Shown here: one piece after another, positions 1-64,000 of the stretch
Layout of the letters: each line of letters opens with the position of its first letter
Position numbering within the stretch: position 1 is the stretch's first letter
From: Patescibacteria group bacterium
GTDB taxonomy: Bacteria; Patescibacteriota; Patescibacteriia; Magasanikbacterales; GWA2-37-8
Direction of reading: 5' to 3'
Assembly (NCBI GenBank): GCA_041651015.1
Contig: JBAZKA010000001.1
Span: forward strand, 62,000-125,999
DNA length: 64,000 bases
Made by a program: the position numbers and the translations under genes
The notes under the pieces: model-generated
Seen by the model: the letters and a program-made list of their open reading frames with translations, nothing else
Databases searched by the model: none
Told to the model about the DNA's origin: nothing

Positions 1-20
1 GGAATTTAAAATAATTTTTT

Positions 21-1595
21 ATGGTTGAAAAGAAAATCAAACCGACAATCTTGGTTATCATGGACGGCTGGGGGTCCGCGCCAATTAAAAATCTGGGCAA
101 CCCGATTAAGCCGGATGTGGCGCCGAATTATTTTTCGTGGTTAAAAAAATATCCGACGACTTTTCTATCTGCGAGCGGCGCAGCGGTCGGACTGACCAAG
201 AACGAAGATGGAAATTCCGAAGCCGGCCATCATAACCTCGGCGCCGGACGCGTAGTCAAGCAAGACAAATTGTTCATTAACGAAGCGATCGCGGATGGAA
301 CGTTTTTTAAAAATCCGGCTTTCATGCAAGCGGTTCATCATATCAAAAAATATAAAACCGCGGCCCATGTAATGGGATTGCTATCTAATCACAATAGCGC
401 GCATTCCTGCCCCGAACATTTATACGCGCTTTTGGAATTGTTGCGTAACGAAGGAATAAAAAATATTTATTTGCATTTATTTACCGACGGACGTGATTCC
501 GGCCAGCATGATGCCCTGCATTTTTTGGGATTGTTGCGCAAAAAAATGTTGAATGGGGAAAAAATCGCCACGGTGATGGGCAGATTTTATGCTATGGATC
601 GTGGCAAAAATTGGGATCGCACCCGCCGCGCTTATGAAGCGATTGTGACGGGTAAAAGCGCCAATCGCACGGCCAAAAGCGCCGAAGAAGCTATTGCGCT
701 TGCTTACAACAGTGGTGAAACTGATGAGTTTATTTCGCCGACCGTTATTACCGGTGATGGGCGTAAACCACTTGCCACCGTGTCTGATAATGATGTGATG
801 TTTTTCTTCAATATGAGGAGCGATCGCGCCCGCGAACTTACCAAGACGTTTGTGCAAAAGAATTTTGAGCACAATGGCAACGGTACAACATTCAAACGCA
901 AATTTGTCCCCAAAAATATTCGTTTTGTCGCCATGACTGATTTTGGTCCGGACCTTCCGAGCGTACTGACCGCTTTTCCTTCACGCGATGTGGTCAATAG
1001 TTTGCCTCGCGTGCTTTGTTCGCGCCCTCAATTGTATATTGCCGAAACCGAGAAATTTGCTCATGTGACATATTTTTTTAATGGTGGTTATGGCCAGCAT
1101 TTTTGCGATGAGCGCTGGATAAAAATTGATTCCATTTCGGTTAAGAGTTATGCCGAGCGTCCCGAGATGAGCGCGTCCGTTATCACGGATATGCTGGCGA
1201 TTGTAATAAAAAAATCCGAATACGAATTTATTTGTGTGAATTACGCCAATCCGGATATGGTCGCCCACACGGGAGATTACGAGGCAACGCGCAAAGCAAT
1301 TAAAGTGGTTGACCGCGAAGTGGAACGGCTGAAAAAAATTGTGGAAAAAGTCGGCGGGCAGATGATTATCACCGCCGACCATGGCAATGCCGAAGAGTTG
1401 ATAAATATGAAAACCGGAGAAGTGGACACCGAGCATTCCACCAATCCCGTGCCGTTTATTTTAATCGGCAAAGATTATTCCAAACGCAAAATGAAATTAC
1501 GCCGAGGCGGAAAATTAGCCGATGTCGCGCCGACAATTTTAAAAATCATGAATGTTGAAAAACCAAAAGAGATGACCGGCCGGCCGTTATTCTAA
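21..1595 (+). CDS. gpmI: 2,3-bisphosphoglycerate-independent phosphoglycerate mutase (iPGM), copy 1
   Basis: 524 aa with MDGWG N-terminus, ASG catalytic-Ser region, DGRD and ADHGN metal-binding motifs typical of the iPGM/alkaline-phosphatase superfamily. Confidence 0.9.
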   Translation: MVEKKIKPTILVIMDGWGSAPIKNLGNPIKPDVAPNYFSWLKKYPTTFLSASGAAVGLTKNEDGNSEAGHHNLGAGRVVKQDKLFINEAIADGTFFKNPAFMQAVHHIKKYKTAAHVMGLLSNHNSAHSCPEHLYALLELLRNEGIKNIYLHLFTDGRDSGQHDALHFLGLLRKKMLNGEKIATVMGRFYAMDRGKNWDRTRRAYEAIVTGKSANRTAKSAEEAIALAYNSGETDEFISPTVITGDGRKPLATVSDNDVMFFFNMRSDRARELTKTFVQKNFEHNGNGTTFKRKFVPKNIRFVAMTDFGPDLPSVLTAFPSRDVVNSLPRVLCSRPQLYIAETEKFAHVTYFFNGGYGQHFCDERWIKIDSISVKSYAERPEMSASVITDMLAIVIKKSEYEFICVNYANPDMVAHTGDYEATRKAIKVVDREVERLKKIVEKVGGQMIITADHGNAEELINMKTGEVDTEHSTNPVPFILIGKDYSKRKMKLRRGGKLADVAPTILKIMNVEKPKEMTGRPLF

Positions 1596-1607
1596 TATAA
1601 AATATTT

Positions 1608-3197
1608 ATGTCATTAAAACATCGTCCCGTCGCTTTGATTATCATGGATGGCTGGGGAGTGGCGCCGGACGGCGAGGGCAATGCCATTGCCAAAGCCAAA
1701 ACCCCGCGCCTGGATGAATTCAAGAAAAATTACCCGGTCATGACCTTGACCGCTTCGGGCGCCGAGGTTGGTTTGTCGTTTGGCGAGATGGGCAATTCCG
1801 AAGTCGGGCATTTGAATATTGGCGCCGGGCGCGTCTATTATCAAACTCTGCCCCGCATTGACACTGACGTACGGAGCGGCGCTTTCCTAAACAATCCCGC
1901 GTTTTTGGCTGCGGCCGAACACGCGAAAAAAAATAAATCAAATTTGCATTTGATCGGCTTGGTTTCGGCCGGTAAGGTTCATGCCAGCGATGAACACTTA
2001 CATAAATTATTGGAGTTTGCCAAAAAAAGCGGTTTGTCCAAACAAACTTATGTTCATGCTTTTCTTGACGGACGCGATACGATTTTTAATTCCGGAAAAT
2101 ATTTTATTGAAGTATTGATTAAAAAAATGGAAGAGCTTAAAACCGGCCGGTTGGCGTCGCTGAGCGGACGGTATTGGGCTATGGACCGGGACAACCATTG
2201 GGATAGGATTGAAAAAGTTTATAATATGATGACGACGGGCGAGGCCGAGCGCACGGCGATTGACCCGCTTCAAGCGATTGACGGCGCGTATGCCAATAAA
2301 AATTATGATGAAGAATTTTTGCCCACAGTCCTAACCGATAAGAACAATAAACCGATTGTCACCATCAAAGAAAATGACGCCGTGATATTTTTTAATTTTC
2401 GTCCGGACCGGGCGCGAGAACTGACCAAGGCTTTTGTTTTGCCCGAGTTTGATAAATTTACCCGCGCGCCAATTAAAAATTTATTTTTTGCCACCATGGC
2501 CGAATTTGAAAAGGACCTGCCGGTGGACAAAATAGCTTATCCGCCCGTGGTAATCATAAACGGTTTGGCGGAAATAGTCAGCCGGGCCGGGCTTAAACAA
2601 TTTCACATCGCGGAAACCGAGAAATACGCTCATATCACTTTTTTCTTGAATGGTACACGCGAAGAACCATTTCCGGGAGAAGATAGAAAAATTATTCCTT
2701 CGCCCAAAGTTTCCTCATACGACCAACAGCCGGAAATGTCGGCGCGCGATGTGGCCAAAGAAACAATCAAAGCGATTGAGAGTGGAAGTTATGATTTTAT
2801 TGCCGTGAATTTAGCTAATTCCGACATGGTCGGGCATACCGGTAATTTGGACGCGACCATCAAAGCTTCGGAAACGGTGGACACTTGTGTTGGGGAAATC
2901 GTGGACCATGTGTTGGCCAAAGGCGGCGCTATCGTAATTACCGCCGACCACGGCAATGGTGAAGAAATAATAAATTTGCAGACCGGTGAGATGGATAAAG
3001 AACACTCCACCAATCCCGTGCCGTTATTTGTCATCAGCGCGGATTTGCTTGGTCAAGCCGGACCGGCGGGCGACCCGCCGGAAGGGGACTTGAGCTTGAT
3101 GCAACCGGTGGGAATTTTAGCCGATGTCGCCCCGACTGTTTTGAAAATGTTAGGATTAGAACAACCGCCGGAAATGTCCGGGCAGAGTTTGGTATGA
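1608..3197 (+). CDS. gpmI: iPGM paralog, copy 2 (tandem with copy 1, about 45-50 percent identical by eye)
   Basis: 529 aa; the same MDGWG, TASG, DGRD, ADHGN motifs are retained, so both copies look catalytically intact. Confidence 0.85.
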   Translation: MSLKHRPVALIIMDGWGVAPDGEGNAIAKAKTPRLDEFKKNYPVMTLTASGAEVGLSFGEMGNSEVGHLNIGAGRVYYQTLPRIDTDVRSGAFLNNPAFLAAAEHAKKNKSNLHLIGLVSAGKVHASDEHLHKLLEFAKKSGLSKQTYVHAFLDGRDTIFNSGKYFIEVLIKKMEELKTGRLASLSGRYWAMDRDNHWDRIEKVYNMMTTGEAERTAIDPLQAIDGAYANKNYDEEFLPTVLTDKNNKPIVTIKENDAVIFFNFRPDRARELTKAFVLPEFDKFTRAPIKNLFFATMAEFEKDLPVDKIAYPPVVIINGLAEIVSRAGLKQFHIAETEKYAHITFFLNGTREEPFPGEDRKIIPSPKVSSYDQQPEMSARDVAKETIKAIESGSYDFIAVNLANSDMVGHTGNLDATIKASETVDTCVGEIVDHVLAKGGAIVITADHGNGEEIINLQTGEMDKEHSTNPVPLFVISADLLGQAGPAGDPPEGDLSLMQPVGILADVAPTVLKMLGLEQPPEMSGQSLV

Positions 3198-3198
3198 C

Positions 3199-3240
3199 GC
3201 GATGCCAATATACGAATGCATACTAATTATGCGAATAAAA
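3199..3240. repeat. ~40-nt intergenic repeat GCGATGCCAATATACGAATGCATAC..AATTAT (copy 1)
   Basis: Near-identical to 8653-8690; both copies start immediately after a stop codon. Confidence 0.6.
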
Positions 3241-3272
3241 AATACTCCGAGATAATCTCGGAGTATTTTAGT
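3238..3272. terminator. Bidirectional rho-independent terminator between convergent gpmI copy 2 and the DHH-like gene
   Basis: Perfect 13-bp inverted repeat AATACTCCGAGAT/ATCTCGGAGTATT flanked by A/T runs. Confidence 0.7.
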
Positions 3273-3278
3273 ATGTGT

Positions 3279-4430
3279 TTAGATTAAATCAGAATAAGGC
3301 AAAGCATTGGTTTTAATTTTTTCCACGGCTTCATGTTCGGCGTCTCTTAATGTCAATCCGGAAATTGTAAATTGAGCCGCGAGTTTTGTCCCACGGGCTT
3401 GGAATGGGGCGGCGAGTTGCAAGGCGTCAAAGTTTTTATCCGTGGTCAGACGGCCGTGAATCAGATTAGGTTCTTTGGCGTCTTCAAATAAGACTAAAAT
3501 CATTTTAGCTTCGGGAGAATTGGCAATTAGCTCGCTGACCAAATCATCTATGTCATTTTCATTGGCGCCGGAACGGGCAAAATCATCACGGGTTAAAGTC
3601 GTCCAGACCAGTCCGGACGCGCCATTGGTTTGCAAATTGGTCAAAGCGTTGCCCCACAATCTGAGTGTGGCAATGGTTTTGGTGCGATAGAGATTATGGA
3701 CGATCTTTTCGCGGTCCGCGCCCAGATCCATCAGTTTGCCGGCCAAGGCCAGCGTCTGCGGGGTTACATTCGGAGTTTTAAAACTACGTGTGCGCGAGAT
3801 CATACCGGTGAGAATGTCTGTCGCGGTTTCGGCATCGGAATTAAAACCCAATTGTTCAAAGGTCCGATAAACAATTTCCGAGACCGAGGTGGCGGTCAAA
3901 TCCACCAAATTTAAATTGCCGAAATGTTCGTTGTTCGCGCGATTATCAATGTTCACAATCGGCGTGCGATAAAACAAATCCGTGTTGTTGAAAAACACAT
4001 TGCCCAGTGATTCCAAGTCAGTCGTGCCGACAACAAAAATCAAATCATATTTGAAACCGGTTTGCAAAGTGCGCAAATCGTTTTTGTTGACTGCGCCCTG
4101 CCGGGGGGTCAGATGAATGGACAGCCAGCCATCTTTGACGTCATAACTCAGGGTATCAATTTTTGTTTTGGAGACATCTACCTTGATGGTGAATTTGTGC
4201 AGATTGGCTAGGTCCCCACGGATGTCTTTGACGCCGTTCAAAAAGGCTAAATGCGCCGGAACAGTAAAATTATCACAAATAATTTCCGCGCGTTTGTGGC
4301 GGATGGCCAAATAATTCTTGAGAGCAATGGCTGCGGCCGCGGCATCGTCATTTTTGCCCGCGCCAAAAACCACGAGCGGGTGTTCGCTCGCTTCAATCAG
4401 TTTATTTAATTGGTCGGTTATTTCTAACAT
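3279..4430 (-). CDS. DHH/DHHA1-family phosphoesterase-like protein (NrnA-like), possibly catalytically degenerate
   Basis: 383 aa; N-terminal GAGKNDDAAAA resembles DHH motifs I/II, but the position of the DHH triad reads IDNR; the DHHA1 GGGH motif is not obvious. Confidence 0.55.
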   Translation of the reverse strand: MLEITDQLNKLIEASEHPLVVFGAGKNDDAAAAAIALKNYLAIRHKRAEIICDNFTVPAHLAFLNGVKDIRGDLANLHKFTIKVDVSKTKIDTLSYDVKDGWLSIHLTPRQGAVNKNDLRTLQTGFKYDLIFVVGTTDLESLGNVFFNNTDLFYRTPIVNIDNRANNEHFGNLNLVDLTATSVSEIVYRTFEQLGFNSDAETATDILTGMISRTRSFKTPNVTPQTLALAGKLMDLGADREKIVHNLYRTKTIATLRLWGNALTNLQTNGASGLVWTTLTRDDFARSGANENDIDDLVSELIANSPEAKMILVLFEDAKEPNLIHGRLTTDKNFDALQLAAPFQARGTKLAAQFTISGLTLRDAEHEAVEKIKTNALPYSDLI

Positions 4431-4587
4431 ATAACTGTTGATTATATCTTAATTGATGATTATTGTCAATAACCGTTTTTTGGCTGACTGTAGCCCATAT
4501 TTTGGTGTTATCCCAGTATATTTATAAATTCTTGACAGATGCCGATTCCTAAAAGGTTGCTTTTTTCGCTAATTTTCATTAAAATAT

Positions 4588-7296
4588 ATGGTAATTGACT
4601 ATAAAATTTTCACCATGAAAGAACTAGATAAGGCCTATGAGGCCAAAAAATACGAAGACGGCATTTATAAAAAATGGGAAGAGTCGGGTTTTTTTGTACC
4701 GGAAAATTTACCGGACACAAAAGGACGATATGTTAATATTTTGCCGCCGCCAAATGCGAACGGCGAAATGCATATTGGGCACGCTTCTGGTTATGTAGTG
4801 ATGGATTTGCTCGGACGTTATCATCGTATGCAAGGGGAAAAGGTTTTGCTCTTGCCGGGTAAGGACCACGCCGGTATACAATCCCAAGTGGTATATGAAA
4901 AGAAAATTAAGAAGGAGCGTGGCATTACTCGGTACGATTTAGGGCGGGAAAAATTTTACGATGAAATCTTTGCCTTTTGTAAAGACCGCGCGCAATATAT
5001 GCGCGGACAAGAAAAAAAGATTGGACTCTCTGCCGATTGGTTTCGTGAAAAATTTACCATGGATCCGGAATTAGTGAACATCGTTTTGGATACATTTGTA
5101 AAAATGTATAACGAAGTGGATGATAACGGCAATAGGATGATTTATCAAGGCGAACGGATAATCAATTGGTGTCCGCGTTGTTTTACGGCGCTCTCTGATG
5201 TGGAAGTGGAACATTCTGAACAAAAAGCGAAATTATATACTTTTAAATACGACAAAGATTTTCCGTTTTCAATTTCCACAACCAGGCCGGAAACAAAATT
5301 GGGCGACACAGCCGTGGCGGTAAATCCGAAAGATAAGCGGTATAAAAAATTTATCGGCAAAATTTTTGAGGTTGATTTTGTCGGCGTACCGCTAAAGATT
5401 AAAGTTATTGCGGATCATGAAGTTGACCAAACGTTCGGTACCGGCGCTTTGGGTGTGACCCCGGCGCATTCGGCTGTGGACTGGGAAATGGCCAGAAAAA
5501 ATGATTTGCCGATAATAAAAGTTATCAATGAAAACGGGAAAATCCATGAGGGTTTTGGCAAATTTAGTGGTATGGCGGTGGGCGAGGCACGGGAAGCGAT
5601 AGTTAATGAATTGCGCGAGAGCAAATTGCTGGAGCAAGAGGAAGACTACCCGAATAATTTGTCGGTTTGCGAACGTTGTAAAACGGCGATTGAACCGCTT
5701 GTGTCCAAGCAGTGGTTCGTGAATGTTGATCACGCGAATTTTTCTTTGAAAAATGCGGCGCGCAAAGCGATTGAAAATGACGAAATAAAAATCTACCCGG
5801 AAAGATTCAAAGATGTAATGTTAAATTGGATAGATAATGTTCGAGATTGGTGCATCTCGCGCCAAATTTGGTGGGGGCCGAGAATCCCGATATGGTACAA
5901 AGGCGAAGAAATAGTTGCGTCGGTTGATTCACCGGGTGAAGGTTGGGAACAAGACCCGAGCACGCTTGATACATGGTTTTCTTCGGGGCAATGGGCGTAT
6001 TCCACTTTGGGTTTTCCGAATGGAAACGATTTTAAAGAGTTTTATCCGAGCGATGTGATGGTGATGGGGCGCGACATCTTGCCGTTTTGGGCATTTCGTA
6101 TGATTATCATGAGTTTGTATCGCACCGGACAAGTACCATTTAAAAATTTATATTTTACCGGTTTGATCCGCGATGAAAAAGGCCAGAAGATGAGCAAATC
6201 AAAAGGCAACGGCATTGATCCAAAAGATGTAATTGATAAATACGGCACCGATGCCGTGCGCCTCTCGCTTTTGATTGGAAATTCTCCAGGCAATGATTTG
6301 AATTTAAGCGAACAAAAAATTGCCGGCTTCAGAAATTTCACGAACAAACTTTGGAACATTTCGCGCTTCATGCTTTTGAATATTGAGAATCCAAAAGAAG
6401 ATATTGCCAAACCAGTTCCAGCAACTGATTTTGATAGGTGGATATTAGTGGAATTAGATATTTTAACAGCACGCATTGATGACTCGGTAAAAAATTATAA
6501 TTTATCCTGTGCTGGGGAATCTTTGCGCCTTTTTACATGGAGCATACTGGCGGATTGGTATTTGGAGGCCGCTAAAATAGAAAAAGACAAAAGCGAAATT
6601 TTGAATTATGTTTTGAATACGATTTTAAAATTATGGCATCCATTCATGCCGTTTGTGACAGAGGCTATTTGGCAGCATATTTATGGGGAAAACGAACTTT
6701 TAATGGTTAATCACTTACCAAAAAGTCCTGTTGTTGCCAGAAATATTTATAAGGATGGTGAGGTGGTTGCGTATAATTGGGAATATCCGAATAAACGCGA
6801 CCAAAAGGAAGCGGGCGAGTTAAAGAATAACATTGGCAAATTGCAGGACATCGTCGGTACTATTCGTGTATTTAGGGCAAATGTAAATATAGAATCCGGT
6901 AAAAAAATAGATGTTTTTATTAGCGCCGGTGACCATGTGGAATTTCTAAAACGAAATGCAGAAATTATTAAAGGTTTGCGAACGGGGATTGGCGAATTAG
7001 TAATTGGAAAAGAAATTGAAAAACCGGAGAATACAGTACGTCTTTATGTGGAGGGCGTAGGGGTCTTTGTTGATACGGGTAATGCAGTCGATAACGCGCA
7101 ACGAAGAGCGAAGGTTGAAAAAGAGATTGCCATGAAAGAGCCATATATAAGGCAACTTGAACACAAATTATCAAATGAAGAATTTAAGAAGAACGCCCCC
7201 CCGGAGGTGGTTATAGGAGAGATGCGTAAATTAAACAATGCAAATGATGAGTTGGACCAGCTAAAAACCGAACTAAATTATTTGAAAAATGTATGA
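4588..7296 (+). CDS. valS: Valyl-tRNA synthetase
   Basis: 902 aa; HIGH-type motif (MHIGHASGY), KMSKSKGN motif, ValRS-like N-terminus (WEESGFF) and C-terminal coiled-coil; an alternative start at 4615 is possible. Confidence 0.92.
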   Translation: MVIDYKIFTMKELDKAYEAKKYEDGIYKKWEESGFFVPENLPDTKGRYVNILPPPNANGEMHIGHASGYVVMDLLGRYHRMQGEKVLLLPGKDHAGIQSQVVYEKKIKKERGITRYDLGREKFYDEIFAFCKDRAQYMRGQEKKIGLSADWFREKFTMDPELVNIVLDTFVKMYNEVDDNGNRMIYQGERIINWCPRCFTALSDVEVEHSEQKAKLYTFKYDKDFPFSISTTRPETKLGDTAVAVNPKDKRYKKFIGKIFEVDFVGVPLKIKVIADHEVDQTFGTGALGVTPAHSAVDWEMARKNDLPIIKVINENGKIHEGFGKFSGMAVGEAREAIVNELRESKLLEQEEDYPNNLSVCERCKTAIEPLVSKQWFVNVDHANFSLKNAARKAIENDEIKIYPERFKDVMLNWIDNVRDWCISRQIWWGPRIPIWYKGEEIVASVDSPGEGWEQDPSTLDTWFSSGQWAYSTLGFPNGNDFKEFYPSDVMVMGRDILPFWAFRMIIMSLYRTGQVPFKNLYFTGLIRDEKGQKMSKSKGNGIDPKDVIDKYGTDAVRLSLLIGNSPGNDLNLSEQKIAGFRNFTNKLWNISRFMLLNIENPKEDIAKPVPATDFDRWILVELDILTARIDDSVKNYNLSCAGESLRLFTWSILADWYLEAAKIEKDKSEILNYVLNTILKLWHPFMPFVTEAIWQHIYGENELLMVNHLPKSPVVARNIYKDGEVVAYNWEYPNKRDQKEAGELKNNIGKLQDIVGTIRVFRANVNIESGKKIDVFISAGDHVEFLKRNAEIIKGLRTGIGELVIGKEIEKPENTVRLYVEGVGVFVDTGNAVDNAQRRAKVEKEIAMKEPYIRQLEHKLSNEEFKKNAPPEVVIGEMRKLNNANDELDQLKTELNYLKNV

Positions 7297-8651
7297 AAAT
7301 AAATACCGATGCAACAAAAGTAAATGAACTCCTGACCCGCGGCGTGGAAAACGTTTATCCCACGCGCGAGTTTTTGGAAAAGCGTTTAAAGTCGGGTGAG
7401 CAGCTATCACTGTATTGCGGTTATGATCCAACCGCGCCAAGTTTGCATATCGGCCACGCCATTACCATGATGAAACTACGCCAGTTTCAGGATTTAGGGC
7501 ATCGAGTGATTATGCTCATCGGCGATTTTACCGGTCTGATCGGCGACCCGACTGATAAAACCGCGACGCGCAAACAGCAGACTCGCGAGGAAGTAGAAAA
7601 GAATTTTGCCGGTTGGAAAAAGCAAGCCGCTTCAATTTTGGATTTTGACGGAGATAATCCGGTGGAAATAAAATACAATAGCGAATGGCATAAAAAATTA
7701 TCTTTTGAGGATGTGTTAAATTTGTCATCGCATTTTACGGTTCAGCGTATGCTGGAGCGGGACATGTTTGAAAAGAGGGTGGCATTTCATTTTCTTTGCC
7801 CCATGGGACATGAGCAAGATATCAAAGAAATCGTTGATGTAAAAACATGGTTGCATAAAGGAAATTTTGGATCGACGATAAAATTTAGACAAGATATTGA
7901 TTGGGTTTTGTGTAATGCCTGTAAAAAGAAGTATGACCTTAACGATCTTCAATATATTCCGCCCAAGCCGATTTATGTACATGAATTTATGTACCCGCTC
8001 TTGCAGGGTTATGATTCGGTGGCCATGGATGTGGACGGAGAAATCGGAGGCAATGACCAGACGTTTAACATGCTCGCCGGACGCGATTTGATGAAAGATC
8101 TAAAGAATAAAGAAAAGTTTGTGTTGACGACCAAACTCCTCGCCGATACCGGCGGTAAAAAAATGAGTAAGAGCGAGGGTAATGCCATATTTCTCACCGA
8201 TACACCCGAGGAAATTTTTGGCAAAGTAATGAGTTGGACCGATGGTATGATTGCCATAGGTTTTGAACTATGTACTTGGTTGCCGATGGATGAAATTAAA
8301 AAAATTATTAAAGAGAATGATAATCCACGCGACCAAAAAGTTCGCTTGGCTTATGAAGTGGTAAAAACATTTACCAATGAAAAATCCGCTGACTCGGCCA
8401 AGGAAAATTTCATCAATCAGTTTTCCAAAAAAGAAATTCCCGAGGATATGCCCGAGGTGAAAGCCGACAATGTTATTGACGCGCTGATTGGCGCGAAGAT
8501 TTGCAAAAGTAAATCCGAAGCGCGCCAGGTGATTGACCAGGGCGGGGTAAAAATTAACGAGAAAAAAGTGGAAGCCGGCGATTATACGGCCGAGGTAAAA
8601 TCCGGCGATATTGTGCAAAAGGGGAGCCGGTGGTTCGCACGAATTAAATAG
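7293..8651 (+). CDS. tyrS: Tyrosyl-tRNA synthetase with C-terminal S4 domain and an internal Cys-containing insertion
   Basis: 452 aa; HIGH motif (LHIGHAITM), KMSKS motif, S4-like C-terminus; start overlaps the valS stop (ATGA), suggesting translational coupling. Confidence 0.9.
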   Translation: MKINTDATKVNELLTRGVENVYPTREFLEKRLKSGEQLSLYCGYDPTAPSLHIGHAITMMKLRQFQDLGHRVIMLIGDFTGLIGDPTDKTATRKQQTREEVEKNFAGWKKQAASILDFDGDNPVEIKYNSEWHKKLSFEDVLNLSSHFTVQRMLERDMFEKRVAFHFLCPMGHEQDIKEIVDVKTWLHKGNFGSTIKFRQDIDWVLCNACKKKYDLNDLQYIPPKPIYVHEFMYPLLQGYDSVAMDVDGEIGGNDQTFNMLAGRDLMKDLKNKEKFVLTTKLLADTGGKKMSKSEGNAIFLTDTPEEIFGKVMSWTDGMIAIGFELCTWLPMDEIKKIIKENDNPRDQKVRLAYEVVKTFTNEKSADSAKENFINQFSKKEIPEDMPEVKADNVIDALIGAKICKSKSEARQVIDQGGVKINEKKVEAGDYTAEVKSGDIVQKGSRWFARIK

Positions 8652-8652
8652 T

Positions 8653-8690
8653 GCGATGCCAATATACGAATGCATACGAATTATACAAAT
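8653..8690. repeat. ~40-nt intergenic repeat (copy 2), between tyrS and argS
   Basis: GCGATGCCAATATACGAATGCATAC identical to 3199-3223. Confidence 0.6.
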
Positions 8691-10376
8691 ATGATAAAGA
8701 GTTCAATTGAAAAAATATTACAGTCCGTTGGTATTACCGGCGAGATAAACTTATCCCTTCCGCCCAAAGTGGAAATGGGGGATTTGGCATTCGCGTGTTT
8801 TGACTTAGCCAAAGCCAAGGGAATGAATCCAGCTGAATTTGCCAAAGAGTTGGCAGATAAAATAAAACCACTTGGCATCGTGTCGCGCGTACAGGCGTTT
8901 GGCCCATATGTAAACTTTTTTCTTGATTCGGGAAAAGTATCCGGTTTGATTATCGCGGAAGTCTTGAAAAATAAGAATAAATTTGGCGCTAATAAAACCG
9001 GCGCGGGCAAGTCTGTACTTCTGGAATATCCGTCCAACAATACTCACAAAGAATTGCACGTCGGGCATTTGCGCAATATTTGCATTGGTAATTCCTTGAC
9101 GAAATTATTTGTCTTGAACGGCTACAAAGCGATTCCAATAAATTACGTGAATGATTTTGGCGCGCATGTGGCCAAATGTTTGTGGGGTATGCAAAAATTT
9201 CACGCCAAGGAAAATTCACCCAAGGACAAACAAAAATGGCTGGGCGAGATTTATGCCGAATCGGCGCGCTATTTGAAAGACCACCCGGAGGCCAAGGATG
9301 AAGTGGCACAAATTCAATTGCAATTGGAAAAGAAAGATAAAAAGATTTGGGCGCTCTATACCAAGACCAGAAAATGGAGTTTGGACGCATTTGCCAAAGT
9401 GTTTAAAGAATTGGGGGTAACTCATAAAAAAACATTTTTTGAACAAGATATAAAAAATATCGGACAAAAAGTCGTGGATGAACTTTTGAAAAAAGGCATT
9501 GCCAAAGTGGGCGAGGGTGGGGCGATTATCGTGGATTTGTCGCCGTATAATTTGGATATTGGTTTGCTTCGCAAGAGTAATGGCGCCGGACTTTATCTTA
9601 CGGCTGATTTGGGTTTGGCTCTGGCAAAAAACAAAGCTTATCCAAAGATTTCAGAAAGCATCCACATTACCGCCAGTGAACAAAATTTTTATTTTCAGCA
9701 GTTGTTCAAAATTTTGGCCTTGGCCGGATATAATTTCAAGATGACGCATATTGGTTATGGTTTGGTCAATTTACCAACCGGCAAGATGTCTTCGCGCGAG
9801 GGGACGGCTGTTCTTTATGAAGATGTGTTTGATTCGGTTTATGAAAGAACTCTAAACGAAACAAAATCCCGCCACGCTGATTGGACGAATACTAAAATTA
9901 CTCAAACCGCTCGCGCGCTCGCTTATGCCGCCATCAAATTTGATTTCCTCAAACACGAATCATCCAAAGTGATTGTTTTTGACCCCAAGGACGCGGTTTC
10001 ATTTGACGGTTTTACCGGTCCGTATGTGCTTTATTCTCTCGCCCGCATGAACAGTATATTATCCAAGGCAAAGAAGACGAAAGTTGGCATAAATTATTCA
10101 GCGCTAACAGAGCCGGAAGAAAAAGCGCTTACTTTGTTTTTAGCTGAGTTTATGTTCGCGGTTAATAAAGCCTTTGCCAATTACAATCCATCGGTCATTA
10201 CCAAATACGCTTTTGATTTAGCGAAACTTTACAATGAATTTTACAACAAACATAGCGTGCTTCAAGCCGCGAACAAGGAAATTGTTCAGGCTCGCCTCGC
10301 TCTTACACTCGCGGTAAAAGTTGTTTTGGAAAACGCGTTGGATATTTTATCTATCAAACCGGTCGCGGAAATGTAA
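8691..10376 (+). CDS. argS: Arginyl-tRNA synthetase (the ORF track starts at 8670; the ATG at 8691 is more likely because 8670 lies inside the intergenic repeat)
   Basis: HVGHLRN class I motif, MSSREG (KMSK-like) motif, DALR-type C-terminus. Confidence 0.9.
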   Translation: MIKSSIEKILQSVGITGEINLSLPPKVEMGDLAFACFDLAKAKGMNPAEFAKELADKIKPLGIVSRVQAFGPYVNFFLDSGKVSGLIIAEVLKNKNKFGANKTGAGKSVLLEYPSNNTHKELHVGHLRNICIGNSLTKLFVLNGYKAIPINYVNDFGAHVAKCLWGMQKFHAKENSPKDKQKWLGEIYAESARYLKDHPEAKDEVAQIQLQLEKKDKKIWALYTKTRKWSLDAFAKVFKELGVTHKKTFFEQDIKNIGQKVVDELLKKGIAKVGEGGAIIVDLSPYNLDIGLLRKSNGAGLYLTADLGLALAKNKAYPKISESIHITASEQNFYFQQLFKILALAGYNFKMTHIGYGLVNLPTGKMSSREGTAVLYEDVFDSVYERTLNETKSRHADWTNTKITQTARALAYAAIKFDFLKHESSKVIVFDPKDAVSFDGFTGPYVLYSLARMNSILSKAKKTKVGINYSALTEPEEKALTLFLAEFMFAVNKAFANYNPSVITKYAFDLAKLYNEFYNKHSVLQAANKEIVQARLALTLAVKVVLENALDILSIKPVAEM

Positions 10377-10459
10377 AATTAACGTGGAAATCTTTATCCA
10401 CACTTCAATTTTTTTATAAAAAGGTGTATTATATCCGTGTTAACAATAATTTATAATAT

Positions 10460-10933
10460 ATGATTTTTAGAAGACAAAATCAAACCGCTGAACCGATTGA
10501 AGAGATGGAAGAACAAATTGAAGAGCAACCGGTCCAGTCCGAAGATAATGTGGATACTGTAGTCGGACCATCGGTAAATGTGGAAGGCGATTTTGCGTCA
10601 GAAGGTAATATCGTGGTCAAGGGTACTGTCACCGGCAGTGTGCACACGAGCAAGAATTTATTGGTGGAACAGGGTGCAAAAATCGTGGCCAATGTCCGTG
10701 CCGGCAGCGCCACTATCGCCGGCGAAGTGCGCGGTAATATGAAAATCAAAGATTATTTGGAGCTCGCTTCTACAGCGCGCGTAGTCGGGGATATTGAAGT
10801 CAAGACGATTGTCATGGAAGCCGGCGCTTTAATTTTTGGCAAGGTGGCTATGCCCGGTCTGGAGGCGGCCGAAACGCGCTCGCGCGGACGTTCGCGAAAG
10901 AATGAGGAAGTAATTGATTCCCAAGATGAATAA
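10460..10933 (+). CDS. Bactofilin (CcmA-like polymer-forming cytoskeletal protein)
   Basis: 157 aa; repetitive beta-helix-like segment VEGDFASEGNIVVKGTVTGSVHTSKNLLV.. typical of the bactofilin domain; acidic N- and C-terminal tails. Confidence 0.75.
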   Translation: MIFRRQNQTAEPIEEMEEQIEEQPVQSEDNVDTVVGPSVNVEGDFASEGNIVVKGTVTGSVHTSKNLLVEQGAKIVANVRAGSATIAGEVRGNMKIKDYLELASTARVVGDIEVKTIVMEAGALIFGKVAMPGLEAAETRSRGRSRKNEEVIDSQDE

Positions 10934-10948
10934 AAGGGGGCGAGATTT

Positions 10949-11716
10949 ATGTATGTTTACCTTTACGACAATTTCCTAAACAATCGGAAATATAATTCCA
11001 TCCTCAAACAGATTGAAGTTCGTTTGGTTGAATTCGGCATTGCCGGTAAAATTCTTCGTCTAAATAATTACATTGACGCAAAGCCGATTATTGATGATGA
11101 AATAAAACGCGGAGCGAAAAATATCATCATCGTGGGAAACGACCGTACTTTCGGTCATATTTTATCCCGGGGCGCCACCTGTGATTGTGTTTTTGGTTTT
11201 CTGCCCATTGGTCCGGATAATGATATTGCCGATGTACTCGGCATCCCCGAGGGCATTGACGCGGCCGATGTTTTGGCTCGCCGGCGCAAACAAAAACTGG
11301 ATGTCGGTTGGTTCAATAATCGTTTTTTTGTTTCGCAACTGCATGTGCCGCCGGCCAAGGTTCGCGTCATTTATGATGAGAAATTCCAAGTGTCAACACC
11401 GTTCAAAATGGAAGTAGTGGTATGTAATTTCCAGCCTTTTTATTGGAAAAGGAGCAATAAGGATAAAGAAGAATTTGTGGTTCACCCCCAGGACGATAAA
11501 CTGGAGGCATTTCTCAGGCCATTGACAAAGACGGGCTGGTTCGGGTATAAATATGAGGACCCGAGTATTTTTCCGTTTGAGGAAATGGAAGTGATCGGGG
11601 AAGACGGCCCGTTTGTGGTGGAGGCGGATGGTAAATCCACTAAAGAAGTTAAAGTGAAAATCAGATTGGCCAAGGACAAAATTGACATGATTGTGGGGAG
11701 GGATAGAAAATTTTAA
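10949..11716 (+). CDS. Diacylglycerol/lipid kinase catalytic-domain-like protein (DAGK_cat / NAD-kinase fold), divergent
   Basis: IIIVGNDRTFGH resembles a degenerate GGDGT motif; overall pattern matches the YegS/DAGK_cat fold. Confidence 0.45.
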   Translation: MYVYLYDNFLNNRKYNSILKQIEVRLVEFGIAGKILRLNNYIDAKPIIDDEIKRGAKNIIIVGNDRTFGHILSRGATCDCVFGFLPIGPDNDIADVLGIPEGIDAADVLARRRKQKLDVGWFNNRFFVSQLHVPPAKVRVIYDEKFQVSTPFKMEVVVCNFQPFYWKRSNKDKEEFVVHPQDDKLEAFLRPLTKTGWFGYKYEDPSIFPFEEMEVIGEDGPFVVEADGKSTKEVKVKIRLAKDKIDMIVGRDRKF

Positions 11717-11717
11717 C

Positions 11718-11801
11718 GCGCGGGTGGCGAAACTGGTAGACGCGCTACTTTGAGGTGGTAGTGGACGCAAGTCCTTGGAGGTTCAAATCCTCTCCCGCGC
11801 A
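11718..11801 (+). tRNA. tRNA-Leu (anticodon GAG), type II with long variable arm
   Basis: Acceptor GCGCGGG/CCCGCGC, D-arm GCGAAACTGGTAGACGC, anticodon stem CTACT/GGTAG with loop TTGAGGT (GAG), T-loop TTCAAAT, long variable arm; CCA not encoded. Confidence 0.85.
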
Positions 11802-11805
11802 CAAA

Positions 11806-11838
11806 AAAATTACTCCGCATTTACGGAGTAATTTTTTT
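11806..11838 (+). terminator. Rho-independent terminator after tRNA-Leu
   Basis: Hairpin ATTACTCCG-cattta-CGGAGTAAT followed by a T8 run. Confidence 0.75.
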
Positions 11839-11870
11839 TGTCTCTGTTTTTGTGATATAATAAACACACT

Positions 11871-13043
11871 ATGCAACAAAAACCACTTTCCATCGTTTTG
11901 CACCAAGGCGTGTACAAGAAAACCGCCACTACGAGCGAGGCCGTATTCATTATCACCGGCATGACCATTGGGGCGGGTATTTTGGGCCTGCCCTATGTAA
12001 TAGCCCGTTCAGGCCTCGCTGTGGGGCTTGTTTTGGTCGTTTTATGGGGTTTGGTCATGTTACTCCTCAATCTTATGCTGGGTGAGGTTGCCGTGCGTAC
12101 ACAGGGCAATTTTCAGCTTCCGGGTTTTGCCGGTAAATACCTCGGCGGGTGGGCAAAGAATTTTCTGGGTATAATTATCGTCTTTAGCGGGTTTGGTTCG
12201 CTCTTGGCATATCTCATTGGCGAGGGTCAAGCGTTGGCGGAAATTTTTGGCGGTCCGGCCATGTGGTGGAGTATTTTCTTTTGGTCAATTGGAAGTTTTT
12301 TTATTTGGCGCGGTTTGCAAACCGTAAAAACTTTGGAAAGAGTTTTGAGTTTAGTCGTAATCATTTTAATTTTGGGTTTATCATTATTTTTACTTCCGAA
12401 AATGAGTTCGGCCAATCTGCATCATTTTGATTTGGCTAATTTCTTTTTGCCGTTTGGTGTAATCTTATTTGCCTTGCACGCGACGCCGTCCATCGCCGAA
12501 GCGCACGCGCTTTTGCCCGGTTCGGAAAAACGTTTTAAAAAAGCGATTATTATCGGTACTCTGATTCCGGTTGCGGTTTATGTAATTTTTTCTTTAGCCG
12601 TGGTCGGATATTTTGGTTTGAATACGTCCGAGCTTGCCACTGTTGGATTTGGACATGCGTTTGGTCCGGCGTTTTCCATCATTGCCAATGTGTTTGCAGT
12701 GCTGGCTATGGCCACGTGTTTTATGGGTATGGGCATAGCTCTGAAGCAAACCCTGATTTGGGATCATAAAATAAGCCGGCATTTGGCTGAGTTTATCGTG
12801 GTGATTGTACCGATATTATTATTTCTTTTCGGCTTCCGAAGCTTTGTGGAAGTTCTGGATGTAGTTGGAGGATTATTTATCGGTCTGGAGTCGCTCATGA
12901 TTGTTTTAATCTGTTACATGGCGCGGCGGAAAGGGGATTTGGATGCGTCGCGCTACGGCCTCAAACATTTTTGGCTCATGGCCGCGCCGGTGATTGTATT
13001 TTTTCTCGCGGCGACGATTTATTCGGCTTTGCGAATATTCTAA
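11871..13043 (+). CDS. Amino acid permease (aromatic/hydroxy amino acid HAAAP-like transporter)
   Basis: 390 aa, about 11 predicted TM helices, N-terminal GMTIGAGILGLP motif typical of Tyr/Trp/Ser permease-type transporters. Confidence 0.55.
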   Translation: MQQKPLSIVLHQGVYKKTATTSEAVFIITGMTIGAGILGLPYVIARSGLAVGLVLVVLWGLVMLLLNLMLGEVAVRTQGNFQLPGFAGKYLGGWAKNFLGIIIVFSGFGSLLAYLIGEGQALAEIFGGPAMWWSIFFWSIGSFFIWRGLQTVKTLERVLSLVVIILILGLSLFLLPKMSSANLHHFDLANFFLPFGVILFALHATPSIAEAHALLPGSEKRFKKAIIIGTLIPVAVYVIFSLAVVGYFGLNTSELATVGFGHAFGPAFSIIANVFAVLAMATCFMGMGIALKQTLIWDHKISRHLAEFIVVIVPILLFLFGFRSFVEVLDVVGGLFIGLESLMIVLICYMARRKGDLDASRYGLKHFWLMAAPVIVFFLAATIYSALRIF

Positions 13044-13087
13044 TAAATAAAAAACAGCCCGGAATGCCGAGGCTGTTTTTTATTTCG

Positions 13088-14854
13088 TTAATTTGTGACT
13101 TTCGCCGATGCAGCCGAGCCTTGGTCCTCGTCCAAAAGTTCATTGGTGACAGCCCCATTCGTCAAAGATAGTTGCTTGCCCACCACATCGTCCTCGGCCG
13201 TGAAAGAAGCAGACTTTACCAATTGAATTATCTTACCGAGTTGAGAAGCGTTCGGAGTCACCGCCACTTCAAAATATAAACCGATTTTCCCATTGGCCGG
13301 CGCCAGATTATAATTCCAGTTGATAGCGCCGGCATCAGACGTAATTTGCGTACCGAGTGTGACGCTTTCTTTGCCGGTAAATTCCACGCCGTCAGCGAGA
13401 ACGGCCGAGAAATTATTTTTGGCAATGGCATTGATGCTGTTTTGTATTTCCACAAAAATCCAGTATTTGGTGGTCTCGCCCACGGTCGGGGGCAGAGGCC
13501 CGCGCCCCAGCTGATCGCCATCGGGCGTGTAATAAACCGGCTTGATTACCCACGAGATTTGCGTGGCTAAGGGCAAACGAATCACATCCGCGCTCTCAGT
13601 GGTTAATTTTTGCCCCGGCATGTCCGGCAGTTCGGCCTCGGTTTTCATCTTGATTTCCATTTGCGAGGCATTATCCGTGGTAAAAAAAGATTTGAGTTTT
13701 AATTTAATTTCAAATTCATCCGACGCGCCGGCCGTGCCATTGCCCAGAGTGGTGCGAGTTTTTTTGTCCGCGACAAGCGTCTGGCCATCAACTGTTAAGT
13801 TATTTTCGCGGGCCGTGGCCGCGAGGTCAACCGTACCCGGGGTGGGAGTAATAATTATCCGAACGTTGTTCAACTTATATTCACTCGCGTTATGCCAATA
13901 TATTCGGAGCGGTATAGTACTGTTCGCGTCAGCATAGGCGCCTGTGTAATTTGACTGCAAACCAGCTTCAACTTTTGGATAAATCACATTTAATTTTTTT
14001 TCCAATGTGAGCAAGCTGAAGGTTGAATTGTTTATGAGAATATTAAAATTAAATTTTTGCATTGATTCTCCGGACGCGGTCGGGGAAGTGACAACGCCGG
14101 CAATGGCTTTGGTTTCACCCGGTTCAAGAGAAATGCCGTTCAAAAGTTTGCCGCTGGCAAAATTTTTGGATTGTTCCGGTGAAATGGTAATGTTTCCCAA
14201 ACGAGTTTGCCCGATATTTTTCAGGGTGAGAGTGGCGGGAATTTCTCGTCCCGGGAAGGTAGATGTGGGCAGGTTGATATCGGCTTGTAAGATTGAACCA
14301 ATAGTCTTGATCATAGCTGCGCCGATTTTTTGTTCGGCGGATGATTTGTTTTCGGGTTTGTAGGTGAGGTAGGCGATAACTTTTTGGTCAATATTTGACT
14401 CGGCAAAAAGCGTGCCCTGAATTTCCAATTGGCCGGTGGCCCCGGGTTTAATTTCACCGATATCGGTCGTAAAATTTTCCGACAAAGTTGCTGTTGGAGT
14501 TTTTGCGCGGTCAATTACAAATCCGCTCGGCAGGTGAACGGCGAGAATGGTATTATTCAAAATCTGTTTGCTTCGGTTGGTATATTCTAATTTTATTGTG
14601 ACCGGGTTACCGCTTAAAATTCGTTCGTTGCCAAAGGTAAAATTTAAATCAATCAGATCTGTGATGGTCGGTTTCCAAAAAAAGAAAAACAACGAAGCGC
14701 CCAGCAAAACAATTGCGGACGCGAGCAGTATTAAATCAAAAGCAAAGAGTTTTTTCGCGTGATGATAAATCCCGTGATAGCGAGTGTGATAGTGGTGTTT
14801 GAGAAATTTAAGCATAGTGCTTCTATTATACCAAAAGCGACAAAAAACCGCCAT
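13088..14854 (-). CDS. Membrane-anchored surface protein with repeated beta-sandwich (DUF11/CARDB-like) modules
   Basis: 588 aa; single N-terminal TM (LILLASAIVLLGASLFFFFW) followed by Thr/Asn-rich repetitive beta-strand-like sequence. Confidence 0.5.
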   Translation of the reverse strand: MAVFCRFWYNRSTMLKFLKHHYHTRYHGIYHHAKKLFAFDLILLASAIVLLGASLFFFFWKPTITDLIDLNFTFGNERILSGNPVTIKLEYTNRSKQILNNTILAVHLPSGFVIDRAKTPTATLSENFTTDIGEIKPGATGQLEIQGTLFAESNIDQKVIAYLTYKPENKSSAEQKIGAAMIKTIGSILQADINLPTSTFPGREIPATLTLKNIGQTRLGNITISPEQSKNFASGKLLNGISLEPGETKAIAGVVTSPTASGESMQKFNFNILINNSTFSLLTLEKKLNVIYPKVEAGLQSNYTGAYADANSTIPLRIYWHNASEYKLNNVRIIITPTPGTVDLAATARENNLTVDGQTLVADKKTRTTLGNGTAGASDEFEIKLKLKSFFTTDNASQMEIKMKTEAELPDMPGQKLTTESADVIRLPLATQISWVIKPVYYTPDGDQLGRGPLPPTVGETTKYWIFVEIQNSINAIAKNNFSAVLADGVEFTGKESVTLGTQITSDAGAINWNYNLAPANGKIGLYFEVAVTPNASQLGKIIQLVKSASFTAEDDVVGKQLSLTNGAVTNELLDEDQGSAASAKVTN

Positions 14855-14858
14855 GCGC

Positions 14859-15209
14859 TTATGACGGTTTTTGAGTATGTTTGGCGTTAGCTTTTTTAAG
14901 CGATTTCGGGTTGGGGGAGTAGAGTGGGTTTTTTATTTTCCACTTTTCCACATATTGCCCGATTCCCCGGCTGGCCATTTTATGTTTGATGGTGGTGTGT
15001 TTTTGCGACCACTTGACCAAGCTTTCAAAATTGATTTTGTAGCGTCCGGCCACGACCGCATAGGTGATTTCTTGAGAAGCGATTGCGCGGCGAACGGTCT
15101 GAGAATTTACTCCAAACAACTTCGCGGCTTCTGAAACAGAAAGTCGTATCATTTCACCCGGTTCCTTATTAGATTGAAAAACCATATTTGTATAGAGTTG
15201 TATATACAA
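14859..15209 (-). CDS. Small helix-turn-helix DNA-binding protein (excisionase/MerR-like HTH)
   Basis: 116 aa; LSVSEAAKLFGVNSQTVRRAIA is a canonical HTH; basic C-terminal tail. Confidence 0.5.
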   Translation of the reverse strand: MYIQLYTNMVFQSNKEPGEMIRLSVSEAAKLFGVNSQTVRRAIASQEITYAVVAGRYKINFESLVKWSQKHTTIKHKMASRGIGQYVEKWKIKNPLYSPNPKSLKKANAKHTQKPS

Positions 15210-15433
15210 ATTATAGCAAGTTTTGTATTTTTGTCAATACCTGCAGTGTATGCGGTTGCCATGCAATAATATGTTGGCCGTGATTGTATTATCTAACCGC
15301 TCACTACATTATATACTTGTTTATCAGGTATTTGTATATACTACTCTATACAAATATATCTAGATTTAGCTTATCTTAGCCAATACGGTATGTATTGCTA
15401 ATAGCAAGTTTGTATAGATAAGTATATACAAAG
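15187..15433. promoter_or_regulatory. Three palindromic operator-like sites: TTGTATATACAA (15199-15210) and two copies of TTTGTATA-N8-TATACAAA (15332-15355, 15409-15432)
   Basis: Perfect inverted repeats in the AT-rich 470-bp gap between the divergent HTH gene and the ECF sigma gene; the first overlaps the HTH gene start. Confidence 0.55.
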
Positions 15434-15559
15434 TTATGTATTTAATGAATAGTATGGTCGATGTTTGTTCTGTCCTTTGGTAATGGATGGAGGCGCGACA
15501 CGTTCGCATGATTTGTTTGCATTCGACAGGTAGGCATATTTGCATCGCATTAGATATAT

Positions 15560-15588
15560 TTGACACCCCTTCATAATTTTGATAAAAT
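15560..15588 (+). promoter_or_regulatory. Sigma70-like promoter upstream of the ECF sigma gene
   Basis: TTGACA, 17-bp spacer, TAAAAT. Confidence 0.45.
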
Positions 15589-15679
15589 GCACTCTATGCT
15601 TTATATATGTGACCGTGAGTTTTGCGGTCTTTTTATAAAGGGCAGGTGTAACATTTTTCCATAATCTACGTCTACTAAG

Positions 15680-16240
15680 ATGTCGGGAAAAATAACAGAA
15701 AAATTACTGTTGTACCGATTACAGACCAAACAGGATCCGGACGCATTTGCCGAACTCTATGATCTGTACGTAAAACGAATTTATCGGTTCGTTTTTTTTA
15801 AGGTATCCGGACACGAGGAAGCCGAGGATATTACGTCCGATGTTTTTCTCCGAGTTTGGAATTACATTGCCGAGGGCAAAGACATAAAAAGTTTTAGCGG
15901 ACTTTTGTATCGCACGGCGAGAAATTGCATCATTGATTTGTATCGTTCAAAATCATACCAAGCGAATCCGCTTTCCATATCCGAACTTCCAGAAGGAATT
16001 GAGCCGAGCGACTTGGGAGTGGCGGCCGATAAAATTACGGCCGGAGCCGATGCCGGTAAAATCATCGCTTCCATAAAAAGATTAAAACAAGAATATCAAG
16101 AAGTGCTTACTTTGAAATATGTTGACGAATTGTCCGTGGAAGAAATTTCCGAAATCACGGGCAAAGGAAAAATTTCGGTGCGGGTCACTCTGCATCGCGC
16201 GCTGAAGCGTTTGAAAATTATAATAGATACGAAGGTGTAA
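15680..16240 (+). CDS. ECF-family RNA polymerase sigma factor (sigma-70 regions 2 and 4)
   Basis: 186 aa; region 2 (YRFVFFKVSGHEEAEDITSDVFLRVW) and region 4 HTH (LTLKYVDELSVEEISEITGKGKISVRVTLHRALKRLK). Confidence 0.85.
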   Translation: MSGKITEKLLLYRLQTKQDPDAFAELYDLYVKRIYRFVFFKVSGHEEAEDITSDVFLRVWNYIAEGKDIKSFSGLLYRTARNCIIDLYRSKSYQANPLSISELPEGIEPSDLGVAADKITAGADAGKIIASIKRLKQEYQEVLTLKYVDELSVEEISEITGKGKISVRVTLHRALKRLKIIIDTKV

Positions 16241-16246
16241 AAAAGT

Positions 16247-17569
16247 ATGGCGAATAAATTGATCGGACAACTTAAAGATTTGAAACGTTCTGATGTGTCA
16301 CCGAGACCCGAGTGGTTAAAATCCAGTCGGGCGCGCTTGCTGTCTCAGATCAAAAATACCGTGCCGACTGAAGAATTGGGTGTGTTGGATAATTTATGGT
16401 TTGGTTTGTCAATTTTAATGCCGCAAAAATTTGTTTTTAATTTTGTCCGTCCTCTGGCCGTACTACTTATAGTGGCTCTCGTCGGCACGAGCGGTTGGAT
16501 TGCCACCGTGGACGCGGCTTATGAAGCTGTTCCGGGCGACTGGCTGTATCCGGCCAAACGCGCGGTGGAAAAAACTCAAATTACCACGGCGGTAATTATG
16601 GGCGCCAAGAACACTGAGACAAAATTGCATTCGGAATTTGCCAAACGCCGAGCCACGGAAATAAAATCCGTGATGAAAAGCGATATGACAGATAAAAACG
16701 AAAAAGTGACCACTGCGGTGTCTGATTTAAAAAATGAAATCAAATCAGTCAGCGATAATTTGGATGAATTAAAATCCAATGGCACGCAAGGCACGGCCGA
16801 GACTGCCAAAGCGGTGCAAAGCAATGCCGAGCAAATTAAAGTTGTGTTGACGGAGATTAAAGATGATTTGAATACCGGCACCTCAACTTTGGAAACAAAA
16901 GTAATGGCCAAAGAAATCGGCGAGGCCAAGGATTTAACCAAAGACGCCAATATAAAGGTGGTGGAAGTTTTGATTGCCAAACATTTGGATGGTGATGTCA
17001 CTAAAGAAGAAGTGACGGCGGCCATTGACAAGACCATGCAAAGCGCGGTGGACGAAGCCAATGTCACCCAGCAAAATGTGCAAAATATGAACACGGCCGT
17101 GACTGCGGCCGGAGCTGTGCCGGGTGTGACCGTGTCATCCAGTCCATCAACCGAAACGATTGGTAGTGTGGCCTCAACCACTGGTGCGGCTGCGGTGAAG
17201 ACTCATGAAGCGGCGGCCGAACTCGGCAAACAAGTGACTGAAATTAAAAGCTTGGTGGAGAGTGGAAATTTGACCGATGCGGTTAATATAATGAAACAAG
17301 CCAATGAAACCAGCAAAGAAATGGATAAATTGCAGGATACCACTTTAGTCGCGGCCCAGACTGTTTTGCCGACTCCGGTGGTAAACGAAGTAAAAAATTC
17401 CACCACAGAAGTGGCGCAAACCATCGGAGCGTCAACTACGATTCAAGTGATTGTGTCCAGCACAACCCAAGCGACTGAGCCGGGTAAATTGCCGGTGACT
17501 GTTATTGTCACCACCACGCCGGCGTCATCCAGTCCGAGCGCGACAGTGTCAAGTACGACGAAGAAATAA
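16247..17569 (+). CDS. Candidate membrane-spanning anti-sigma factor / DUF5667-like protein
   Basis: 440 aa directly downstream of the ECF sigma (7-nt gap); cytoplasmic N-terminal ~60 aa, one TM, long Thr/Ala/Val/Lys-rich coiled-coil-like extracytoplasmic region. Confidence 0.4.
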   Translation: MANKLIGQLKDLKRSDVSPRPEWLKSSRARLLSQIKNTVPTEELGVLDNLWFGLSILMPQKFVFNFVRPLAVLLIVALVGTSGWIATVDAAYEAVPGDWLYPAKRAVEKTQITTAVIMGAKNTETKLHSEFAKRRATEIKSVMKSDMTDKNEKVTTAVSDLKNEIKSVSDNLDELKSNGTQGTAETAKAVQSNAEQIKVVLTEIKDDLNTGTSTLETKVMAKEIGEAKDLTKDANIKVVEVLIAKHLDGDVTKEEVTAAIDKTMQSAVDEANVTQQNVQNMNTAVTAAGAVPGVTVSSSPSTETIGSVASTTGAAAVKTHEAAAELGKQVTEIKSLVESGNLTDAVNIMKQANETSKEMDKLQDTTLVAAQTVLPTPVVNEVKNSTTEVAQTIGASTTIQVIVSSTTQATEPGKLPVTVIVTTTPASSSPSATVSSTTKK

Positions 17570-17824
17570 TAAATTGTTCCTCGTTTTTTCTGAATAAAAA
17601 ATTTGTTCAGAAAAAAGAGAGAGTAATTTGTTTATTAGGTCTTTGTAAAGGTCGAGGGATCATGAGATCTCACCTAGATCTCTGTGTAGCGGGGACGCGC
17701 GGTTCCGACTATTTCTTTAGAAATAATCCGGACTGTGCGAAAACCGCTTAGCCCGTTTTCCGTTGACGTTAGTCCGCCAGCCGGTGGACTGATGCGCATC
17801 GGGCTCGGGTATATAATATTTATT

Positions 17825-20800
17825 ATGTACAACGTTATTAAGAAAGCTTTAACCTTCAGCGTTGTTGCCTCTACCATGTTATGGTCTGTTGGTATCGCCG
17901 CTTTGATCCCGTCTGTGGCTCAAGGTGCGACCTGCCCGACTTTAGCTGCTGGCGACATGATCAAAGTGACCGGTAAAGCGGCCATCTATGCTCTTCGCAA
18001 CGATCTGAAAGTTGTGTATTTCCCGTCAGGTGACGAGTTCAAGTCTTGGAGGCCGACCTATGGTGGTTACATCTCCATCACTCAAGATTGCTTTGATTCC
18101 TTGTCGGTTCCGAGCAACTATCCGGCCGCGGTTGGCTTCCACCCGGGTTCTTACCTGGTGAAGAGACCGTCTTCGGACCAGTTGTATGTTGTTGAACCGA
18201 ACAACACCTTAGCTAAAATCACCAGCGCTCTCGCGACCACTTTGTATGGCACTTCTGCCTACTCTGATGGCGTTGGCGCCAAAGTGATGACGATCAGCGA
18301 TGTGTTCTGGCCGCATTATGTTAACCGCGGTACAGATATCACCACTGCCGTTGCCCACCCGGGTATGCTTTTCAAAGTCGACTCCACAACATACTATGTT
18401 GATGAAGACGGCAAACTTCGCGAGGTTACCGATGCCGGTTTCACCGCGAACAACTTCCAAAAGAAATTTGTCCGCACCCTTACGTCTACCGCTATTGCCG
18501 GTTTGACCGCTGGTACTGCTATCAGCGCTGAAATCGCGTCAGTCACGGACAAGACACAGAGCGGTGGTATCACTACGACAACTGCAGCGGGCACTTTGAC
18601 CGTGGCTTTGTCTTCCGCCACTCCGGGCGCTTTAAGCGTTCCGCAGAATGGCACTCGCGTTCCGTTTACCAATGTCGTTTTGACTGCCGGTTCGGATAAC
18701 GCGATCAATGTTGATGCTATCACTGTGAAGAGAACAGGTTTAAGTGATTATTCATATTTTGCCGGAACAGCTGGCAGTGTTTGGGCGGAAAAAGATGGTG
18801 TTCGCGTCACTTCTCAGTCTGATATGAACAGCTCTGATGAAGTGAACCTGACCTTCTCTCCGATCCTCAACATCCCGGCCGGCACTTCCGTCACCTTGGA
18901 AATCGTCGCCTCTTTGAACAGCGCTGCTGGTAACGGCGCCCTCGGCATTGCTTCCGCTTCTGCGGTGTCTGCCGGTGGTGTGACTGTTGCCGGTTCTTTC
19001 CCTGTGACCGGTAACTTGATGTCCTTCACCAGTTATAATGTGGCGACCGCTTCGGTTGATTATGATACCGCCACTCGTACTCCGAAGGTTGGTGACACAG
19101 CTGCTGAAATCTCCTCTTTTGGAGTGACGCAGACTGCCACTTACTCCAAGGATGTCATCTTCAAATCCATCATGTTGAAGAATTCCGGTGTTGAAGATTT
19201 GGCCACCTCTTTGTCCAATGTTTATTTGGAAAAAGCCGGCGCCCAAGTTTCTTCATACGGCACAATCAACGGTCGTTATATTACTTTCGTTTTGAATGGC
19301 GGCGGTCTCTTGATTGAAAAGGGAGACAGCCTTACCTTCAAGGTAAAAGGTGATATCATGGCCAAGGAAAATGCTTCAACCCCGAGCTTTACTTTCTATG
19401 TAAACAAGGTTGAAGACGTCAACATCGTTGAGAAATCAACCGGTTTTGGCGCCGCTGTCACCAAAGACGCGGATACCAACAATGTCGACATCACTTCCGG
19501 CGCGCTTTCTATCACTAAGAAAAGCACCCAGCCGTCTGATGCTGATGTCACCAAGGGTACCAGCGATACTGTTTCATTGCTCGCGAATATCCGCGCCGAT
19601 GAAGCCATCTCTGCCGATGGTATTAAAGTTGGTTGGGAAGGTACTTATGTATCCACTTCCTTCCAAAATGCCAAAGTGTACTTGAACAGTCATTTGCTCG
19701 GTACATTTGATCCGACGGACGAATCAGACACCAACTACGAAATTGAGACTTCTGTCAACTTTAATAAAGGCGACAATGAGCTCAAAATTATGGTTGGCGT
19801 CAAATCCACCGCCACTTCCAGCGCCAACATCAAATTTAAAGTGGTTGGTACTGAGTTTGTGAACGGTGAGTCCCCGGAATACGTTTCCTCCGGCAATTCC
19901 GTTGATTCCGACGATGTGAACGGCAGCCCGGTCGGTGCGATTATCACCGTGGCCGGCGCTGGTTTGACCATCGCGCGCAATGACGGTTATGCCGCGGATC
20001 GCAGCATTGTCCAGGGCACAACTGATGTTTCCCTCGGCAAATTCAATGTCAAAGCCACGAGCGATACAGTGACCCTCACTTCTATCGAAGTCGCGGCCAA
20101 CAGCGGTACCGGCACCAAGGTGTCTGATTCCTCTGTCTTTGACATGAAACTTATGGTTGACGGCGTCCAGGTTGGTACCACTCGAGATTTCAACTCCTCT
20201 GGTGCTTCCTTCTCTGGTCTCAATGTCTCCATTGCCAAGGATGCCATCAAATCAGTGGAAGTTGTTGCTTCCTTTGACACGATGTCCACCGGCTCCATCA
20301 AGACCGTCCTCTCCTTTAACGGCCAAGACAGCAATGGTAAGACGACCGGCTTGACCGGCCTTACTGGAACCACTGTCAACAACGTCGTTATCGCCGCGGG
20401 CGTTTTGACTGCCACTGCCGGTACCGATACTGCAGATAAATCCATCCTCCTCGCCAAGTCCGGTGTTGAATATTCTGTTGCGACCTTCAAATTGACTTCG
20501 CAATATGATTCCTCCAACATCACCGAAATGACTATCGTCAATTCGTCCACTTTGGCTTCGGATGCGAGAATCTCTTCCGTCAAACTTTATGACGGCAGCA
20601 CATTGTTGGGTACAGATTTTGTGATGAGTAACTCCACCACAATTTCATTGGACACCAACAGCCTGATCGTTCCGGCCAATGGCTACAAGAACGTGACCGT
20701 GAAGGTCGTCTTGAACACCATTGATGATGTCACCCAGAGCAGCAGCACCTTCCGCGCCAACTTGACTCAAATCAAGTACAAGGGCTCGGCTGGTTCAGAA

Positions 20801-21289
20801 CTCACCAAGTCTACAGATTTGTATGGCAATGTCATGCAAATCCGCAAGACCAGACCGGTGTTTGCCAATGTTTCTCTTGGCTCATCCGGCCTTGGCGCCG
20901 CTGAAGAAGAAGTGCTCAAGTTCACTGTCACTGCCGATTCCAACGAAGAAGTCGTGATCACCAGCTTGACATTTACTGAAGAGGGCTCTGTCACATCTTC
21001 GGTGTCAAACTTCAAACTGTATGTTGACGATTCGGAAAAGGCCTCGGTCACCAGTGGTGTTCCGACCTTCACCGGATTGACCAATGTGTCAGTTGCGGCT
21101 GGTCAAACCAGAACGTTCTCTGTCCGCGCCAACACCACTGGTGTTGCCGTCGACAAGACGTATGGCATCAGTTTGGAGAAAACCACAGTTGGTAATGTTA
21201 CTTGGGCCGAATACTTTGTCGGCGGTAACAATCCGGGTGATGCTGAGTACCTCAACACCTTCCCGATGTCCAACTCCAAGAAATACTAA
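17825..21289 (+). CDS. Giant secreted/surface protein with many Ig-like beta-sandwich repeats (ORF track starts at 17735; the Met at 17825 precedes the signal peptide)
   Basis: Signal/TM segment ALTFSVVASTMLWSVGIAALIPSVAQGA; over 1100 aa of Thr/Ser/Val/Gly-rich repetitive beta-type sequence. Confidence 0.6.
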   Translation: MYNVIKKALTFSVVASTMLWSVGIAALIPSVAQGATCPTLAAGDMIKVTGKAAIYALRNDLKVVYFPSGDEFKSWRPTYGGYISITQDCFDSLSVPSNYPAAVGFHPGSYLVKRPSSDQLYVVEPNNTLAKITSALATTLYGTSAYSDGVGAKVMTISDVFWPHYVNRGTDITTAVAHPGMLFKVDSTTYYVDEDGKLREVTDAGFTANNFQKKFVRTLTSTAIAGLTAGTAISAEIASVTDKTQSGGITTTTAAGTLTVALSSATPGALSVPQNGTRVPFTNVVLTAGSDNAINVDAITVKRTGLSDYSYFAGTAGSVWAEKDGVRVTSQSDMNSSDEVNLTFSPILNIPAGTSVTLEIVASLNSAAGNGALGIASASAVSAGGVTVAGSFPVTGNLMSFTSYNVATASVDYDTATRTPKVGDTAAEISSFGVTQTATYSKDVIFKSIMLKNSGVEDLATSLSNVYLEKAGAQVSSYGTINGRYITFVLNGGGLLIEKGDSLTFKVKGDIMAKENASTPSFTFYVNKVEDVNIVEKSTGFGAAVTKDADTNNVDITSGALSITKKSTQPSDADVTKGTSDTVSLLANIRADEAISADGIKVGWEGTYVSTSFQNAKVYLNSHLLGTFDPTDESDTNYEIETSVNFNKGDNELKIMVGVKSTATSSANIKFKVVGTEFVNGESPEYVSSGNSVDSDDVNGSPVGAIITVAGAGLTIARNDGYAADRSIVQGTTDVSLGKFNVKATSDTVTLTSIEVAANSGTGTKVSDSSVFDMKLMVDGVQVGTTRDFNSSGASFSGLNVSIAKDAIKSVEVVASFDTMSTGSIKTVLSFNGQDSNGKTTGLTGLTGTTVNNVVIAAGVLTATAGTDTADKSILLAKSGVEYSVATFKLTSQYDSSNITEMTIVNSSTLASDARISSVKLYDGSTLLGTDFVMSNSTTISLDTNSLIVPANGYKNVTVKVVLNTIDDVTQSSSTFRANLTQIKYKGSAGSELTKSTDLYGNVMQIRKTRPVFANVSLGSSGLGAAEEEVLKFTVTADSNEEVVITSLTFTEEGSVTSSVSNFKLYVDDSEKASVTSGVPTFTGLTNVSVAAGQTRTFSVRANTTGVAVDKTYGISLEKTTVGNVTWAEYFVGGNNPGDAEYLNTFPMSNSKKY

Positions 21290-21329
21290 TCTTTGATTAG
21301 TGTGATTGGCAGAGTGTAAAAACTCTGAA

Positions 21330-21366
21330 TCAAAATCCCCGCCGAAAGGCGGGGATTTTGATTTTG
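21330..21366. terminator. Bidirectional terminator between the giant surface protein gene and cysS
   Basis: AAAATCCCCGCC-gaaa-GGCGGGGATTTT with flanking T/A runs. Confidence 0.8.
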
Positions 21367-21379
21367 GTCATTTGAATAG

Positions 21380-22789
21380 TTATGCCACTTTCGTACCGTC
21401 AGGCGTATCCATTACCGTATAGCCGAGTTTGATTAAACGGTCGCGCAGTTCATCGCTTTTCTTCCAATCCTTGGCCGTGCGAGCTGTATCGCGCTCAGTC
21501 AAAAGTTTATGCACACTGTCGGGAATTTTGGCTTCCAAACATTCTTTGATTTTTAGTCCGAGAATTTTGTCCCAAGCGATTAAAGTTTTTTGACTGATTC
21601 TTTTATTTTTTATTGCCTCCCACATTAGCGCAATGGCATTGGGTGTGTCCAAATCATCATTGATCGCCGCTATGAATTTATCTTTGATTTTTTCTTCCTC
21701 GGCCACGGCATGACGAGAGACTGAAGCCCTCTTGGGTAATTCGCGGGCGATGGCACAGAGATGCTTCAATCCGCTTTGCGCCGCCGTAAGCGCCTCCCAA
21801 CTAAAAGATAATTGTTTGCGATAATGAGTTTGTAAAATAAAATAACGATAGGCGATAGGGTCAACATTTTTTTCTTTGATCGTGTCTATGGTGACAAAAT
21901 TTCCCAGCGATTTGCTCATTTTGTCCTCGCCCATGTTTAGAAATTCATTGTGCATCCAATAATGCGCCGGTATTACTCCTTCGGCCGCTTCGGTTTGGGC
22001 AATTTCATTGGTGTGGTGCACGGGGATATGGTCAATACCACCGGTATGGATATCAAAAGGAATGCCAAGGTATTTGGCGGACATGGCCGAACATTCAATA
22101 TGCCAGCCCGGGAAACCTTTGCCCCACGGGCTGTCCCATTCCATTTGGCGCTGAGCCAAAACCGGAGAAAATTTCCATAAGGCAAAATCTGAAGCATGGT
22201 GTTTGCCACCCATGGCCACGCGGGCGCCGGCGCGGAGTTCCTGTTTGTCTAAACGCGCCAATCGGCCATAGCCGGCCAATTTTTTGGTGTCAAAATATAT
22301 TCCATCCAAAGTGGTATAAGTAAACCCCTTTCGTTCCAATTTTTTTATTAAATTGATTTGCTCCTTGATGTGGTCGGTGGCTCGGCAAACGACTTCCGGT
22401 TCTTTGATATTCAAGTCGTTTAAATTTGCCATGAAGGCTTTGGTATAATATTTGGCAATGTCCCAGGCGGTTTTTTTTTCGCGAGCCGCGCCTTTTTCCA
22501 TTTTATCATCGCCTTCATCACCATCGCCGGTCAAATGCCCAACGTCGGTGATATTCATCACGTGTTTGACTTTAAAGCCATCGGCCTTTAATGTCCGATG
22601 CAAAATATCCCAAGTAATGTATGAGCGCAAATTGCCGATATGCGCGTAGTCGTAAACAGTCGGACCGCAAGCATAAATGCCGACCTTGCCCTCGTGAATC
22701 GGGACAAAATCCTCAATTTTACGCGACATGGTATTGTAGAGGCGGAGAGTCATATATTTGTGTATATATATTAGCTGAAACCTCGTCAT
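21380..22789 (-). CDS. cysS: Cysteinyl-tRNA synthetase
   Basis: 469 aa; HIGN(L) motif, KMSKSLGN motif, CysRS-like anticodon-binding C-terminus. Confidence 0.92.
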   Translation of the reverse strand: MTRFQLIYIHKYMTLRLYNTMSRKIEDFVPIHEGKVGIYACGPTVYDYAHIGNLRSYITWDILHRTLKADGFKVKHVMNITDVGHLTGDGDEGDDKMEKGAAREKKTAWDIAKYYTKAFMANLNDLNIKEPEVVCRATDHIKEQINLIKKLERKGFTYTTLDGIYFDTKKLAGYGRLARLDKQELRAGARVAMGGKHHASDFALWKFSPVLAQRQMEWDSPWGKGFPGWHIECSAMSAKYLGIPFDIHTGGIDHIPVHHTNEIAQTEAAEGVIPAHYWMHNEFLNMGEDKMSKSLGNFVTIDTIKEKNVDPIAYRYFILQTHYRKQLSFSWEALTAAQSGLKHLCAIARELPKRASVSRHAVAEEEKIKDKFIAAINDDLDTPNAIALMWEAIKNKRISQKTLIAWDKILGLKIKECLEAKIPDSVHKLLTERDTARTAKDWKKSDELRDRLIKLGYTVMDTPDGTKVA

Positions 22790-22790
22790 A

Positions 22791-22819
22791 TTTCAAGAGT
22801 GGGGGAGGTATGGTATAAT
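22791..22819 (+). promoter_or_regulatory. Extended -10 promoter upstream of pilM
   Basis: TTTCAA, 17-bp spacer, TGgTATAAT. Confidence 0.45.
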
Positions 22820-22820
22820 A

Positions 22821-22900
22821 AGTTCATAAAGTTATAAAGTTCAAAGTTCGTAAAGTCCTCGCGACTCAGTGACTTTATAACTTTATAACTTTATGAACTT
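22821..22900. repeat. ATAAAGTT-type palindromic repeat array forming a ~26-bp inverted repeat in the pilM leader (family copy 1)
   Basis: GTTCATAAAGTTATAAAGTTCAAAGT ... ACTTTATAACTTTATAACTTTATGAAC; same family at 42168-42258. Confidence 0.65.
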
Positions 22901-22914
22901 TATAAACTTCGTTT

Positions 22915-24063
22915 ATGTTTTCCAAACCCAAAGGCTTTATCGGCGTTGACCTTGGCGCCGGCGGAGTCAAAATTGTTGAATTGCGCGAAGAAAAAAAGCG
23001 TCCGGTTTTGTATACCTATGCCCTGACTTCAGAGTCTCAGGATGTGCATCAGCTGTTGGCCGAAACCCGGGAAAAACTTTTGGCGCCGGAAGCTGTGCAG
23101 ATTGAACAAAAGCAAAATATCCGCGGAGATAAAAAGGCCGCGCCCATGGTTGACGCATCTGACGCCAGAGTACAAAAATACGCTGACACGCTTCATGCCG
23201 CCTGTGTCGCGGCCAAAACTTCATCCAAAATCGCGGTCGGAAGTTTGCCCGTGTCCGCGGTGTTTCATTCTATTGTCACCATGCCGGCGGTTGATGCCAA
23301 AGAATTTTTGGGCATTCTCAAGGCTGAAGTGAAAAAATTATTGCCTTATTCCATTGACGACATGGTTTTGGACTATCAGGTGTTGGAATCATTTTCCACG
23401 GATAAGGTCAAAAAAATAATGGTTAGCGCCGTGCCCAAAGCCATCGTGGAATTTTATTCAAAAGTTTTCCGCCGGGCCGGTTTGACCTTGGAATCATTAG
23501 AGCCGGAATCAATGGCCTTGTCGCGCTCGCTCATCGGCCGGGACCGCGCCGTCACCATGCTGATTGATATGGGCGCCGAGCGGACAAACTTTTTTATAAT
23601 TGATGAAGCCATCCCGATTACCAATCATTCTATTGAATCAGGTGGTAATAAAATCAATCGCTTGATGATGTCCACACTCGGGGTTGAAGAATCCGAGGTG
23701 CCACAAATCAAACACGACCTGTATCAGCGTTCGCTTGCGGGCAACGGCACAATTGACCGTAAAACATTTATTGATTTGCTTATGCCGGTCATTGATCCGA
23801 TTGTCAAACAAATTGAATACAGCTTTGGCGTTTATTTTAACCAAACGGGCAACGAACAAAAGAAGCCCGAGAAAATTATTTTGACCGGCGGTGCGGCCAT
23901 GGTGCCATATCTGGCGGAATATTTGGCTGATTATTTTAAAATTAAATGTTATTTGGGCGACCCGTGGGCGAGAGTAGTACATCAGGACAAATTACAACCG
24001 TTATTAAATGAGATCGGGCCGAGAATGTCTATTGCGATTGGTTTGGCGCTCAAGAATTTATAA
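22915..24063 (+). CDS. pilM: Type IV pilus assembly ATPase-like protein PilM (actin fold)
   Basis: 382 aa; N-terminus FIGVDLGAGGVKIVEL and overall PilM/FtsA-like pattern. Confidence 0.8.
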   Translation: MFSKPKGFIGVDLGAGGVKIVELREEKKRPVLYTYALTSESQDVHQLLAETREKLLAPEAVQIEQKQNIRGDKKAAPMVDASDARVQKYADTLHAACVAAKTSSKIAVGSLPVSAVFHSIVTMPAVDAKEFLGILKAEVKKLLPYSIDDMVLDYQVLESFSTDKVKKIMVSAVPKAIVEFYSKVFRRAGLTLESLEPESMALSRSLIGRDRAVTMLIDMGAERTNFFIIDEAIPITNHSIESGGNKINRLMMSTLGVEESEVPQIKHDLYQRSLAGNGTIDRKTFIDLLMPVIDPIVKQIEYSFGVYFNQTGNEQKKPEKIILTGGAAMVPYLAEYLADYFKIKCYLGDPWARVVHQDKLQPLLNEIGPRMSIAIGLALKNL

Positions 24064-24064
24064 T

Positions 24065-24469
24065 ATGTTAAAGAAAATTCATCAATCCGGTAAAATCCAA
24101 AGCGTCCTTCTGGTTGAATCAGATGAATTTCTGGCCGATATATACGCCAAGAATATTGAGATGGAAGGCTTCCGCGTGGTCAAGGCCGTCAACGGAGAGC
24201 GGGCGTTGGCTCAATTAAAAAATAAAGAAATTGACCTGATTCTTCTCTCGGCCACTTTGCCCGGCATGAATGGTTTTGAAGTGCTGGCTGAACTGAAAAA
24301 TGACAAGAAAACCGCGTTTATACCCGTTATTTTGCTGTCAAAACTCGGAGCCAAAGAAGACGTAGAAAAATCCCGCGAACTTGGCGCCGAGGCCTACATT
24401 ATTAAGTCGCATTTCCGTCCATCCGAGATTGTGGATAAAATTAAGAAAATACTATTCAAAAGGATTTGA
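24065..24469 (+). CDS. Stand-alone response-regulator receiver (CheY-like) domain protein
   Basis: Receiver pattern VLLVESDEF ... DLILLSATLPGMNGFEV ... PVILLSKLG; the ORF track start at 24008 overlaps pilM, and the ATG at 24065 fits. Confidence 0.7.
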   Translation: MLKKIHQSGKIQSVLLVESDEFLADIYAKNIEMEGFRVVKAVNGERALAQLKNKEIDLILLSATLPGMNGFEVLAELKNDKKTAFIPVILLSKLGAKEDVEKSRELGAEAYIIKSHFRPSEIVDKIKKILFKRI

Positions 24470-24523
24470 ATTTGGTATAATGTATCCAACTATGAAAAAC
24501 AACTATCGGAAGGGGGTGAATTT

Positions 24524-24970
24524 ATGAATAGGAAAGGTTTCACTTTGATTGAGTTGTTGGTTGTAATTGCCATTATCGGTTTGTTGTCCACTCTCTCGGT
24601 GGTCGCTTTGGGTTCTGCTCGTCAGAAATCCCGCGACTCCAAGCGTTTATCGGACTTGAAGCAGGTTCAAACCGCGTTGGAATTGTATTACACTGATAAC
24701 AACACATATCCGACCACGACCGTAACCCTCGGTACCACTGATGCCAAATGTTTGGGCACCAATGGTTTCCACGCCACAGGTGGTTGCTCGGGCACCACTT
24801 ATATGGGTCTTGTCCCGACCGAACCGACACCGGGAGGCACCGGTTATACGTATACCGGAGCGTCTACAACTTTCAGCATCACTGCCACGCTTGAGAGCGC
24901 GGTCAATGATTTACGCGCTGGAGGAATTATTGCTACGCAAAACGGTATCGTCAACGCTTCGTCCACCTGA
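24524..24970 (+). CDS. Type IV pilin / pseudopilin
   Basis: Prepilin leader and N-methylation site MNRKGFTLIELLVVIAIIGLL; Cys pair near the C-terminus. Confidence 0.85.
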   Translation: MNRKGFTLIELLVVIAIIGLLSTLSVVALGSARQKSRDSKRLSDLKQVQTALELYYTDNNTYPTTTVTLGTTDAKCLGTNGFHATGGCSGTTYMGLVPTEPTPGGTGYTYTGASTTFSITATLESAVNDLRAGGIIATQNGIVNASST

Positions 24971-24990
24971 TGATTTATAGGTCATAAAAT

Positions 24991-25026
24991 AAAAATCCTT
25001 CAGCCTCGTGTTGAAGGATTTTTATT
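24991..25026 (+). terminator. Rho-independent terminator after the pilin gene
   Basis: AAATCCTTCA-gcctcgtgt-TGAAGGATTT followed by TTTATT. Confidence 0.75.
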
Positions 25027-25079
25027 AACGAGGGATATTATTGAAATTTTAATGGGGTTGGGCTATAATTAATTGTATT

Positions 25080-25862
25080 ATGGACCAAATTGAACTTCTT
25101 CTTAAAGTCATTTCCGCCTTTGTTATTGGCGCTTGCATCGGCAGTTTTATCAACTGTCTGATTTGGCGCCGTAACAACAATATGCGCATTACCAAAGGAC
25201 GCAGTCAATGCGTGCATTGCGGGCGAACTTTAACCTGGTATGAAAATATTCCGGTTTTGAGTTTTTTTTGTTTGCGCGGACAGTGCCGGACGTGCCACAA
25301 GCCGATTCCGAAATATTATGTGATCGTGGAATTTTTTACCGGTATTTTATATGTTTTAGTTTTTTGGCTGGCCGTCTCGCATTATCAAAATGATTGGATT
25401 GTGCTGACGCGAGATTTGTTTTTTCTGTCCGTCCTCATGATAATTTTTGTGGAGGATTGTATTTATCAAACCATCCAGTCAGAGATTGTCTGGTTGGGGA
25501 TTATCGGCGGTTTTATCTTTAATTATTTTCTCGGCGTGTCCGCTCTCAATATGGTGTTTGGCGCGGCCATCGGCTGTGGTTTTTTTCTTATTCAATACAT
25601 TATTTCCAAAGGACGCTGGATTGGCGGCGGCGATGTGCGCATGGGCGGTATGATGGGCGTTTGGCTGTGTGCGCCATCGGCCCTGCTCGCGATTTTTTTT
25701 GCCTATGTCCTTGGCGCGTTTGTTGGTATATTTCTTCTTCTCGGCCGCAAGCGCGGGTGGAATTCGGCTATTCCTTTTGGACCGTTTTTGGCCTTTTCCA
25801 CTTTTTTGGCGTTATTTTTTGGGCAGCCGATGATTGATTGGTATTTGAGATGGTTGATATAA
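25080..25862 (+). CDS. pilD: Prepilin peptidase / N-methyltransferase (A24 family)
   Basis: 260 aa; N-terminal Cys tetrad (CxxC...CxxC) plus polytopic membrane domain typical of PilD. Confidence 0.85.
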   Translation: MDQIELLLKVISAFVIGACIGSFINCLIWRRNNNMRITKGRSQCVHCGRTLTWYENIPVLSFFCLRGQCRTCHKPIPKYYVIVEFFTGILYVLVFWLAVSHYQNDWIVLTRDLFFLSVLMIIFVEDCIYQTIQSEIVWLGIIGGFIFNYFLGVSALNMVFGAAIGCGFFLIQYIISKGRWIGGGDVRMGGMMGVWLCAPSALLAIFFAYVLGAFVGIFLLLGRKRGWNSAIPFGPFLAFSTFLALFFGQPMIDWYLRWLI

Positions 25863-25959
25863 AAAAGCACCGCCTAAGGACGAAACCCTAAGAGGTACAA
25901 TTTTGTATGAATTCCAATTAAATTATAGTCTATAAATTATTTTTTGTCAAGTTCTATTT

Positions 25960-26379
25960 ATGATAATCATGCAGATGATCGTGCAACAATTTGTTGAATG
26001 GACAAAAAAGAAAATTCGGCATCATTCGGAAACAGAGAAAAGAATATATTTTCGTGAGAAAGAAATATGGTGGGCCGCGCTTGGTAAAAATATCGGTTGC
26101 GAGGCGGACGGTAAAAATGAATTGTTTGAAAGACCGGTGCTGATTCTAAAAAAATATTCAAAAGAAATGTGCTTTATATTACCACTGACCACACAAATTA
26201 AGAGTGTGAGACCTTGGTATCAGGCATTAGTTTTGATTGATGGAAAAGATAATGCCATAAATATTTCTCAAGGAAGGGTGATAAGTTGCCGACGATTGTT
26301 GCGAAAAATGACCGTATTGAGCGATGGGGATTATGAAATGGTTTTTGATCAATTTATCAGGTCCTTTAATAAAAAATAA
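25960..26379 (+). CDS. MazF/PemK-family toxin-like protein (no adjacent antitoxin ORF of at least 60 aa)
   Basis: EIWWAALGKNIGCEADGKNELFERPVLIL ... FILPLTTQIK matches the MazF pattern (DIYWVDL..GSEQ..RPVLIV ... VAPITSQIK). Confidence 0.55.
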   Translation: MIIMQMIVQQFVEWTKKKIRHHSETEKRIYFREKEIWWAALGKNIGCEADGKNELFERPVLILKKYSKEMCFILPLTTQIKSVRPWYQALVLIDGKDNAINISQGRVISCRRLLRKMTVLSDGDYEMVFDQFIRSFNKK

Positions 26380-28548
<2,169 letters not shown>

Positions 28549-28549
28549 T

Positions 28550-31500
28550 ATGTCGGAGAAATTCAGACCCATGCCGGAGGAGGCAAGGGGGGAAATAAAA
28601 TCGGAAAAACCGAGTGATATTAAGGTTGAAAAAAATGATAATATTGAAAAGGAAAAATTACCGCAAGTGGACAAAGAGACCGGAATTTATACGGATGAGA
28701 ACGGAGAGGAGTGGGCAACGGTAAGTATGGTCGTAAAGTTGTTGGGTTTAAGCGGCGCTGTATTTACCAAAGAACGTCTCTCAGGTGTCCGCTCAATTCG
28801 CGGGCGTGATGGTACGGGTAAGTCCGTCAATCTATTAAATTTAACTGATATAAAAATTTTTTTTGCAGACCATTTGCGGTTACCTCAAGTAGACAAAGAA
28901 ACCGGTATTTATAAGGATGAAAATGGAGAGCAATGGGCGACAGCGCCAGCTGCTGCCGAGCTATTTGGGTTTGGCGCTGACATGTTATCTAAGGAGCGTC
29001 TCGCCTACGTCCGTTCAATACGTGGACGAAGCAGAAGCGGTAATTTCGTTAATTTGTATAATCTCACCGACCTCAGAAATTATTTTGCAGACCATTTGCG
29101 GTTACCTCAAGTAGACAAAGAAACTGGTATTTATACGGATGAGAATGGAGAGCAATGGGTAACGTTAAAAACGGCATCTGACATTATCGGAGTTTATGAG
29201 GTGATGATTACTAAGAAACGTTTGTCCAAAGTCCGTTCAATTCGTGGCCGCGATAGGGTCGGCCGCGGCCCCAATCATGGTCAGCCGAATAACCTATTTA
29301 ATTTATCTGACCTGAAAAAGTTGTTTGCAGACCATTTGCGGTTACCTCAAGTAGACAAAGAAACTGGTATTTATACGGATGAGAATGGAGAACAATGGGT
29401 AGCGTTAAAAACGGCATCTGACATTATCGGAGTTTACCAGGTGATGTTTACTGAGAAACGTTTGTCCAAAGTCCGTTCAATTCGTGGCCGCGATAGGGTC
29501 GGCCGCGGCCCCAATCATGGTCAGCCGAATAACCTATTTAATTTATCTGACCTGAAAAAGTTGTTTGCAGACCATTTGCGGTTACCTCAAGTAGACAAAG
29601 AAACTGGTATTTATACGGATGAGAATGGAGAGCAATGGGCGACAAAAAGTGCCGCGGCAAAGTTTTTTATGTTAGACGTAAAGTTGTTTACTAAAAAACG
29701 TCTTTTTAGTATACGTGCGATACGTGGCCGCGGTGCTGGAATTAGCTCTCCCGAACCCGGTCAACTGGGCAACCTATTTAATTTATCTGACCTGAAAAAG
29801 TTGTTTGCCGATTATCTACATCTGCCACAAGTGGATAAGGAGACCGGTATTTATACGGATGAAAACGGAGAGCGGTGGGTGGCGCGTGCCACAGCAGCAA
29901 AAATGTTTGGTGTAGACGTCGTAACTCTTACCGCACTGCGCTTGTCTCAAGTACGTTCAATTCGCGGCCGCTATAAGGATGGTCGTGCTCCTGAATTTGG
30001 TCAGCCGAATAATTTATTTAATCTCTCCGACCTAGAAAAAGTTTTTGCCGATTACATTACCCAGAAAAAAGGATCCGCTCAAGACCGCGAACTCCGTGAA
30101 TCATTTGATAAAAAAATTAACGAGATCGCGGACGGAGAAACATTTGACGCGCAAAAATTCCGTTCACTGGTAGATGCTTTTGGCGCGGCGCGATGCGTAG
30201 ATATTTTATATCGTCTTTATCCGGAATTTAAAGGCTTGCCGATTGAGCACATCAAGGGAACAATGGCCGATTATCTCGGGGATTTTTTAATTGCCAAAGG
30301 CGATTTTCATCCGAGAAATTGGGGAGACATTGAACCGTTTTTGTCTGATGTAACTTTTCGCGAGTCATTGTACGAAACCGTCAAGGACCATTGTTTACGG
30401 TATTTTTTTATTAAGAAACGCGAAGAACCGCAGAGAGATAATTTGGAAATAATTTATGAGTATTTGGATAATGCCGCGAGCGAGGTCCAAGGAATTGACA
30501 GTAAAGAGTTGGATGACATAATCCAGAACGTGATTGAGTATTATGATGCGGCCATACGTGATTTTGAAAAACCCGAAGGTTTTAAAGACCGTTTGACGAC
30601 TGACCGGGAATTTCCCGACATCAATCAAAAAATAAACATGAAAGAGCTATCCGACAAGAAACGAATTTTGATTGCCGATGAAATGGGTTTGGGCAAAAGT
30701 GCCTCGGTCATTATGGCCAAAGAACAGCTCGGCGTGGCTTGCGCGCTGGTCACGGCGCCGGCCAATGTGATTGAAACCTGGAAAAAATATTTATCCGATG
30801 AAGACGGCGGGTATTATCTGGAGGGCAAAGCGCCAAAAGTTTTGAGCATAGAAAAGTCCGAAGATTTGGACCGAACGGCGAGTGAACAATTTGATTTCAT
30901 ATTGATCTCGCATGAACGTTTGTCTGCCGGCGCGGATATTGTGGAGAAGTTATCCCTGGCCGGATTTGATATGCTCGTCGTGGATGAAGCGCATAAAATG
31001 AAAAATCCCAAGGGCCAGCGGGCCGAGCAGGCCTTGGAACTCGCGGCTTCGCTTGACCCGGAAACGGGATATTTGGCCCTGTTGTCCGGTACGCCGGTGC
31101 CGAATAAAGTCGGTGATATCGCCATAGCTTTGAAAATGCTATATCCGGATAAATTTGCCGATGTTCCGGCTGAAGAATTGTCCGGCCAAATTATCAGCGG
31201 AGATATTTTGGATCTGCGTAGTTTGCTTATGCCACGAATGCAAATGAAAGATTTGCGAGAGAGTATTGACATGCCCGAGCTGACGGAAACCATTGTGCCG
31301 ATTTCGTTGTCGCCGGAAGAGCGGGATATTTATGAAGCGTTGCTGGAAGACGATGAAGTGACAGCCACGGAAAAAATGAAAATTCTGCGTCAATTTTTGC
31401 TTAATCCCGATTTGGTCGTACTTGACCCGAATTTGGAAAGCTCAAAGATTCGCGCTTGTCGCGAGAGATTAAACGAAGCTTTCGCCGAACACGATAAAGT

Positions 31501-33028
31501 TGTGATGTTCGTAAATAATTATTTGGAAGGCGTAGTCCGAGGGGAGACCGATATATTTGATAAATTAAATTTATCGGATGACATTCGGGTGATTAAGATT
31601 CATGGCAATGTGCCGATGACAGAGCGTAAAAAGATTGAACAAGAATTTAACGAGAGCGGTGAAAAAATATTACTGGTCGTAAGCGGGCAGACAGCCGACG
31701 TGGGCGTGGATTTTTCCAACGGCCAAAAAGTAATTTTTTATAACGAGCCGTGGACCGAGTACCAAAGAAGACAAGAATTGGGTCGCGTTTTTCGTCCGGG
31801 AGTAAAAGATAATTTGGATAGCGAGGTTTTGGTTGCCGAAAAAACCATAGAGCAAGGCATCCATGAGTATATCTGGCGCAAATATAAAGCGGTGGAAAAG
31901 CTTTTGCGCGGCGTACCGATTACTGAATTGGAAAAAACACTGTTAAATAAAACCGAACAAGCCGAAGACCCGGACTTGGAAGTTAATCCGGAGCTGGCGC
32001 GTTATTATCTTTCTTGTTGGGACAAGATGATGCAGTATTTCGGTTATGCCAAAGAACTTGGCGAGGCAAAATTTGAAAAGTTTTTGGCTGATTACGGGCG
32101 CGATTATGCCGAAGGCTACCGTGAGCTCGGCAATCGCAGTTATCAGGCGAACGCGAATAGAATTTCCGGCGCGATGATTGAACATGTTGCCGCGCAAAAT
32201 AAAATATCCGCCAAAGATCTTAAAATATTGGACATGGCCTCTGGTCCGGAAATGCTTAGGCGCCACATCGCGGATGATTTACAAAATAGCGTCGTGAGTT
32301 TGGATATCAATCCACATCATCTGCAGAATGCTTCAGGGGATGTTATAAATGCGAGCGCTCGTAAAACCCCGTTTAAAGATAAAAGTTTTGATTATGTAAA
32401 TTATGCGCTCGCTTGGCACTATGGTAAATTTGTTCCGTCACGAAGCGATTTTGAACGCGCGGAAATTTTGGCCGAAGCCAATCGCGTCTTAAAAAACGAC
32501 GGCCGTTTGGTTTTGAGTTTGATTTACTCGGTAAATGTGGCGGATGAAGAAAAATTCATTGCCGCGGTTAATGAGTTGGGGTTTGAGATTGACTCCGAAC
32601 ACAGTGGGGAAGCCGTCAGCGAAAATGTGTTTCGTTCAAAAATTTATACCCTTAAAAAAGTGCGTGATTTGGATAAATCTCCGGCCGAGGCGGCGTCGGA
32701 GATTAGTCCGGATAATTATCCCGGGATGAAAATTCGCACCGACAAGGGTTCGTTAAAAAATTCGCGTAAAATCGTCGGCGGCTTTACCTTGAACGGTCAA
32801 GAAGTCGCGGTTGATCTGAACAGCGCCGACAAAGAAGCGTTGGACGAGGAGCGAAATGTTAGCCAAGAGATGAAGACGTTGAAAGATAAATTTGAAGGGA
32901 TAAAAAATATTCCGCGAGCAGAGATATTGTCCAATAAGTTCGCGCGCATTTTAATCGGGAAAAAGTTTGCTTTGTTCAAAAAACTGGAACGTGGCAGCGG
33001 CGCGGTTGTTATTAAAGATGAAAATTAA
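28550..33028 (+). CDS. Giant multidomain protein: six tandem ~80-aa N-terminal repeats + SNF2-family helicase + C-terminal class I SAM methyltransferase
   Basis: 1492 aa. Repeats LPQVDKETGIYTDENGEQW...VRSIRGRD...NLFNLSDLKKLFADHLR x6. SNF2_N with ADEMGLGKS and DEAH box LVVDEAHKMKN. Helicase-C VVSGQTADVGVDFSNGQKVIFYNEPWTEYQRRQELGRVFRPG. MTase motif I ILDMASGPE, acidic post-I VVSLDIN, LKNDGRLVL. Start overlaps the ligA stop. Confidence 0.75.
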   Translation: MSEKFRPMPEEARGEIKSEKPSDIKVEKNDNIEKEKLPQVDKETGIYTDENGEEWATVSMVVKLLGLSGAVFTKERLSGVRSIRGRDGTGKSVNLLNLTDIKIFFADHLRLPQVDKETGIYKDENGEQWATAPAAAELFGFGADMLSKERLAYVRSIRGRSRSGNFVNLYNLTDLRNYFADHLRLPQVDKETGIYTDENGEQWVTLKTASDIIGVYEVMITKKRLSKVRSIRGRDRVGRGPNHGQPNNLFNLSDLKKLFADHLRLPQVDKETGIYTDENGEQWVALKTASDIIGVYQVMFTEKRLSKVRSIRGRDRVGRGPNHGQPNNLFNLSDLKKLFADHLRLPQVDKETGIYTDENGEQWATKSAAAKFFMLDVKLFTKKRLFSIRAIRGRGAGISSPEPGQLGNLFNLSDLKKLFADYLHLPQVDKETGIYTDENGERWVARATAAKMFGVDVVTLTALRLSQVRSIRGRYKDGRAPEFGQPNNLFNLSDLEKVFADYITQKKGSAQDRELRESFDKKINEIADGETFDAQKFRSLVDAFGAARCVDILYRLYPEFKGLPIEHIKGTMADYLGDFLIAKGDFHPRNWGDIEPFLSDVTFRESLYETVKDHCLRYFFIKKREEPQRDNLEIIYEYLDNAASEVQGIDSKELDDIIQNVIEYYDAAIRDFEKPEGFKDRLTTDREFPDINQKINMKELSDKKRILIADEMGLGKSASVIMAKEQLGVACALVTAPANVIETWKKYLSDEDGGYYLEGKAPKVLSIEKSEDLDRTASEQFDFILISHERLSAGADIVEKLSLAGFDMLVVDEAHKMKNPKGQRAEQALELAASLDPETGYLALLSGTPVPNKVGDIAIALKMLYPDKFADVPAEELSGQIISGDILDLRSLLMPRMQMKDLRESIDMPELTETIVPISLSPEERDIYEALLEDDEVTATEKMKILRQFLLNPDLVVLDPNLESSKIRACRERLNEAFAEHDKVVMFVNNYLEGVVRGETDIFDKLNLSDDIRVIKIHGNVPMTERKKIEQEFNESGEKILLVVSGQTADVGVDFSNGQKVIFYNEPWTEYQRRQELGRVFRPGVKDNLDSEVLVAEKTIEQGIHEYIWRKYKAVEKLLRGVPITELEKTLLNKTEQAEDPDLEVNPELARYYLSCWDKMMQYFGYAKELGEAKFEKFLADYGRDYAEGYRELGNRSYQANANRISGAMIEHVAAQNKISAKDLKILDMASGPEMLRRHIADDLQNSVVSLDINPHHLQNASGDVINASARKTPFKDKSFDYVNYALAWHYGKFVPSRSDFERAEILAEANRVLKNDGRLVLSLIYSVNVADEEKFIAAVNELGFEIDSEHSGEAVSENVFRSKIYTLKKVRDLDKSPAEAASEISPDNYPGMKIRTDKGSLKNSRKIVGGFTLNGQEVAVDLNSADKEALDEERNVSQEMKTLKDKFEGIKNIPRAEILSNKFARILIGKKFALFKKLERGSGAVVIKDEN
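28658..30050 (+). repeat. Tandem ~240-bp in-frame DNA repeats (6 units) within the 5-prime part of the giant gene
   Basis: Units 29127-29340 and 29367-29580 are about 97 percent identical at the DNA level; the motif TTTGCAGACCATTTGCGGTTACCTCAAGTAGACAAAGAAAC recurs every ~240 bp. Confidence 0.85.
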
Positions 33029-33077
33029 TTTTAATTCCGCTATGCACAAGGCATGGCGGTTTTTTATTTTTTAAATT

Positions 33078-33165
33078 TTATGGTATAATTATTTCATCAA
33101 TTACATCAACTTAATTATTTCGTCGCATTCATCATTTTCATCAACTTCATCATTTTCATCATTCA
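33078..33165 (+). promoter_or_regulatory. Extended -10 element (TGGTATAAT at 33081-33089) followed by four 9-bp CATCAnnTT repeats immediately upstream of the ppsA start
   Basis: TTCATCA at 33128, 33137, 33146, 33155 with 9-bp periodicity, plus one copy at 33094. Confidence 0.5.
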
Positions 33166-33168
33166 ATT

Positions 33169-35637
33169 ATGCCTTCGAGCAAATACATTTCTTGGTTCAA
33201 AGATTTAACAATCAAAGACATTCCGACGGTCGGCGGTAAGAACGCTTCGCTCGGCGAGATGTATGCCAAACTCACAGCCAAAGGCATTGTCGTGCCGAAT
33301 GGTTTTGCTATCACGGCCGAAGCCTATCGCGCGCACATGAAAGAAAACGATTTGGAAGGCAAAATAAAAAAATTAATGTCCGGGTTAAACGCGCGAAATG
33401 TGCGCGACTTGGCCATTGCCGGAAACAAAATTCGTCAGATGATTTTGGCGGAAAATTTGCCTTGGGAAGTGGTGCGCGATGTTAAAGCCTCATATCAGGA
33501 ATTGTGCAAATCCACCGGTAAAAGACAATTAGCCGTGGCCGTGCGTTCCAGCGCGACTGCCGAGGATTTACCTAACGCCAGTTTTGCCGGCCAACAGGAA
33601 ACCTATCTCAATATTCGCGGAGAAAAAGAATTATTGATTGCCGTAAAAAAATGCATTGCTTCGCTTTTTACCGACCGAGCAATTTCCTATCGCGTGGACA
33701 AAGGTTTTGACCACACGGCCGTGGCCTTGTCCGTGGCCGTGCAAGAGATGGTCAGATCAGACATCGGCGCGTCCGGCGTGATGTTTACTTTGGATACCGA
33801 ATCAGGGCACAAGGGCGTGGTCCTAATTAACGCGGCCTATGGCCTTGGCGAATATGTGGTCAAGGGCCGGGTGGTGCCGGATCAATTTTATGTTTTTAAA
33901 GACGGCGTCAAGCGCGGTTTGAATTCAATTATTAGCAAACGGCTCGGCACCAAGCAAGTAAAATTAATTTATGCCAAAAAAGGCGGAACAATTCAAGCAC
34001 CGGTAAATATCTCCGAGCAAAATGTTTTTTGCGTGGACGATAAAGACGTCATCACTTTGGCCAAATGGGGGATGATGATAGAGGAGCACTATGGCCACGC
34101 CATGGATATTGAATGGGCCAAAGACGGTGAGACCGGCAAAATGTATATTGTGCAAGCGCGTTCCGAGACCGTGAAATCCCAAGAGAAAATAAATATCATT
34201 GAAACATATCATTTGGAAAAAAAGAGCGCGGTTTTGGCCGAGGGCGCGAGTGTGGGTCAAAAAATCGGCGCAGGCAAAGTCCGCATCATTGAAACGCCCG
34301 CTAAACTAAAAAATTTCAAAAAAGGCGAAGTGCTGGTGACGCGTTTGACCGACCCTGATTGGGAACCGATTATGCGATTGGCCAGCGCCATTGTCACCGA
34401 GCAAGGCGGCAAGACCTCGCACGCGGCTATTGTCTCGCGCGAACTTGGCATCCCGTGTATTGTGGGAGCGGCCAACGCGCGCAAGCTTTTGAAAAACGGC
34501 GAACCGGTCACCGTGTCTTGCGCCGAAGGCGAGGCCGGCTATGTTTATAAAGGAATTTTGCCGTTCTCGGTCCAGCGTACCGAGCTCAAAGAATTGCAAA
34601 AGACGCGCACCAAAGTAATGATGAACGTGGGCGACCCAAACAGCGCGCTCGCGCTCGCGTCTATTCCCAACGACGGCGTGGGACTGGCGCGTGAAGAATT
34701 TATATTTACGGATTTTATCAAAATTCATCCGTTAGCCTTGGTTAATTTTGATAAACTCAAAGATAAAAAAGCCAAACATAAAATCAGCGAGATGACCGTC
34801 GGCTATAAAAACAAAACCGATTTTTGTGTGGATAGATTAGCCGAGGGCATTGCTTTTATCGCGACCGCTTTTTATCCCAACAATGTGATTGTTCGTTTGT
34901 CGGATTTTAAAACCAATGAATATGCCACGCTTTTGGGCGGGGCAGAGTTTGAACCCAAAGAAGAAAATCCCATGATCGGCTGGCGCGGAGCTTCGCGTTA
35001 TTATGACCCCAAATACAAAGAGGGTTTTCATTTGGAGTGCAAGGCGCTCAAAAAAGTCCGCGAGGATTGGGGGCTCAAAAATGTGATTATTATGGTGCCA
35101 TTCTGCCGGACGCCCGAAGAAGGTAAAAAAGTTTTAGCCACGATGAAAGAATTTGGTTTGGAACGCGGTAAAAATGATTTGAAAGTTTATGTGATGTGCG
35201 AAATTCCGTCCAATGTAATTTTGGCCGACGACTACGCGCAAATTTTTGACGGATTTTCCATTGGTTCAAATGATTTAACCCAATTGACTTTGGGCGTGGA
35301 CCGCGATTCGGCCTTGGTCAGTCATATATATGATGAAAATAACGCCGCGGTCAAAAAATTAATCCGCAGTGTGATTAAAACAGCGCACAATCGCGGACGC
35401 AAGGTTGGCATCTGCGGGCAGGCGCCGAGCGATTATCCCAAGTTCGCCGAATTTTTGGTGGAAGCGGGGATTGATAGCATTTCGCTCAATCCGGACACAG
35501 TGCTCAAAACCCGCCAGAATATTTTATCCATGGAAAAGAAAATTCGCAGTCCGCTCTCGGGCGCGGCTGTGATCGCGGAAACAATTATCATTGTAGCAGT
35601 CGGCCTGATGGTAGCCATGGTAGGGTTGGCATTTTAA
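33169..35637 (+). CDS. ppsA: Phosphoenolpyruvate synthase (pyruvate, water dikinase) with an unusual C-terminal hydrophobic segment
   Basis: 822 aa; ATP-grasp N-terminus, phosphohistidine domain GGKTSHAAIVSRELGIPCIVG, PEP-utilizing C-terminus; last ~30 aa hydrophobic (AAVIAETIIIVAVGLMVAMVGLAF). Confidence 0.9.
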   Translation: MPSSKYISWFKDLTIKDIPTVGGKNASLGEMYAKLTAKGIVVPNGFAITAEAYRAHMKENDLEGKIKKLMSGLNARNVRDLAIAGNKIRQMILAENLPWEVVRDVKASYQELCKSTGKRQLAVAVRSSATAEDLPNASFAGQQETYLNIRGEKELLIAVKKCIASLFTDRAISYRVDKGFDHTAVALSVAVQEMVRSDIGASGVMFTLDTESGHKGVVLINAAYGLGEYVVKGRVVPDQFYVFKDGVKRGLNSIISKRLGTKQVKLIYAKKGGTIQAPVNISEQNVFCVDDKDVITLAKWGMMIEEHYGHAMDIEWAKDGETGKMYIVQARSETVKSQEKINIIETYHLEKKSAVLAEGASVGQKIGAGKVRIIETPAKLKNFKKGEVLVTRLTDPDWEPIMRLASAIVTEQGGKTSHAAIVSRELGIPCIVGAANARKLLKNGEPVTVSCAEGEAGYVYKGILPFSVQRTELKELQKTRTKVMMNVGDPNSALALASIPNDGVGLAREEFIFTDFIKIHPLALVNFDKLKDKKAKHKISEMTVGYKNKTDFCVDRLAEGIAFIATAFYPNNVIVRLSDFKTNEYATLLGGAEFEPKEENPMIGWRGASRYYDPKYKEGFHLECKALKKVREDWGLKNVIIMVPFCRTPEEGKKVLATMKEFGLERGKNDLKVYVMCEIPSNVILADDYAQIFDGFSIGSNDLTQLTLGVDRDSALVSHIYDENNAAVKKLIRSVIKTAHNRGRKVGICGQAPSDYPKFAEFLVEAGIDSISLNPDTVLKTRQNILSMEKKIRSPLSGAAVIAETIIIVAVGLMVAMVGLAF

Positions 35638-35654
35638 ATTCGCATAAAATAAAA

Positions 35655-35696
35655 TTAGCCGCCCTGCATTACGCGAGGCGGCTGTTTGTTTTGGTT
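35655..35696. terminator. Terminator between ppsA and the downstream minus-strand gene
   Basis: AGCCGCC-ctgcattacgcgag-GCGGCT followed by GTTTGTTTTGGTTT. Confidence 0.65.
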
Positions 35697-35700
35697 TCGT

Positions 35701-36171
35701 TTAGAGGATCCCGACGCCAGCGCCAGGAAGCGCTTTCAGAATATCTCCGGCCATTTTAACCAACACAGGATCATTCGGGCGTGATTTTTTTCCATTGTTT
35801 CCGTACAATTTGAAAAGCGTCACTCCGATTACCGCGGTATTTTCGATTTTCATCAATCGTTTGCTTTTGGCCAGCGTTTCGGGAATAAATTTTGTTTCGC
35901 TGATGAAAACAACGTGAATGGTTTGGCAAAAAATTTCCACGTCGTCGATATTTTTGAAACTAATTCTCTCGGTATATGCTTTTCCGTGCGGCGGGTTTTC
36001 ACCCTCAAGCTCCATGCTGAGCCCGAGAGTCATTTTCACCGTGTTGAAAATATTTTTCCAAAAAGGATTTGACGTGACGATTGGAATGAACGTATGCAAC
36101 CGTCGCCCCATTGGATAAAATCCATGTTCTCCCTCTCTCATTGCTTTTTCCTCCGCGTCGCCCCGACGCAT
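35701..36171 (-). CDS. Hypothetical protein
   Basis: 156-aa ORF with no recognisable motifs; convergent with ppsA. Confidence 0.3.
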   Translation of the reverse strand: MRRGDAEEKAMREGEHGFYPMGRRLHTFIPIVTSNPFWKNIFNTVKMTLGLSMELEGENPPHGKAYTERISFKNIDDVEIFCQTIHVVFISETKFIPETLAKSKRLMKIENTAVIGVTLFKLYGNNGKKSRPNDPVLVKMAGDILKALPGAGVGIL

Positions 36172-36248
36172 TAATGATTGCTTTTTACGAAACCAAATTC
36201 AAAGAACTTTTTGCGATTCTATCACTTAATACAATTTATGTCAATGCT

Positions 36249-38039
36249 TTATTGCGCTTTTCGTGAGGCGCGGATACGGTCGTTTTCTGTCAGGTTTTGT
36301 TTGCGTAAACGGACGGCTGTGGGTGTAATTTCCAAATATTCGTCCTCGGCCATAATTTCTAAACCTTTTTCCAAAGTAATTTCTTGCGGAGCGGTGAGTT
36401 GAATAGCAAAATCCGCGCCCGATGAGCGCATGTTGGTTAATTTTTTACCGCGGATCGGATTGACGGTCATATCAAAGCCTTTGGCTGTGTTGCCAATCAC
36501 TTGTCCCTCGTAGATATCAGTGCCGGCCGGAATAAATAATGAACCGCGGTCCTGCAGGGCGGCCAATGAATACGATAAAGCTTTGCCCGTCTCGCCCGAT
36601 ATCATAGAACCGGTGGAGCGTTTTTCAATCTCACCCGCATACGGACGGAAGCCGATTACTTCGGAACATAAAATTCCTTCACCGCGCGTGTCCACGATAA
36701 ATTCATTACGATAGCCCAAAAGTCCGCGCGTGGGAATTTCGTAAATCAAACGGGTGTGGTTTTGTTCCGGATGCATGTTGGTCATCCGGCCTTTGCGTTT
36801 GGATAATTTTTCAATCACCACACTGACGGATTCAGCCGGCACATCTACAGTCGCTTCTTCAAACGGTTCGTGCTTCATCCCGTCAATTTCTTTGACAATG
36901 ACTTGCGGTTGGGAAACTTGTAATTCAAAACCTTCACGGCGCATATTTTCCAAAAGAATGGCGATGTGTAATTCGCCCCGGCCAAAAACTTTGTAATGGT
37001 CAATCGGAGAAAAATCTATTTTCAAACCAACGTTCACTTCCAATTCTTTTTCCAAGCGTTCTTTGATTTGTCGGCTGGTGACGTATTTACCTTCGCGCCC
37101 GGCAAAAGGGGAGTTGTTAACTAAAAAATTCAAAGAGATGGTCGGCTCGTCAATCCTGATGGCCGGCAATAATTCCTGATTTTGGTCCACGCAAATTGTG
37201 TCGCCGATATAAATGTCGGGCAGACCGGCCAGCATGACAATATCGCCCGCGTCCGCGTTTGGCACTTCTTTTTTACTCATGCCTTCAAAAGTATAAATTT
37301 TTGTGATTTGCCCGGGTATAATTTGGCCATCGGATTTTTTTACAAACACGCGTGAACCGGAACCGATCGTGCCTTGCACCACGCGTCCGATACCCATACG
37401 TCCGAGGTAATTATCATAAGCCAGATTAAACGGCTGAAAAGTAAAAGGCAAGGTCGCATCAGCTTGAGCCGGCTCCACTTTTTCCAGAATCGTATCCAAA
37501 AGAGGAATCAGGTTGTCTGACTCATCGGCTAAATTCATTTTGGCAATGCCAAGTTTGGCAATGGCATAAACCGTGGTGAAATTTAATTGCGCGTCAGTCG
37601 CGCCCAGATCCATAAACAATTCCAAGACCTTTTCGTGCGTCCATTCCGGGCGAGCGGCCGGTTTGTCAATCTTGTTGATAACCACAATCGGCTTGATACC
37701 CAGTTCCAATGATTTTTTTAACACAAATTTGGTCTGGGGCATCGGGCCTTCCTGAGCGTCCACCACGAGGAGTACGGAATCAATGGAGCGCAAGATGCGT
37801 TCCACTTCCGAACCAAAATCCGCGTGTCCGGGCGTATCCACGATGTTGATTTTCACGCCTTTATAAAATAACGAAGCGTTCTTTGAGTAAATCGTAATAC
37901 CACGCTCTTGTTCCAGCGCGTTGGAGTCCATACTGGCCGAGTCATCTTTCATCATGCCGGTTTGGCGCATCAAAGCATCGGTCAATTTGGTTTTGCCGTG
38001 GTCCACGTGGGCGATAATAGCGATGTTTCTAATTTCCAT
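36249..38039 (-). CDS. typA: Translational GTPase TypA/BipA (ORF track extends to 38132; Met at 38039 matches the BipA N-terminus)
   Basis: G1 motif [20 protein letters not shown]; EF-G-like domain order; about 596 aa. Confidence 0.9.
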
Positions 38040-38164
38040 ATAATTTTTTTGTTTCCTTTTCATCATTATATAGCGATGAGGTGGAATTGGGCGAGTATAC
38101 ACTAAAAAACGGATGTTGTCAACTGATTGCAAGCAAATATGCGAAGTGTTATAATATTGTCCGT

Positions 38165-39100
38165 ATGCTTAAAGTCATAGTGAAAAAATCCCCAATAGCG
38201 GGCAAGGGTATCTTTGCCGCGCAGAATTTCAAAATAGGTGAAGTGGTTTTTGTTTTACACGGACCGATAATCAAATATCCAACTGTGCCAGACTGGCGCA
38301 ATGGTCAAAATTGGCTTAATATTGCGAAGTTTACTTGGAAAATTCCCGACCATGATAATGTTTGGAATTATATTAATCATTCTTGCCGCCCAAATTCTTT
38401 ATTAACCGGCGGTACCAAAGTAGTCGCCATACGTCCCATTAGTAATGGGGACGAAGTCGTTATTGACTATTCTTGCACGGAAGCGGTCGCCGCTTGGAAG
38501 ATGAAATGCCATTGCCGACAAAAAAATTGTCGCGGCGTGATACGAAGTATCCAGTATTTGCCAAAAAATTTATTTGAGAAATATAAAAATTACATCCCGC
38601 TCTTTTTAAAGAAAGAATATTTGCAACATAAATTTTATTCCGGCCGCGCAAAGAGTGGCAGTCCGGCGATTTTCGCCAAGCAGATGATAATAAAAAATGA
38701 GACCATCTTTATAATCAAGGGACCGGTAATCAAATACACACGTCCGCCCCGTTATCAGATAGGCTATCATTGGCTGGGAATATCCAAAAATATTTGGCTG
38801 ATACCGTTTAGGAACAATCCTTGGTGGCAACTGCGTCACTCTTGCGATCCGAATGTTGGTTTAAAGGATAAAACGAAAGTTGTCGCCATGCGAGATATCA
38901 GAGCGGATGAAGAATTGGTGGTTGATGATTCTATTACGGAAGCCGATATAAAGTGGCACTTTGCCTGTCATTGCGGCTCAAAAAAATGTCGGAAGACGGT
39001 AAAATCAATACAGTTTTTGCCTCAAGCACTATTCAAAAAATACAAGCCATATATTCCTGATTTTTTCCGGCAGGAATATCTAAACAGTCGCAAAATCTGA
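38165..39100 (+). CDS. Tandem double SET-domain protein (putative protein-lysine methyltransferase); ORF track starts at 38081, Met at 38165 preferred
   Basis: Two complete SET modules: INHSCRPNS ... DY ... CHCRQKNCRG and LRHSCDPNV ... CHCGSKKCRKTV, each with GxG start (AGKGIFA) and post-SET Cys cluster. Confidence 0.7.
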   Translation: MLKVIVKKSPIAGKGIFAAQNFKIGEVVFVLHGPIIKYPTVPDWRNGQNWLNIAKFTWKIPDHDNVWNYINHSCRPNSLLTGGTKVVAIRPISNGDEVVIDYSCTEAVAAWKMKCHCRQKNCRGVIRSIQYLPKNLFEKYKNYIPLFLKKEYLQHKFYSGRAKSGSPAIFAKQMIIKNETIFIIKGPVIKYTRPPRYQIGYHWLGISKNIWLIPFRNNPWWQLRHSCDPNVGLKDKTKVVAMRDIRADEELVVDDSITEADIKWHFACHCGSKKCRKTVKSIQFLPQALFKKYKPYIPDFFRQEYLNSRKI

Positions 39101-39139
39101 TACGGGATTATTTAAGAACACCCCGCATGGCGCAGGGTG

Positions 39140-39412
39140 TCACAAACTCCGATAAATATCGTGTTTACCGATAGAGATAAATAAAATATCTCCGTTTGGT
39201 TCGCGTTCAAAAATAATTCTGTATCCGCCGGTAATGGAAATTGACCAAAGACCGTCCAACTTTCCTTGAAGGCCGTGCAAACGCAGGGACGGGTGCAGGG
39301 GATTGCTCTTGAATATATTTTCTTTCTTCGCGGCGAGCGCGATTAGTTCGGGCGGTAATTTTTTTAATTCCGCGACAAATTTTGAAGAATATAAAATTCG
39401 CGCAATGTTCAT
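39140..39412 (-). CDS. RelE/ParE-family type II toxin
   Basis: 90 aa; ...LRLHGLQGKLDGLWSISITGGYRIIFE ... IGKHDIY pattern typical of RelE/ParE-fold plasmid-stabilisation toxins. Confidence 0.7.
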   Translation of the reverse strand: MNIARILYSSKFVAELKKLPPELIALAAKKENIFKSNPLHPSLRLHGLQGKLDGLWSISITGGYRIIFEREPNGDILFISIGKHDIYRSL

Positions 39413-39636
39413 ATCAAATCGGCCAGAGATTTGGCTTTGATTGATTTGCCGGCGCGGTATTCATTACGGGCTTCGCACACATTTTTCAAAAGTTCAGCTT
39501 CGGAAATTGAATCTTTGTCAGTCTGAAATAGATATTTTACATAGGAACTCACCGAAGCATAACCGCGTTTTTTGGCGGTTTGTTTCATTTCCCGCGCGTC
39601 AACCGCGGGCAGAGATAATGACATTATTTGGCGCAT
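39409..39636 (-). CDS. Cognate antitoxin (RHH/ParD-like), overlaps the toxin start by 4 nt
   Basis: 75 aa immediately upstream of the toxin in canonical antitoxin-toxin order; small charged protein. Confidence 0.55.
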   Translation of the reverse strand: MRQIMSLSLPAVDAREMKQTAKKRGYASVSSYVKYLFQTDKDSISEAELLKNVCEARNEYRAGKSIKAKSLADLI

Positions 39637-39648
39637 ATTAATGTGTTA

Positions 39649-39687
39649 TGTATTACAATATAATTGTAATACAGTTGTATTACAATG
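39649..39687. promoter_or_regulatory. Palindromic operator TGTATTACAAT-ATA-ATTGTAATACA plus a third half-site, directly upstream of the antitoxin gene
   Basis: Perfect 11-bp inverted repeat with 3-bp spacer; additional TGTATTACAA at 39676-39685. Confidence 0.6.
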
Positions 39688-39709
39688 TCAAGTCCGTATG
39701 ATCAAAATA

Positions 39710-39919
39710 TTAAAATTCAAACAAATCCTCAATTGTCGTCTTGAGCGCCTTGGCCACGTCATGCGCCAGTTTTAGAGAGGGGTTGTATTTATTCTGCTCC
39801 AAAAATACGACTGTTTCGCGTCTGACCTTCGCGATATTTGCCAATTCTTCCTGAGTGATATTTAGTTTATTTCTAAATTCTTTAATCCGGTTTTTCATAA
39901 GGCAAATTATTTTCTGCAT
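39710..39919 (-). CDS. XRE-family (Cro/cI-type) HTH transcriptional regulator
   Basis: [41 protein letters not shown] is a canonical XRE HTH. Confidence 0.65.
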
Positions 39920-40467
39920 TCAACGCTTGGCGCCGGGAAATCCGGATGGCCATGCTGGACCCAAACGCCCTCTTGGCACATCCAATCATCTTCGCCACTC
40001 AATAATCTCAGGCCGGCCATTATAATCATAATTATAATGACAATGCCGAGCGCGGTAAGTACCTTTCTTTTAATGCTGGTTTTATCCATAACTTTTACGT
40101 TGTTGTAAAAACGGAATATCAAAGCGTAAACGAGCATAAGGAAACAGGTGGAGTAGGCGAGTGCGGCGGCAATGGTTTCATACGCGGGATTGATTTCGCG
40201 CTTGGCATAAAGAAAAAACATCACCGCGACAGCGAACCAGCTGTAGATTTGTATGGCCCAACGCGCGGACGCGCCACCGATTTCATAGTCGCGTTCATCA
40301 GCGATGATTTCTCTAACTCTTCCGCGGAAATAAAAAAGAATTAGATAGGAGGCTGTCACCCCGATAATCGGGAAAATATAATTCCGGCTGGTGACAGACC
40401 AACTACACAGCATGGCGAGGGCTACGACAATCACGATTTTCAGCGTGGTATATTGTTTTAGATTCAT
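39907..40467 (-). CDS. Integral membrane protein (DUF2178-like partner of the XRE regulator)
   Basis: 186 aa, 4 TM helices; overlaps the start of the XRE gene by 13 nt. Confidence 0.45.
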
Positions 40468-40576
40468 ATTTCTTTGTTAGAAATAATTAACATATCCCTA
40501 TGTTATATAATTCTAACATTTTTGTCAAGAGGGGTGTGGATAAAACAAAAAAGCCCTGATGGGCTATTTATTTTTG

Positions 40577-40650
40577 CGGGTCGGACGGGACTCGAACCCG
40601 CAACTTCCTCCGTGACAGGGAGGTGCTCTAACCAGTTGAACTACCGACCC
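40577..40650 (-). tRNA. tRNA-Asp (anticodon GTC)
   Basis: Sense strand GGGTCGGTAGTTCAACTGGTTAGAGCACCTCCCTGTCACGGAGGAAGTTGCGGGTTCGAGTCCCGTCCGACCCG; anticodon loop CTGTCAC; closely resembles canonical bacterial tRNA-Asp. Confidence 0.85.
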
Positions 40651-40681
40651 AAATTGTAAAATGATGTTTTATCCCGACCTT

Positions 40682-40700
40682 GCGTCGGGATTGAACTACC
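40682..40700 (-). repeat. Duplicated 5-prime fragment of tRNA-Asp (TTGAACTACCGACCCAA), 34 nt beyond the tRNA 5-prime end
   Basis: 17-18-nt exact copy of 40637-40653, preceded by a small hairpin ATCCCGAC-cttgcg-TCGGGAT. Confidence 0.5.
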
Positions 40701-40772
40701 GACCCAATTGGCAATTCGTGGATAATTATATATGAATTTACTATTTTTGTCAAATCATTATAGCAAACAAAA

Positions 40773-40858
40773 AAGCCCCTGAAGTGTTCGGGGTAGAGAC
40801 GGAATCGAAGGAGGGGGCGATTCCGCAATACACCAAACACTTTCGGGGCTCTTTATTT
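40773..40858. terminator. Long imperfect hairpin with T-run; probable bidirectional terminator (serves rplT on the minus strand)
   Basis: AGCCCCTGAAGTGTT ... AACACTTTCGGGGCT, ~13-bp stem enclosing ~45 nt, followed by CTTTATTTTT and preceded by AAAAA. Confidence 0.55.
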
Positions 40859-41034
40859 TTAGACGTGTTCACGATAGCACAAATTCCGGTTCTTGTCAAG
40901 CCCCTCATTCAGAGACCTGTGTAATTCGACGTATACAATTTCTATAAATTATCTAATAGAAATTTGATTATTCCGCTATTAATGGTCTCTGAGTGAGGGG
41001 TCAAGAGCTTTTCGTTTATCCACTGTTTAAGCCA

Positions 41035-41379
41035 TTATTTCACGGCCGCGATAATGGCGGAAAAGATTTTTGGATTGGTTTCGGCAATCTCGGCCAAAAC
41101 CTTGCGGTTCAAATTGATGCCTTTCTTTTTCAAGGCACCAATGAATTTGGAATAGGACAGGCCTTCGGCGCGGACTGCGGCGTTGATGTTCACCGACCAA
41201 TTGGCGCGAGCCAAGCGTTTCTTTAAGTGGCGTCCGACTACGGCGTGAGCGCCGGCTTTGCTTCGGGCTGTTTTAGCCAGTTTCATTTTTGATTTACGTC
41301 CCCAGCGATAACCCTTGGTCGCTTTGAGGATATTCTTGCGGTGTTTGGCATGAATCATGCCGCCTTTAATTCTGGTCAT
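41035..41379 (-). CDS. rplT: 50S ribosomal protein L20
   Basis: 114 aa with strong L20 signature (RIKGGMIHAKHRKNILKATKGYRWGRKS...). Confidence 0.95.
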   Translation of the reverse strand: MTRIKGGMIHAKHRKNILKATKGYRWGRKSKMKLAKTARSKAGAHAVVGRHLKKRLARANWSVNINAAVRAEGLSYSKFIGALKKKGINLNRKVLAEIAETNPKIFSAIIAAVK

Positions 41380-41384
41380 AGTGG

Positions 41385-41576
41385 TTAAGCGATATTTTCT
41401 TTAACAAAATGTTCCATTCTCGGGCTAAGCGTCATGTCTGAACGCTTATTGCGTTTCACATTACCGGTTTCTCGGCTGTTGAAATGCGCTTGTCCGCTTT
41501 TGCGTTTGATCACCTTGCCGGTTTTCGTCACGCGGAATCTCTTGGAGATTGACTTGTTGGTTTTCATCTTTGCCAT
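41385..41576 (-). CDS. rpmI: 50S ribosomal protein L35
   Basis: 63 aa MAKMKTNKSISKRFRVTKTGKV..; typical position between infC and rplT. Confidence 0.9.
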   Translation of the reverse strand: MAKMKTNKSISKRFRVTKTGKVIKRKSGQAHFNSRETGNVKRNKRSDMTLSPRMEHFVKENIA

Positions 41577-41613
41577 AACGTTGAATTAATTGTTTGAAAA
41601 TGTAAAAGGTAAT

Positions 41614-42162
41614 TTAGGTTTTGAAAATTGTGGCCGTAATCGTACTACCTTGACGCTCAACTTCCTGATCGTATTTGATGGTAATATCCGCGGTGGCCGA
41701 TTGAATAAATTTTTTGATCATTTCAAAGGCCATGGCTGATTGCTGATTTTCCCGTCCGCGTAAACAAACGTCAACTTTTACTTTGTCTCCGCCGTTCAAA
41801 AAGTTCAAGGTTTGTTTACGGCGAATTTCCATATCATTGGCGCCAATACGTAGAGACAAGCGGACGCATTTTGTCTTGGAGACATGCTGGTGCGCTTTGC
41901 GGATGCGGGAGGCCTTTTCTTGCTGGTATTGGTATTGACCGAAGTTCATGATTTTCGCCACCGGCGGTTCGGTCTTTGGATTGATTTCCACTAAATCCAT
42001 TTCTTGTTCGCGCGCTTTGCGGATCGCTTCGCCGGTCGTCATTACACCCAAACTGGCGCCGGTTGCATCCAAAACTAAAACCTGAAGAGCTTTAATCCCT
42101 TCGTTAAAGAAAAATTCTTTTTTTGGTTCTTCCGGTTTTCTGCGACGATGCGAAATACGCAT
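41614..42162 (-). CDS. infC: Translation initiation factor IF-3
   Basis: 182 aa; IF3 N- and C-domain patterns (EINPKTEPPVAKIMNFGQYQY..., KVKVDVCLRGRE); conserved infC-rpmI-rplT operon order. Confidence 0.9.
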   Translation of the reverse strand: MRISHRRRKPEEPKKEFFFNEGIKALQVLVLDATGASLGVMTTGEAIRKAREQEMDLVEINPKTEPPVAKIMNFGQYQYQQEKASRIRKAHQHVSKTKCVRLSLRIGANDMEIRRKQTLNFLNGGDKVKVDVCLRGRENQQSAMAFEMIKKFIQSATADITIKYDQEVERQGSTITATIFKT

Positions 42163-42167
42163 AAATT

Positions 42168-42258
42168 AGTTTATAAAGTTCATAAAGTTATAAAGTTCAT
42201 AAAGTAATGTGAATTTTGTGAACATAGGGTCGCGAAACTTTACAAACTTTATAAACTT
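42168..42258. repeat. ATAAAGTT-type palindromic repeat array (family copy 2), between the ssrA 3-prime end and the infC start
   Basis: AGTTTATAAAGTTCATAAAGTTATAAAGTTCATAAAGT ... ACTTTACAAACTTTATAAACTT; same family as 22821-22900. Confidence 0.65.
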
Positions 42259-42287
42259 TTTACTTTTAACTTGCCGCGAAGCGGCGG

Positions 42288-42681
42288 TGGAGATGGCGAG
42301 AGTCGAACTCGCGTCCAGATGGCCACGCCACAGCCGTCTACATGCTTAGTTCTCTTATTTTTAACCAAACTGTATTCAGAGAACGAAAATTCGTTTGGCG
42401 TGCCGGCTTTGCCTTTCAATTACTTCACCTCCGGCTCGGTTGGTAATCTACGCCTGATGATTTGCGCCGCGTTTAGTTACCAGGTGTGGCTAAGGCGACG
42501 GAAGCGGCAATTAAGCCGCGACAGGAGCAAAACTCATCGCCGGGCTAAAAGCTCGAGCAATGGATGTTTTGACTTTTGAAAATAAGTTGGCACTTATTAT
42601 TTGGTCCATGTATTTACGAGGGTTGGACCGACCTCGGCATGCGAACTATAACGCCGGTCTCTGTCAAAGCCCGGCATCCCC
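42288..42681 (-). ncRNA. ssrA: tmRNA (ssrA)
   Basis: Minus strand starts GGGGATGCCGGGCTTTGACAGAGACCGG... and ends ...GGACGCGAGTTCGACTCTCGCCATCTCCA (tRNA-like T-arm and acceptor). A candidate tag ORF beginning at nt 91 reads GCC AAC ... GTC GCG GCT TAA (ends ...FAPVAA-stop). Lies 2 nt downstream of the smpB stop. Confidence 0.85.
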
Positions 42682-42682
42682 A

Positions 42683-43126
42683 TTACATATTTTTCAATGT
42701 TCTTTTGACTTCTTTGGCTGAGTCGCGCTTCTTGATTGACTCGCGTTTATCAAATTGCTTCTTACCGCGAGCCACGCCGACCTCAACTTTTACAAAGCGG
42801 TTTTTAGTATACACCTTTAAAGGTACGATTGTCAAGCCCTTTTCTTGTGATTTGGCGCGTAAATAATCAATTTCCTTTTTTTTGAGAAGCAGGCGACGGC
42901 TGTGGGTCGGGTCATAGTCGGGATTGGGGCCGGCCGGCTGATAAGCGCTGATATGGGCGTTGGTGAGCAGGGCGTCGCTCCCGTGAAAGGTGACAAACGA
43001 GCCTTTTAAATTCATATGTCCGGCTTTGGCGGATTTTACTTCGGCGCCGGTCAATACTAAACCCGCTTCCAGTTTTTTCAGAATTTCATAGTCAAAAAAG
43101 GCTTTTTTGTTTTCGGTTAGAGACAT
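42683..43126 (-). CDS. smpB: SsrA-binding protein SmpB
   Basis: 147 aa; conserved SmpB core (NKKAFFDYEI ... GLVLTGAEVKS..., basic C-terminal tail). Confidence 0.9.
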   Translation of the reverse strand: MSLTENKKAFFDYEILKKLEAGLVLTGAEVKSAKAGHMNLKGSFVTFHGSDALLTNAHISAYQPAGPNPDYDPTHSRRLLLKKKEIDYLRAKSQEKGLTIVPLKVYTKNRFVKVEVGVARGKKQFDKRESIKKRDSAKEVKRTLKNM

Positions 43127-43208
43127 AATAAACGAATTTTATCATAATTATTAGCAAAAATCAATCCTATTTATTTATTTTCACTTTTATGCTACATTAT
43201 ATATACTT

Positions 43209-44009
43209 ATGTCTCTTTCAGCGAGAAAATTTTCAGTGCATCCGAAGCTGGCCGCGGCCGTGGATTTATTGTTAAACCTCGGCACGCTTTTATTGTTTCC
43301 CAAATTGACCGGTTGGCAATGGTTCGCCGCTTGGTTTGTGATTCGCGCCGTGCTTTGGGCGCTCTTCATCCGGCTGGTATATTATCCGCCCGAGCTTTCC
43401 CGCTGGCGCCATTTTTGGTCGCTGATATTTTTTAATTTCGGCGTCATTGTCGCGCTGTCAATTTTTATTGAATGGACCGTGGCCTGGTATTTGCTCGCGG
43501 CCGTGTTTGTAATTTTTTCCGCCGCCAGTTTTTGGCTGTTGCCGTCAGGTGAAAGTTTGCTCGCGTTTTATCGCAAACCTTTTCGCCGTTGGTTATTTCT
43601 AATGGACGCATTTGGGTTGGCCGGTTTTTGGTGTGGTATTTTTGCTTTGATGCAATTCCAATTGTGGCAAAATACTTTTTATCCTTTTTTGGAATTTCTC
43701 GGCGCGCTTTTGACCGCGGCCGTGTCGCTTTGGTGGTGGCGCGCTTATGGCATGGAATATTCTCGGCGATTTTGGCTGTCGCTCGCGGTGATTTTTCTTC
43801 TCACCTTTGAACTAGCTTGGATTGTCACCCGTTGGCCGATTGGTTTTATGGTGAGCGGAATGGTAATGATTTGGTTTTGGTATATTTTATGGCTGGTGAT
43901 GAGATTTAATTTATCCAAAGAGGGCATTGATTGGAAAAAGCAAAAATTCTTTTTGGTTTCCAGTGTAATTTTATTTATTTTATTTATGTTACTCGCCCGC
44001 TGGCGATAA
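43209..44009 (+). CDS. Polytopic membrane protein, Trp-rich, about 8 TM helices (hypothetical)
   Basis: 266 aa, highly hydrophobic with many W/F residues; no recognisable catalytic motif. Confidence 0.45.
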   Translation: MSLSARKFSVHPKLAAAVDLLLNLGTLLLFPKLTGWQWFAAWFVIRAVLWALFIRLVYYPPELSRWRHFWSLIFFNFGVIVALSIFIEWTVAWYLLAAVFVIFSAASFWLLPSGESLLAFYRKPFRRWLFLMDAFGLAGFWCGIFALMQFQLWQNTFYPFLEFLGALLTAAVSLWWWRAYGMEYSRRFWLSLAVIFLLTFELAWIVTRWPIGFMVSGMVMIWFWYILWLVMRFNLSKEGIDWKKQKFFLVSSVILFILFMLLARWR

Positions 44010-44016
44010 ATTTACT

Positions 44017-45108
44017 ATGATTCCTCCACATTTACCCAAACCGTCTTGTAATATTGCCGCGCATCAGCGCTGGCTCGGGATTAAAATCATGATGATCGGT
44101 TCCGCTTTTGGTTTGATCGCCGGATTGACCGGCGCGATTATTGTCATTGGTTGGATCTGGCCGGGTTATGGCGGGGGAGACACTTGGGTGGTGTCGCAAA
44201 ATCGTAGCACGGTTTCCTCGGCTTCGCTTGATGAAACGACCAGCCGTGATAGTTCGGATAGAGTGTTTACAATTTATAAAACAACTTCCAAAATAAATGA
44301 ATTGGAATACTTGGCCGCGGAAAATAAATTGGGCGAAGCGGTGGTGATAAGTTCGGACGGCTGGCTCGCGCTGGCGGTAGAAAATAAAAGCGCGTTGACA
44401 AATATTGTCAAAGCTCGCGCTTTAGGTTCTGACGGCGCGGTATTCGCGGTGCAAAAAACAATTTTTGATCCGTATGCAAAAATTTTATATGTCAAAATAA
44501 ATCCGGTCAATCAAGCGGCGGGTGGAACACCGGCCACGCAATTCAGAGTGGCTATCTTTGAAGAAACAATTGCGCCCTATGACCAAATATTTATCCGCGA
44601 GAATAATGAGTGGCGGCAAACCGCGGTGGGGCAAAAACAATCAGACGCCGCGGCGCATTTGGACGGCGCCCCGGGATATTCTTATTCGGTTGACGGACGA
44701 TTTTCCGCCGGTACCGTGGCCATAAACAGCCGTGGGCGAGTAGTTGGCTTAATTGATTCAAGCGGACGTCTTTCACCCAGTATTTTTGTGACGCGCATCA
44801 TGCCGTCCATACTTGGACAGCAAAAAATTTCTTATCCGACTTTTGGCGTCAGCGGTTGGTCATCGGGCGACGCAACGGCCATTGTTTCCAGTTCCGTGGT
44901 TTCCGGCTTTGCGGTAGATGATGTCTGGAGCAAAAAATCCAAATTGAAAAAAGGCGACGTGATTATGGAAATCAACGGGCAAATTGTTCGTGATGAGACA
45001 TTGTGGTATAATATCAGCGGAAAACAAGCGACCGTAACTGTTTGGCGCGGCACTGCGTCTGTGGATTTGATAGTGGATATTTTGGCGGCCGATGCCGGTT
45101 CGTTGTAG
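44017..45108 (+). CDS. Membrane-anchored PDZ-domain protein, HtrA-like but apparently lacking the catalytic serine motif
   Basis: N-terminal TM; ...GTVAINSRGRVVGLI resembles the HtrA substrate-binding loop, but GNSGGPL is replaced by SAGTV; C-terminal PDZ-like GDVIMEINGQIV. Confidence 0.45.
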   Translation: MIPPHLPKPSCNIAAHQRWLGIKIMMIGSAFGLIAGLTGAIIVIGWIWPGYGGGDTWVVSQNRSTVSSASLDETTSRDSSDRVFTIYKTTSKINELEYLAAENKLGEAVVISSDGWLALAVENKSALTNIVKARALGSDGAVFAVQKTIFDPYAKILYVKINPVNQAAGGTPATQFRVAIFEETIAPYDQIFIRENNEWRQTAVGQKQSDAAAHLDGAPGYSYSVDGRFSAGTVAINSRGRVVGLIDSSGRLSPSIFVTRIMPSILGQQKISYPTFGVSGWSSGDATAIVSSSVVSGFAVDDVWSKKSKLKKGDVIMEINGQIVRDETLWYNISGKQATVTVWRGTASVDLIVDILAADAGSL

Positions 45109-45150
45109 GTTTTTTACAAATAAAATTATCAATTATTTTAAATTAAAATT

Positions 45151-45477
45151 ATGCAACCAGATATAATTACCGCGTTTGTGTCTGAACTTTTGAAAAAGGC
45201 CGGCTTGTCTGACGTGCCGAAAAATTTTTATGATGAATACGCCGAGAAAATCGGCGCGGAAGTGCAAAAGCGTTTGGGTGTGGTGGCGATGAACGAGTTG
45301 CGCCCGGATGCCGTGGAAAAATTCGGCGAACTGGTGGCGCGAGACGCAAAGCCTGAGGAATTGGCTGTGTTTTTTCAGGAAAATATTCCGGATTATGAAG
45401 TGAAAATTACTGAAGCACTCAAGGATTTTGCCGATGACTTTTTAGCCTCGGCCGCGAAATTAAAATCCGAAGTATAA
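45151..45477 (+). CDS. Hypothetical small acidic protein
   Basis: 108-aa ORF, plausible gene spacing; no motifs. Confidence 0.35.
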   Translation: MQPDIITAFVSELLKKAGLSDVPKNFYDEYAEKIGAEVQKRLGVVAMNELRPDAVEKFGELVARDAKPEELAVFFQENIPDYEVKITEALKDFADDFLASAAKLKSEV

Positions 45478-45482
45478 ATTTT

Positions 45483-45656
45483 ATGGCGGATAAAAACGGC
45501 AAAGTTGCCGCTTACAAAAAATTGGTGAAAGATTACGGAGAATGGAACTCGCTGATGAATCGTTTGGAAAAAGACGAGTTGGATTTAAGGCGCAAGTTTT
45601 CGGCTGTTTCTGATCAAGCCAAAATGGAAGATGTAAAAAAGAAAATCAAACAATAA
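45483..45656 (+). CDS. Hypothetical small coiled-coil protein (57 aa, below the ORF-track cutoff)
   Basis: ATG at 45483 to TAA at 45654-45656; KE-rich; tightly spaced between neighbours. Confidence 0.25.
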   Translation: MADKNGKVAAYKKLVKDYGEWNSLMNRLEKDELDLRRKFSAVSDQAKMEDVKKKIKQ

Positions 45657-45664
45657 ATTTTGAA

Positions 45665-48600
45665 TTGTCCAATATGCCTAAAAAAATTGAACGGGAATTT
45701 CTGAGCGATGATTTGGAAACTTTGGCCATGACTGATCATGAAGAATTTGGTAAACGTGTCTATTCTATTAGCGATAAATTAGCGGACAAAATGTCTGCCG
45801 CCAGAAAAACTCGCGATCAATGGGCAACTGACGCGCCCAAACAAAAGAAAAGACGCAAAAATTTTTATGAAAAAATGGATGGCGGAGATTTAGTCATGGT
45901 GATTATTAAGGCTAATGACGCGGTTCGGGATTTGATAAGCCTGCAATACTCAAGCAGTTCCAAGCGAGACGCGAATCGTGAGGATGAAATAATCAAGGAA
46001 GCGGTCAAGGCCGCGGTAAATTTGGAAAATGCTCTTCACGAGGCCGAAGAACTTGATTTTGAAAAAAAGATTCCGGCGGGTGAACAATTTAACGAACATG
46101 GTTTCAAGGAAAAATTGGCCGACATGGAAATTGAAGTCACGCGCGGTTCGGCCCGATTGCAAAAATACAAAAATATTCACGCGCAATTCAAGAATACGCC
46201 ATCGTTTGCCCTGTATAGCAATGAATTTGTGCGTCAATTGAATGATTTTGATCACGCGATTAATCAGGCCGAGTCATTGGCCGCTGAATTAAAAACAGAC
46301 ATTGATGACATGAATGATTTGTTGAGCGATGACAACGCGAGTGAAAAAGAACTAAAAGTGAGAATCGCCGATTTAGAAAAGAAGCAAAAAAATATTGCCG
46401 ACGTCGTGGCTAAAATTGAGACGGACACGCCGGAGATGAACAAAGAATACGAACAAAAGTTAAAATTTTACAATCGAATTTTCGGCGCCGCGCGCCAATT
46501 GAATGAATTTAAGAAGGGACCGGATTTTGATCTTTTGCCCAATGGCAGAAAGATTGTCTTTGAATTGTTGCATAGAGCGCAAAAAATCCAAGACCAACAA
46601 CTAACCGATGAAGAAATTCAAGATTTTGAAAACGAAGTGGCTAAGAAAGTTTTTAACGCAGTGGATAAAATAAAGTCCGAACAACAAGCCGTCCGCGAAG
46701 CCGAGGCGGCCAAAACCGAAGCAGATAAAGTGGAAGCGGAAAATCAAAAGGAGATAGAGAAATTATCTACCGAATATAGATTACCCATACGAATTGAAAG
46801 CGACCAGATTAAAAAAATGTCCGAGGAGCTGAAACCGTTGATAAAATTTGCCGAATATGCCGGTTCAACGGCCGGTGCGGATTTGGATATTGATCCGAGT
46901 AAAATCGCGCTGGTAAAGTCGGTGGAACGAAATATTTGGCAGGCCGGTTTAAACATTATGGATTTGTCCGAGGCGTTCTCCGGACAAAGCAAAATGTCGC
47001 TCGCTGAAATTCGCAAACGCATTGCCGATTACGACGCGGAATTCAAAGCGGCGAAAAATAATTTTGACGAAGCCATGGAAATAATTGACGGTGTCCGGAC
47101 ACGAATGGTTCATAATTTACGAGCCGAATTTTCTGCCGTGCGTTTGTCCAAAGAGCATATTACCGACCGTGAAGAAGCCATCTTGCGCGGCTTGGAAGCG
47201 ATGTTGAGAAATACCAAGGATTTAACTTGGCGGGATATTGAAGACGTAAAATTTATCCTGAAGAAGAACGTCTTGGCGCCGATGGGCGAATCCATAAAAA
47301 AATCTTTGGAAGCAGGGGTTGAGACTCAACCAGATTTGGTTAAACCGAAAGCGGAAAAATCCGCGGAAGAAATGTTGACCGGCGCTTTTCCGAAAGACGA
47401 ATCAACACCGAGCAAACCGGAAGAAATAAAATTAACCAGAAAAGAAATTATCGCCGAAATAGGCGAGATGTACAAAAATGAAGGTGTGATCAATCTGAAT
47501 TCTCAAGAAATTTTGGATGTTTTACAACCCAAGGATATTGAGGCCATGATTGAACATTTGCGCGCTGATGCCATGGCCAAGAGCGATGGGAATTCCGGCG
47601 AGTTCAAAAGAATTTTGCGCGAATCTTTGAACAAAGATTTACTCAAATCATTGAGTGATGAAACTCGCGACAAAATCGGCGAAGCCGTGATTGAGCAAAC
47701 ATACGCTTTGCTCAAAGGCGCGGTGGACGCTGAATCGCGCGCGGAAATTTTGCGTTTGCAAACTTCCAAAGCGGAAAAGTTCGCACGCGTGGGAGCGGTG
47801 GGCGCCAGCATCGCCGCGCGGATTGGTCTTGGCGTCGGTTTGGGCGTTGTTTCGGCGCCGGTGGTGGCGGCCACGGGCGGAGCGGCCTCGGTGGTGGTGG
47901 GCGCGGGCATGGTGGGAATGAACAAAGCCATTGATCGTTTGTCGGAGACGGCGCCGGTCAAAAAAATTAAATCTTTTTTTGGAAATTTATTAAAGCGCAA
48001 CAGGCCGGCGATTGATGAAGCCAGAGTAATTGAGAGCACGGCCAAAGCGACCATTACGCCGGAAATGTTGGCCAATGTTTTATCCGGACAATTACGCGAG
48101 AATACCAGCGAGGAATTGCGTTATCGCATAGAAACTTTTTCACAATTAAAGAAATCCGCCGAGCATACCTTATCTCCGGACGCGATAGGAAAATTTGCGT
48201 CATCTTTGGATGATATGTCCAAAGATTTTTACCAAAATAGTTTTGACTATTTGACGTTAAAATACGCCGACCAGAATCTGTCGCCGGAAACAATCTCGGT
48301 GGTGGCCCGATTGATGACGGCTGAAATAAACACCAATCAGAAAAATGAGATGAACACCGCCGAGGCGGCCGAAAAGAAACCAACCGCGGTGAAAGTAATG
48401 GAAAAAATTACCAAAATCAAATCGCACTCGGTCGGCGCGTTTTTCTTTGGCGGCTGCATGTCACTCGCCTTGGCCGAGGGCCCGGCCGTTGCTCGCGTGG
48501 TCGGCGGAGCCTTGTCCGGCGCCGGTCTGGGTTTGATGATTGAAGGACGAATGCGCGTTTCGGCCGATAAAAAAATAATTGATAAAAACAAGGAACTTTT

Positions 48601-49987
48601 GCCGGCTTGGGAAAACATCTCGCGTAAAAGCGGCGGCGCAATCATGAGTAAAGATTGGACAAAATACCAAAACGACATCGCTTTGATGCGTAAAAATTTG
48701 AACGAAGGTAAATTTGACACAGATCCGCTAACCAAAATTCGCGTGGAAAATTTATCATCGCGCTTTGAGCGCATGATGATTGAACGCGGCAAAGTGGGTA
48801 AAAAATTGGTGGCGGAAATTGCCGCGGATTTGAACAAGCAGTTAAGTGATTACAACACTGTCGCCAAAAAACACGAAAAAAGTTTGATGAAAATTTTTGG
48901 CATCAAAGACCGCCGTACGGTTTTCGTTCGGGCCGGCGCGGTGGTAGGCGCAGTTTTTGGATATTTTATGTCCCAAGGCGGTTGGCATAAAATTATGTCG
49001 TTGTTTAATAACGAACCGCCGGTCGGGCAAACGATTGCTTTCAAAGATCAGGATTTACCCGCTTTGCATCGCACTCCGGGCGTATCAATAACCAAAGAGG
49101 AGCAGTTTTCTATGAGGGAAGTGCCCGCTGAGCCGGTTGCCCGTCATCACGTCACGCATCAAACGGCTCGCCGCGCGGAAGAAATTTTGTCTGCACCAAC
49201 GGCCGTTCAGACTGCATCGCCGATTCCGGAAAATCCGTATGGCAATAATGGCGGTAATGATCTGATTGAAGAGGAATTACAAAAAGTAAAAATTTCTCAC
49301 GAGGTTGACTCGGATATTTTTGAACATTTTGATCGTTCGGAGCATCCGCGTTTAAGCGATGAAAATTACCAACGCATGTTGAAAATTTATTCCGAATCCG
49401 GTTCGGAAAAAGCGCGAGATTATTTGGATTCCATTGAACACGGCCGCGGACACGCTGATAGATTGGATTCAATTAAACACAAATTTGGATCACGCATGGA
49501 CGAAGCGGTGAACAAGCAAGCCGAACAAATTAAAAATCAGATGAATGAGTCGCCGAGGAGTGCGACAAATCGTGTTATGTCCGAATTGCCGGTTGAGCGC
49601 GGTACCGAATTTATTATTAATGAGGCTGATGCAGACGCAGATGCCGGAGTCGAGGATGGAGGTGTGGTGGAAACTGATGCGGGCGCTGCTGACGCGCAAC
49701 GCGAGGCCTCGGTAAAAAAAGCCTTGGCGCACGCGCGTGAACAATCCGCTCAAGCGCACTCCATTGCCGAAGATCGTTTTCAAAGAGGGGTAGACCAACT
49801 TGGGTCAAATGCGCATCAGGCTTATGATTGGTTGAATGAGCGGGTGAATGATGCAAATTTAGCCCCGGATCAATCTGTTAAAATAAAGGACTTGATGGAT
49901 CAATTTAAACAGAGTGTCAGAAGTGGCAAAATTTCGCCATCGTTGATGAACGAAATAAATCGCGAGATGACGGCACACGACATATAA
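45665..49987 (+). CDS. Giant (1440 aa) coiled-coil protein with internal Gly/Ala-rich hydrophobic segments (hypothetical)
   Basis: Long K/E-rich heptad-like sequence; hydrophobic glycine-zipper-like stretches (VGAVGASIAARIGLGVGLGVVSAPVVAATGGAASVVVGAGMVG; GGALSGAGLGLMIEG). Confidence 0.5.
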   Translation: MSNMPKKIEREFLSDDLETLAMTDHEEFGKRVYSISDKLADKMSAARKTRDQWATDAPKQKKRRKNFYEKMDGGDLVMVIIKANDAVRDLISLQYSSSSKRDANREDEIIKEAVKAAVNLENALHEAEELDFEKKIPAGEQFNEHGFKEKLADMEIEVTRGSARLQKYKNIHAQFKNTPSFALYSNEFVRQLNDFDHAINQAESLAAELKTDIDDMNDLLSDDNASEKELKVRIADLEKKQKNIADVVAKIETDTPEMNKEYEQKLKFYNRIFGAARQLNEFKKGPDFDLLPNGRKIVFELLHRAQKIQDQQLTDEEIQDFENEVAKKVFNAVDKIKSEQQAVREAEAAKTEADKVEAENQKEIEKLSTEYRLPIRIESDQIKKMSEELKPLIKFAEYAGSTAGADLDIDPSKIALVKSVERNIWQAGLNIMDLSEAFSGQSKMSLAEIRKRIADYDAEFKAAKNNFDEAMEIIDGVRTRMVHNLRAEFSAVRLSKEHITDREEAILRGLEAMLRNTKDLTWRDIEDVKFILKKNVLAPMGESIKKSLEAGVETQPDLVKPKAEKSAEEMLTGAFPKDESTPSKPEEIKLTRKEIIAEIGEMYKNEGVINLNSQEILDVLQPKDIEAMIEHLRADAMAKSDGNSGEFKRILRESLNKDLLKSLSDETRDKIGEAVIEQTYALLKGAVDAESRAEILRLQTSKAEKFARVGAVGASIAARIGLGVGLGVVSAPVVAATGGAASVVVGAGMVGMNKAIDRLSETAPVKKIKSFFGNLLKRNRPAIDEARVIESTAKATITPEMLANVLSGQLRENTSEELRYRIETFSQLKKSAEHTLSPDAIGKFASSLDDMSKDFYQNSFDYLTLKYADQNLSPETISVVARLMTAEINTNQKNEMNTAEAAEKKPTAVKVMEKITKIKSHSVGAFFFGGCMSLALAEGPAVARVVGGALSGAGLGLMIEGRMRVSADKKIIDKNKELLPAWENISRKSGGAIMSKDWTKYQNDIALMRKNLNEGKFDTDPLTKIRVENLSSRFERMMIERGKVGKKLVAEIAADLNKQLSDYNTVAKKHEKSLMKIFGIKDRRTVFVRAGAVVGAVFGYFMSQGGWHKIMSLFNNEPPVGQTIAFKDQDLPALHRTPGVSITKEEQFSMREVPAEPVARHHVTHQTARRAEEILSAPTAVQTASPIPENPYGNNGGNDLIEEELQKVKISHEVDSDIFEHFDRSEHPRLSDENYQRMLKIYSESGSEKARDYLDSIEHGRGHADRLDSIKHKFGSRMDEAVNKQAEQIKNQMNESPRSATNRVMSELPVERGTEFIINEADADADAGVEDGGVVETDAGAADAQREASVKKALAHAREQSAQAHSIAEDRFQRGVDQLGSNAHQAYDWLNERVNDANLAPDQSVKIKDLMDQFKQSVRSGKISPSLMNEINREMTAHDI

Positions 49988-50040
49988 TTTTCCGCAAAAA
50001 TAGTAACAAAAGACGCGCTTCTCAGCGCGCCTTTTTGCTA

Positions 50041-50069
50041 TTGACAATTATTTAAAATTGTGTTATATT
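50041..50069 (+). promoter_or_regulatory. Sigma70 promoter (family member 1 of 4)
   Basis: TTGACA, 17-bp spacer ATTATTTAAAATTGTGT, TATATT (TGt extended -10). Confidence 0.55.
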
Positions 50070-50245
50070 CACTTGCTGTGCGCATTGCGCGTATTAGTAT
50101 TTTGCTCATTACAATTGGTAGGTTTGATATAAATTTTCGTTCCGAATATAGCGAAGAATACATAAATTCTTGGTTGTGTTCGGAACGACAAAGACAAAAC
50201 AAACTGCGCCCGGCTTAAAACGCCAGGCCAAAAAAGGAGAAAAAA

Positions 50246-50848
50246 ATGGATGAAGTTAAAAAACCGACTTTAGGTACGGATGATCCGGAGGTACTCGCCG
50301 CACTCGCCGCGAAAAAGGCCACGACTGGCAAAGGAGGCACTTCGACCAAGACGGTCAAGGATGCGCTACCGTCCGCCGCGTCATCGATGTCGGTACGATC
50401 AAATGCGGTCGCTGGAGTAATTTTAGTGGGCATTGTGTTCGTCATCGTCATGGGCGGCTTCTTCGTCTACAGCGGGGTAAAAAGCATGCGCGCAGAAGAG
50501 TTTACACCTTCTTCCACCACAGTCGCAGGACTGAACAAACCGTCGACGCCCGTCACCGCTTCTTCCGCGGTCAGCATGAAGTTGGTGATGAACAATCGGT
50601 GTGTCTCTTTGTACGAGGGGCAGACCAAGGGCTTTCTACCGACGGACGTCAGCTGCCTGAACGACAAAGAGTTTAACGGCTATCTCGTTCGCGACATCGT
50701 GAACGAAGATCCGAAAAAACTGTCCCTGTTTTGCTACGGACTGTTTCAGGCGGATCGGGCCGCCGGACTCGAGTGCAGCGGTAAGCAATGGGGACAGATT
50801 TATAGCAAGTTGTCCCCGGGCACCTCGTTTCCTTATGCGGCAAAGTAA
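50246..50848 (+). CDS. Membrane-anchored hypothetical protein (start of the higher-GC block)
   Basis: 200 aa; RBS AAAGGAG; N-terminal TM (GVILVGIVFVIVMGGFFVYSGV); Cys-containing C-terminal domain. Confidence 0.45.
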   Translation: MDEVKKPTLGTDDPEVLAALAAKKATTGKGGTSTKTVKDALPSAASSMSVRSNAVAGVILVGIVFVIVMGGFFVYSGVKSMRAEEFTPSSTTVAGLNKPSTPVTASSAVSMKLVMNNRCVSLYEGQTKGFLPTDVSCLNDKEFNGYLVRDIVNEDPKKLSLFCYGLFQADRAAGLECSGKQWGQIYSKLSPGTSFPYAAK

Positions 50849-51086
50849 ACCTACCTTTTTCGGGTGACAGAAAGAATATTCGCATCATTCCGCGAATATC
50901 TGTTGCCCTCCCAATTAACATCCTGATATTTGTCGGGGTGTTTGAGGAAATTAGTTCATTAAAATTCAAAGGTAAAAAATATTTTCATGCAATTTGCGTC
51001 CTTGGTCGATCACCCGAATGATTCGGATGACGCCAAAGGACGTAAACATTTGCGCGTGAATGCGCAACGAAAAAAAGGAAAAGAAA

Positions 51087-52424
51087 ATGAAAAAGAATCT
51101 GATGTCCGTTCTGTTCTTGGTCGTCGTCCTCGGAGCCAACGTCTCCAGCGCCCAACAAATGTCGTCGGTGTCAAATGCCGATAAGTACTGGGCGCCCCAG
51201 GCCATCGCGAACAAAATGTTCGCCGAGGCCCTGTCGTCTCTGCAAACGCAGATGTTGGTCGTGGCGCCGGCCTGCGAAGCGGCAAAGAGCCAAAGCGCGA
51301 GCTGCACTGCGGCCATCAATCAGATGACCGGGCTGAACGAAACGGTTCAAAATACCGCGGCCAAGGTTCGTCGGCGCGACACCGGCCACTTCACGCCGGC
51401 CCAGGAGAAAAGGATCGTGGAGTTGGCGGCGACTGCAAACTCGGCGACCGAGTCAGCACTCATTAGTGCTGACCAAGGCAAGAGCGAGGAAGTTGTTCTG
51501 GCGGCCAAAGATTTGAAGTCCCGTATGGGCAAGTTGGAGGCCAAGGTCGGATCTCTGGATATGAGAGTGACTGACCACGATGAACAACTGGAAGGTCTCC
51601 AGGCAGCAGTGAAAGTGTTGCAAGACAGCGCGGTGGCCAAGGAAGATCCGGAGCTCGCCGAGCAACTCGCAAATCTTTCCGGGAACACAGCCTCAGCCGA
51701 CAAGCAACTCGCGGATCGGATTCTGCTCATCGCCGAACGAGTGCAAGTGATGGAAAACGCGGCCATGACAAAATCCGATTCCACGGTAGACAAGGCGCAA
51801 TTGGATGCGGCCATGAAAGAAATGGCCGGCGCGTTCAGTAGACGAGTCGCTTCGGTTGAGGCGAAGGCGGAAAACGCTGACGCCAAGGCGGAGCGGGCGA
51901 TGTCGCTCGCCCGGACAAAAAATTCCACCGCCATCATATTGGAGGTGGCGGGCATGGGCGGCGCCTGGTCGCCGTTCATTAAGCAAGTCACTTACGGCGG
52001 AGTCGGTGCCTACCTATCCAAGGGATGGTTGAGGCTCGGTGGTTCGTTTGACCCCGGGTTGGCCTATGTGGACGGGGAGGCGACGTTCGCGTTTACGAAC
52101 AAGCTGGAAGCCTGCTACGCGTGGAAATATGCGTGGCTTGGAGTCTTTAGCGGATCGTATGCCCTTGGCCTGCCGTATAGCGACTCGAACGAGAAGTATG
52201 GCTTCTCCTTCGGCGCAATCGCACGGTTCGTCCTCCCCATGGGCAACACCAACTGGTTTTATGGGTTGGAACTCTACGGAGGCCCGGCTTACGAATCCAA
52301 GTGGGTGCCCAAGGGTCCACCCGCGGGAGCCGCGCCCGGCGCGGTGTACGATGATGAAGAATACAAAACCTTCTTCAAACCGTTTACCGGCGGTGTGCGA
52401 GTATTCATCGATTTTAACCTTTGA
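51087..52424 (+). CDS. Secreted protein: signal peptide + long coiled-coil + C-terminal beta-rich domain (paralog of 53730-54818)
   Basis: ORF track from 51060; Met at 51087 gives MKKNLMSVLFLVVVLGANVSSAQQ; C-terminal alternating hydrophobic/Gly pattern ending GGVRVFIDFNL. Confidence 0.5.
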   Translation: MKKNLMSVLFLVVVLGANVSSAQQMSSVSNADKYWAPQAIANKMFAEALSSLQTQMLVVAPACEAAKSQSASCTAAINQMTGLNETVQNTAAKVRRRDTGHFTPAQEKRIVELAATANSATESALISADQGKSEEVVLAAKDLKSRMGKLEAKVGSLDMRVTDHDEQLEGLQAAVKVLQDSAVAKEDPELAEQLANLSGNTASADKQLADRILLIAERVQVMENAAMTKSDSTVDKAQLDAAMKEMAGAFSRRVASVEAKAENADAKAERAMSLARTKNSTAIILEVAGMGGAWSPFIKQVTYGGVGAYLSKGWLRLGGSFDPGLAYVDGEATFAFTNKLEACYAWKYAWLGVFSGSYALGLPYSDSNEKYGFSFGAIARFVLPMGNTNWFYGLELYGGPAYESKWVPKGPPAGAAPGAVYDDEEYKTFFKPFTGGVRVFIDFNL

Positions 52425-52681
52425 ACATTTATCCGGGCGCTTGAATAAAATCCGTATCCTACCTTTACGGAATCAAGCGCCCTCCTCACCTTTGAACATA
52501 AGATTTGTTTTCAGAGGCGAGAGAGAAAAAATATATCAAAAAACTCAGCCATAGCGGCCGAGTTTTTTGTTTGAAGTTTTGTATTTTTACTTTTCAGAAA
52601 ACTTGTGTTGCCACCAGTGTTCTGAAGAGCCGAGGACGAATTCGTGTGAGTGAATTCGTCCTCGCAAAGAGCTTGGCGCCA

Positions 52682-53113
52682 TCACGGCGCGTTGACGAGC
52701 GAGGCGCATTGGTCACGCCCGGGCGTACCGACCGAGCCGCAACACCAGTCAATGGCCTGCAACTCAGTGATGGCCGGCAACCCGCGAGCGGGTCGCGTCC
52801 GCGCTTCACGGAAGCAGGCGACGTACGCGACGTCGTCCGGGTTGACGGTCGCTGCTTGCGGCAGCACCGCGTTCGGTGCCGAAGAGGTTTTTGCCGCCGG
52901 GCAATCGCTGCCGTCGCAGTTGGTTTCGCGGGTAACCATCCCCTTGACATTGTTCATGTCGAGAACGAGTTTGGTGATGTAACGGTACATCCCCGCGTCG
53001 TAGAAGATGAACCCGAAAAGAATCACCGTACACGCCCAAGGGAACACTTTGAGGAACCTTTCCATTATGCTATCTCCTTTGTGTTGTTTGACTTTTGCCG
53101 TTTTTACAAACAC
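52682..53113 (-). CDS. Small membrane-anchored Cys-rich hypothetical protein (uncertain; high-GC region)
   Basis: TM helix FPWACTVILFGFIFYDAGMY then Cys-containing domain; competes with the overlapping plus-strand ORF 52505-53218, which lacks features. Confidence 0.3.
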   Translation of the reverse strand: MFVKTAKVKQHKGDSIMERFLKVFPWACTVILFGFIFYDAGMYRYITKLVLDMNNVKGMVTRETNCDGSDCPAAKTSSAPNAVLPQAATVNPDDVAYVACFREARTRPARGLPAITELQAIDWCCGSVGTPGRDQCASLVNAP

Positions 53114-53328
53114 CTCGCACCGCGCGAGATGTTCACGTTCAACGGCAAAAATTTTAAAGAACAGAATAATATATCACAAATTGGATTATTTGTCAAATGC
53201 CCCGGGCTCGGCAGATAGAGTGAGGGTCTTGCCCCCGTCACCAATAATAAACATCTATTTGCAGAAAAATCGTTACTGACGACGAGTAAATGCAATATGC
53301 AAATATATTCCCAAAATTGGTGAGGGGC

Positions 53329-53357
53329 TTGACAAAACCCTCAAAATGTGCTATACT
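53329..53357 (+). promoter_or_regulatory. Sigma70 promoter (family member 2 of 4)
   Basis: TTGACA, 17-bp spacer AAACCCTCAAAATGTGC, TATACT (TGc extended -10). Confidence 0.6.
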
Positions 53358-53363
53358 GGTTTT

Positions 53364-53470
53364 AATAAAATTCAAATTGACTTTGATTGCGCAACGAGAG
53401 AGGCGCGGTCAAAGCCCGAAAAAGCCTGAAATATATTTATCGGACTCTCTCATTGTAGAGAGTTTTTGTG
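53364..53470 (+). ncRNA. Candidate small RNA: promoter-proximal ~105-nt unit ending in a GAGAGAG/CTCTCTC hairpin plus T-run (copy 1)
   Basis: CGAGAGAGGCGCGGTCAAAGCCCGAAAAAGCCTG...CGGACTCTCTCATTGTAGAGAGTTTTTGTG, immediately followed by a second identical-type promoter; similar cassette at 57479-57600. Confidence 0.4.
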
Positions 53471-53498
53471 TAATATAAGCCAATCAGGAGGTAGAATG

Positions 53499-53527
53499 TT
53501 GACAAAATAGGCAAAATGTGCTATACT
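53499..53527 (+). promoter_or_regulatory. Sigma70 promoter (family member 3 of 4)
   Basis: TTGACA, 17-bp spacer AAATAGGCAAAATGTGC, TATACT. Confidence 0.6.
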
Positions 53528-53729
53528 TTCATGTTAAATTACAAACAGTTTTTCACCCAATCTTGCGCCTTCTAACAGAGCGGACGCAGGCAGAGTCAAA
53601 AACTCTGGCAGTGAAGCTCTTTTTACTTACAAGGCAGGAATAAAATAAAAAACGTTCGCTACAAAATGGCCGGCCACGGGTCGGTCAGGAAAGCCCTGGC
53701 TCATAGAGCGGGGCATAGGAGAGACGAAG

Positions 53730-54818
53730 ATGAAGACGAAATTGGCATTTGCGATTTTCGCGATGGTGATGGTGGCGACGGGGTCGGCAATGGCGCAATG
53801 GGCGCAGGAGCCGATGGACGATCTAAAGACCCTGCAACAGTGCAGGGCATCGTTCAAAAACGTGTGCGCGCCCTGCGCAAGCGTTTTCGCTTCCGGCCAG
53901 CTGAGTGCCACGTGCACCATGGAAAAGGCACAGGCGTGCGGCGAAGTCTACACCGGCATCTGCGGTCAGACCGCGAAAGCCGCTGCGACAACGTCGCCGT
54001 CCGTGCCGCCGAAGTGCGACGACAGATGTAGGGAGCGTCGCAAGGCCCGACAGGAAAAGTGGAATGCGCTCTTCCTGGACATGGCGGACCTGAAGGTCCG
54101 CGTGGCCGCCCTGGAAAGGAGAGCGGACGAGAACGACACACGCGACGCGGCGAATGCCGCGCACGACAGCGACCAGGACAACCTGATTGCTGGTCTTCGC
54201 AAGGACGTGGACGGCCTCCTGGATTGTCATGGTGAAAATCCGAAGGCGGGTTGCCACCAGGCAATTGAGGAGCAGATCGATGAGGCGAAGAAGGAGGCGA
54301 TGGACTACACGGATATGATGTTCATATCCACCGCCTTCAAGTTCGACCTCGGAGCGGTCGTCCTCGGCTCCACGGATTTCCGAGGGGTTGGGATCATAGC
54401 TGGCGGATTGCGCATTGCTCTTGACTTCGGCGCAACCGATCGGTTCCGTCCCGTTTTCCACGCTTCGGTTGGCGGTGGTCACGGACGGTGGGCAAACGTG
54501 GTTTGGGAAGTCGGCACTTCCCAGGAAATTCGTGTTAACGACAAGGGGACTGTCTGGCTAGGGCCGGCGGTCACCTGGTCACACGAAAACGTCCTGGACG
54601 CCAACTACAACACGTTCCTCGGCCTCGGCCTCTCCCTCAGAGTGTTGTTCCCCGAGAGCCACCACGGGTATTTTACCGCGGCGGTCTTCGGCGGTGACAA
54701 CATGTACTTCGTCCCGGACAAAACGGGCGAGTACGATGAGGTCATGGCCCATCACTTCGGAATTGGGATCCAACTCTCGGTTGGATACTCCATTTTCCAA
54801 GACCTCCGCAAGAAGTAG
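53730..54818 (+). CDS. Secreted protein: signal peptide + Cys-containing N-region + coiled-coil + C-terminal beta-rich domain (paralog of 51087-52424)
   Basis: RBS GGAGAG; MKTKLAFAIFAMVMVATGSAMAQ signal peptide; same architecture as 51087-52424. Confidence 0.5.
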   Translation: MKTKLAFAIFAMVMVATGSAMAQWAQEPMDDLKTLQQCRASFKNVCAPCASVFASGQLSATCTMEKAQACGEVYTGICGQTAKAAATTSPSVPPKCDDRCRERRKARQEKWNALFLDMADLKVRVAALERRADENDTRDAANAAHDSDQDNLIAGLRKDVDGLLDCHGENPKAGCHQAIEEQIDEAKKEAMDYTDMMFISTAFKFDLGAVVLGSTDFRGVGIIAGGLRIALDFGATDRFRPVFHASVGGGHGRWANVVWEVGTSQEIRVNDKGTVWLGPAVTWSHENVLDANYNTFLGLGLSLRVLFPESHHGYFTAAVFGGDNMYFVPDKTGEYDEVMAHHFGIGIQLSVGYSIFQDLRKK

Positions 54819-55007
54819 TAGTTCTCCTGTCTTTTACGGTCAGGGTATTCGCAAGAATATCCTGACCGACCTTATCTTGATCAAAAATGGTTTTGGTCAA
54901 GTAGGGGAAAATACTTAGTTAGTTGCTTGACAATTAAATTAAGGGTTAGAAAAACGTTCGTGGACAAAGCCAGCGCGCGGCGTTGGTTTCAAAAAAGGGA
55001 GAACAAA

Positions 55008-56378
55008 ATGAAGAAGTTTTACGGAATGATGATTGTTGCTATGATGGCGGTCGGATGCAACGAAGGCTACGGCATCGGCGATAAGTTTTTCGCTGAAGTC
55101 GACGCCGGTTCGGACACCGACACGGACACCGACACCGATACGGACACGGATAGCGACAGCGACACCGATTCCGATACGGACACGGACACCGACACGGATA
55201 CCGATACCGACACCGATTCCGATACGGACACGGACACCGACACGGATACCGATACCGATACGGATACGGACACGGGCGAGTGCGAGGATGGTGAAGAGCA
55301 GTGTGACGGAAACATGGTTCAGGTTTGCGGCGACGACCACGAGTGGGCGAACTGGGACGAGTGTCTCGCGTCTGCTCACAAGGAGTGTGTCGAGGCCAGC
55401 TCGACCTCCGCGAACTGCGACTGCGTCTCCGGTTACCACCTGTCCGCAGGCAACTGTGTCGCGGACACGGTCGTGATCTGCACCGCTGGCTACGAGGAAT
55501 GTGACACGGATGGAAACGTTCTGGTTTGCAACTCGGCCGGCACTGCGTGGGTGGTGGACGACACTTGCCTCGCCACGAACCATGAAGAGTGTATCGAGGC
55601 CAGCTCGACCTCCGCGAACTGCGACTGCGTCTCCGGTTACCACCTGTCCGCAGGCAATTGTGTCGCGGACACGGTCGTGGTCTGCACGGCCGGCAACAAG
55701 GAGTGCGACACGGCCGGCAACGTTCTGGTTTGCAACTCGGCCGGCACTGCGTGGGTGGTGGACGACACTTGTCTCGCCTCCGCTCACGAGAAGTGCGTCG
55801 AGACCAGCTTGACCTCTGCCTCGTGCCAGTGCGTGGATGGGTACTATCTGTCCGTGGGTGTCTGCATCGCGGACACCGACACTGACACCGACACTTCGGT
55901 CGAATGCACGGACGACGGTGGCGAGTGCGCCTTGGGTTACGAATGTAAGGCGGGGCATTGTGAAATGCCCTGCGACTGGGAGAACCCTTGTGACATGGCC
56001 TCCGGTTTAGAATGCTTTTTGACCGGCAAGGATCCCGACCAGAACTGGAAGTTCTCCGGGATCTGTCTTCCCATGCCGGCGGCAACGGGCGAATTCAGTT
56101 CCGTATGGTACTACGACATGGAACTGGAGAACGATGAGGACACGGGTACGTGTGCGTATTACGATACGTACTCTCCGTCCCCGACGGAGTACTCGTCGCC
56201 AGACACCGCCGCGGCCAGCATCATGTGCACCGATAATTCGTCGGTGCCGTGGGTCATGGAGGGCGAGTTCGAAGATCCGAGCACGTCGTCCGCTCGGACC
56301 CACCTGATCGCCCACGGCGATCATAACCACCAGATGACGACTTTCGGGCGTATCCTGTATACGCCCCCCGTCCTCTGA
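55008..56378 (+). CDS. Lipoprotein with (Thr-Asp/Ser-Asp)n tracts and tandem EGF-like Cys-rich modules (ORF track from 54927; Met at 55008 with GGGAG RBS)
   Basis: Lipobox MMAVGC; ~55 residues of TD/SD dipeptide repeats; two and a half near-identical modules containing CDCVSGYHLSAGNC (CxCxxGYxLxxxxC, EGF-like). Confidence 0.6.
   Translation: MKKFYGMMIVAMMAVGCNEGYGIGDKFFAEVDAGSDTDTDTDTDTDTDSDSDTDSDTDTDTDTDTDTDTDSDTDTDTDTDTDTDTDTDTGECEDGEEQCDGNMVQVCGDDHEWANWDECLASAHKECVEASSTSANCDCVSGYHLSAGNCVADTVVICTAGYEECDTDGNVLVCNSAGTAWVVDDTCLATNHEECIEASSTSANCDCVSGYHLSAGNCVADTVVVCTAGNKECDTAGNVLVCNSAGTAWVVDDTCLASAHEKCVETSLTSASCQCVDGYYLSVGVCIADTDTDTDTSVECTDDGGECALGYECKAGHCEMPCDWENPCDMASGLECFLTGKDPDQNWKFSGICLPMPAATGEFSSVWYYDMELENDEDTGTCAYYDTYSPSPTEYSSPDTAAASIMCTDNSSVPWVMEGEFEDPSTSSARTHLIAHGDHNHQMTTFGRILYTPPVL
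55110..55275 (+). repeat. Hexanucleotide (GACACN/GATACG)n microsatellite encoding the TD/SD tract
   Basis: About 27 consecutive GAYWCN hexamers visible in the sequence. Confidence 0.9.
55357..55760 (+). repeat. Tandem ~200-bp near-identical direct repeats encoding the EGF-like modules
   Basis: 55360-55560 and 55570-55760 align with few mismatches. Confidence 0.8.
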
Positions 56379-56486
56379 CATGTTCTTTGAGCCTCGAATT
56401 CCTTTCGAGGTATATGCCCGGGCAGAGCTTATCTGCCCCAATCATATGGCATCATTTATCTCTCAAATGATCCCAGATGTAAACAA

Positions 56487-56518
56487 AAAACTCCGATTCG
56501 TCGGAGTTTTTTGTTTGG
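56487..56518. terminator. Bidirectional terminator between the lipoprotein gene and the methyltransferase gene
   Basis: AAAAAACTCCGA-ttcg-TCGGAGTTTTTTGTTT. Confidence 0.8.
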
Positions 56519-56525
56519 GAAAAAA

Positions 56526-57344
56526 TTATTTTTTTCTAAATATTACACACTTGGTATCAGTGCATTGCTTTGCGTAATTATTGTATTCATCAATTGTCGC
56601 CTTCGGTTGATACATTAGGTAATCAACATTTTTTATTATCTCAACAGCGGGGGAGACGGCTTCAAAAATTTTATCCCACTCAATGTAATCTTCGGGAAAA
56701 ACGTGGATATCACCTTCGCGCTGGTATTTCTTGTTAATAAATAATTTTATGAAAACCGTTTTGACAAAATCCCAAGTTAAAAATTCACCGGTTCGTAAAA
56801 TAAATTTGGTGCGCTCGGCTTTTGTTTGTTTGGTTTTGGCGTTGTATTCGGCGAGGACAACGTCCGGGTACCAGCGGTGTTCGTTGGCTTCATGGTCAAT
56901 GTATATTAGACCGCCCGGTTTTGCTACGCGGATCATTTCTTTGATCGCGGAAATATAATCGGGAATATGGTGCAGCACCGAATACACGGCGACAATATCA
57001 AAGTGGTCATCTTCAAAAGGTAATTTTTTACCGTCAAATAGTGCAGTCTCTATATTGAGCGCCGAGTATTGGTTTTGTAAAATTTCCAATGAAACTGATG
57101 AGAGATCGCAAGCGATAACCTTGGCGCCTTTTTCCGCAAATATTCTACTGAGATTACCGGTGCCGGCGCCGTAATCTAAAACAACCGGAGAGTTTATTTT
57201 TGTTAAACTTATTACCTCGGCAATAGTCTCCCCCAGACGTCTTTGTTCAACCGGATTGTAAATTTCCGTGTGCTTGGTATTGTATATGTAGGCATTACGG
57301 TCGTGTTGTTTGCGATTTTTTGTGATTATATGCTCGTTGGACAT
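56526..57344 (-). CDS. Class I SAM-dependent methyltransferase (Methyltransf_11-like)
   Basis: 272 aa; motif I VLDYGAGTGNLS, post-I acidic (ACDLS), PGGLIYI motif. Confidence 0.8.
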   Translation of the reverse strand: MSNEHIITKNRKQHDRNAYIYNTKHTEIYNPVEQRRLGETIAEVISLTKINSPVVLDYGAGTGNLSRIFAEKGAKVIACDLSSVSLEILQNQYSALNIETALFDGKKLPFEDDHFDIVAVYSVLHHIPDYISAIKEMIRVAKPGGLIYIDHEANEHRWYPDVVLAEYNAKTKQTKAERTKFILRTGEFLTWDFVKTVFIKLFINKKYQREGDIHVFPEDYIEWDKIFEAVSPAVEIIKNVDYLMYQPKATIDEYNNYAKQCTDTKCVIFRKK

Positions 57345-57449
57345 ATTTAGATATTAGTAATAATTTCACCATATATTATAGCCCTTTTTTCTAAAATACA
57401 AAAGTTTTTGCGCTAAATTTGGTGCGGCAGACGAAAAAGGCGCTTGCTA

Positions 57450-57478
57450 TTGACAAAAACTCTAAAACATGCTATTAT
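57450..57478 (+). promoter_or_regulatory. Sigma70 promoter (family member 4 of 4)
   Basis: TTGACA, 17-bp spacer AAAACTCTAAAACATGC, TATTAT. Confidence 0.6.
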
Positions 57479-57700
57479 ATGATGTTAAAATTAAAGGGAC
57501 AAATGCACGCGATTTGACGGTGAGAGAGCCGTAAAATTCGCATAAATTTGAAAAAACTCTCTCACGGGAGTTTTGTTTGAGTGGAGTTGTCGCTCGGATG
57601 CAAATTGTATCAAAGCGACAGGGCCGCCCCCTCAACATGGGTATATCATAGTCATGTTGAGGGGGTTGCTCTCCCTATGCCTTTGCGTTTTATGCGCGTG
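57479..57700 (+). ncRNA. Structured leader / candidate sRNA copy 2 plus a 13-bp perfect hairpin
   Basis: GTGAGAGAG...CTCTCTCACGGGAGTTTTGTTTG is analogous to 53395-53470; hairpin CCCCCTCAACATG...CATGTTGAGGGGG at 57622-57664. Confidence 0.4.
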
Positions 57701-57817
57701 GCCAAAAGAGTTTCTTTGACAATTTAATTATTGGATTTAGTTAGTTTGAGATAAGGAAAACAACCAAATGCGATTTTGGAAATCGCAAAAGATTCCGGAA
57801 ACGGAATGGAGGAAGAA

Positions 57818-60490
57818 ATGGAAAAGAGATTTTTGTTTTGTTTCGTTGCCATCGTCGCGGCTATCGCGTGTTCGCCGAACACACGAGAGCCCCATCAGTC
57901 GGTAGTGCCGCCGGATTCAGATTCGTCTACGTCCGACACGGATACCGACACCGACACGGACACAGATTCCGACACAGATTCCGATTCGGATAGCGACAGC
58001 GATTCCGACACGGACACGGACACCGACACCGACACGGACAGTGATTCGGATACGGACAGCGACACGGATACGGATTCGGACACAGATTCGGATTCGGATA
58101 CGGATAGCGACACGGATTCGGACACGGACGTGGACGCCGGCACGGATGCCGGCACCGATGGCGGGACCGATGGCGGTCTCGACGGCGGTTCGGATACCGA
58201 CACGGATACGGATAGCGATTCCGATTCTGACACAGACTCGGATAGCGACACGGATTCGGACGCCGGAACCGACGGTGGCGTAGAGCCGACCGAGTGCTCC
58301 AGTGGCGTTTGCTGCGACACGGTGACCGGACTCTTCAAGGACGATACCGTCATTTGCGGGACGTCGTTAGAGTTGAGGTGCGATGACACCGGTTGCAGCG
58401 CTGACGTTAGGAATGCCTACGTCATTACCAGCTGTCCCGGATATTCCGAGGACTGCGAAGGAATAGAGGAGGTGTTTACCAGCAGCGTCGTGGACGACTG
58501 CGGTGACAATGAAACCTGCGAAGCTTCCACCGCTCTCTGCGTCGAATGTGAGTTCGGCTGTGAAGACGATTCCTTTGGAGTCGGAACGTGCAGCGAAGAA
58601 CCCATCGTCATTGACGCCGGAGTGGACTCCGGAACTTCGGACACCGACACCGACACGGACAGTGATTCGGATACGGACAGCGACACGGATACGGATTCGG
58701 ACACAGATTCGGATTCGGATACGGATAGCGACACGGATTCGGATACGGACGTGGACGCCGGCACGGATGCCGGCACCGATGGCGGGACCGATGGCGGTCT
58801 CGACGGCGGTTCGGATACCGACACGGATACGGATAGCGATTCCGATTCTGACACAGACTCGGATAGCGACACGGATTCGGACGCCGGAACCGACGGTGGC
58901 GTAGAGCCTCCGACCGAGTGCGTGGCTGACGACCCGTGCTGTGACAGCGAGGGGTTCTACCTCGCCAACGGCACCGAGTGCGACGGTGGTACTGTGCTCT
59001 CGATCTGCGAGAGCGGGTACTTCTGTGACGGCGTCGGCGATTGCATGCTCGAGTACGTCCCCGCGTCGGACAATAAGGTCTGCGATAGCGATATCGCCGA
59101 CCTTTGTGACGCCGTGGATTACTGCGACGGTAGCGGAGGTTGCCCAGACGCGGTCCTGTCGTACGGCGATGATTGTCATGCATCCGAAGGGGCGTGTGAC
59201 GTTCAAGACATCTGCAACGGGCTCGGCAAGGATTGTCCTGATGAGCTTCTCGTCGGCGATACCTGCCGACCGGCCGTTGTTGGTGGATGCGACATCGCGG
59301 AGACCTGTTCTGGTTCTTCTCCGGACTGTCCGGCTGACGTGGTTGCTTTGGCAACGACTGTCTGCCGTGCGGCATCCGGGGTTTGCGATAAGGCCGAGAA
59401 CTGCACAGGCAGTTCGGCTACTTGCCCGGCGAACACGTTTGAGTCGGCCGCCACAGTGTGCGCGTCCAGTTACGTGTATCAGTGCAACGGCAATCTGTGC
59501 GGGTCCGATGCTCAACGGCGTCTGGTGAGGCAGTATTGTACTGGTAGCGCGGCTGCTTGCAGTGGCACTATCTACTACAACCCCTGGACCACCATCGCCA
59601 ACTGCGACGCATCGGCCATCTGCATTTCCACTTCTACCTCAGCCATGTGTTCCGAGTGCGGTTACGCTTGCCAGGACATCCCGGCAGGGACGTGTGTTGG
59701 TGAAGAAGGACAGCCGTGTGCCGAAGCTCCTTTCGAGGAGTGCGAAAGCGACGACCTGTTCTGCGACACCGACGACGTCTGCAGTGATGCTCCGGACGGC
59801 GGCATTGCCGACGGTGGCGTAGACGGTGGTTCCGATACGGACACCGACGCAGATACCGACACGGACACGGATACGGATAGCGATTCGGACACGGATGCCG
59901 ATGCCGGCCTTGATGGCGGCTCGGATACGGACACCGATAGCGACACGGATTCCGATTCCGACAGCGATGCCGGTACTGACACGGACACTGAGACTGACAC
60001 GGATACCGACACGGGCACCGAAGGAACTTTCTGTCTTGAAAAAGCAGACTGTTCCGAGGGAGAGTACTGCAATCTGGAGACGAGCCTCTGTACGCTCGTG
60101 CCGGAGTTCCCGTTACCTGCGGGACAGTACTTCTATTGCTGGGGATACAACATCACTCATGATCCCAGCAATGTGGTGTCGCAGTGCACGACAAGCTCTA
60201 CTTCCACTTGCACCTACTACGATCCGGCGGCGTCACAGCAGTATTCCGCCACGGTGTCGCTCTACTGCATCTTGGATCAGTACGGCACCACGTCCACCCC
60301 CACCTGTCCCGCGGTGCAGGACATCGGCGAGTGTTGCATCTCCGGGCAGACTGATTTCGTTGCGCGGTACGCCGCGCCGGAAGAATGCAACGACGCTGAC
60401 ACGGACAACGATCCGGTTGGTGGATGTTCTTCCTACCGCCAATGCTTGAGGGGAAGTGATGGTCACTTCCTCGCCGAAGGCCTGTTCTAG
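57818..60490 (+). CDS. Large lipoprotein with three (TD/SD)n-GTDGG tracts and multiple Cys-rich repeat modules (ORF track from 57776; Met at 57818 with GGAGGAAG RBS)
   Basis: Lipobox VAAIACS; Asp-rich dipeptide tracts; ~24-aa Cys motifs (CDxxxxCDGxGxCPD) repeated at least 6 times; about 890 aa. Confidence 0.6.
58021..58905 (+). repeat. Two ~270-bp near-perfect direct repeats (58021-58290 and 58636-58905) inside the lipoprotein gene, each largely composed of GAYWCN hexamers
   Basis: The two copies differ at about one position by eye; a third related tract lies at 59823-60020. Confidence 0.9.
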
Positions 60491-60614
60491 GCCTTTCCCG
60501 CCTTGTTCTAAAAAATCCAATAATCCGTTCATTCCCAAAAATAGCCCCGGACAGTCCGGGGCAATCACCATGAAATCGTCTTGACTCTCTCCTTGACGAT
60601 TTCAGTTGATATAC

Positions 60615-60650
60615 AAAACCCGCTATTAACTTGGCGGGTTTTGTGTTTTT
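60615..60650 (+). terminator. Rho-independent terminator after the lipoprotein gene
   Basis: AAAACCCGC-tattaacttg-GCGGGTTTT followed by GTGTTTTT. Confidence 0.75.
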
Positions 60651-60693
60651 ATAGTATAATAATGAATAGATTGCCGCGGCCTTTGGCCTCGCA

Positions 60694-62214
60694 ATGACAA
60701 AAAATATGAACAAACTATTTCCTCTCAACACCGAAACAAAACGGATTTTGTTTTGGACTATTGTCAGCATCGCGGTCATGTCCACCTATATGATAGCCGG
60801 AATGATTTTCGGGTCATCCATGATAATGCTGCTCTTCGCGCTGATAGTGGTTTTTTTATCCACGGTCATGCACCCGCAAGTTGGCATCTATACAATTTTG
60901 ATTTGTACCATGTGGTTTGAGCGATATTTTACGCTCGCGCCCATCACCATTGGCAGTGTTGTCTATAAAATTTATCCGCTGGATTTTTGTATTTTATTTT
61001 TAGCTTTGAGTTTGGTCGCCAGATTGGTAGAAGGAAAAATTAAATTTAAAACCCAAGCGCTTGACTGGTTTATTTTGGTTTTTGGCGGAGTGTGCACCTT
61101 GAGTTTGTTATCGTCGTATTGGCGCGGGTTGGATATGGCCGTGGCTGTCGGTACCTACAAAAATTATTTTCTTTACGCTGTTTTATACGTGATACTTACT
61201 ATCGTTATGCAGACCAAGGAGGAGTGGGTCAGGCTTCTGAACTGGCTTATCGCGGCCGGCTTTGGTTTATTCTTTTTCCTTTTTTACGGACTAATTGCTG
61301 GCCATGGACTTTGGAGTGAATATACTCCGTTATCCACGTCCGGCGAACGCCTGATCGCCGGCACCCATATTTTTTATTTGATGTTATTTTTATTTTGGCT
61401 CGCGGCCGCTTATCTCTACCGTGAAGTCAAAGAAAAAAATAAATGGCAATCAGTGGCTGTGATTGTGGGCATGTCGCTGGCCGGTCTCGCGCTGGTAGTC
61501 TCGCTTGTGCGCCATCTGTGGTTGGCCGTGCCAACTGTTTTAATTTTTTGGATTATATTTTTACCGACTATGCGCCGTCGGTTAAAATTTTTAATTTTGA
61601 TCGGAATAGTCGGCGCGCTGACCGCGGTGTTGACTTTTATTTTTATTTATTCCGGACGCGTTATTCACGGCTCCAATGCCGGGCAGACTTTTGCCAATAC
61701 ATCGGAGGTTTTGAGTCAGAGAACTGACATAGAAAATGTGACCAGCGGAAACGACTCCAGTTTTTCTTGGCGTTTGGCGGTCTGGAAAGTCGGTTTTTCC
61801 GCTTGGTTAACGCATCCATTTTTTGGTTTGGGATTGGGCCATCGTATCACCGGGTTGATAAATAATTGGCCTTTTGATATCGCCCTGCGCGAGATACACA
61901 ATGATTATCTGGCTATGCTTTACCAGATGGGCGTGGTCGGGTTGATTGCCGTCTTAGAATTCTTGGTTTTCCTTTGGTATATTTTTTTTCACGATAGAAG
62001 TTTCTTACTTGATAATGAATCGCTTGACGGCCGATTGTTCTTTTCGTTTTGGAGCATGGCGATATTATTTATGATTGGTTTTCTTGTCTCGGTTTATTGG
62101 GATGTAAATTTCTTTGTCATTTGGTGGTGGCTCGCCATTGCCGGCCTGCGGTTTGTTTGCATGCGACAACCCGTCACCACCAAAATTTTTTATGAAGATA
62201 CTTCAGATAAATAA
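60694..62214 (+). CDS. O-antigen ligase/polymerase-family (Wzy_C) membrane protein
   Basis: 506 aa, about 12 TM; conserved H...NDYLAMLYQMGVVG motif in a periplasmic loop. Confidence 0.7.
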   Translation: MTKNMNKLFPLNTETKRILFWTIVSIAVMSTYMIAGMIFGSSMIMLLFALIVVFLSTVMHPQVGIYTILICTMWFERYFTLAPITIGSVVYKIYPLDFCILFLALSLVARLVEGKIKFKTQALDWFILVFGGVCTLSLLSSYWRGLDMAVAVGTYKNYFLYAVLYVILTIVMQTKEEWVRLLNWLIAAGFGLFFFLFYGLIAGHGLWSEYTPLSTSGERLIAGTHIFYLMLFLFWLAAAYLYREVKEKNKWQSVAVIVGMSLAGLALVVSLVRHLWLAVPTVLIFWIIFLPTMRRRLKFLILIGIVGALTAVLTFIFIYSGRVIHGSNAGQTFANTSEVLSQRTDIENVTSGNDSSFSWRLAVWKVGFSAWLTHPFFGLGLGHRITGLINNWPFDIALREIHNDYLAMLYQMGVVGLIAVLEFLVFLWYIFFHDRSFLLDNESLDGRLFFSFWSMAILFMIGFLVSVYWDVNFFVIWWWLAIAGLRFVCMRQPVTTKIFYEDTSDK

Positions 62215-63400
62215 ATTTTTTTATCGCCGAGGCGGAGCCGACCATCATTTTATGGATTTGGTTGATTTGTTGCACGAAAAAGGCGAAGGAGTATTTGTCT
62301 TTTCCATGCGCGACAAACGCAATAAGTCGAGCGATTACGAAAAATATTTTGTCTCCAACATTGAATTCGGTAAATTAAATTTGGCCGCTCTTCTGCGTCC
62401 GTTTAGAGTGATATATTCTTTTGAAGCGGCGAGAAAATTGCGTCGTTTAATTCGCGAGGCTCGTCCGGATATCGCGCACGTGCATTTGATTTACCATCAT
62501 CTGTCGCCATCTGTTTTGGCGGTTCTGAAACAAGAAAAAATTCCCGTGGTTATGACGATTCATGATTGGAAACCGCTTTGTCCGAATTATCTGATGTTTA
62601 CCGAAGGCGCGATTTGTGAACGTTGCCGCGGTGGTCATTATGTTCAGGCGGCCAAGCATCGTTGTATCCACAATTCTTGTCCGCAAAGTATTTGGGCCGC
62701 GTTTGAGGCTTATGTTTATCATGCTAAAAATTATTACGAAGAGTATGTGGATTTATATATTGCCCCGAGCGAATTTGTAAAAACAATGTTTATTAAATGG
62801 GGTTTTCCGGCGGACAAAATTCTGGTGTTGCCTCACTTTTTATCGCCGTCAATTGTCCGCGAACAAACCTCAATTACAGCGCCGGCTAAACCGGAGTTTG
62901 TTTTTGTCGGGCGTCTGAACGCGGAAAAGGGGATTATGACTTTGGCAAGAAAATGGGCGAGCGAAAAAATTTTATATCCTCTGCATGTATTTGGCGACGG
63001 GCCGCTCGCGCCTCAACTTAGAAATTTCGTGGAGGACAATCGATTGCGAAATATTATTTTACACGGCGCAGTACCGCGCGAGGAAATCAGCCAACGTTTG
63101 CGCGCCATGACCGCATTGATTGTGCCAAGTGAGTGGTATGAAATTTTTGGTTTGGTGGCGATTGAAGCATGGGCGCAAGGTGTGCCGATTATTACCTCAA
63201 ATTTCGGCGCTTTACCCGAGCTGGTTAAAAATTCCGGCGCCGGTATTGTGATGGATTTTAAAAATGATAAACTTTCCGATGTCCTGTCCGCCATTACCGA
63301 CCAAAAATATCGCGATAACGCCGTATCGTATATGTCCGGCCATCACTTGGCTGATGAATATTACCGAAAATTATTACATATTTATAAAATGGTTGTGTAG
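62192..63400 (+). CDS. Family 4 glycosyltransferase (ORF track from 62114; Met at 62192 = MKILQINKFFYRRGG)
   Basis: GT4/GT-B pattern including EWYEIFGLVAIEAWAQGVPII (E-x7-E); overlaps the ligase gene end by 23 nt. Confidence 0.8.
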   Translation: MKILQINKFFYRRGGADHHFMDLVDLLHEKGEGVFVFSMRDKRNKSSDYEKYFVSNIEFGKLNLAALLRPFRVIYSFEAARKLRRLIREARPDIAHVHLIYHHLSPSVLAVLKQEKIPVVMTIHDWKPLCPNYLMFTEGAICERCRGGHYVQAAKHRCIHNSCPQSIWAAFEAYVYHAKNYYEEYVDLYIAPSEFVKTMFIKWGFPADKILVLPHFLSPSIVREQTSITAPAKPEFVFVGRLNAEKGIMTLARKWASEKILYPLHVFGDGPLAPQLRNFVEDNRLRNIILHGAVPREEISQRLRAMTALIVPSEWYEIFGLVAIEAWAQGVPIITSNFGALPELVKNSGAGIVMDFKNDKLSDVLSAITDQKYRDNAVSYMSGHHLADEYYRKLLHIYKMVV

Positions 63401-63430
63401 GCTGTTCAGGGAGGGGCGTAGAAAATATTT

Positions 63431-64000
63431 ATGTATAAAAGTATTAAAATAAAATTATCAAAATATCTTGCCATTGTTTTGCTACTGGCGATTTTTTTTA
63501 GTGTTGCACCCGCCTCGCCGGCCCGGGCCGCGAACAAATACCCGCGTTTGGCCAATTTTTATTTATACTCGCCGATACGCGAGAGCGAAGTGGCGCAATT
63601 TTCCAAATGGGACGTGTTGATTTTTCACATGCTCGCGACGCAAAATAGCGCCGCGCAAATAAAAAAAATACGCCAGCTTAATCCGGATATAAAAATTTTG
63701 GTTTATCTGGCCTCACAAGAATTTCCCATTGAAGATTATAAATCATGGGATACGATGTCCAATGGCCTGATGAAACAAGAAGTGGCCGGCATCACCGATG
63801 ACATGTGGTTGTTGGATGAAGACGGCGATCACGTGGTATTTTGGGGCAGCAATTGGATGTTGAATATTACCAGTGATCGGTGGACAAATTATCTATCTAG
63901 TTTTGTCGTAGACAAACTTTTGTCCTCCGGACTTTATGATGGTGTATTTTACGATAATTCTTGGTATAACGTGTCTTGGGTAAACGGTGGGGCGATTGAT
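63431..64000 (+). CDS. Secreted hypothetical protein, 5-prime partial (runs off the window), possibly glycoside-hydrolase-like
   Basis: ATG at 63431; signal peptide KLSKYLAIVLLLAIFFSVAPASPARA; open to the end of the window. Confidence 0.4.
   Translation, partial: MYKSIKIKLSKYLAIVLLLAIFFSVAPASPARAANKYPRLANFYLYSPIRESEVAQFSKWDVLIFHMLATQNSAAQIKKIRQLNPDIKILVYLASQEFPIEDYKSWDTMSNGLMKQEVAGITDDMWLLDEDGDHVVFWGSNWMLNITSDRWTNYLSSFVVDKLLSSGLYDGVFYDNSWYNVSWVNGGAID

Follow-up and report, generated by a model that had tools for sequence, protein, structure and literature searches.

A conserved sigma factor neighbourhood of Patescibacteria with palindromic sites and a predicted RNA leader

Organization and conservation of the locus

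The window, a 64-kb stretch of DNA from a Patescibacteria (CPR) genome, probably of the uncultivated Ca. Magasanikbacteria, contains a cluster of five genes arranged around a divergent pair of regulators. An HTH gene is followed on the minus strand by the gene of a 588-aa protein, while on the plus strand an ECF sigma factor gene precedes those of a DUF5667 membrane protein and a giant secreted protein. This order is kept across the 78 related Patescibacteria genomes compared, mostly Ca. Magasanikbacteria, and the synteny extends to ∼80 species-level genomes. In the orthologous loci the HTH and sigma genes are always divergent and share one common intergenic region. Since the conserved gene order continues well past the cluster and also includes an amino-acid permease, synteny by itself is weak evidence for functional coupling. 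The component types are ordinary, their conservation is strong and two elements are new. The sequence elements, their conservation and the covariation of an RNA are established here. The reading preferred for the whole, a lineage-wide conserved neighbourhood with three separate control units (the HTH gene, the sigma operon and the giant gene), is considered somewhat probable, and the transcription starts given throughout the cluster are predicted ones.

The HTH gene and its palindromes

The small divergent HTH gene (14859..15185, minus strand) is borne out by family models: its 108-aa product is an HTH_17 regulator of the excisionase/MerR-like winged-helix type, scoring 35.3 bits on PF12728 (cut-off 27) and 32.8 bits on TIGR01764 (cut-off 28.8). 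Comparison with homologues, 1215 of which were listed (the best 120 of the 1215 being 68–100% identical), delineates a nearly invariant 85-aa core; a search by sequence found no solved structural relative. Translation starts at ATG 15185, TTG 15209 being the start of a mechanical ORF only. Upstream lies a promoter (15210..15237, minus strand) with a 12/12 consensus match, made of TTGACA (15237-15232), a 16-nt spacer and TATAAT (15215-15210) with a preceding TG. On the 3′ side, a terminator scan detects an intrinsic terminator (14833..14872, minus strand) with a 12-bp hairpin (14872-14843) and a T-run, and orthologues have an equivalent GC hairpin and T-run. The gene is a unit of its own, ending in its own terminator, usually followed by the promoter of the next gene, and would be transcribed as a monocistronic message from this near-perfect sigma-70 promoter.

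The HTH–sigma intergenic region (15186-15679, 494 bp) has a GC content of 0.33, in line with its earlier description as AT-rich. It contains three copies of the exact palindrome TTTGTATA-N8-TATACAAA, starting at 15187, 15331 and 15409, and none occurs elsewhere in the 64-kb window; the chance expectation is 0.03 per window, and three copies were reached in 0/100 shuffles. The initial annotation correctly described perfect repeats but counted only two of them; the separate element that it reported, 'TTGTATATACAA', corresponds to the inside of the third perfect palindrome, operator O1 (15187..15210, no strand assigned). Nor does a palindrome overlap the start of the HTH gene, as had been proposed: O1 lies outside the real start codon and reaches only the TTG of the mechanical ORF. 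This 24-bp exact match occupies the gap between promoter and gene, its first base being also the last of the −10 box, and stops 1 nt short of the ATG. The auxiliary operators O2 (15331..15354) and O3 (15409..15432), both exact matches and likewise unstranded, have no associated promoter. From the end of O3 it is 128 bp downstream to the −35 box of the sigma promoter P1 and 215 bp to the ECF promoter; the operators are placed at the HTH promoter and at neither sigma promoter.

A lack of conservation of the palindromes in orthologous loci had been named beforehand as a refuting result, but the sites are kept. Their consensus is TTTGTATACACTAGTGTATACAAA, found in the HTH–sigma intergenic region of 76/78 loci at ≤2 mismatches and of 78/78 at ≤3. 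All 152 palindromes with ≤1 mismatch fall inside these intergenic regions, and none in the remaining ∼880 kb. Two to four sites are present in 70/78 loci and O1 only in a few. Almost all loci keep O1 in its place between the sigma-70 promoter and the HTH start codon, with the TTGACA and TGCTATA-type boxes conserved beside it. Spacing between O1 and O2 is mostly 75–121 bp in orthologues (144 bp in the window), and that between O2 and O3 clusters at 69 and 78–83 bp (78 bp in the window). These observations support the view that the palindromes behave as operators. The location of O1 between the −10 box and the ATG fits HTH autorepression: the protein, bound to O1, would block its own transcription and thus probably represses its own gene through the 24-bp palindromes. 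O2 and O3, which lie 144 and 222 bp beyond O1 on its upstream side, probably reinforce this binding by cooperativity or looping.

The protein resembles BldC, RdfS and other small MerR-like or excisionase-type winged-helix proteins in its HTH_17/TIGR01764 domain (PMC5859096, PMC11963761), in its size and in having no effector domain. Several sites per target region, in such proteins as here, suggest cooperative multimers. However, BldC binds direct repeats head-to-tail (PMC5859096), whereas the site in the window is a perfect 24-bp inverted repeat. The protein scores 16 bits on the BldC model (cut-off 77) and, unlike BldC and RdfS, bears a conserved C-terminal extension of ∼35 aa.

Which protein reads the palindrome

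Binding by the HTH protein itself is suggested by covariation between protein and operator. A change from Q to L at the start of the recognition helix tracks a change from A to G in the operator: Q goes with TTTGTATA, position 6 being G in 10/366 half-sites, and L with TTTGTGTA, in 12/18 half-sites. Per locus, the split is 5/6 versus 1/71 (Fisher p = 1.8e-6), with about three independent lineages behind the correlation; one A-variant locus (L028) retains A-type operators. Another protein could be the reader, given that in 44 of 94 metagenomic loci the exact 24-bp consensus stands with neither an HTH nor a sigma homologue in the surrounding sequence (up to 14 kb). At these HTH-less loci, DnaA boxes reach 1.16/kb compared with 0.07/kb elsewhere, and parS-like sites 1.62/kb compared with 0.05/kb, as might be expected if the palindrome were the site of some other, broadly conserved DNA-binding protein (for example nucleoid-associated or replication/segregation-associated) with the HTH gene merely one of its targets. 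This explanation is judged improbable, because in almost every genome examined a site occupies precisely the gap from the HTH −10 box to the ATG, the classic layout of autoregulation, and because the recognition-helix residue varies with the operator base. Moreover, a few extra targets are common for small regulators, and the other sites would equally fit an HTH regulon; the same protein probably reads the palindrome at a few further places in the genome. Far less credible still is the idea that an integrated mobile element uses the HTH_17 protein as its excisionase (recombination directionality factor), with the palindromes as recombination or arm-type sites. Source annotations do read 'excisionase family' and a tRNA gene lies 3 kb away (11718-11801), but no integrase was found in the neighbourhood, the chromosomal context of the HTH gene is fixed in ∼80 species at 65–88% identity, the gene has its own promoter and terminator, and the sites, placed on a promoter, are inverted and not att-adjacent direct repeats.

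The sigma factor and its candidate membrane partner

The sigma gene (15680..16240, plus strand) encodes 186 aa with Sigma70_r2 and Sigma70_r4_2 domains and matches TIGR02937 (sigma70-ECF) with 81 bits (cut-off 43). These domains and a conserved autoregulatory promoter confirm the ECF sigma factor of the initial annotation. Two promoters probably serve the gene. P1 (15560..15588, plus strand) is of the sigma-70 type, with TTGACA, a 17-nt spacer and TAAAAT (11/12 consensus match), and many orthologues, examined by reading, have TTGACC-N17-TAtnAT ∼70–110 nt 5′ of the sigma ATG. In the P1 leader, a terminator scan picks out a hairpin with a T-run (15611..15634, plus strand), a possible attenuator or insulator; an equivalent was read only in the closest relatives (L005, L008, L016 and L024). 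The other promoter, TGTAAC-N16-CGTC (15647..15672, plus strand), is of the ECF type and is found in 76/78 loci, 75 instances of which share a spacer of 16 nt and stand at one fixed distance from the start codon (consensus AAGTGTAACAtTTTT..TTTTTaCGTCTTCTATAATG). Its CGTC lies 7 nt from the ATG, so close that the sigma transcript from this promoter should be leaderless, as it probably is judging from the sequence. The sigma gene would thus combine housekeeping-type expression from P1 with positive autoregulation from its own ECF promoter.

Promoters by which an ECF sigma regulates itself, for example those of Bacillus subtilis sigma X, W and M, have an 'AAC' −35 and a 'CGT' −10 element. The motif directly upstream of the window sigma gene, conserved in 75 genomes, is of the same kind, but its −10 element lies 7 nt from the ATG, which predicts the leaderless mRNA and sets it apart from these cases. 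A second regulon member was also not found in the DNA examined here: a weight matrix built from the 75 orthologous sigma promoters recovers in the window only the promoter of the sigma gene itself, with none upstream of either surface-protein gene, and in ∼930 kb of orthologous loci 75 self matches and 0 others.

The adjoining gene (16247..17569, plus strand) begins 6 nt past the sigma stop in the same frame and is probably translationally coupled to it. It encodes a 440-aa DUF5667 protein (PF18915), and the single-pass membrane protein with a long ectodomain described earlier is recovered, the ectodomain being helical. The AF2 model comprises two short N-terminal helices, a TM helix (60-83) and a helical bundle (101-373), with low confidence in the N-terminal part (pLDDT 48-67). 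In the conserved cytoplasmic N-terminus, P19, W23, R28, L31, Q34 and N37 are invariant. Position and topology agree with the proposed role as anti-sigma factor, but the N-terminus contains no recognisable domain of the anti-sigma families and the model matches no solved fold, so that the protein is an anti-sigma candidate by context only. Most likely, the conserved 45 aa of its cytoplasmic N-terminus tether sigma to the membrane, and an extracytoplasmic signal would bring about the release of sigma.

A comparable pair is BldN and RsbN of Streptomyces, an ECF sigma and a membrane anti-sigma that control chaplin and rodlin surface proteins; RsbN is single-pass, with a short helical cytoplasmic part and a large extracytoplasmic domain, unlike classical anti-sigma domains (PMC6101532). 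The best specific family model of the window sigma is that of BldN, although its 111 bits are far under the model cut-off of 206. DUF5667 shares with RsbN the single-pass topology, the sigma-adjacent gene, the short helical cytoplasmic part, the large extracytoplasmic domain and the lack of similarity to classical anti-sigma domains, and here too a surface-protein gene is the likely output. In contrast to RsbN, with 117 cytoplasmic aa, DUF5667 has ∼60 aa before the TM helix, including the conserved 45-aa N-terminus; the two have no sequence or fold relation, and the putative output gene of the window lacks an ECF promoter of its own.

The flanking surface proteins and the RNA leader

P588, the membrane-anchored 588-aa protein (13088..14815, minus strand), has a mechanical ORF to 14854, but orthologue alignments mostly begin at residues 9-17, and its start is probably M14 (ATG 14815), which would give 575 aa with a hydrophobic anchor at the N-terminus. 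Its family match is limited to a sub-threshold DUF11, and no PDB relative was found by sequence. It had been described as a beta-sandwich protein related to the giant protein; the sub-threshold DUF11 is all that suggests the former, and the kinship does not hold, since BLASTP detects no similarity (E = 3.4). An extended −10 promoter-like element, TGGTATAAT (14825..14833, minus strand), was read from the sequence 9 nt before ATG 14815.

The giant protein ('BIG'; 17825..21289, plus strand) has 1154 aa and is a beta-rich secreted protein, as initially annotated, with a signal peptide, an N-terminal alpha/beta region and a chain of Ig-like beta-sandwich domains. It matches no Pfam or NCBIfam family; the family is confined to Patescibacteria, where every named member is labelled 'hypothetical'. 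With the AF2 model (mean pLDDT 84), Foldseek returns only generic Ig-like chains (PrgB, alpha-2-macroglobulin and cadherins).

Upstream of the giant gene, a 255-nt leader is strongly structured (MFE z = −7.5). Its description as GC-rich is right for the core (17640-17810, GC 0.54) but not for the entire 255 nt (GC 0.43). On the plus strand, it comprises in order H0, M1, a variable hairpin and M2. H0 (17580..17623) is a long folded hairpin directly 3′ of the DUF5667 stop, the 3′ arm of which is a conserved purine tract (GGAGAGAGAAAA type); of the 53 loci examined, essentially all have a hairpin at this position and 48 have the purine tract. M1 (17635..17686) consists of a stem P1, a 9–10-nt 5′ bulge AAARGUCGA and a hairpin P2. 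The covariance model R1, which captures M1, gives 56 matches, one per locus, always in the interval between DUF5667 and the giant gene and on the coding strand (49 bits, E = 2.6e-10 in the window). In the M1 alignment 83% of cells are paired versus 36–56% when slid, and compensatory changes affect 15/15 pairs. The folded hairpin between M1 and M2 (17689..17747) is present in orthologues with differing sequence and length. M2 (17750..17809), seen by duplex energy and alignment, has an outer stem P3 (AGCCCG/CGGGCT in the window) around UGAC...GCGCA boxes, which are conserved and pair with each other, and a variable hairpin P4. P3 duplexes are more stable within a locus (−10.0 kcal/mol) than across loci (−5.2; p = 2e-18); on a plain MAFFT alignment 84% of M2 cells pair versus 36–62% when slid, with compensatory changes in 9/12 pairs. 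M2 is missing from some loci. Covariation of P1, P2, P3 and P4, with G-U pairs that fit the coding strand only, points to a transcribed RNA. The possible regulatory RNA with hairpins noted initially is thus a conserved structured RNA with covarying stems; it has no Rfam match and is previously undescribed.

Transcription beyond the sigma operon

The initial proposal was a single ECF envelope-stress circuit, with the palindromic operators as gates of the sigma operon and with both flanking surface-protein genes under direct activation by sigma at ECF promoters. The five genes do occur together in ∼80 genomes, sigma adjoins a membrane partner, and HTH and sigma always diverge from one intergenic region, yet a circuit of this extent is unlikely. 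No ECF promoter precedes the giant gene or P588, either in the window, including 17590-17825 where a search for such promoters had been suggested, or in the ∼930 kb of orthologous loci. In the orthologues, the P588 start is usually preceded by a TTGAC/TATAAT-type promoter of its own, itself placed behind a terminator, and no evidence was found linking P588 to the sigma/HTH circuit; the operators, for their part, sit at the HTH promoter and upstream of both sigma promoters. For the giant gene, the search covered sigma-70-type and ECF-type motifs, and a sigma-70-type promoter (≥10/12) is absent between DUF5667 and the giant gene in 47/53 loci. With no promoter found, the gene is taken, as a best guess, to share the transcript of the sigma operon. 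Alternatively, H0, a very stable hairpin, could terminate the sigma operon and the giant gene could have its own unrecognised promoter, in which TTGAC, GCGCA and a TATAAT-like stretch act as DNA, possibly with a leaderless mRNA, the 'leader' being either a control region in the DNA or a small RNA in its own right. The conserved TTGAC is similar to a −35 box, the window has TATAAT at 7 nt from the ATG, on its upstream side, and other genes of the locus appear (nearly) leaderless, which leaves this arrangement doubtful but slightly less so than the single circuit. However, 40–60 bp separate TTGAC from the AT-rich box, the consensus fold has TGAC paired with GCG, the covarying stems and strand-specific G-U pairs speak for RNA, and H0 lacks the U-tract of the canonical terminators that do occur in these genomes.

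With no U-tract after H0, transcription of the sigma operon most likely reads through, and the preferred reading is that this transcript continues past H0 into the giant gene. At most, the giant gene would then be an output of the sigma circuit through co-transcription, its leader RNA acting in cis on the processing, stability or translation of the message. Genes of abundant surface (S-layer) proteins, such as slpA of Lactobacillus and Thermus, have long structured 5′ untranslated regions. The very large secreted protein gene of the window is similarly preceded by a highly structured region, but nothing indicates that the protein forms an S-layer. The leader also differs from those of slpA in its specific conserved unpaired sequences (AAARGUCGA; UGAC/GCGCA), which suggest a binding partner instead of bulk stability.

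Organization and conservation of the locus

Five genes occupying 13.1-21.3 kb of the window form a cluster whose architecture is essentially fixed in its lineage. The minus strand carries the ORF of a 588-aa protein (P588; 13088-14854) and a small helix-turn-helix (HTH) gene recognized by domain search (14859-15185). The plus strand carries the genes of an ECF sigma factor (15680-16240) and of a membrane protein referred to here as DUF5667 (16247-17569), followed by an ORF encoding a giant protein of 1154 aa (17825-21289). An AT-rich spacer of 494 bp (GC 0.33) lies between the HTH and sigma genes, between 15185 and 15680, and a spacer of 255 nt between the DUF5667 and giant genes (17570-17824). 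The next gene is cysS, in convergent orientation, and type IV pilus genes are located past it. The window is a contig of Patescibacteria (CPR) and the same sequence also occurs on a 91-kb ENA metagenome contig; a further contig (L002) matches it exactly in the intergenic region and is uninformative on conservation. A scan of one genome per species provided 80 loci, in essentially all of which P588 and the HTH gene point one way and sigma, DUF5667 and the giant gene follow one another the other way. Orthologues are 65-88% identical in the HTH protein, 41-78% in sigma, 25-61% in DUF5667 and 22-72% in the two large proteins. Many of the related-genome records (L003-L082) are titled ‘uncultured Gammaproteobacteria’ or ‘Candidatus Udaeobacter’ despite their Patescibacteria-specific cluster, and these titles are probably placeholders or mis-binned records.

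Patescibacteria represent a large and almost wholly uncultivated share of bacterial diversity. To our knowledge, next to nothing is known of gene regulation in these organisms, and literature searches on Magasanikbacteria regulation or on ECF sigma factors in Patescibacteria returned nothing relevant. The parts of the locus are all of known kinds: a small repressor and an ECF sigma factor, each probably autoregulated, a membrane partner for the latter, and a leader with RNA structure. Its value is that of a concrete entry point rather than a surprise.

The HTH protein and its probable palindromic operators

In the HTH-sigma spacer, the palindrome TTTGTATA-N8-TATACAAA is present in three exact copies (O1, O2 and O3, at 15187, 15331 and 15409) and nowhere else in the 64 kb, for 0.03 expected by chance. 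The initial annotation had described two palindromes plus a fragment; the palindromes are real and the count is to be corrected, the fragment being the core of the third copy. A perfect sigma-70 promoter of the HTH gene lies on the minus strand, with 16 nt between TTGACA and TATAAT and a TG in front of the latter. Its last base, 15210, is also the base at which O1 begins on that strand, and the HTH ATG at 15185 is found 1 nt past the opposite end. Wedged in this way between the -10 box and the start codon, O1 would cover the transcription start and the entire short 5′ leader, and the simplest reading of this position is that the HTH protein autoregulates.

Conservation of the palindromes had been named beforehand as a point on which the proposed circuit depended, and it is found throughout. 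Orthologous spacers contain one to four copies, mostly two or three, with the perfect 24-bp palindrome TTTGTATACACTAGTGTATACAAA as consensus. When up to one mismatch is allowed, all 152 matches fall inside the HTH-sigma spacer, for none in the other ~880 kb of orthologous loci. The O1 arrangement (-35 element, spacer, TGCTATA-type -10 element, palindrome and ATG within a few nucleotides) is kept throughout the orthologues, and O2-O3 spacings cluster at 69 and at 78-83 bp. The only conserved element found between O2 and O3 is a weak TTAGCC-type motif. This TTAGCC/GGCTAA motif, often arranged as GCTAA-N2-4-TTAGC, occurs at 15375-15384 in the window and in many other loci. Its density in the 90 nt around palindromes is roughly three times higher (1.31/kb versus 0.44/kb), and it may be the site of a second factor. 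Downstream, the HTH gene has its own terminator, a hairpin with a T-run (14872-14843); in orthologues, P588 usually has a sigma-70-type promoter of its own behind this terminator. On these grounds, the HTH gene is taken to be monocistronic and P588 to be transcribed separately.

The HTH protein belongs, as had been annotated, to a helix-turn-helix group, here the HTH_17/excisionase-type winged-helix group, with scores above the cut-offs for PF12728 (35.3 versus 27) and TIGR01764 (32.8 versus 28.8). Its 85-aa core is almost invariant among homologues; the best 120 of 1215 listed are 68-100% identical, and those with a named source come from Patescibacteria or Magasanikbacteria. A role as mobile-element excisionase is rejected, as no integrase lies nearby and chromosomal synteny is fixed in ~80 species. 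Membership of the BldC family (NF033787) is also rejected, with 16.3 bits for a cut-off of 77 and sites that are inverted repeats. Sequence searches found no relative of solved structure. Its nearest characterized cousins are BldC and RdfS, which multimerize head to tail on direct repeats (PMC5859096, PMC11963761), whereas the site of the HTH cluster is an inverted repeat. The pair formed by this regulator and its putative operator, extremely conserved in an uncultivated lineage and palindromic where characterized relatives use direct repeats, appears to be new.

Further support for the HTH protein as the palindrome binder comes from the joint variation of protein and site. The predicted recognition helix begins with Q29, located in FGVNSQTVRRAI, and Q is found in 71 loci. 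The half-site of these Q-type loci is TTTGTATA, and just 10 of their 366 half-sites have G at position 6. The helix begins with L in four loci of two sequence types (SSL and NPL), and 12 of 18 half-sites read TTTGTGTA; an A-variant is found in two loci, one of which shows the change in 3 of 6 half-sites. Counted by locus, helix residue and operator base split 5/6 versus 1/71 (Fisher p = 1.8e-6), for about three events in loci that are not phylogenetically independent. The pair is accessible to in vitro study, since protein, 24-bp site and a predicted specificity-switching residue are all at hand.

The palindrome at other genomic loci

An exact search of metagenome contigs with the 24-bp consensus retrieved 94 loci, 50 of them in HTH/sigma context. 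The other 44 have no HTH or sigma homologue in up to 14 kb, and their recurrent neighbours are RmuC (16 loci), an O-antigen-ligase/TPR membrane protein (7), a DksA-type zinc-finger protein (6), a carboxypeptidase (3) and a tyrosine recombinase (3). In viral contigs, searched as a control with a degenerate 16-base pattern, only 120 single chance matches with random spacers were obtained, none with a spacer within two mismatches of CACTAGTG.

The HTH-less palindromes are usually part of a module comprising DnaA boxes (TTATCCACA), a DnaA-like box (TTATACCCA) and parS-like sites (TGTTTCACGTGAAACA), as at L166:4960-5140 and L093:7400-7560. Within 300 nt of the palindrome in these loci, perfect DnaA boxes reach 1.16/kb versus 0.07/kb elsewhere, a 16-fold enrichment, and parS-like sites 1.62/kb versus 0.05/kb. 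Palindrome loci in HTH context show no such enrichment, and neither does the window region, where GC skew is monotonic. Despite the DnaA-box and parS-like enrichment, an assignment of the HTH-less loci as oriC is rejected: GC skew does not switch from negative to positive in any of the 15 loci that extend for 2 kb or more to either side, and a function as replication origin is therefore not demonstrated. These palindromes may belong to a small regulon of the HTH protein, one that takes in the DnaA-box/parS module, or a different factor may read them.

The ECF sigma factor and its promoter

The 186-aa sigma factor contains Sigma70_r2 and Sigma70_r4_2 as its sole domains and scores 81 bits with TIGR02937 for a cut-off of 43. 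Its small size, the presence of regions 2 and 4 only and the match to the ECF superfamily model confirm the ECF identity first assigned to it. The best specific model is that of the BldN family (TIGR02952), which is rejected at 110.9 bits for a cut-off of 206.45.

An AAC-type -35 element and a CGT-type -10 element, as expected of an ECF autoregulatory promoter, are located directly upstream of the sigma gene: TGTAAC-N16-CGTC, at 15647-15672, ends 7 nt before the ATG and is found in 76 of the 78 loci compared. In 75 instances the spacing is always 16 nt and the distance to the start codon always the same, with consensus AAGTGTAACAtTTTT..TTTTTaCGTCTTCTATAATG. A weight matrix built on them returns the 75 instances themselves and no other match in ~930 kb of orthologous loci; in the window, the sigma promoter is its sole match. 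Exact pattern, search with one mismatch and weight matrix all fail to detect an ECF promoter in front of the giant gene or P588; in particular, the ECF-type promoter that the initial annotation suggested looking for in 17590-17825 is absent by weight matrix.

At the spacing that ECF -10 elements usually keep from the transcription start, transcription would begin on the A of the ATG or beside it. The sigma mRNA made from this promoter should then be leaderless, and an ECF promoter in such a predicted leaderless layout appears to be new. Farther upstream lies a sigma-70-type promoter, P1 (15560-15588), with equivalents in many orthologues. Between the two promoters, a terminator-like hairpin with a T-run on the plus strand (15611-15634), kept in the closest relatives only, may function in attenuation; alternatively, it could insulate the sigma gene so that its expression depends on the ECF promoter. 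In the window, -10 elements crowd start codons in three places, with CGTC-N7-ATG for sigma (15680), TATAAT-N9-ATG for P588 (14815) and TATAAT-N7-ATG for the giant gene (17825). Shine-Dalgarno sequences are mostly absent at these positions and in orthologous loci, and leaderless or near-leaderless mRNAs may be common in the lineage. The locus provides the lineage with an ECF promoter consensus and with evidence for leaderless key mRNAs.

A candidate anti-sigma factor

The DUF5667 gene begins 6 nt past the sigma stop codon, in the same frame. Across 40 orthologues, the best conserved parts of its product are a 45-aa basic N-terminus, in which P19, W23, R28, L31, Q34 and N37 are invariant, one hydrophobic helix and the juxtamembrane DUF5667 domain. 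Its long helical region varies, and its tail is rich in Ser and Thr. The AF2 model (mean pLDDT 68) comprises two short N-terminal helices, a transmembrane helix (60-83) and a helical bundle (101-373); among solved folds, this model has only non-significant helical-repeat matches (best E = 0.09). Pfam assigns no family to the N-terminal 95 aa even at E up to 10, and no anti-sigma family to any of four orthologues. A class I or zinc-binding (ZAS) anti-sigma factor is rejected, H-x3-C-x2-C being absent and residues 1-60 having no Cys or His motif. Literature searches found no mention of DUF5667. A precedent is RsbN, the anti-sigma factor of BldN, which is likewise single-pass and without recognizable domain (PMC6101532). 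Genomic context makes an anti-sigma function plausible for the DUF5667 protein, and we lean slightly towards it; the protein is a candidate for a new type of anti-sigma factor.

A structured leader RNA upstream of the giant gene

The 255-nt leader folds far better than shuffled controls (z = -7.5). Rfam 15 has no match in 17570-17824 at gathering thresholds, permissive thresholds yielding only chance-level miRNA and snoRNA matches, and Rfam also has no match in the intergenic region. The leader opens with H0, a long hairpin directly past the DUF5667 stop codon, whose 3′ arm is the conserved purine tract GGAGAGAGAAAA. H0 is present in essentially all of the 53 loci examined and is rejected as an intrinsic (Rho-independent) terminator: it is followed by purines or mixed sequence and in none of the loci by a U-tract, whereas U-tract terminators do exist nearby and in these genomes.

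Two further elements are supported by covariation. M1 (17635-17686) consists of a stem P1 (unrelated to the sigma promoter of that name), a conserved 9-10-nt bulge AAARGUCGA and a hairpin P2. As plain MAFFT with RNAalifold recovered just P2 and misaligned P1, an anchored seed and a covariance model were used instead. The model, built on 24 sequences, finds one match per source in 56 sources, all on the coding strand between DUF5667 and the giant gene. Pairing is respected in 83% of cells versus 36-56% in slid registers, compensatory changes affect 15 of 15 pairs, and frequent G-U pairs fix the strand. A K-turn reading of the bulge is rejected by inspection, the non-bulged strand having no GA. 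M2 (17750-17809), absent from some loci, is formed by an outer stem P3 around invariant, mutually paired UGAC and GCGCA boxes and a variable hairpin. P3 covaries, with own-locus duplexes at -10.0 kcal/mol versus -5.2 across loci (p = 2e-18), and in a plain MAFFT alignment 84% of M2 cells pair versus 36-62% in slid registers, with compensatory changes in 9 of 12 pairs. In orthologous leaders, the giant gene ATG is directly preceded by an AT-rich stretch of ~15-25 nt without Shine-Dalgarno sequence. The hairpins proposed for this leader are borne out by the folding score and the covariation of M1 and M2, and the RNA motif, tied to the gene of a large surface protein, is undescribed.

Surface proteins and transcription of the giant gene

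No family matches the giant protein, which carries a signal peptide, and its relatives, mostly of 1.1-1.3 kaa, are all ‘hypothetical’ Patescibacteria proteins. In its AF2 model (pLDDT 84), an alpha/beta region at the N-terminus leads into a series of Ig-like sandwiches, and Foldseek finds generic Ig-like chains only. With respect to S-layer proteins, it has no Pfam domain at all, including anchoring domains such as SLH, and its fold is a generic Ig-like chain. Signal peptide and model make ‘beta-rich surface protein’ a fair description, and nothing more specific. It is the likeliest mediator of contact with hosts or the environment. P588 was thought to be related to it; no sequence relation is found, and sequence searches reveal no P588 relative of solved structure. 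A second surface apparatus lies near the locus, with a type IV pilus cluster (PilM, response regulator, N-methyl pilin and prepilin peptidase) at 22915-25000 (+), and at 17236-20183 in L001.

The lack of an ECF promoter, the lack of a U-tract after H0 and the existence of real terminators in these genomes make read-through from the sigma operon the most likely origin of the giant-gene transcript, a reading to which we give a little less than an even chance. The main alternative is an undetected promoter. In 47 of 53 loci, the stretch from DUF5667 to the giant gene has no sigma-70-type promoter that reaches 10 of 12 consensus positions, and the six found are scattered. With read-through from the sigma operon, the structured leader would act on processing, stability or translation of the giant-gene message; H0, which we take to be long enough, could be a substrate of RNase III. 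The envelope-stress circuit of the initial annotation, meant to control both surface proteins, is only partly supported: at most it would reach the giant gene, through read-through, and no ECF promoter is found for P588, which is probably transcribed separately.

A wider, joint reading makes the HTH_17 protein a lineage-wide master regulator of Magasanikbacteria-type Patescibacteria coupled to chromosome replication or segregation and, independently, makes H0-M1-M2 a new class of cis-regulatory RNA. We regard it as unlikely. If true, HTH_17 would recognize the 24-bp palindrome in its own promoter region and in a few places besides, mostly DnaA-box and parS-like modules adjoining rmuC, and the leader would sense a protein or ligand and set the output of the lineage's major surface protein.

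Other features of the window

Two tRNA genes (11718-11801, plus strand, and 40577-40650, minus strand) and a tmRNA gene (42285-42681, minus strand; 143 bits) are present; no integrase or island boundary is evident near the 11.7-kb tRNA, 3 kb from the HTH gene. Two tandem paralogues resembling cofactor-independent phosphoglycerate mutase (39-1313 and 1620-2885, plus strand) are 35-37% identical to a metagenomic homologue adjoining a palindrome in L115. Finally, the 51000-60500 region contains blocks of GC 0.55-0.60, versus 0.44 elsewhere in the window, which encode large ORFs with no family match or with sub-threshold EGF-like/disintegrin-like Cys-rich matches (54927-56378 and 57776-60490). Close by are a methyltransferase and an O-antigen-ligase-like gene (60694-62214). 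The blocks may be acquired DNA or may code for a group of secreted proteins rich in Cys.

Follow-up and report, generated by a model that had tools for sequence, protein, structure and literature searches.

The two palindromic arrays that lie directly upstream of pilM and infC in this 64,000-nucleotide stretch of DNA (hereafter, the window) are copies of a widespread, apparently undescribed family of hairpin repeats in the intergenic DNA of the candidate phyla radiation (CPR). The family, of which the pilM-proximal array (E1) and the infC-proximal array (E2) are the two members in the window, very probably belongs among extragenic palindromic repeats of the REP, Correia, or foldback kind; its main hosts are bacteria that do not use Shine–Dalgarno (SD) signals, chiefly Patescibacteria. 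The source organism is itself a Patescibacterium, with Magasanikbacteria as its nearest named relatives. Patescibacteria account for a large share of bacterial diversity, and to our knowledge almost nothing is known of gene expression within the group. Promoters, leaders, and terminators have to be located in the very DNA that the repeat occupies. Should the repeat influence expression or the ends of transcripts, it would constitute a basic, unannotated part of gene organization in these genomes, and would give a starting point for engineering expression in those few members that can be cultivated. Should it instead be no more than a selfish repeat that is tolerated, it would still offer a clean example of purifying selection (avoidance of ATG and of G) acting on the gene-facing end only. 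The repeat also breaks assemblies, as contigs L121 and L122 stop at or next to the E1 site, and it marks genomes with leaderless-type promoters and without an SD signal, which matters for gene calling.

The elements and their neighbors are arranged within the window as follows:

21380..22753, minus strand: cysS, divergent from pilM, with Pfam support
22796-22768: cysS promoter-like site, TTGAAA-17-TAATAT
22811..22819, plus strand: extended -10 promoter of pilM, TGGTATAAT, abutting the left end of E1 and conserved in relatives
22820-22909: E1, whole element
22820..22857, plus strand: distal (left) arm of E1, with AAGTT cores and 2-4 nt linkers, AAGTTCATAAAGTTATAAAGTTCAAAGTTCGTAAAGTC
22858..22870, no strand assigned: central spacer of E1 (13 nt), G+C-richer, non-repeated, with no similarity to the E2 spacer
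22871..22909, plus strand: pilM-proximal (right) arm of E1, which holds the 30-mer AACTTTATAACTTTATGAACTTTATAAACT and stops 5 nt short of the pilM ATG
22915..24063, plus strand: pilM (PilM_2), downstream of E1, with Pfam support
41614..42162, minus strand: infC (IF3), first gene of infC-rpmI-rplT, downstream of E2
42163-42272: E2, whole element
42163..42205, minus strand: infC-proximal arm of E2, reading ...ACTTTATGAACTTTATAACTTTATGAACTTTATAAACTAATTT and then ATG on the minus strand, and holding the 30-mer
42206..42234, no strand assigned: central spacer of E2 (29 nt), unrelated to the E1 spacer
42235..42272, minus strand: distal arm of E2, AAGTTAAAAGTAAAAAGTTTATAAAGTTTGTAAAGTTT on the minus strand, more degenerate than the proximal arm
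42273..42285, minus strand: GCCGCTTCGCGGC, a small G+C hairpin that adjoins the 3' end of the tmRNA and lies outside the repeat
42285..42681, minus strand: ssrA (tmRNA), upstream of E2 on the minus strand, passing Rfam

The original prediction, made from the DNA letters alone, that two palindromic arrays exist at these loci is borne out by motif counts, inverted-repeat length, and predicted folding. The window contains 11 copies of ATAAAGTT where 3.2 would be expected, a count reached in 0 of 100 shuffles, and 9 of the 11 copies fall within two clusters (22826-22903 and 42173-42252). Across the 64 kb, a density of at least three TAAAGT/ACTTTA hexamers per 100 nt is found only at E1 and E2, and matches to (AACT-N3-5)x>=2-AACT, for which 0.1 would be expected in the window, are confined to the four arms of the two elements. 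E1 and E2 are the window's two longest inverted repeats and its sole arrays of this type. RNA structure prediction, which had been proposed as a check, found both to be far more stable than shuffled sequences (E1, −32.7 kcal/mol, z −7.4; E2, −27.9 kcal/mol, z −4.7). The two loci stand as first described, with their limits widened from 22821-22900 and 42168-42258 to approximately 22820-22909 and 42163-42272. The proposed repeat unit did not survive inspection: the exact 12-mer ACTTTATAAAGT, put forward as a self-complementary core, is absent, and its one-mismatch versions are only the element termini. The real unit is not a palindromic core; it is a direct repeat of 8-9 nt, inverted between the arms.

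In general layout, 4-5 tandem units of 8-9 bp (ATAAAGTT[C]) are followed by a variable spacer and then by 4-5 inverted units (AACTTTAT), with AAGTT cores in one arm, AACTT cores in the other, linkers of 2-4 nt, and a period of 8-9 nt; the unit consensus of the family is TATAAAGTT / AACTTTATA. The 30-mer AACTTTATAACTTTATGAACTTTATAAACT is common to the gene-proximal arms of E1 (22879-22908) and E2 (42168-42197), and its end lies 6 nt from the pilM ATG and 5 nt from the infC ATG. Based on linker frequencies, we estimate that such a shared segment would arise by chance at roughly the 3% level. The spacers and distal arms of the two elements are unrelated, and this 30-nt arm segment is the only part they have in common.

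E1 and E2 are neither canonical promoters nor canonical terminators of the window. Genes in the window show no SD signal (10.5% of starts vs. 9.9% background); its promoters are canonical (TTGACA/TATAAT) and sit near start codons, and its terminators are likewise canonical, with a G+C stem between A and T tracts. The placement of E1 between an extended -10 element and the pilM start is confirmed, with TGGTATAAT at 22811-22819 conserved in relatives. The divergent neighbor is indeed cysS, as judged by Pfam, though its start is probably at 22753 rather than at the previously assumed 22789. Similarly, the placement of E2 between the ssrA 3' end and infC holds, as do the tmRNA call (42285-42681, minus strand) and the IF3 identity. 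At the Rfam 15 gathering score, the tmRNA and two tRNAs of the window pass and no family is found at the arrays; relaxing the search of E1 and E2 to E<=10 returned sub-threshold matches to generic hairpins (miRNA precursors) only. The suggestion of a structured 5' leader is retained in part: E1 does lie physically between the conserved pilM promoter and its ATG, but it is not a dedicated riboregulator and matches no Rfam family.

The position of E2 directly after ssrA, and of other family members directly after tRNAs, could suggest an intrinsic bidirectional terminator that insulates neighbors, for instance by ending ssrA before infC. A long, stable hairpin of symmetric shape would suit termination in either direction, and T runs do follow a minority of copies (e.g., in L070, before tRNA-Leu). 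We nevertheless consider this reading highly improbable. The architecture differs from that of the window's own terminators; scans find no terminator at E1 and, near E2, only a weak site inside infC; and the combination of G+C stem and U tract is lacking at both arrays, neither of which is followed by a U tract. Furthermore, E1 separates a promoter from its gene, elements are found within ribosomal-protein operons, and convergent sites are not enriched (11 vs. 21 divergent).

Comparison with relatives indicates that both sites were recently empty. In four pilM relatives (51-66% identity, upstream region recovered), cysS-pilM synteny is kept and TGnTATAAT is invariant at 22-27 nt upstream of the ATG, while the element is absent. 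In four IF3 relatives (78-86% identity), the order smpB-ssrA-infC is kept, with spacers of 18-74 nt and a preserved tmRNA end, again without the element. No arrays were found in approximately 87 kb of DNA from relatives, and another ~15 kb of source-genome sequence yielded no more copies. Since the orthologous sites, the relatives' DNA, and the additional source sequence all lack arrays, both window copies are recent gains; E1 and E2 are young, lineage-specific acquisitions and not conserved regulatory sites. The proposal of a shared regulator-binding site linking pilM and infC is not supported by this comparison, as arrays are missing at these sites in relatives that share the gene order. No factor was identified, and the data do not favor an operator specific to these two genes.

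The wider search for the motif proposed alongside the original prediction, though empty in relatives and in the additional source sequence, was productive among reference genomes. Scanning one genome per species with the strict pattern ATAAAGTT-N0-1-ATAAAGTT-N20-50-AACTTTAT, for which we estimate less than one chance match, recovered at least 119 loci. Judging by record titles, 71 of these are from Patescibacteria of many classes, 11 from unclassified bacteria, and 16 from Bacteroidota or Ignavibacteria, including the isolate Butyricimonas muris; 19 are titled as Gammaproteobacteria, Pseudomonadota, Nitrospirota, or Nitrospinota, some of these labels being dubious, and the remaining 2 are from a Gastranaerophilales MAG and a Flexilinea (Chloroflexota) genome. 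Such labels need care, given that L025 ('Saccharibacteria') is ~90% identical in DNA sequence to L064 ('Nomurabacteria'). Among the matches listed, 134 elements could be parsed, with medians of 69 nt for the span and 20 nt for the inner spacer. Only 4 of the 134 fall inside long ORFs, in DNA that is 63% coding (p about 1e-50), so that 97% are intergenic; genes here were called with a crude ORF picker that mishandles code-25 lineages. The random distribution, coding regions included, that would have spoken against a positional role for the motif is thus not what is observed.

The unit sequence was fixed by the search pattern, and the scan therefore demonstrates recurrence of this unit rather than its dominance over other units. 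Arrays of like architecture with different units (TACGAAT, ATTTTCAA, TTTGACA, TTAACA, TCACGAA) occur in the same loci or genomes; because a fixed-period detector misses mixed 8/9-nt arrays, these illustrate other units without measuring their share. A phage vector was considered and rejected, as the family is essentially absent from viral contigs: 2.9 million contigs yielded four matches, three of them minimal and the fourth (L134) consisting of short unit arrays inside a large inverted repeat. Literature searches on the motif, CPR promoters, leaderless mRNAs, and inverted repeats returned nothing relevant.

Among the explanations originally offered, that of a REP- or MITE-like element fits best. 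The arrays are multi-copy intergenic palindromes located by at least 84 unrelated genes, as well as by tRNAs, in many genomes, and both window sites are empty in relatives. Like the REP/BIME/REPIN sequences of Enterobacteria and Pseudomonas, they are short, multi-copy, extragenic, hairpin-forming palindromes with patchy distribution between relatives (134 elements, 97% outside long ORFs, approximately −23 kcal/mol). REP elements are often located inside operons and co-transcribed, and their RNA hairpins block exonucleases. However, REP arms are single imperfect palindromes of 20-40 nt with a GTAG/CTAC end, whereas the arms described here are tandem 8-9 bp units in variable number, with consensus termini AGTTTATAAAGT...ACTTTATAAACT and no GTAG end. 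REP sequences are species-specific and depend on a RAYT transposase; the present unit recurs across classes, and no RAYT gene was seen in about 79 kb of the source genome.

The Correia/NEMIS repeats of Neisseria are similar in being palindromic repeats of ~100 nt that adjoin gene starts and vary in presence and absence. Correia elements are co-transcribed, RNase III cleaves their hairpins, and -10-like sequences at their ends are able to act as promoters. Correia copies are near-identical, with 26-bp terminal inverted repeats, a TA target duplication, and an IHF site, whereas here the arms are unit arrays, the spacers are unrelated, and no duplication is visible. The presence/absence polymorphism typical of MITEs is seen at both cysS-pilM and ssrA-infC, which are empty in all relatives examined. 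Comparison of filled and empty sites reveals no target duplication at E1 or E2, although a short one could be obscured, as the relatives are only 51-86% identical. Internal near-identity is also lacking: E1 and E2 share only their 30-nt arm segment, and the loops of the copies in Falkowbacteria bin-6572 are unrelated as well. No master copy, transposase, or target-site duplication was found in the loci read. A MITE in the strict sense was rejected on these grounds, as there is no target duplication, no common spacer, and no flanking transposase. Foldback (FB) transposons of Drosophila and other eukaryotes resemble the family in architecture, with inverted arms of short tandem units and variable arm and loop length; FB elements are eukaryotic, kilobases long, and in some cases encode a transposase, while no sign of transposition was seen in the present family. 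The family behaves like REP/REPIN or Correia repeats, yet by the features that define those groups it belongs to neither.

The arrays evolve by whole-unit slippage, as a single unit of 8 or 9 nt is the exact difference within each of the close genome pairs L026/L088 and L025/L064. Between more distant classes, elements occur at the same ribosomal-operon junctions (S17|L14, L22|S3, L35|L20), with diverged spacers and conserved units. Linkers match in mirrored positions between arms in 76 of 277 cases, compared with a null of 76.8 +/- 2.3, and the idea that the arms are mirror copies, whether by inverted duplication or compensatory evolution, was discarded. Elements with shuffled unit order fold as well as the real ones (−25.6 vs. 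−25.3 kcal/mol). Selection on an RNA hairpin of the sense strand was similarly rejected, as mean fold energies (−23.2 kcal/mol sense, −24.1 kcal/mol antisense) and numbers of G·U pairs are alike on both strands. Taken together, the equivalence of strands, the unmirrored unit order, and the shuffle result indicate no detectable fine selection on base pairing. The family accordingly lacks the signatures of a selected structured RNA (strand-specific pairing, and unit order departing from null), and fold stability is a simple consequence of inverted arrays of one unit type.

These properties could also be accommodated by a DNA-binding protein, of the ribbon-helix-helix or nucleoid-associated type, that cooperatively coats AACTT cores spaced every 8-9 bp in two arrays facing inward and thereby serves as operator or insulator. 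Conservation of the 5-bp core alongside variable linkers is consistent with this, as are the unmirrored unit order, the tolerance for very unequal arms (3 vs. 7-8 units in L026/L088), and the lack of strand bias, as a site in duplex DNA would show. Known ribbon-helix-helix operators (MetJ metboxes, omega heptads, ParG tetramer boxes) also consist of iterated boxes, 4-8 bp long and repeating every 7-8 bp, direct or inverted and in variable number. However, those operators serve a few cognate promoters and a known protein, whereas the sites described here are genome-wide and evolutionarily labile; the absence of arrays from orthologous promoters and from ~87 kb of relatives' DNA argues that there is no conserved regulon. 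The neighbors have no function in common, with tRNAs and the ends of convergent genes among them, the existence of like architecture with many unit sequences would require many proteins, and no candidate factor has been identified. We consider a protein-coated array to be quite improbable.

With respect to neighboring genes, the matches listed comprise 82 co-directional, 21 divergent, and 11 convergent flanking pairs, roughly as for any intergenic region; the difference between divergent and convergent is not significant (p=0.11). Elements occupy the entire gap between genes: the TAA of the first unit is often the upstream stop codon, and the start codon follows 5-9 nt past the last AACT, often as AACTAATT(T)ATG. 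Packing against tRNA 5' ends is equally tight. Ribosomal-protein genes, all Pfam-confirmed, make up 17 of the 84 downstream genes among the matches listed (20%; p about 1e-5 against an assumed background of 6%), and other downstream genes include those for EF-Ts, EF-G, NusB, SecY, ATP synthase, HU, and pilus proteins. Element-bearing loci show no SD signal overall (12% of starts vs. 11% background). In the sole SD-using genome, the element is located further upstream with the SD intercalated. Element-free genes of these genomes have a TANAAT peak exactly 6 nt upstream of the ATG, a signature of leaderless mRNAs that indicates the use of leaderless promoters.

Both element ends fit the consensus ACTTTAT(A/G)AACT, but they are not equivalent. 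The terminal linker is TATA in 42 and TATG in 17 gene-proximal ends, compared with 26 and 46, respectively, at other ends (p=1e-4), such that TATAAACT is favored as the terminal unit on the gene-facing side; among interior units the TATA/TATG bias is weaker (p=0.055). At the opposite edge, TANAAT is found just upstream of the distal arm in the sense orientation in 19 of 97 elements, against 5 in antisense (p=0.007), with perfect TATAAT boxes at the hairpin edge in the window, L014, L018, L069, and L084. From such sense-oriented boxes abutting the distal arm, a transcript would begin at the hairpin edge.

This polarity invites the reading that the element is itself an outward-facing promoter, in which the terminal TATAAACT (TATAAA or TAAACT) would act as a -10 element, transcription would start at or near the ATG or tRNA +1 to give leaderless or near-leaderless RNAs, and the remaining array would form an A+T-rich upstream element. 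We view this as unlikely. Its merits are the bias toward TATAAACT in the gene-proximal terminal unit; the location of the last AACT 5-9 nt before the ATG, with similar spacing at some tRNA 5' ends; the use of leaderless promoters by these genomes, with their TANAAT peak 6 nt before the ATG; the SD-less genes of the window, with TATAAT near the ATG; and the excess of divergent over convergent sites (21 to 11), which as noted is not significant. However, E1 keeps its ancestral extended -10 upstream, pointing into the element, and at least 10 other elements are alike in this respect. Inspection of the 30-mer reveals no -35 or TG extension in register with the terminal TATAAACT, which is -10-like and plausibly spaced, and a consensus promoter scan of E2 identifies no site. 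Many copies end in TTCAACT, TTTTAACT, or GATGAACT, without the key A of a -10 element, the two ends are near-identical in consensus, and distances to the start are spread more broadly than at genuine leaderless promoters, with their sharp peak at 6 nt. Bacteroidota promoters have a different consensus, yet the elements in Bacteroidota have the same geometry.

Alternatively, the same gene-facing end could act as a signal for the translation of mRNAs that lack an SD. The proximal arm, which is G-poor and made of AACUUUAUAA repeats, would serve as an enhancer that binds S1 or the ribosome, and the distal arm would mask this enhancer until upstream translation or cleavage opens the hairpin. The lack of SD signal in element-bearing genomes (12% vs. 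11%) is compatible with such a role, as are the position of the array directly before the start codon, the avoidance of G and ATG in the proximal arm, and the enrichment of highly expressed genes. The units contain UAACUUUA, which would correspond to 8 of 9 nt of the T7 epsilon sequence, UUAACUUUA, and the arm may resemble the T7 epsilon and TMV omega leaders in being G-poor and repeated. Additionally, a G-free leader of direct TTCATCA repeats precedes PPDK in the window and infC in the relative L130. Counter to this reading, elements also occur before tRNA genes, after tmRNA and tRNAs, and between convergent genes; their ends are nearly symmetric, with no pairing bias toward the sense strand; and the one genome with SD usage has its element further from the start, with the SD in between. 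Complementarity to conserved 16S rRNA segments was also considered, and none was convincing. We judge a translational role to be very improbable.

Our preferred explanation, to which we assign a probability of roughly 0.4-0.45, is that the elements serve as RNA-hairpin punctuation at transcript boundaries. As judged from sequence, the element would be transcribed together with its neighbors, E1 from the pilM promoter and E2 between ssrA and infC. The location of E1 between the conserved promoter and pilM argues for its co-transcription, and the tmRNA–infC spacing of just 18-25 nt in relatives implies co-transcription across the E2 site. The RNA is predicted to form a duplex of about 25-35 bp, A·U-rich and interrupted, which would mark a transcript boundary, whether at a 5' terminus or between two cistrons, immediately ahead of a start codon or tRNA 5' end. 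A duplex of 25-35 bp is a typical target of RNase III and also blocks exonucleases, and as such would uncouple the fates of upstream and downstream RNAs. Cleavage or melting would leave a short, G-poor, ATG-free leader; purifying selection on this residual leader, through avoidance of ATG and G, may explain why the proximal terminal unit is TATAAACT rather than TATGAACT. The intercistronic RNase III sites of phage T7 offer a parallel, as hairpins between cistrons directly upstream of a start codon, though the T7 sites are unique, non-repetitive structures, unlike these arrays.

Occurrence of like architecture with other unit sequences in the same genomes supports a generic hairpin role. Recurrence of the same unit across classes and phyla counts against a role for the hairpin only, although this unit was imposed by the search pattern. 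Initiation could also be hindered, and not helped, by a stable stem whose end lies just 3-6 nt from the AUG, which weighs against hairpin punctuation.

A more far-reaching interpretation, which we consider unlikely, is that the TATAAAGTT/AACTTTATA array is either a cis-acting expression signal of SD-less bacteria with a conserved reader, or the first prokaryotic mobile element of the foldback type. In the former case, the signal would be shared by Patescibacteria and Bacteroidota and would determine how much is made from highly expressed genes, such as those for ribosomal proteins, translation factors, tRNAs, and pili, with unit number as a slippage-tunable dial; its reader could be the RNA polymerase holoenzyme, ribosomal protein S1 or the 30S subunit, or an undiscovered nucleoid or ribbon-helix-helix protein. 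In the latter case, a mobilizing enzyme would also have to exist.

Outside the repeat itself, the small G+C hairpin that directly follows the tmRNA of the window has a counterpart in L130, whose tmRNA is likewise trailed by a comparable hairpin.

No Shine-Dalgarno (SD) signal was found upstream of translation starts, either for all genes of the window or for the element-bearing reference loci (L001–L119): GGAG, GAGG, or AGGA occurs before starts in 10.5% of cases in the window, as compared with an in-gene background of 9.9%, and in 12% as compared with 11% across 661 genes. The single SD-using MAG is JBDRHR01 (loci L061, L074, and L100), in which the distance from element to start codon is larger. 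The position of TANAAT relative to ATG was counted for 571 element-free genes from L001–L119, the relatives L123, L129, L132, and L133, and the window. These counts show a sharp maximum at exactly 6 nt upstream of ATG (20 cases, vs. about 4 at adjacent offsets), with a second rise at 9–10 nt; this pattern is the signature of mRNAs that, in these Patescibacteria, are putatively leaderless or nearly so.

The pyruvate phosphate dikinase (PPDK) gene of the window has a repeat-built leader:

33083–33168, promoter and leader of the PPDK gene, upstream of 33169–35637

This region contains a second TGGTATAAT promoter of the window, followed by a leader of ~80 nt in which G is nearly absent and direct 9-nt repeats (TTCATCA units) extend to the PPDK ATG. 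Its fold energy of −0.6 kcal/mol indicates no folding. It looks like an unstructured omega-type leader, perhaps functionally akin to the gene-facing (proximal) arms of E1 and E2, the foldback repeats preceding pilM and infC, respectively. TTCATCA units also precede infC in the relative L130 (about 575–627).

In some relatives, the infC start codon follows the tmRNA 3′ end after only 18–25 nt (L131, 1476–1500; L133, 9983–10000), and the order smpB-ssrA-infC-rpmI-rplT is syntenic. Thus, infC is probably co-transcribed with ssrA and freed by tmRNA 3′ processing.

On the pilM side, five relatives (L124, L125, L126, L127, and L129) keep a perfect DnaA box, TTATCCACA, between cysS and pilM, about 80–90 nt upstream of the latter; it is missing from the window and from L123. 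Independent assemblies break at or beside the E1 site, with L121 beginning within E1 and L122 at pilM codon 3; the repeat thus appears to fragment metagenome assemblies.

Further intergenic foldback or tandem arrays share the architecture of E1 and E2 with other units of 7–9 nt (TTAACA, TTGACA, TACGAAT, AATTAAGA, TTGGATAT, TCACGAA, ATTTTCAA, and AGTGAGT), many of them adjoined by tRNA genes:

L007, 1010–1115
L034, 5167–5257
L070, 286–394, 1590–1645, and 5950–6040
L055, 3980–4058 and 5938–6025
L030, 5467–5578
L102, 716–882

Two arrays are strongly expanded: L052 (2406–2630) carries a tandem run of 12 or more perfect TTCATAAAG units adjoining tRNA-Ile, and L061 (4608–4911) carries 33 hexamers in a cluster of ~300 nt.

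Repeats also occur within genes of the window. Long repeats based on GACACC/CGGATA hexamers (55100–60021) lie in two large ORFs (54927–56378 and 57776–60490), neither of which has a Pfam match above cut-off; G+C in the repeat-bearing segments is unusually high (0.58–0.60, vs. 0.46 for the window). A 240-nt tandem repeat of 3.3 copies (29084–29873) lies within a 1492-aa SNF2-helicase/methyltransferase ORF. This gene, with its own terminator, stands between ligA and PPDK (26380–33028), whereas in L132 (13893–18441) PPDK directly follows the DNA ligase/BRCT genes; the gene is a likely lineage-specific insertion.

Follow-up and report, generated by a model that had tools for sequence, protein, structure and literature searches.

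Within the window, a 64,000-nt genome stretch of an uncultured, very small Patescibacteria group bacterium, a single open reading frame encodes a giant protein consisting of a leader, a six-unit repeat array, a linker, an SNF2 ATPase, a methyltransferase, and a C-terminal tail (Table 1). An identical protein, encoded on a 286.5-kb contig, is on record in NCBI as "MAG: SNF2-related protein [Patescibacteria group bacterium]". Because its start codon lies only 1 nt downstream of the stop codon of ligA (...AAATAA T ATGTCG), the two genes probably form one co-transcribed operon, which is closed by an intrinsic terminator. The ligA junction is kept in a relative (L001, 60% identity), and in both cases, the operon is chromosomal, located amid pilus, ppsA, and typA genes, with no recombinase, type IV secretion system (T4SS) gene, or defense partner detected near the giant gene. 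An initial sequence-only reading of this locus had correctly described the extent of the gene, its repeats-SNF2-methyltransferase architecture, its position relative to ligA, and an orphan MazF-like toxin upstream. Indeed, a PemK/MazF-like ORF (E = 1.5e-7) is located upstream of ligA, with no preceding antitoxin ORF; it is missing from the syntenic relative and is an insertion unrelated to the giant gene.

Table 1. Features of the ligA-giant gene locus (positions in the window; residues of the giant protein)
Feature	Position	Strand	Residues	Basis or remarks
ligA (NAD-dependent DNA ligase)	26380..28548	+		Pfam DNA_ligase_aden, E = 3e-87; OB, HHH, and BRCT domains
Giant gene	28550..33028	+	1492 aa	ORF list
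Array of six tandem winged-helix units	28661..30064	+	38-505
Repeat unit 1	28661-28882	+	38-111	74 aa
Repeat unit 2	28883-29104	+	112-185	74 aa
Repeat unit 3	29105-29344	+	186-265	80 aa
Repeat unit 4	29345-29584	+	266-345	80 aa
Repeat unit 5	29585-29824	+	346-425	80 aa
Repeat unit 6	29825-30064	+	426-505	80 aa
Units 3 and 4, sole recent duplication	29105..29584	+		97.5% DNA identity; pairwise comparison, Tandem Repeats Finder
Family-specific linker domain	30065..30619	+	506-690	conserved throughout the core family (alignment)
SNF2 ATPase, both RecA-like lobes	30620..31939	+	691-1130	Pfam, SsoRad54, and phrog_62 matches
Walker A, GLGKS	30686-30709	+	713
DEAH	30983-30994	+	812
Motif VI, QELGRVFRPG	31772-31801	+	1075
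Helical bridge and Rrp8/nucleomethylin-like class I SAM methyltransferase	31940..32704	+	1131-1385
Invariant RSYQANxxR	32135-32161	+
Methyltransferase motif I, ILDMASGPE	32225-32251	+	1226
Basic C-terminal tail	32705..33025	+	1386-1492	pI 9.5; kept in all members
Intrinsic terminator	33037..33072	+		hairpin CCGCTATGCACAAGGCATGGCGG and T-run; 9 pairs, 6 G-C

The six units of the array, each opening with PQVDKETGIY, are predicted to adopt an excisionase/MerR-type winged-helix fold (pLDDT 90.5). No significant sequence match to Pfam or PDB families was found for the repeat unit, and HTH-family Pfam traces are present in the arrays of relatives. The array is basic (pI 9.4), and its units combine a conserved scaffold (hairpin, wing, and last helix) with hypervariable recognition helices, the amino acid identity between units being 32% in the helix-turn-helix segment versus 94% in the flanking hairpin. 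The units had been taken to be about 97% identical at the DNA level, and the array, accordingly, to be young. Both statements hold for the duplication of units 3 and 4 but not for the rest of the array, as the other 14 unit pairs share 59–70% DNA identity and 53–68% protein identity. Tandem Repeats Finder reports 97% only for a 2.3-copy stretch (29084-29639); over 3.3 copies, the value falls to 84%. Units 2–5 are near-identical over about 85 nt at their junctions. Four of the 6 nucleotide differences between units 3 and 4 are non-synonymous, and all four (unit residues 20, 32, 35, and 37) fall within the helix-turn-helix segment. The six copies, in agreement with the sequence-only reading, represent the assembled number in a metagenome-assembled genome, where short-read assembly can merge or multiply near-identical 240-bp units.

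This repeat defines a family missing from Pfam, with 732 cluster representatives. Xis, TorI, AlpA, the terminase small-subunit HTH, and the MerR N-terminal domain are relatives in kind, but the window unit has an extra N-terminal beta-hairpin (PxVDxxTGxYxDxxGxxW), and whereas those domains are single or form oligomers of separate chains, arrays of the window type always contain 2–14 copies per chain. Among the members of the family sharing the linker-SNF2-methyltransferase-tail core, the N-terminal arrays are interchangeable, with at least five repeat types in 0–14 copies, so the repeat number is not fixed among relatives; in the closest relative, the array units show no 1:1 orthology to those of the window protein, whereas the core is 64% identical. 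At least 22 proteins (3–14 units each) carry array and core in one chain, and two loci (L088 and L216) encode them as separate genes of one cluster; these sequence comparisons suggest that array and core function together. In a divergent sister subfamily, the array proteins are encoded separately from the core, and in four other proteins (P0090, P0129, P0137, and P0161), the same repeat is located C-terminal to a different SF2 helicase. We infer that targeting resides in the fast-evolving array and catalysis in the conserved core.

The linker, for which no match was found among PDB sequences and Pfam, ends in an invariant RxFPDxNQxIN stretch that runs into the ATPase core. The latter is a complete SNF2 ATPase, as anticipated, with matches to Pfam SNF2-rel_dom (aa 703-943, E = 1.2e-18) and Helicase_C (aa 973-1084, E = 1.8e-13) and an SGTP motif at residue 846, in addition to the DEAH box and the other motifs in Table 1. 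The closest solved structure is the Sulfolobus SsoRad54 core (1z63, E = 7e-19, both lobes aligned), whereas the strongest profile match is the phage family phrog_62, 'DNA helicase' (E = 1e-51). Judging by its sequence, the motor is of the SsoRad54 type and retains every catalytic motif of an SNF2 ATPase. SsoRad54 is a double-stranded-DNA translocase core, and double-stranded DNA is the track of SNF2 motors in general. A RapA/HepA-type housekeeping remodeler was considered and rejected, because RapA scores 36 bits, far short of the equivalog cutoff of 576, and the similarity is confined to lobe 1. The N- and C-terminal additions of RapA and of SsoRad54/SSO1653-type ATPases are unrelated to those of the window protein.

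The predicted C-terminal class I methyltransferase matches Pfam Methyltransf_11 (aa 1227-1322, E = 2.5e-10), its SAM-binding residues are conserved, and among relatives it is invariably joined to the motor. By three methods, its closest solved relative is nucleomethylin/Rrp8 (PF05148, PDB 2zfu, a 25S/28S rRNA m1A methyltransferase), followed by Bud23, which fits the earlier view that this is not a classical N6A/C5 DNA methyltransferase. Domain and motif searches of the window protein likewise detected neither a nuclease, as claimed, nor a classical DNA-methylase motif, (D/N/S)PP(Y/F) being absent. The window protein scores 25.4 bits against Methyltransf_8 (PF05148), slightly below the cutoff of 27, whereas one homologue (P0005) exceeds this cutoff with 34.4 bits. 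With Rrp8, a eukaryotic nucleolar enzyme, the window methyltransferase shares motif I and the post-I acidic residue, but it is bacterial and joined to a DNA motor; furthermore, it contains a family-specific insert after strand 4 (HYxxFxPSxxxxER), the upstream invariant RSYQANxxR, and the C-terminal tail. The tail, to which no known family could be assigned, carries the conserved motifs LKxSR, LNxxDxxVLxEE, IPxxEI, and YxLFKKLxxGxGAVxxK, and is modelled as a beta-rich segment packed against the methyltransferase (pLDDT 85–95).

This is an uncharacterised family whose core, in the genomes searched, is restricted to Patescibacteria, and its members probably carry out energy-dependent methylation of something on DNA. 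Our tentative preference, held with slightly less than even confidence, is for a single-chain 'binder-motor-writer', that is, an ATP-dependent DNA-tracking methyltransferase acting on the cell's own or incoming DNA. The basic array would anchor the protein to double-stranded DNA and might recognise a long composite site, and the SNF2 motor would use ATP to translocate along or distort the duplex, thereby presenting the substrate to the methyltransferase. This substrate would most probably be an otherwise inaccessible nucleobase and, less probably, a DNA-bound protein or nascent RNA, and the role could be marking or maintenance of own or incoming DNA during replication, repair, or DNA uptake. 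We favor such a role over classical restriction-type defense because the gene lies on the chromosome and is probably transcribed together with ligA; the closest relative retains the ligA-coupled position, and other family members adjoin MgsA/RarA or stand near LexA-domain genes. Conversely, the core family is present in at least 18 of 185,579 representative genomes, a patchy distribution that a housekeeping function would not usually show. This counts against the reading, as does the lack of a conserved neighbor gene across the 22 loci examined.

The same logic has been demonstrated for Dnmt5 and proposed for DarB-type dyads, and by analogy, it might apply here. In Dnmt5, the only experimentally dissected case of same-chain SNF2 gating of methylation, methylation of DNA depends on ATP hydrolysis by the SNF2 domain (bioRxiv 10.1101/2020.01.05.895227). 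By its description, the Cryptococcus enzyme is the best 'works like' model for the window protein, but it is eukaryotic, belongs to the C5 DNMT class, and has other accessory domains, so homology is expected in the SNF2 core alone. The polyvalent-protein dyad combines LPD36, an EcoKI/TaqI-like adenine methylase, and a SWI2/SNF2 ATPase, and such SNF2-methylase dyads are frequent in phages and conjugative elements (PMC5512222). Like DarB and the dyad, the window protein is a giant single chain with an SNF2-type ATPase and a SAM methyltransferase and without a nuclease, and motor-dependent DNA modification is plausible for both. Homology to DarB, however, was rejected, and the label 'DarB-like' survives as an analogy only. 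In P1 DarB, an N-terminal adenine methylase of the N6_Mtase (PF02384)/Eco57I type precedes the helicase, the reverse of the order in the window protein with its C-terminal Rrp8-like domain; BLASTP yields E = 0.002, across helicase motifs II-III only; and DarB lacks a winged-helix array and is virion- or plasmid-borne, whereas the window gene is chromosomal.

A possible, although distinctly less probable, alternative is a conflict-system protein of mobile DNA, functionally resembling DarB or the polyvalent dyad, either an anti-restriction/establishment factor or a defense factor. Such a protein would ride transferred or incoming DNA and modify it for protection or, if foreign, disable it, and an arms race would account for the hypervariable arrays, in keeping with their quick turnover and interchangeable repeat types. 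Type IV secretion and conjugative genes neighbor some members and the sister subfamily, which points to a mobile-element or conflict role and counts against the preferred reading. Specifically, one sister gene (L218) resides in a T4SS conjugative-element-like island encoding VirB4-like, TraC-like, TrbC pilin, Replic_Relax, and TrwB-like coupling proteins and a serine recombinase; the L088 gene adjoins Replic_Relax and a resolvase; and a fused member (P0003) is located two genes downstream of a TrwB-like coupling protein and is followed by GIY-YIG and SocA_Panacea genes. The patchy distribution, the phrog_62 match, and the abundance of SNF2-methylase dyads in phages and conjugative elements also fit, as do partial PADLOC matches to ZorD (E = 2.5e-20), HmaA (1.2e-19), DpdE (9e-16), and DrmD (9e-13). 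These PADLOC matches, however, like those in NCBIfam (40–65 bits versus cutoffs of 500–1200), span the SNF2 core only and are far below curated cutoffs, and the likeness to DISARM DrmD+DrmMI, Zorya ZorD, Dpd DpdE, BREX BrxH, Hma HmaA, and Type ISP is limited to the motor: Mrr/PLD nuclease, DUF1998, N6A methylase, target-recognition domain, and partner genes are all absent from the window protein and its neighborhood. The search for phage and plasmid homologues suggested by the sequence-only reading found no full-length relatives in 50,697 phage records, 72,556 plasmids, and IMG/VR. The conserved chromosomal ligA operon, the absence of a nuclease or other effector, a methylase that is not of the EcoKI/TaqI adenine type, and a domain order opposite to that of DarB argue against this possibility as well.

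An RNA-directed enzyme appears unlikely. The Rrp8/Bud23-like domain would methylate rRNA (or tRNA) co-transcriptionally, as a bacterial analogue of chromatin-associated nucleomethylin, with the motor acting RapA-like on DNA or RNA polymerase and the array tethering the protein near rRNA or other genes. Both nearest solved relatives are rRNA base methylases (PMC6085284), one homologue passes the Rrp8-family threshold, and a sister-subfamily gene (L216) lies just upstream of rpoB-rpoC, with one small conserved gene between. However, identity to 2zfu is only 18–20%, the RapA signature is absent, and the motor is of a kind that tracks double-stranded DNA. Furthermore, rRNA modification enzymes are normally conserved lineage-wide, unlike this patchy family, and hypervariable, copy-number-variable arrays fit poorly with a single conserved rRNA target.

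Least probable is a protein methyltransferase coupled to a remodeler: the motor would evict or shift a protein bound to DNA, such as a nucleoid protein, a polymerase, or a DNA-binding protein associated with pili or uptake, and the class I domain would methylate that protein. No protein methyltransferase family ranks near the top of the matches with specific similarity, and no partner gene is conserved at the 22 loci. In favor, the basic tail, packed on the methyltransferase in the model, might serve as a lid that binds protein or nucleic acid. A gene 5 kb from the giant gene in the window codes for a SET-domain protein, so that protein methylation, which this alternative invokes, does exist in this organism.

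The giant gene encodes a protein identical to one deposited as 'MAG: SNF2-related protein [Patescibacteria group bacterium]' from a 286.5-kb contig. The sequence-only reading had described this 1492-aa ORF, starting 1 nt after the ligA stop, as a SNF2 ATPase joined to a methyltransferase and devoid of a nuclease, and all of this holds. The ORF and the 1-nt gap are present, no nuclease motif was found in the protein by regular-expression and Pfam searches, and Pfam matched SNF2-rel_dom (aa 703-943, E 1.2e-18, 67.6 bits, cutoff 24.9), Helicase_C (aa 973-1084, E 1.8e-13, 51.1 bits, cutoff 23.5) and Methyltransf_11 (aa 1227-1322, E 2.5e-10, 41.3 bits, cutoff 21.2). With both RecA-like lobes above the Pfam gathering thresholds, the motor belongs to the SNF2 family (PF00176 plus PF00271); ATPase motifs I (GLGKS, 713), II (DEAH, 812), III (SGTP, 846) and VI (QELGRVFRPG, 1075) are intact, and these positions are invariant throughout the family of homologs. 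An N-terminal repeat array is followed by a core that consists of a linker (aa 506-690), the motor (691-1130), the methyltransferase (1131-1385) and a tail (1386-1492). The 185-aa linker is conserved in every family member and found no relatives in PDB or Pfam.

The best solved relative of the motor is the SNF2 core of Sulfolobus SsoRad54 (1z63; E 7e-19, both lobes), followed by eukaryotic remodellers, with RapA far down the ranking (E ~2e-4, no passing stretch). The possibility that the protein is a RapA/HepA-type housekeeping remodeller, raised in the sequence-only reading, was rejected, as there is no equivalog-level match: the protein scores 36 bits against the NF003426 cutoff of 576, over lobe 1 only (aa 703-872). 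Its strongest profile match is a phage helicase family, phrog_62 (E 1e-51), which likewise covers the motor only.

The C-terminal domain is a class I SAM methyltransferase, with motif I (ILDMASGPE at 1226) conforming to ILDxASGPE with invariant D98, and with SLDIN carrying invariant D122. In a 22-sequence alignment of this region, RSYQANxxR, motif I in the form ILDxASGPEML, the post-I acidic residue in SLDIN and the tail are invariant or nearly so, and an AlphaFold model (pLDDT 90.2, pTM 0.88) has a seven-stranded fold with the tail packed on the Rossmann domain. Three methods agree on 2zfu (Rrp8/nucleomethylin) as the closest solved relative; among them, Foldseek ranked it first (E 1.4e-10), with Bud23 entries next, and the methyltransferase family profile had it as the sole good match among PDB sequences (E 9.3e-7). 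Rrp8 produces m1A in large-subunit rRNA (PMC6085284). The Rrp8 family Methyltransf_8 (PF05148, cutoff 27) scored 25.4 bits on the window protein, 34.4 on the homolog P0005 and 19.4 on the homolog P0004, with precomputed matches in several family members. The domain is best described as a putative nucleic-acid base methylase with a Rrp8/Bud23-like fold. The earlier judgement that it is not a classical N6A or C5 DNA methyltransferase was right: regular expressions for motif IV ([DNS]PP[YFWH]) and PCQ found neither in the window protein, the one ENV (aa 1358) lacks a C5 context, the Pfam scan matched no DNA-methylase family, and the nearest relative is Rrp8-like. A search with aa 1131-1492 returned family members only, most of them end-of-contig fragments, and every match that extended far enough N-terminally to include part of the motor contained Helicase_C; thus, the methyltransferase domain was not found alone.

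Six tandem units, each opening with PQVDKETGIY and measuring 74, 74, 80, 80, 80 and 80 aa, fill aa 38-505. The ~97% DNA identity previously ascribed to the repeats applies to units 3 and 4 (97.5%) but not to the other 14 pairs, which are 59-70% identical. This young pair has four non-synonymous differences, all inside the helix-turn-helix segment, and ~85 nt at the unit junctions are nearly identical across units 2-5. Conservation inside the array is a mosaic (see the table), and the units cannot be paired one to one with those of the closest relative, P0002 (helix-turn-helix segments 12-44% identical), while the linker-to-tail core is 64% identical between the two proteins, so the array is the fast-evolving part. 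The unit scaffold is either homogenised or under constraint, with the presumed recognition helices diversifying. A basic pI (9.4) sets the array apart from the acidic linker, motor and methyltransferase (pI 4.7-5.2).

The AlphaFold2 model of the unit, built from a 77-unit alignment, is confident (pLDDT 90.5, pTM 0.79) and consists of a beta-hairpin, two helices, a beta-hairpin wing and a C-terminal helix. This topology, a helix-turn-helix followed by a wing, and the fold match to solved members point to an excisionase/MerR-type winged helix; the fold relatives are terminase small-subunit HTH domains and MerR N-terminal domains and, further down, DdrC and RacA. At the sequence level, no described HTH family (e.g. 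HTH_17, MerR) was significant in the Pfam scan of the window protein, the best match of the unit profile in the PDB had E = 0.19, and the arrays of relatives gave only cumulative, sub-threshold matches to HTH_36 and similar families. TCL1_MTCP1 and DUF903 assignments on the repeats were dismissed as summed sub-threshold Pfam matches to the YxDxxGxxW hairpin, with no single stretch passing. Among 1.84 billion cluster representatives, the unit profile matched 732 proteins at E<=1e-3 (158 at E<=1e-30), and every one of the best 150 of these 732 carries 2-14 copies. The unit therefore represents an undescribed repeat-forming winged-helix family, one that is not in Pfam. An HMM seeded with the window's six units and iterated on homologues (type A) counted 4-13 units in fused relatives and 9-12 in repeat-only proteins; to compare copy number within the species, the metagenome collection was searched with the protein and for exact occurrences of a 38-nt junction pattern, and neither search retrieved a close relative.

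The full-length relatives are 1328-1967 aa long and 33-60% identical, with linker, motor, methyltransferase, tail and 4-13 type-A units, and 22 proteins among the best repeat-profile matches also match parts of the core, most of them full-length fusions, with 3-14 units. When one genome from each of 185,579 species was scanned with the core profile, the matches listed included at least 18 loci that cover residues 1-984, all of them in Patescibacteria-type metagenome-assembled genomes (Saccharibacteria/Saccharimonadales, Moraniibacteriota, Paceibacterota and some bins otherwise labelled), the remaining listed matches being generic SNF2 motors of 23-26% identity. The arrays are interchangeable: in the 18 listed loci the core is also preceded by other types, including B, C, D and E. 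Type B, a ~72-aa repeat (PEGWxT...HPEWF...YHPDL) with many sub-threshold HTH-family matches, is related to type A (profile-profile probability 83%, E 8.6e-6), and C, D and E make up at least three further repeat types without Pfam assignment. Three loci (L007, L016 and L019) have the core without any array, and P0007, a 1996-aa homolog from a Logan contig, has yet another N-terminus. This protein has W at family-invariant G positions (LSWTP, DIWSWP, KIGWY), a substitution pattern that points to recoding of UGA as Gly (genetic code 25, as in Gracilibacteria/Absconditabacteria), which the gene caller translated wrongly; the family therefore reaches code-25 CPR lineages. Type-A arrays are not confined to fusions with the core: repeat-only proteins carry them, and in P0090, P0129, P0137 and P0161 4-8 copies lie C-terminal to a different SF2 helicase (ResIII/DEAD/Helicase_C, SWI2_SNF2 PF18766), so that the array is a portable module for helicase-type motors.

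The gene for one repeat-only protein (P0010, 11 units) lies four genes upstream of that for a 1281-aa protein, which aligns colinearly, at 27% identity, with the motor-methyltransferase core of the window protein. This 1281-aa protein belongs to a divergent, array-less sister subfamily of at least 40 clusters (1109-1453 aa, most ~1270-1320; one named from Candidatus Daviesbacteria). Four sister loci share a conserved cluster of several proteins with a ~63-aa repeat (GYW..E.I..EA..F....G.LS...L...GR.DL..AI...YPGG), the motor-methyltransferase and, downstream of it, a conserved 138-178-aa protein, which has no similarity to the tail of the window protein; in two of them, L088 and L216, a type-A-unit protein is also in the cluster. 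Fusion of array and core in one subfamily and operon linkage in its sister constitute classical evidence that the two work together. The settings of these clusters vary: L218 lies inside an island resembling a T4SS conjugative element (VirB4-like, TraC-like, TrbC pilin, Replic_Relax, coupling protein, serine recombinase), Replic_Relax and a resolvase are found near L088, L216 is located just upstream of rpoB-rpoC with one small conserved gene between and metK near, and L217 is chromosomal.

In the window, the gene order is pilM, response regulator, pilin, prepilin peptidase, PemK/MazF-like toxin, ligA, giant gene, ppsA, unknown ORF, typA and SET-domain protein. The locus of the closest relative, L001 (60% identity, 4 units), has its genes in this order too and keeps the 1-nt ligA junction, but the MazF gene is missing. 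This absence from an otherwise syntenic locus marks the toxin as an insertion specific to one lineage, with no relation to the giant gene; no antitoxin ORF was found in the 98-nt gap between the prepilin peptidase gene and the toxin ORF. At the 5' end of the ligA ORF as listed, ~40 codons do not look like coding sequence, and the true start is probably the ATG ahead of MLSKPEAEK, near 26500. A short spacer with a 9/18-bp tandem repeat separates the terminator of the giant gene from the ppsA start. Within the giant gene, just upstream of the motor region, a sigma-70-like site, a consensus match only, could in principle yield an array-less product.

Distant members are not syntenic with the window, and all-against-all clustering of six neighbours on each side of 22 loci identified no universal partner gene, only small recurrent groups. 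LigA precedes the window gene and that of L001, which count as one lineage; MgsA/RarA is at -1 in L013, with the upstream gene of L004 in the same cluster; and a protein with a LexA DNA-binding domain near L009 clusters with genes of L020 and L023. A small, convergent methylpurine-glycosylase (MPG)-like gene directly follows three distantly related members (L003, L015 and L022), whose cores are 44-47% identical and which have no other neighbour in common. The resemblance is weak (26.2 bits, cutoff 27), the catalytic E-x-EAY stretch is missing, and the gene had no match among PDB sequences. The gene for the homolog P0003 lies two genes downstream of one for a TrwB/VirD4-like coupling protein.

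The pairing of SNF2 motors with methylases is a known theme, represented by DarB-type dyads, Dnmt5 and restriction enzymes, but to our knowledge all described cases use a bona fide DNA methylase, whereas in the present family the motor is joined to swappable arrays of small DNA-binding-type modules and to a Rrp8/Bud23-like domain of a kind otherwise known from eukaryotic ribosome biogenesis. We found no paper describing this architecture, and a survey of CPR methyltransferases mentions SNF2 linkage in general terms only. The label 'DarB-like' does not hold in the sense of homology: a direct BLASTP comparison with P1 DarB gave a best segment of E 0.002 and 24% identity, confined to motifs II-III, and a Pfam scan placed N6_Mtase (aa 145-290) of DarB ahead of SNF2 (aa 849 onward) and Helicase_C, whereas the window protein has no N6_Mtase match and carries a methylase of another class at its C-terminus, in the reverse domain order. 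The polyvalent-protein 'methylase-helicase dyad' consists of LPD36, an EcoKI/TaqI-type adenine methylase and SNF2, in that order (PMC5512222); no LPD family matched the window protein in Pfam at E up to 1, although that library may lack an LPD36 model. Known defence systems (DISARM, Zorya, Dpd, BREX, Hma) were rejected as well: the NCBIfam/PADLOC models pilus_reg_Snf2, SCO1167, DpdE, DrmD, ZorD, HmaA and BrxH match the motor only, with scores 10- to 20-fold below curated cutoffs (in NCBIfam, DrmD 41.6 bits against 610, DpdE 51.2 against 500), and the gene is surrounded by pilus genes, ligA, ppsA and typA rather than by partner genes of such systems. Despite the pilus genes nearby, the top NCBIfam match, 'pilus expression-regulating Snf2', is uninformative (64.7 bits against 1100, motor only).

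In Dnmt5, the best functional analogy for the window protein, methylation by the fused methylase requires ATP hydrolysis by SNF2 (bioRxiv 10.1101/2020.01.05.895227). The analysis establishes the anatomy and folds of the protein, its intact catalytic motifs, the confinement of the family to Patescibacteria among the matches listed, the modular, fast-changing arrays and the genetic linkage between array and core. From these we infer DNA binding by the array, movement of the motor along DNA and dependence of methylation on the motor, and we tentatively favour, at slightly less than even confidence, a 'DNA-tracking ATP-dependent methyltransferase' with a chromosomal, DNA-metabolism-linked role. 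A role in mobile-DNA conflict shares this molecular mechanism and differs in the biological role. Some other members and the sister subfamily do adjoin T4SS genes, but the window and L001 have a chromosomal context (pilus-ligA-gene-typA/ppsA), in contrast to the phage or conjugative-element setting of the DarB dyad; moreover, protein searches of phage records and plasmids and scans of IMG/VR with two profiles recovered generic SNF2 motors and no full-length relative of the core, leaving a phage or plasmid origin without support. We consider such a conflict role possible but rather unlikely. Co-transcriptional RNA methylation appears improbable, and protein methylation slightly more so; an enzyme acting on either substrate, RNA or protein, would be the first such motor-coupled one from bacteria.

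The most unconventional reading, to which we assign little credence, views the family as a programmable ATP-driven nucleic-acid 'writer' that would combine modular DNA reading with non-canonical DNA base methylation. Through the hypervariable recognition helices of each unit, the tandem array would recognise an extended DNA address module by module, much as TALE proteins do. Opening or distortion of the duplex by the SNF2 motor would follow, and the Rrp8/Bud23-like domain would set a methyl group on the Watson-Crick face or a ring nitrogen (m1A, m3C or m7G type) of the DNA, to serve as a new epigenetic mark or else, as a weapon, to block replication of incoming or foreign DNA. We know of such marks in DNA only as damage. 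The weak MPG-like gene beside three members and the T4SS and pilus contexts would fit a 'writer' linked to DNA transfer.

The family is real and uncharacterised, its new components being the repeat-forming winged-helix module and the Rrp8-like methylase on a DNA motor. If its substrate is DNA, the family would define a new enzymatic way of modifying DNA in the Patescibacteria, a large, uncultured group that depends on imported DNA and nucleotides. The repeat unit, as a new domain family of 732 cluster representatives with a conserved scaffold and hypervariable helices, is a candidate modular DNA reader, and the array alone and the linker-to-tail core are concrete constructs for in vitro work.

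Coordinates of features in the window, in the repeat unit and at the loci of relatives
Feature	Position	Strand	Remarks
Giant gene	28550-33028	+	Single ORF, 1492 aa
PemK/MazF-like toxin ORF	25960-26379	+	E 1.5e-7
Strong hairpin	26380-26404		10 pairs, 7 G-C; exactly at the mazF stop and the mechanically called ligA start
Sigma-70-like site	30495-30522	+	TTGACA, 16-nt spacer, TG-extended CATAAT; 11/12 matches
Intrinsic terminator	33037-33072		Good; closes the giant gene
9/18-bp tandem repeat	33093-33163		TTCATCATT, ~4 copies
SET-domain protein	38081-39100	+	339 aa; Pfam SET E 5.9e-18
Giant ORF	45665-49987	+	1440 aa
Giant ORF	17735-21289	+	1184 aa, Thr/Ser-rich
High-GC patch	51000-56400		0.55-0.60 vs 0.44
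High-GC patch	57776-60490		0.55-0.60 vs 0.44
tmRNA	42286-42681	-	
N-terminal hairpin of unit	unit aa 1-18		94% protein, 88% DNA identity within the window's array
Helix-turn-helix of unit	unit aa 19-42		32% protein, 49% DNA identity within the window's array
Wing and last helix of unit			62% protein, 66% DNA identity within the window's array
MPG-like gene	L003:15090-15524	-	+1
MPG-like gene	L015:10954-11481	-	+1
MPG-like gene	L022:10992-11441	-	+1
Sister-subfamily locus	L218:1-20100		
Sister-subfamily locus	L088:2389-21809		
Sister-subfamily locus	L216:6382-14486		
Sister-subfamily locus	L217:5512-14235		

Several other features of the window were recorded. The SET-domain protein, whose gene follows the giant one at a distance of 5 kb, is putatively a protein lysine methyltransferase, a type of enzyme uncommon in bacteria. 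Two further giant ORFs have no Pfam family. The high-GC patches hold genes for predicted secreted proteins with Ala-rich repeats or long acidic (Asp-Thr/Asp-Ser)n ones and with Cys-rich modules, none having a Pfam assignment above threshold. The tag peptide predicted for the tmRNA, ANLFSKVKTSIARAFSPAMSFAPVAA, is unusually long at 26 residues.

Follow-up and report, generated by a model that had tools for sequence, protein, structure and literature searches.

Introduction

Most discussion of bacterial SET proteins treats them as single-domain enzymes or as secreted, histone-mimicking effectors. [quoted passage not shown] Single-domain prokaryotic SET proteins, such as Go1-SET of Methanosarcina, cpnSET/NUE of Chlamydia, BaSET, and proteins annotated as 'nuclear protein SET', belong to the same superfamily and consist of a unit of ~170-185 aa with one active domain per chain. 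Among the substrates reported for them are the nucleoid proteins MC1-alpha and Hc1 as well as histones of the host (PMC3980110).

BurB, a methionine S-methyltransferase of Burkholderia (PDB 9L4T, 9L4V) that belongs to the DMSP/malleicyprol pathway, is a small bacterial SET plus post-SET enzyme without the canonical Asn (its motif reads LLHSC), yet it is active. The adenine of its cofactor is contacted by the NHSC-type His (H93) and a post-SET His, the methionine end of SAM is held by a mobile N-terminal loop (Gln37-Ala44), and a Y124A variant is almost inactive, whereas Y124F has more than 60% activity (PMC12542666). Thus, position 124 needs an aromatic side chain, and at least one SET enzyme can do without the Tyr hydroxyl.

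Three further systems bear on the protein described here. The SET and post-SET region of KMT2A/MLL1 is a single domain within a giant protein of eukaryotes and depends on WDR5/RbBP5/ASH2L. vSET (A612L of PBCV-1) is a small SET core without a zinc post-SET that forms a non-covalent homodimer of two active subunits, and it is cited as an exception among SET enzymes in working as a dimer (PMC8704517). Finally, the SET folds of MLL5/KMT2E (PMC5094779) and C. elegans SET-24 (PMC12886896) are described as having no methyltransferase activity and as serving non-catalytic roles; both are stand-alone pseudo-SETs in eukaryotic chromatin proteins.

Here, we analyze a 311-residue protein encoded within a 64-kb stretch of DNA (the window), in which an active-type SET module appears to be joined to its own degenerate duplicate. 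Its sequence matches, at 100% identity, MFA5127452.1, whose title reads 'MAG: SET domain-containing protein-lysine N-methyltransferase [Patescibacteria group bacterium]', an identity that supports an earlier guess, made from the letters of the window, that the DNA came from a small-genome organism. Database naming of the protein is already generic, as a SET lysine methyltransferase, and NCBIfam models offered only sub-threshold noise as an alternative name. Literature searches found no characterized member of the tandem family and nothing relevant on bacterial tandem SET/pseudo-SET proteins or on SET domains in Patescibacteria.

Results

Two SET modules in one chain

SET was the sole Pfam domain type in the 311-residue protein. 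PF00856 matched the whole protein at 66.1 bits over two stretches and, when the halves were scanned separately, matched the N half at 43.0 bits and the C half at 27.2 bits, both above the gathering score of 22.4 bits. The two halves aligned with each other over 142 aa, gap-free, at 46% identity (BLASTP E 1e-46). Two Pfam matches together with this identity argue for a genuine internal repeat and against a chance grouping of motifs rich in Cys. The features of the gene and its product are as follows.

38165..39100, + strand: gene for the tandem SET protein, stop codon included (ORF listing and sequence; same Met start in homologues)
38165..38476, + strand: N-terminal SET core, residues 1-104, with all catalytic motifs (Pfam SET at residues 13-103, 43 bits; MLL1 alignment)
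38201..38209, + strand: GxG cofactor loop, G13-K-G15, within IAGKGIFA (G13 and G15 invariant in 36/36)
38375..38395, + strand: NHSCRPN, residues 71-77 (N71, H72, and C74 invariant in 36/36)
38465..38470, + strand: D101-Y102 with the putative catalytic tyrosine (invariant in 36/36; aligned to the DY of MLL1)
38507..38530, + strand: N-terminal post-SET CxCx4C, with C115, C117, and C122 (invariant in 36/36)
38546..38629, + strand: strand and two-helix hairpin after the N-terminal post-SET, residues 128-155, IRSIQYLP..LF.KY..YIP.FL (DSSP on the model)
38630..38935, + strand: C-terminal pseudo-SET core, residues 156-257 (27.2 bits in Pfam on its own; 46% identity to the N half)
38834..38854, + strand: RHSCDPN, residues 224-230, with Arg for the cofactor-binding Asn and with the His and zinc Cys kept (family counts)
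38924..38929, + strand: D254-D255, with Asp for the catalytic Tyr (family counts)
38966..38989, + strand: C-terminal post-SET CxCx4C, with C268, C270, and C275 (invariant in 36/36)
39005..39097, + strand: second strand and two-helix hairpin, residues 281-311 (model helices; consensus iRSiQfLP..lf.kY.Pyip.f.q..Y)

The earlier note had proposed a double SET protein in a single bacterial chain, and both profile and structure searches saw both halves of this 311-residue protein of Patescibacteria (CPR). Neither of the outcomes that the note had named as fatal, a single SET-like half or an unrelated Cys-rich fold, was found, as both halves exceeded the Pfam cut-off, and the structure prediction that it had proposed returned both modules as SET folds. 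The post-SET CxCxxxxC motifs that it had seen are indeed present in both halves (CHCRQKNC at 115-122, CHCGSKKC at 268-275). Its description of both modules as complete stands for the N half (NHSCRPN, DY) and fails for the C half (RHSCDPN, DD, no GxG): the catalytic Tyr and the SAM-binding residues, for which it had advised a check, are intact in the first module and replaced in the second.

The N-terminal module and its relatives

The best match of the N half, both in sequence and in fold, was the SET plus post-SET region of MLL1 (for example PDB 2W5Y, 5F5E, 7W6A). Identity was 27-29% over ~140 residues, with E values of 2.6e-10 in phmmer and 5.8e-10 in Foldseek, and the sequence alignment to the MLL1 SET domain covered the N-terminal core, for which a beta-rich fold was predicted with pLDDT > 90. 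The N half shares with MLL1 the GxG loop, NHSCxPN, and DY, as well as a post-SET CxCx4C whose Cys residues would form a zinc site together with the SET Cys. Unlike MLL1, the 311-residue protein has a fused pseudo-SET as its partner and a two-helix hairpin after the post-SET.

All three elements expected of a working SET site, namely GxG, the Asn of NH(S/C)xxPN, and the Tyr of (F/Y)DY, are present in the N half. Asn71 and His72 presumably bind the cofactor, and we take Cys74 to be a zinc ligand. The cofactor role of an Asn71-type residue and the catalytic role of a Y102-type Tyr follow the survey of human SET structures (PMC3178901). In an alignment of 36 family members, from which all motif counts given here were taken, G13, G15, N71, H72, C74, D101, Y102, C115, C117, and C122 were invariant (36/36). 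From these residues, we infer that the N half is a catalytically active SET enzyme.

Relatives were drawn from a word-indexed search of 5.8 billion proteins, which retrieved 37 full-length proteins of 308-365 aa (43-59% identical, at least 95% coverage), an additional family member whose called product is N-terminally truncated (P0022), a remoter double-SET protein (P0040, 34% identity), and many single-domain relatives of 171-201 aa. The protein of the window fits the family pattern, with ~310 aa, collinear full-length homology, an active-type N half, and a degenerate C half. From named sources and from scanning GTDB species genomes, the family was placed in Candidatus Magasanikbacteria, Uhrbacteria, Kerfeldbacteria, Peribacteria, and unclassified Patescibacteria, as well as in one MAG labelled Saccharibacteria and one labelled Gammaproteobacteria; eight genome loci of the family lie in CPR MAGs. 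The hairpin that follows the post-SET is kept in single-domain relatives, and the nearest of these (P0041-P0073) share it as IRSIQFLP..Y..IP..F. All of the stand-alone relatives checked keep NHSC and DYS.

A conserved but degenerate C-terminal module

The C-terminal core has the same secondary-structure pattern as the N-terminal core in the predicted model, but the three catalytic signatures are missing: the GxG equivalent reads SGSPAIFA, Arg224 takes the place of the Asn, and Asp255 that of the Tyr. These are not peculiarities of one sequence. Only one of the 36 aligned members keeps the first Gly of GxG; the Asn position is occupied by Arg in 23, Lys in 7, Gln in 2, Asp in 1, and Asn in 3; and the Tyr position is occupied by Asp in 29, Asn in 4, and Tyr in 3. 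Overall, the C half is degenerate in 33/36. The Asn and catalytic Tyr singled out in human SET structures (PMC3178901) are the very side chains that are replaced.

Other parts of the C half are retained. Its motif His is kept in 35/36, the SET Cys and all three post-SET Cys in 36/36, and the Pro and Asn of the motif in 35-36/36, so that both halves keep four predicted zinc ligands, all invariant (C74, C115, C117, C122 and C227, C268, C270, C275). Mean pairwise identity is 0.51 for the C half versus 0.485 for the N half and, for the post-SET segments, 0.58 versus 0.51. The C half has 16 invariant positions across sequences that are 41-59% identical, and its signature, tiDDSITEADp.Wk, is strongly conserved. 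These patterns indicate that the C half is under purifying selection and is not decaying.

BurB was the best solved-structure match of the C half (E 5.7e-8), and comparison with it helps to gauge what the substitutions mean. The two share the lack of the canonical Asn, and an Asn change by itself therefore proves nothing about C-half activity, as BurB is active with Leu there. Tyr124 is kept in BurB and replaced by Asp in the C half. The first His is still present in the C half, but the loop motif, which we take to correspond to the Gln37-Ala44 loop of BurB, is gone. With Asn and Tyr both replaced, GxG lost, and an aromatic side chain needed at the Tyr position of BurB, the C half is likely to be a pseudo-SET that has lost methyl transfer. 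Residual binding of SAM or SAH by the C half is possible, because the equivalent of the adenine-contacting H93 of BurB and the post-SET are retained.

Predicted structure of the tandem protein

An AlphaFold2 model computed with the 36-sequence alignment had a mean pLDDT of 93.7, a pTM of 0.80, and no segment below 50. Each module was predicted as a beta-rich SET core followed by the post-SET, a short strand, and a two-helix hairpin, with helices assigned by DSSP at residues 134-143 and 146-154 of the first module and 287-296 and 299-310 of the second. The first hairpin joins the first strand of the second SET directly and without a flexible linker in the model: just two residues, at pLDDT 90-95, lie between the end of the first module's last helix and the strand at 157-161. 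A pTM of 0.80 for two domains of equal size suggests that the modules have a defined mutual orientation and behave as a rigid body. Because the SET fold begins at about residue 3-4 of the model, there would be no space for an N-terminal signal peptide.

Foldseek matched 369 PDB chains at E ≤ 0.001, and all 50 of the matches listed were SET methyltransferases or complexes with one; MLL1-4 SET domains, BurB, ASH1L, NSD, and vSET were among the matches. Likeness to vSET was seen in sequence and in fold (30% identity, TM 0.74 on vSET length, phmmer E 2.2e-5 for the whole protein), and in both cases two SET folds would make up one functional unit. Unlike vSET, the 311-residue protein carries both folds in one chain, one of them without catalytic residues. 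It differs from MLL5 and SET-24 in that the pseudo-SET is bacterial and is fused in tandem to an active-type paralogue.

Origin by duplication and tandem SET proteins elsewhere

In a neighbor-joining tree of all halves and the single-domain relatives, the N halves and the C halves formed sister clades that together adjoined single-domain proteins of 172-190 aa (P0041-P0048, P0051). As the halves form sister clades, the tree indicates that one ancient duplication founded the tandem family. The duplication appears to be old, since the halves share no DNA similarity beyond a stretch of 17 nt, and this best shared stretch, together with the deep, separate N and C clades, led us to reject a recent duplication. 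P0019 and P0020, which have the only C halves within the family with both Asn and Tyr, are basal in the C clade, the pattern expected if degeneration came after fusion. In the remoter P0040, each half has the other as its nearest relative, and neither looks degenerate by its motifs; this closeness indicates an independent duplication.

The degenerate module was not seen on its own among the single-domain matches, as the xD state was restricted there to two fragments (87 and 93 aa), both with matches to the family C half. The single-SET proteins retrieved had Asn/aromatic pairs of NY (165), NW (16), and NF (1). A tblastn search found no second SET gene within the window.

Duplicated SET domains turned out to be less unusual than the earlier note had supposed. 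The family profile, run with HMMER against 1.84 billion cluster representatives, gave 14,858 matches at E ≤ 0.001. SET units in the retrieved set were then delimited with an N-half HMM, and at least two such units were present in 43 other representatives of 50%-identity clusters, nearly all of which ranked among the best 150 matches. These metagenomic proteins resemble the 311-residue protein in carrying at least two SET plus post-SET units per chain. Most measure ~330-420 aa, have an intact NH..DY in each of the two units (for example P0128, P0149, P0174, P0257), and are of independent origin; a few have a degenerate unit (P0168, P0171, P0231), and P0121 and P0126 are arrays of up to eight SET units in which degenerate forms alternate. 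Fusion of SET units is thus recurrent in this branch of the superfamily, and the peculiarity of the family in the window is its fixed, lineage-wide arrangement of one active and one degenerate unit.

Genomic surroundings and the target

The gene diverges from typA/bipA.

36249..38039, - strand: typA/bipA, divergent from the tandem SET gene

On its 3' side, and on the minus strand, lie a convergent RelE/ParE-like toxin with its antitoxin, an XRE regulator, and a DUF2178 membrane protein, followed further 3' by tRNA-Asp, rplT, rpmI, infC, tmRNA, and smpB, also on the minus strand. We compared 14 independent loci (the window, L001, L003, L006-L017) by Pfam annotation of called genes and all-against-all BLASTP of ORFs. 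No neighbor recurred across the 14 loci; the SET gene alone did. typA/bipA was adjacent in two of them, the window included, and other neighbors were FtsJ/SLH/GidB, thyA-folA-dCMP deaminase/NUDIX, alaS/GtrA/infA-rpsM, and Fic or toxin-antitoxin modules. Ribosomal or translation genes were nearby in the window, L003, and L015 and not in L014, L016, or L017, and we rejected this context as a clue to the substrate, given that CPR genomes are dense in such genes. Because the 14 loci share no neighbor, the tandem SET gene is a stand-alone unit whose context names no substrate.

PADLOC found no match to a defense-system family at E ≤ 0.01. The NCBIfam model T4SS_AnkI (AnkI/LegAS4) scored 11.2 bits against a cut-off of 550, so that, with SET as the only Pfam domain and a SET strand already at residue 4, none of the marks of a secreted nucleomodulin was found. 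The protein is very basic (pI 9.83, with 52 Lys plus Arg versus 23 Asp plus Glu), as is the family (median pI 9.74), which would be compatible with an acidic or nucleic-acid-associated target and does not prove one. The earlier suggestion that the protein acts on host or chromatin-like proteins gained no support from the predicted fold (no room for a signal peptide), the effector-family model, or the 14 loci (no conserved neighbor). The pI of 9.8, the lack of room for an N-terminal signal peptide, and the housekeeping loci are instead weak indications that the target is a protein of the bacterium itself.

Discussion

With moderate confidence, we propose that the protein is a single-chain pseudo-heterodimer in which an active N-SET is paired with a pseudo-SET that serves as a scaffold or docking module. 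It would be a cytoplasmic, SAM-dependent SET protein methyltransferase, most likely specific for lysine. The N module (residues 1-155) would be the enzyme, binding SAM and methylating a lysine of a cellular protein by means of its GxG loop, an Asn and a His to anchor the cofactor, a DY Tyr to complete the lysine channel, and a post-SET with bound zinc. The C module (residues 156-311) would be an ancient tandem copy of the N unit in which fold, zinc site, and helical hairpin persist; with Asn changed to Arg/Lys, Tyr changed to Asp/Asn, and GxG lost, it most probably carries out no methyl transfer. It may pack rigidly on the N-SET in the place once taken by the second subunit of a putative ancestral homodimer, and/or it may dock substrate through a retained, highly conserved segment of the peptide groove, DDSITEADPxW. 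We infer this scaffold or docking role from the features above. The pseudo-dimer idea fits the recurrent, independent fusions of SET units and the precedent of the dimeric vSET, neither of which is proof.

Selection on the C half bears on two competing accounts of it. If it were a functionless relic of the duplication, SET-like just through incomplete decay, the loss of three catalytic signatures would be explained, but its 16 invariant positions, intact zinc site, and mean identity above that of the N half would not, nor would its being full-length in every intact member listed; we regard this account as exceedingly unlikely. The same conservation is what a bifunctional enzyme would show, in which both SETs are active and the C half methylates another acceptor, a small molecule or a non-lysine residue, through its Arg/Asp site. 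Such an enzyme would account for a C half at least as conserved as the N half, for substitutions that are themselves conserved (Asp in 29/36, Arg or Lys in 30/36), and for the retention of the adenine-contacting His, as in BurB, and of the whole zinc post-SET; BurB itself, the best C-half match, methylates a small molecule without the Asn. The reported BurB mutants speak against it, however, as an aromatic residue is needed where the C half has Asp and Y124A is nearly inactive, and Tyr, Trp, or Phe is found there in every stand-alone relative. The GxG loop is gone, with its first Gly in 1/36, and none of the 14 loci has a metabolic cluster beside the gene or, in particular, DMSP/bur pathway genes. 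We therefore consider a second active site unlikely. A low probability also attaches to the idea that the pseudo-SET is an enzyme-derived binding module whose Asp-Asp/Arg-lined channel reads lysine or methyl-lysine or senses SAM/SAH.

A different kind of alternative concerns where the protein acts. Many Patescibacteria are episymbionts, and an exported effector that methylates host proteins, for example chromatin-like ones, in the manner of NUE, RomA/LegAS4, or BaSET, might be expected in a Patescibacteria MAG. Secreted bacterial SET effectors are, moreover, well documented (PMC3980110). In this protein, however, the first SET beta-strand at residue 4 leaves no room for an N-terminal signal peptide, the AnkI/LegAS4 score is far below its cut-off, and the loci hold no secretion genes or conserved neighbors and are of a housekeeping kind (typA, alaS-infA-rpsM, thyA-folA); the family also follows CPR lineages and has its single-domain relatives in the same phylum. 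Non-classical secretion is possible, but on balance an effector role seems quite improbable.

The fold, the chemistry, and the tandem architecture all have precedents, and the protein by itself is not a new type of system. What the family offers is a conserved CPR lineage in which an active-type SET and its degenerate copy are permanently joined in one chain. If the pseudo-SET is a required partner, as in the scaffold or docking role that we prefer, the family would be a clean prokaryotic enzyme/pseudoenzyme pair in the SET superfamily, with a logic like that of METTL3/METTL14, and would explain the repeated evolution of tandem SETs. If it is a binding module, the protein would be a one-chain read-write or allosterically gated device for bacterial protein methylation, and minimal prokaryotic SET enzymes would be obligate dimers. 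At 311 residues and confidently modeled, the protein provides a handle on the role of protein methylation in ultra-small bacteria.

Start site and putative promoter

The ORF on the + strand runs from an ATG at 38165 to a stop codon at 39098-39100 and encodes 311 aa. A GTG at 38081, which would give a product of 339 aa, was rejected as the start because homologues begin at the Met of MLKVIVKK and because a strong promoter-like sequence lies inside the extension.

38127..38155, + strand: putative sigma-70-like promoter, TTGCAA-17-TATAAT with TG upstream (10/12 matches in a consensus scan)

The 9 nt between the end of this promoter and the ATG contain no Shine-Dalgarno sequence; given this spacing and the sequence of the gap, the mRNA of the tandem SET gene is probably leaderless or nearly so.

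Start and flanks of the tandem SET gene

Two features border the gene for the 311-residue tandem SET protein, one at each end:

38127..38167: promoter-like site of the SET gene, TTGCAA-17-TATAAT with TG upstream, through to the ATG
39140..39636 (-): RelE/ParE/HigB-like toxin and upstream partner

Because the promoter-like site ends only 9 nt from the ATG and no Shine-Dalgarno sequence was found between the two, the sequence suggests that the SET mRNA is leaderless. A -10-like box ~0-12 nt from the start was also present at L001, L009, and L010, three genome loci that carry homologues of the tandem SET gene. The toxin/partner pair is convergent with the SET gene and consists of an 89-residue toxin, whose Pfam hits are weak, and an overlapping 74-residue partner, for which Pfam returned no match. 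SET genes at two other homologous loci (L016 and L017) are likewise flanked by toxin-antitoxin or Fic modules.

A split homologue and more distant SET relatives

At the homologous locus L013 (4989..5943), a frameshift within the linker that joins the two modules, adjacent to a run of five G residues, divides the tandem SET gene into two overlapping open reading frames. This frameshift could be a sequencing error, could mark a pseudogene, or could represent a natural split into separate active and pseudo-SET polypeptides. The metagenome-assembled genome that contains L013 is labelled Gammaproteobacteria, a label that may reflect a binning error.

Outside the window, five very long proteins of 618-1479 residues (P0121, P0126, P0219, P0206, and P0252) each contain four to eight SET-like units, in which units of the NH..(D/N)Y type alternate with strongly degenerate ones; this multi-SET array architecture is unstudied. 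In 16 single-domain relatives, including P0086, the catalytic tyrosine is replaced by tryptophan (as in 'THDWATAD'), a conserved aromatic substitution.

Other features of the window

28550..33028 (+): SNF2-related helicase/methyltransferase fusion protein, 1492 residues
42285..42681 (-): tmRNA
54927..56378: large open reading frame, 483 residues
57776..60490: large open reading frame, 904 residues

In the fusion protein, SNF2-rel_dom and Helicase_C domains are followed, at the C-terminal end, by a class-I SAM methyltransferase domain (Methyltransf_11), and no confident domain was assigned to the N-terminal ~690 residues. The two large reading frames lie in GC-rich islands at 54000..56400 (GC 0.58) and 57700..60500 (GC 0.60), compared to ~0.44 elsewhere, are overlapped by numerous long antisense reading frames, and yielded no more than weak hits to EGF or disintegrin-like Cys-rich sequences; they may encode foreign or repeat-rich surface proteins. 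The tmRNA is adjoined by smpB, and its predicted tag peptide, ANLFSKVKTSIARAFSPAMSFAPVAA, is unusually long.
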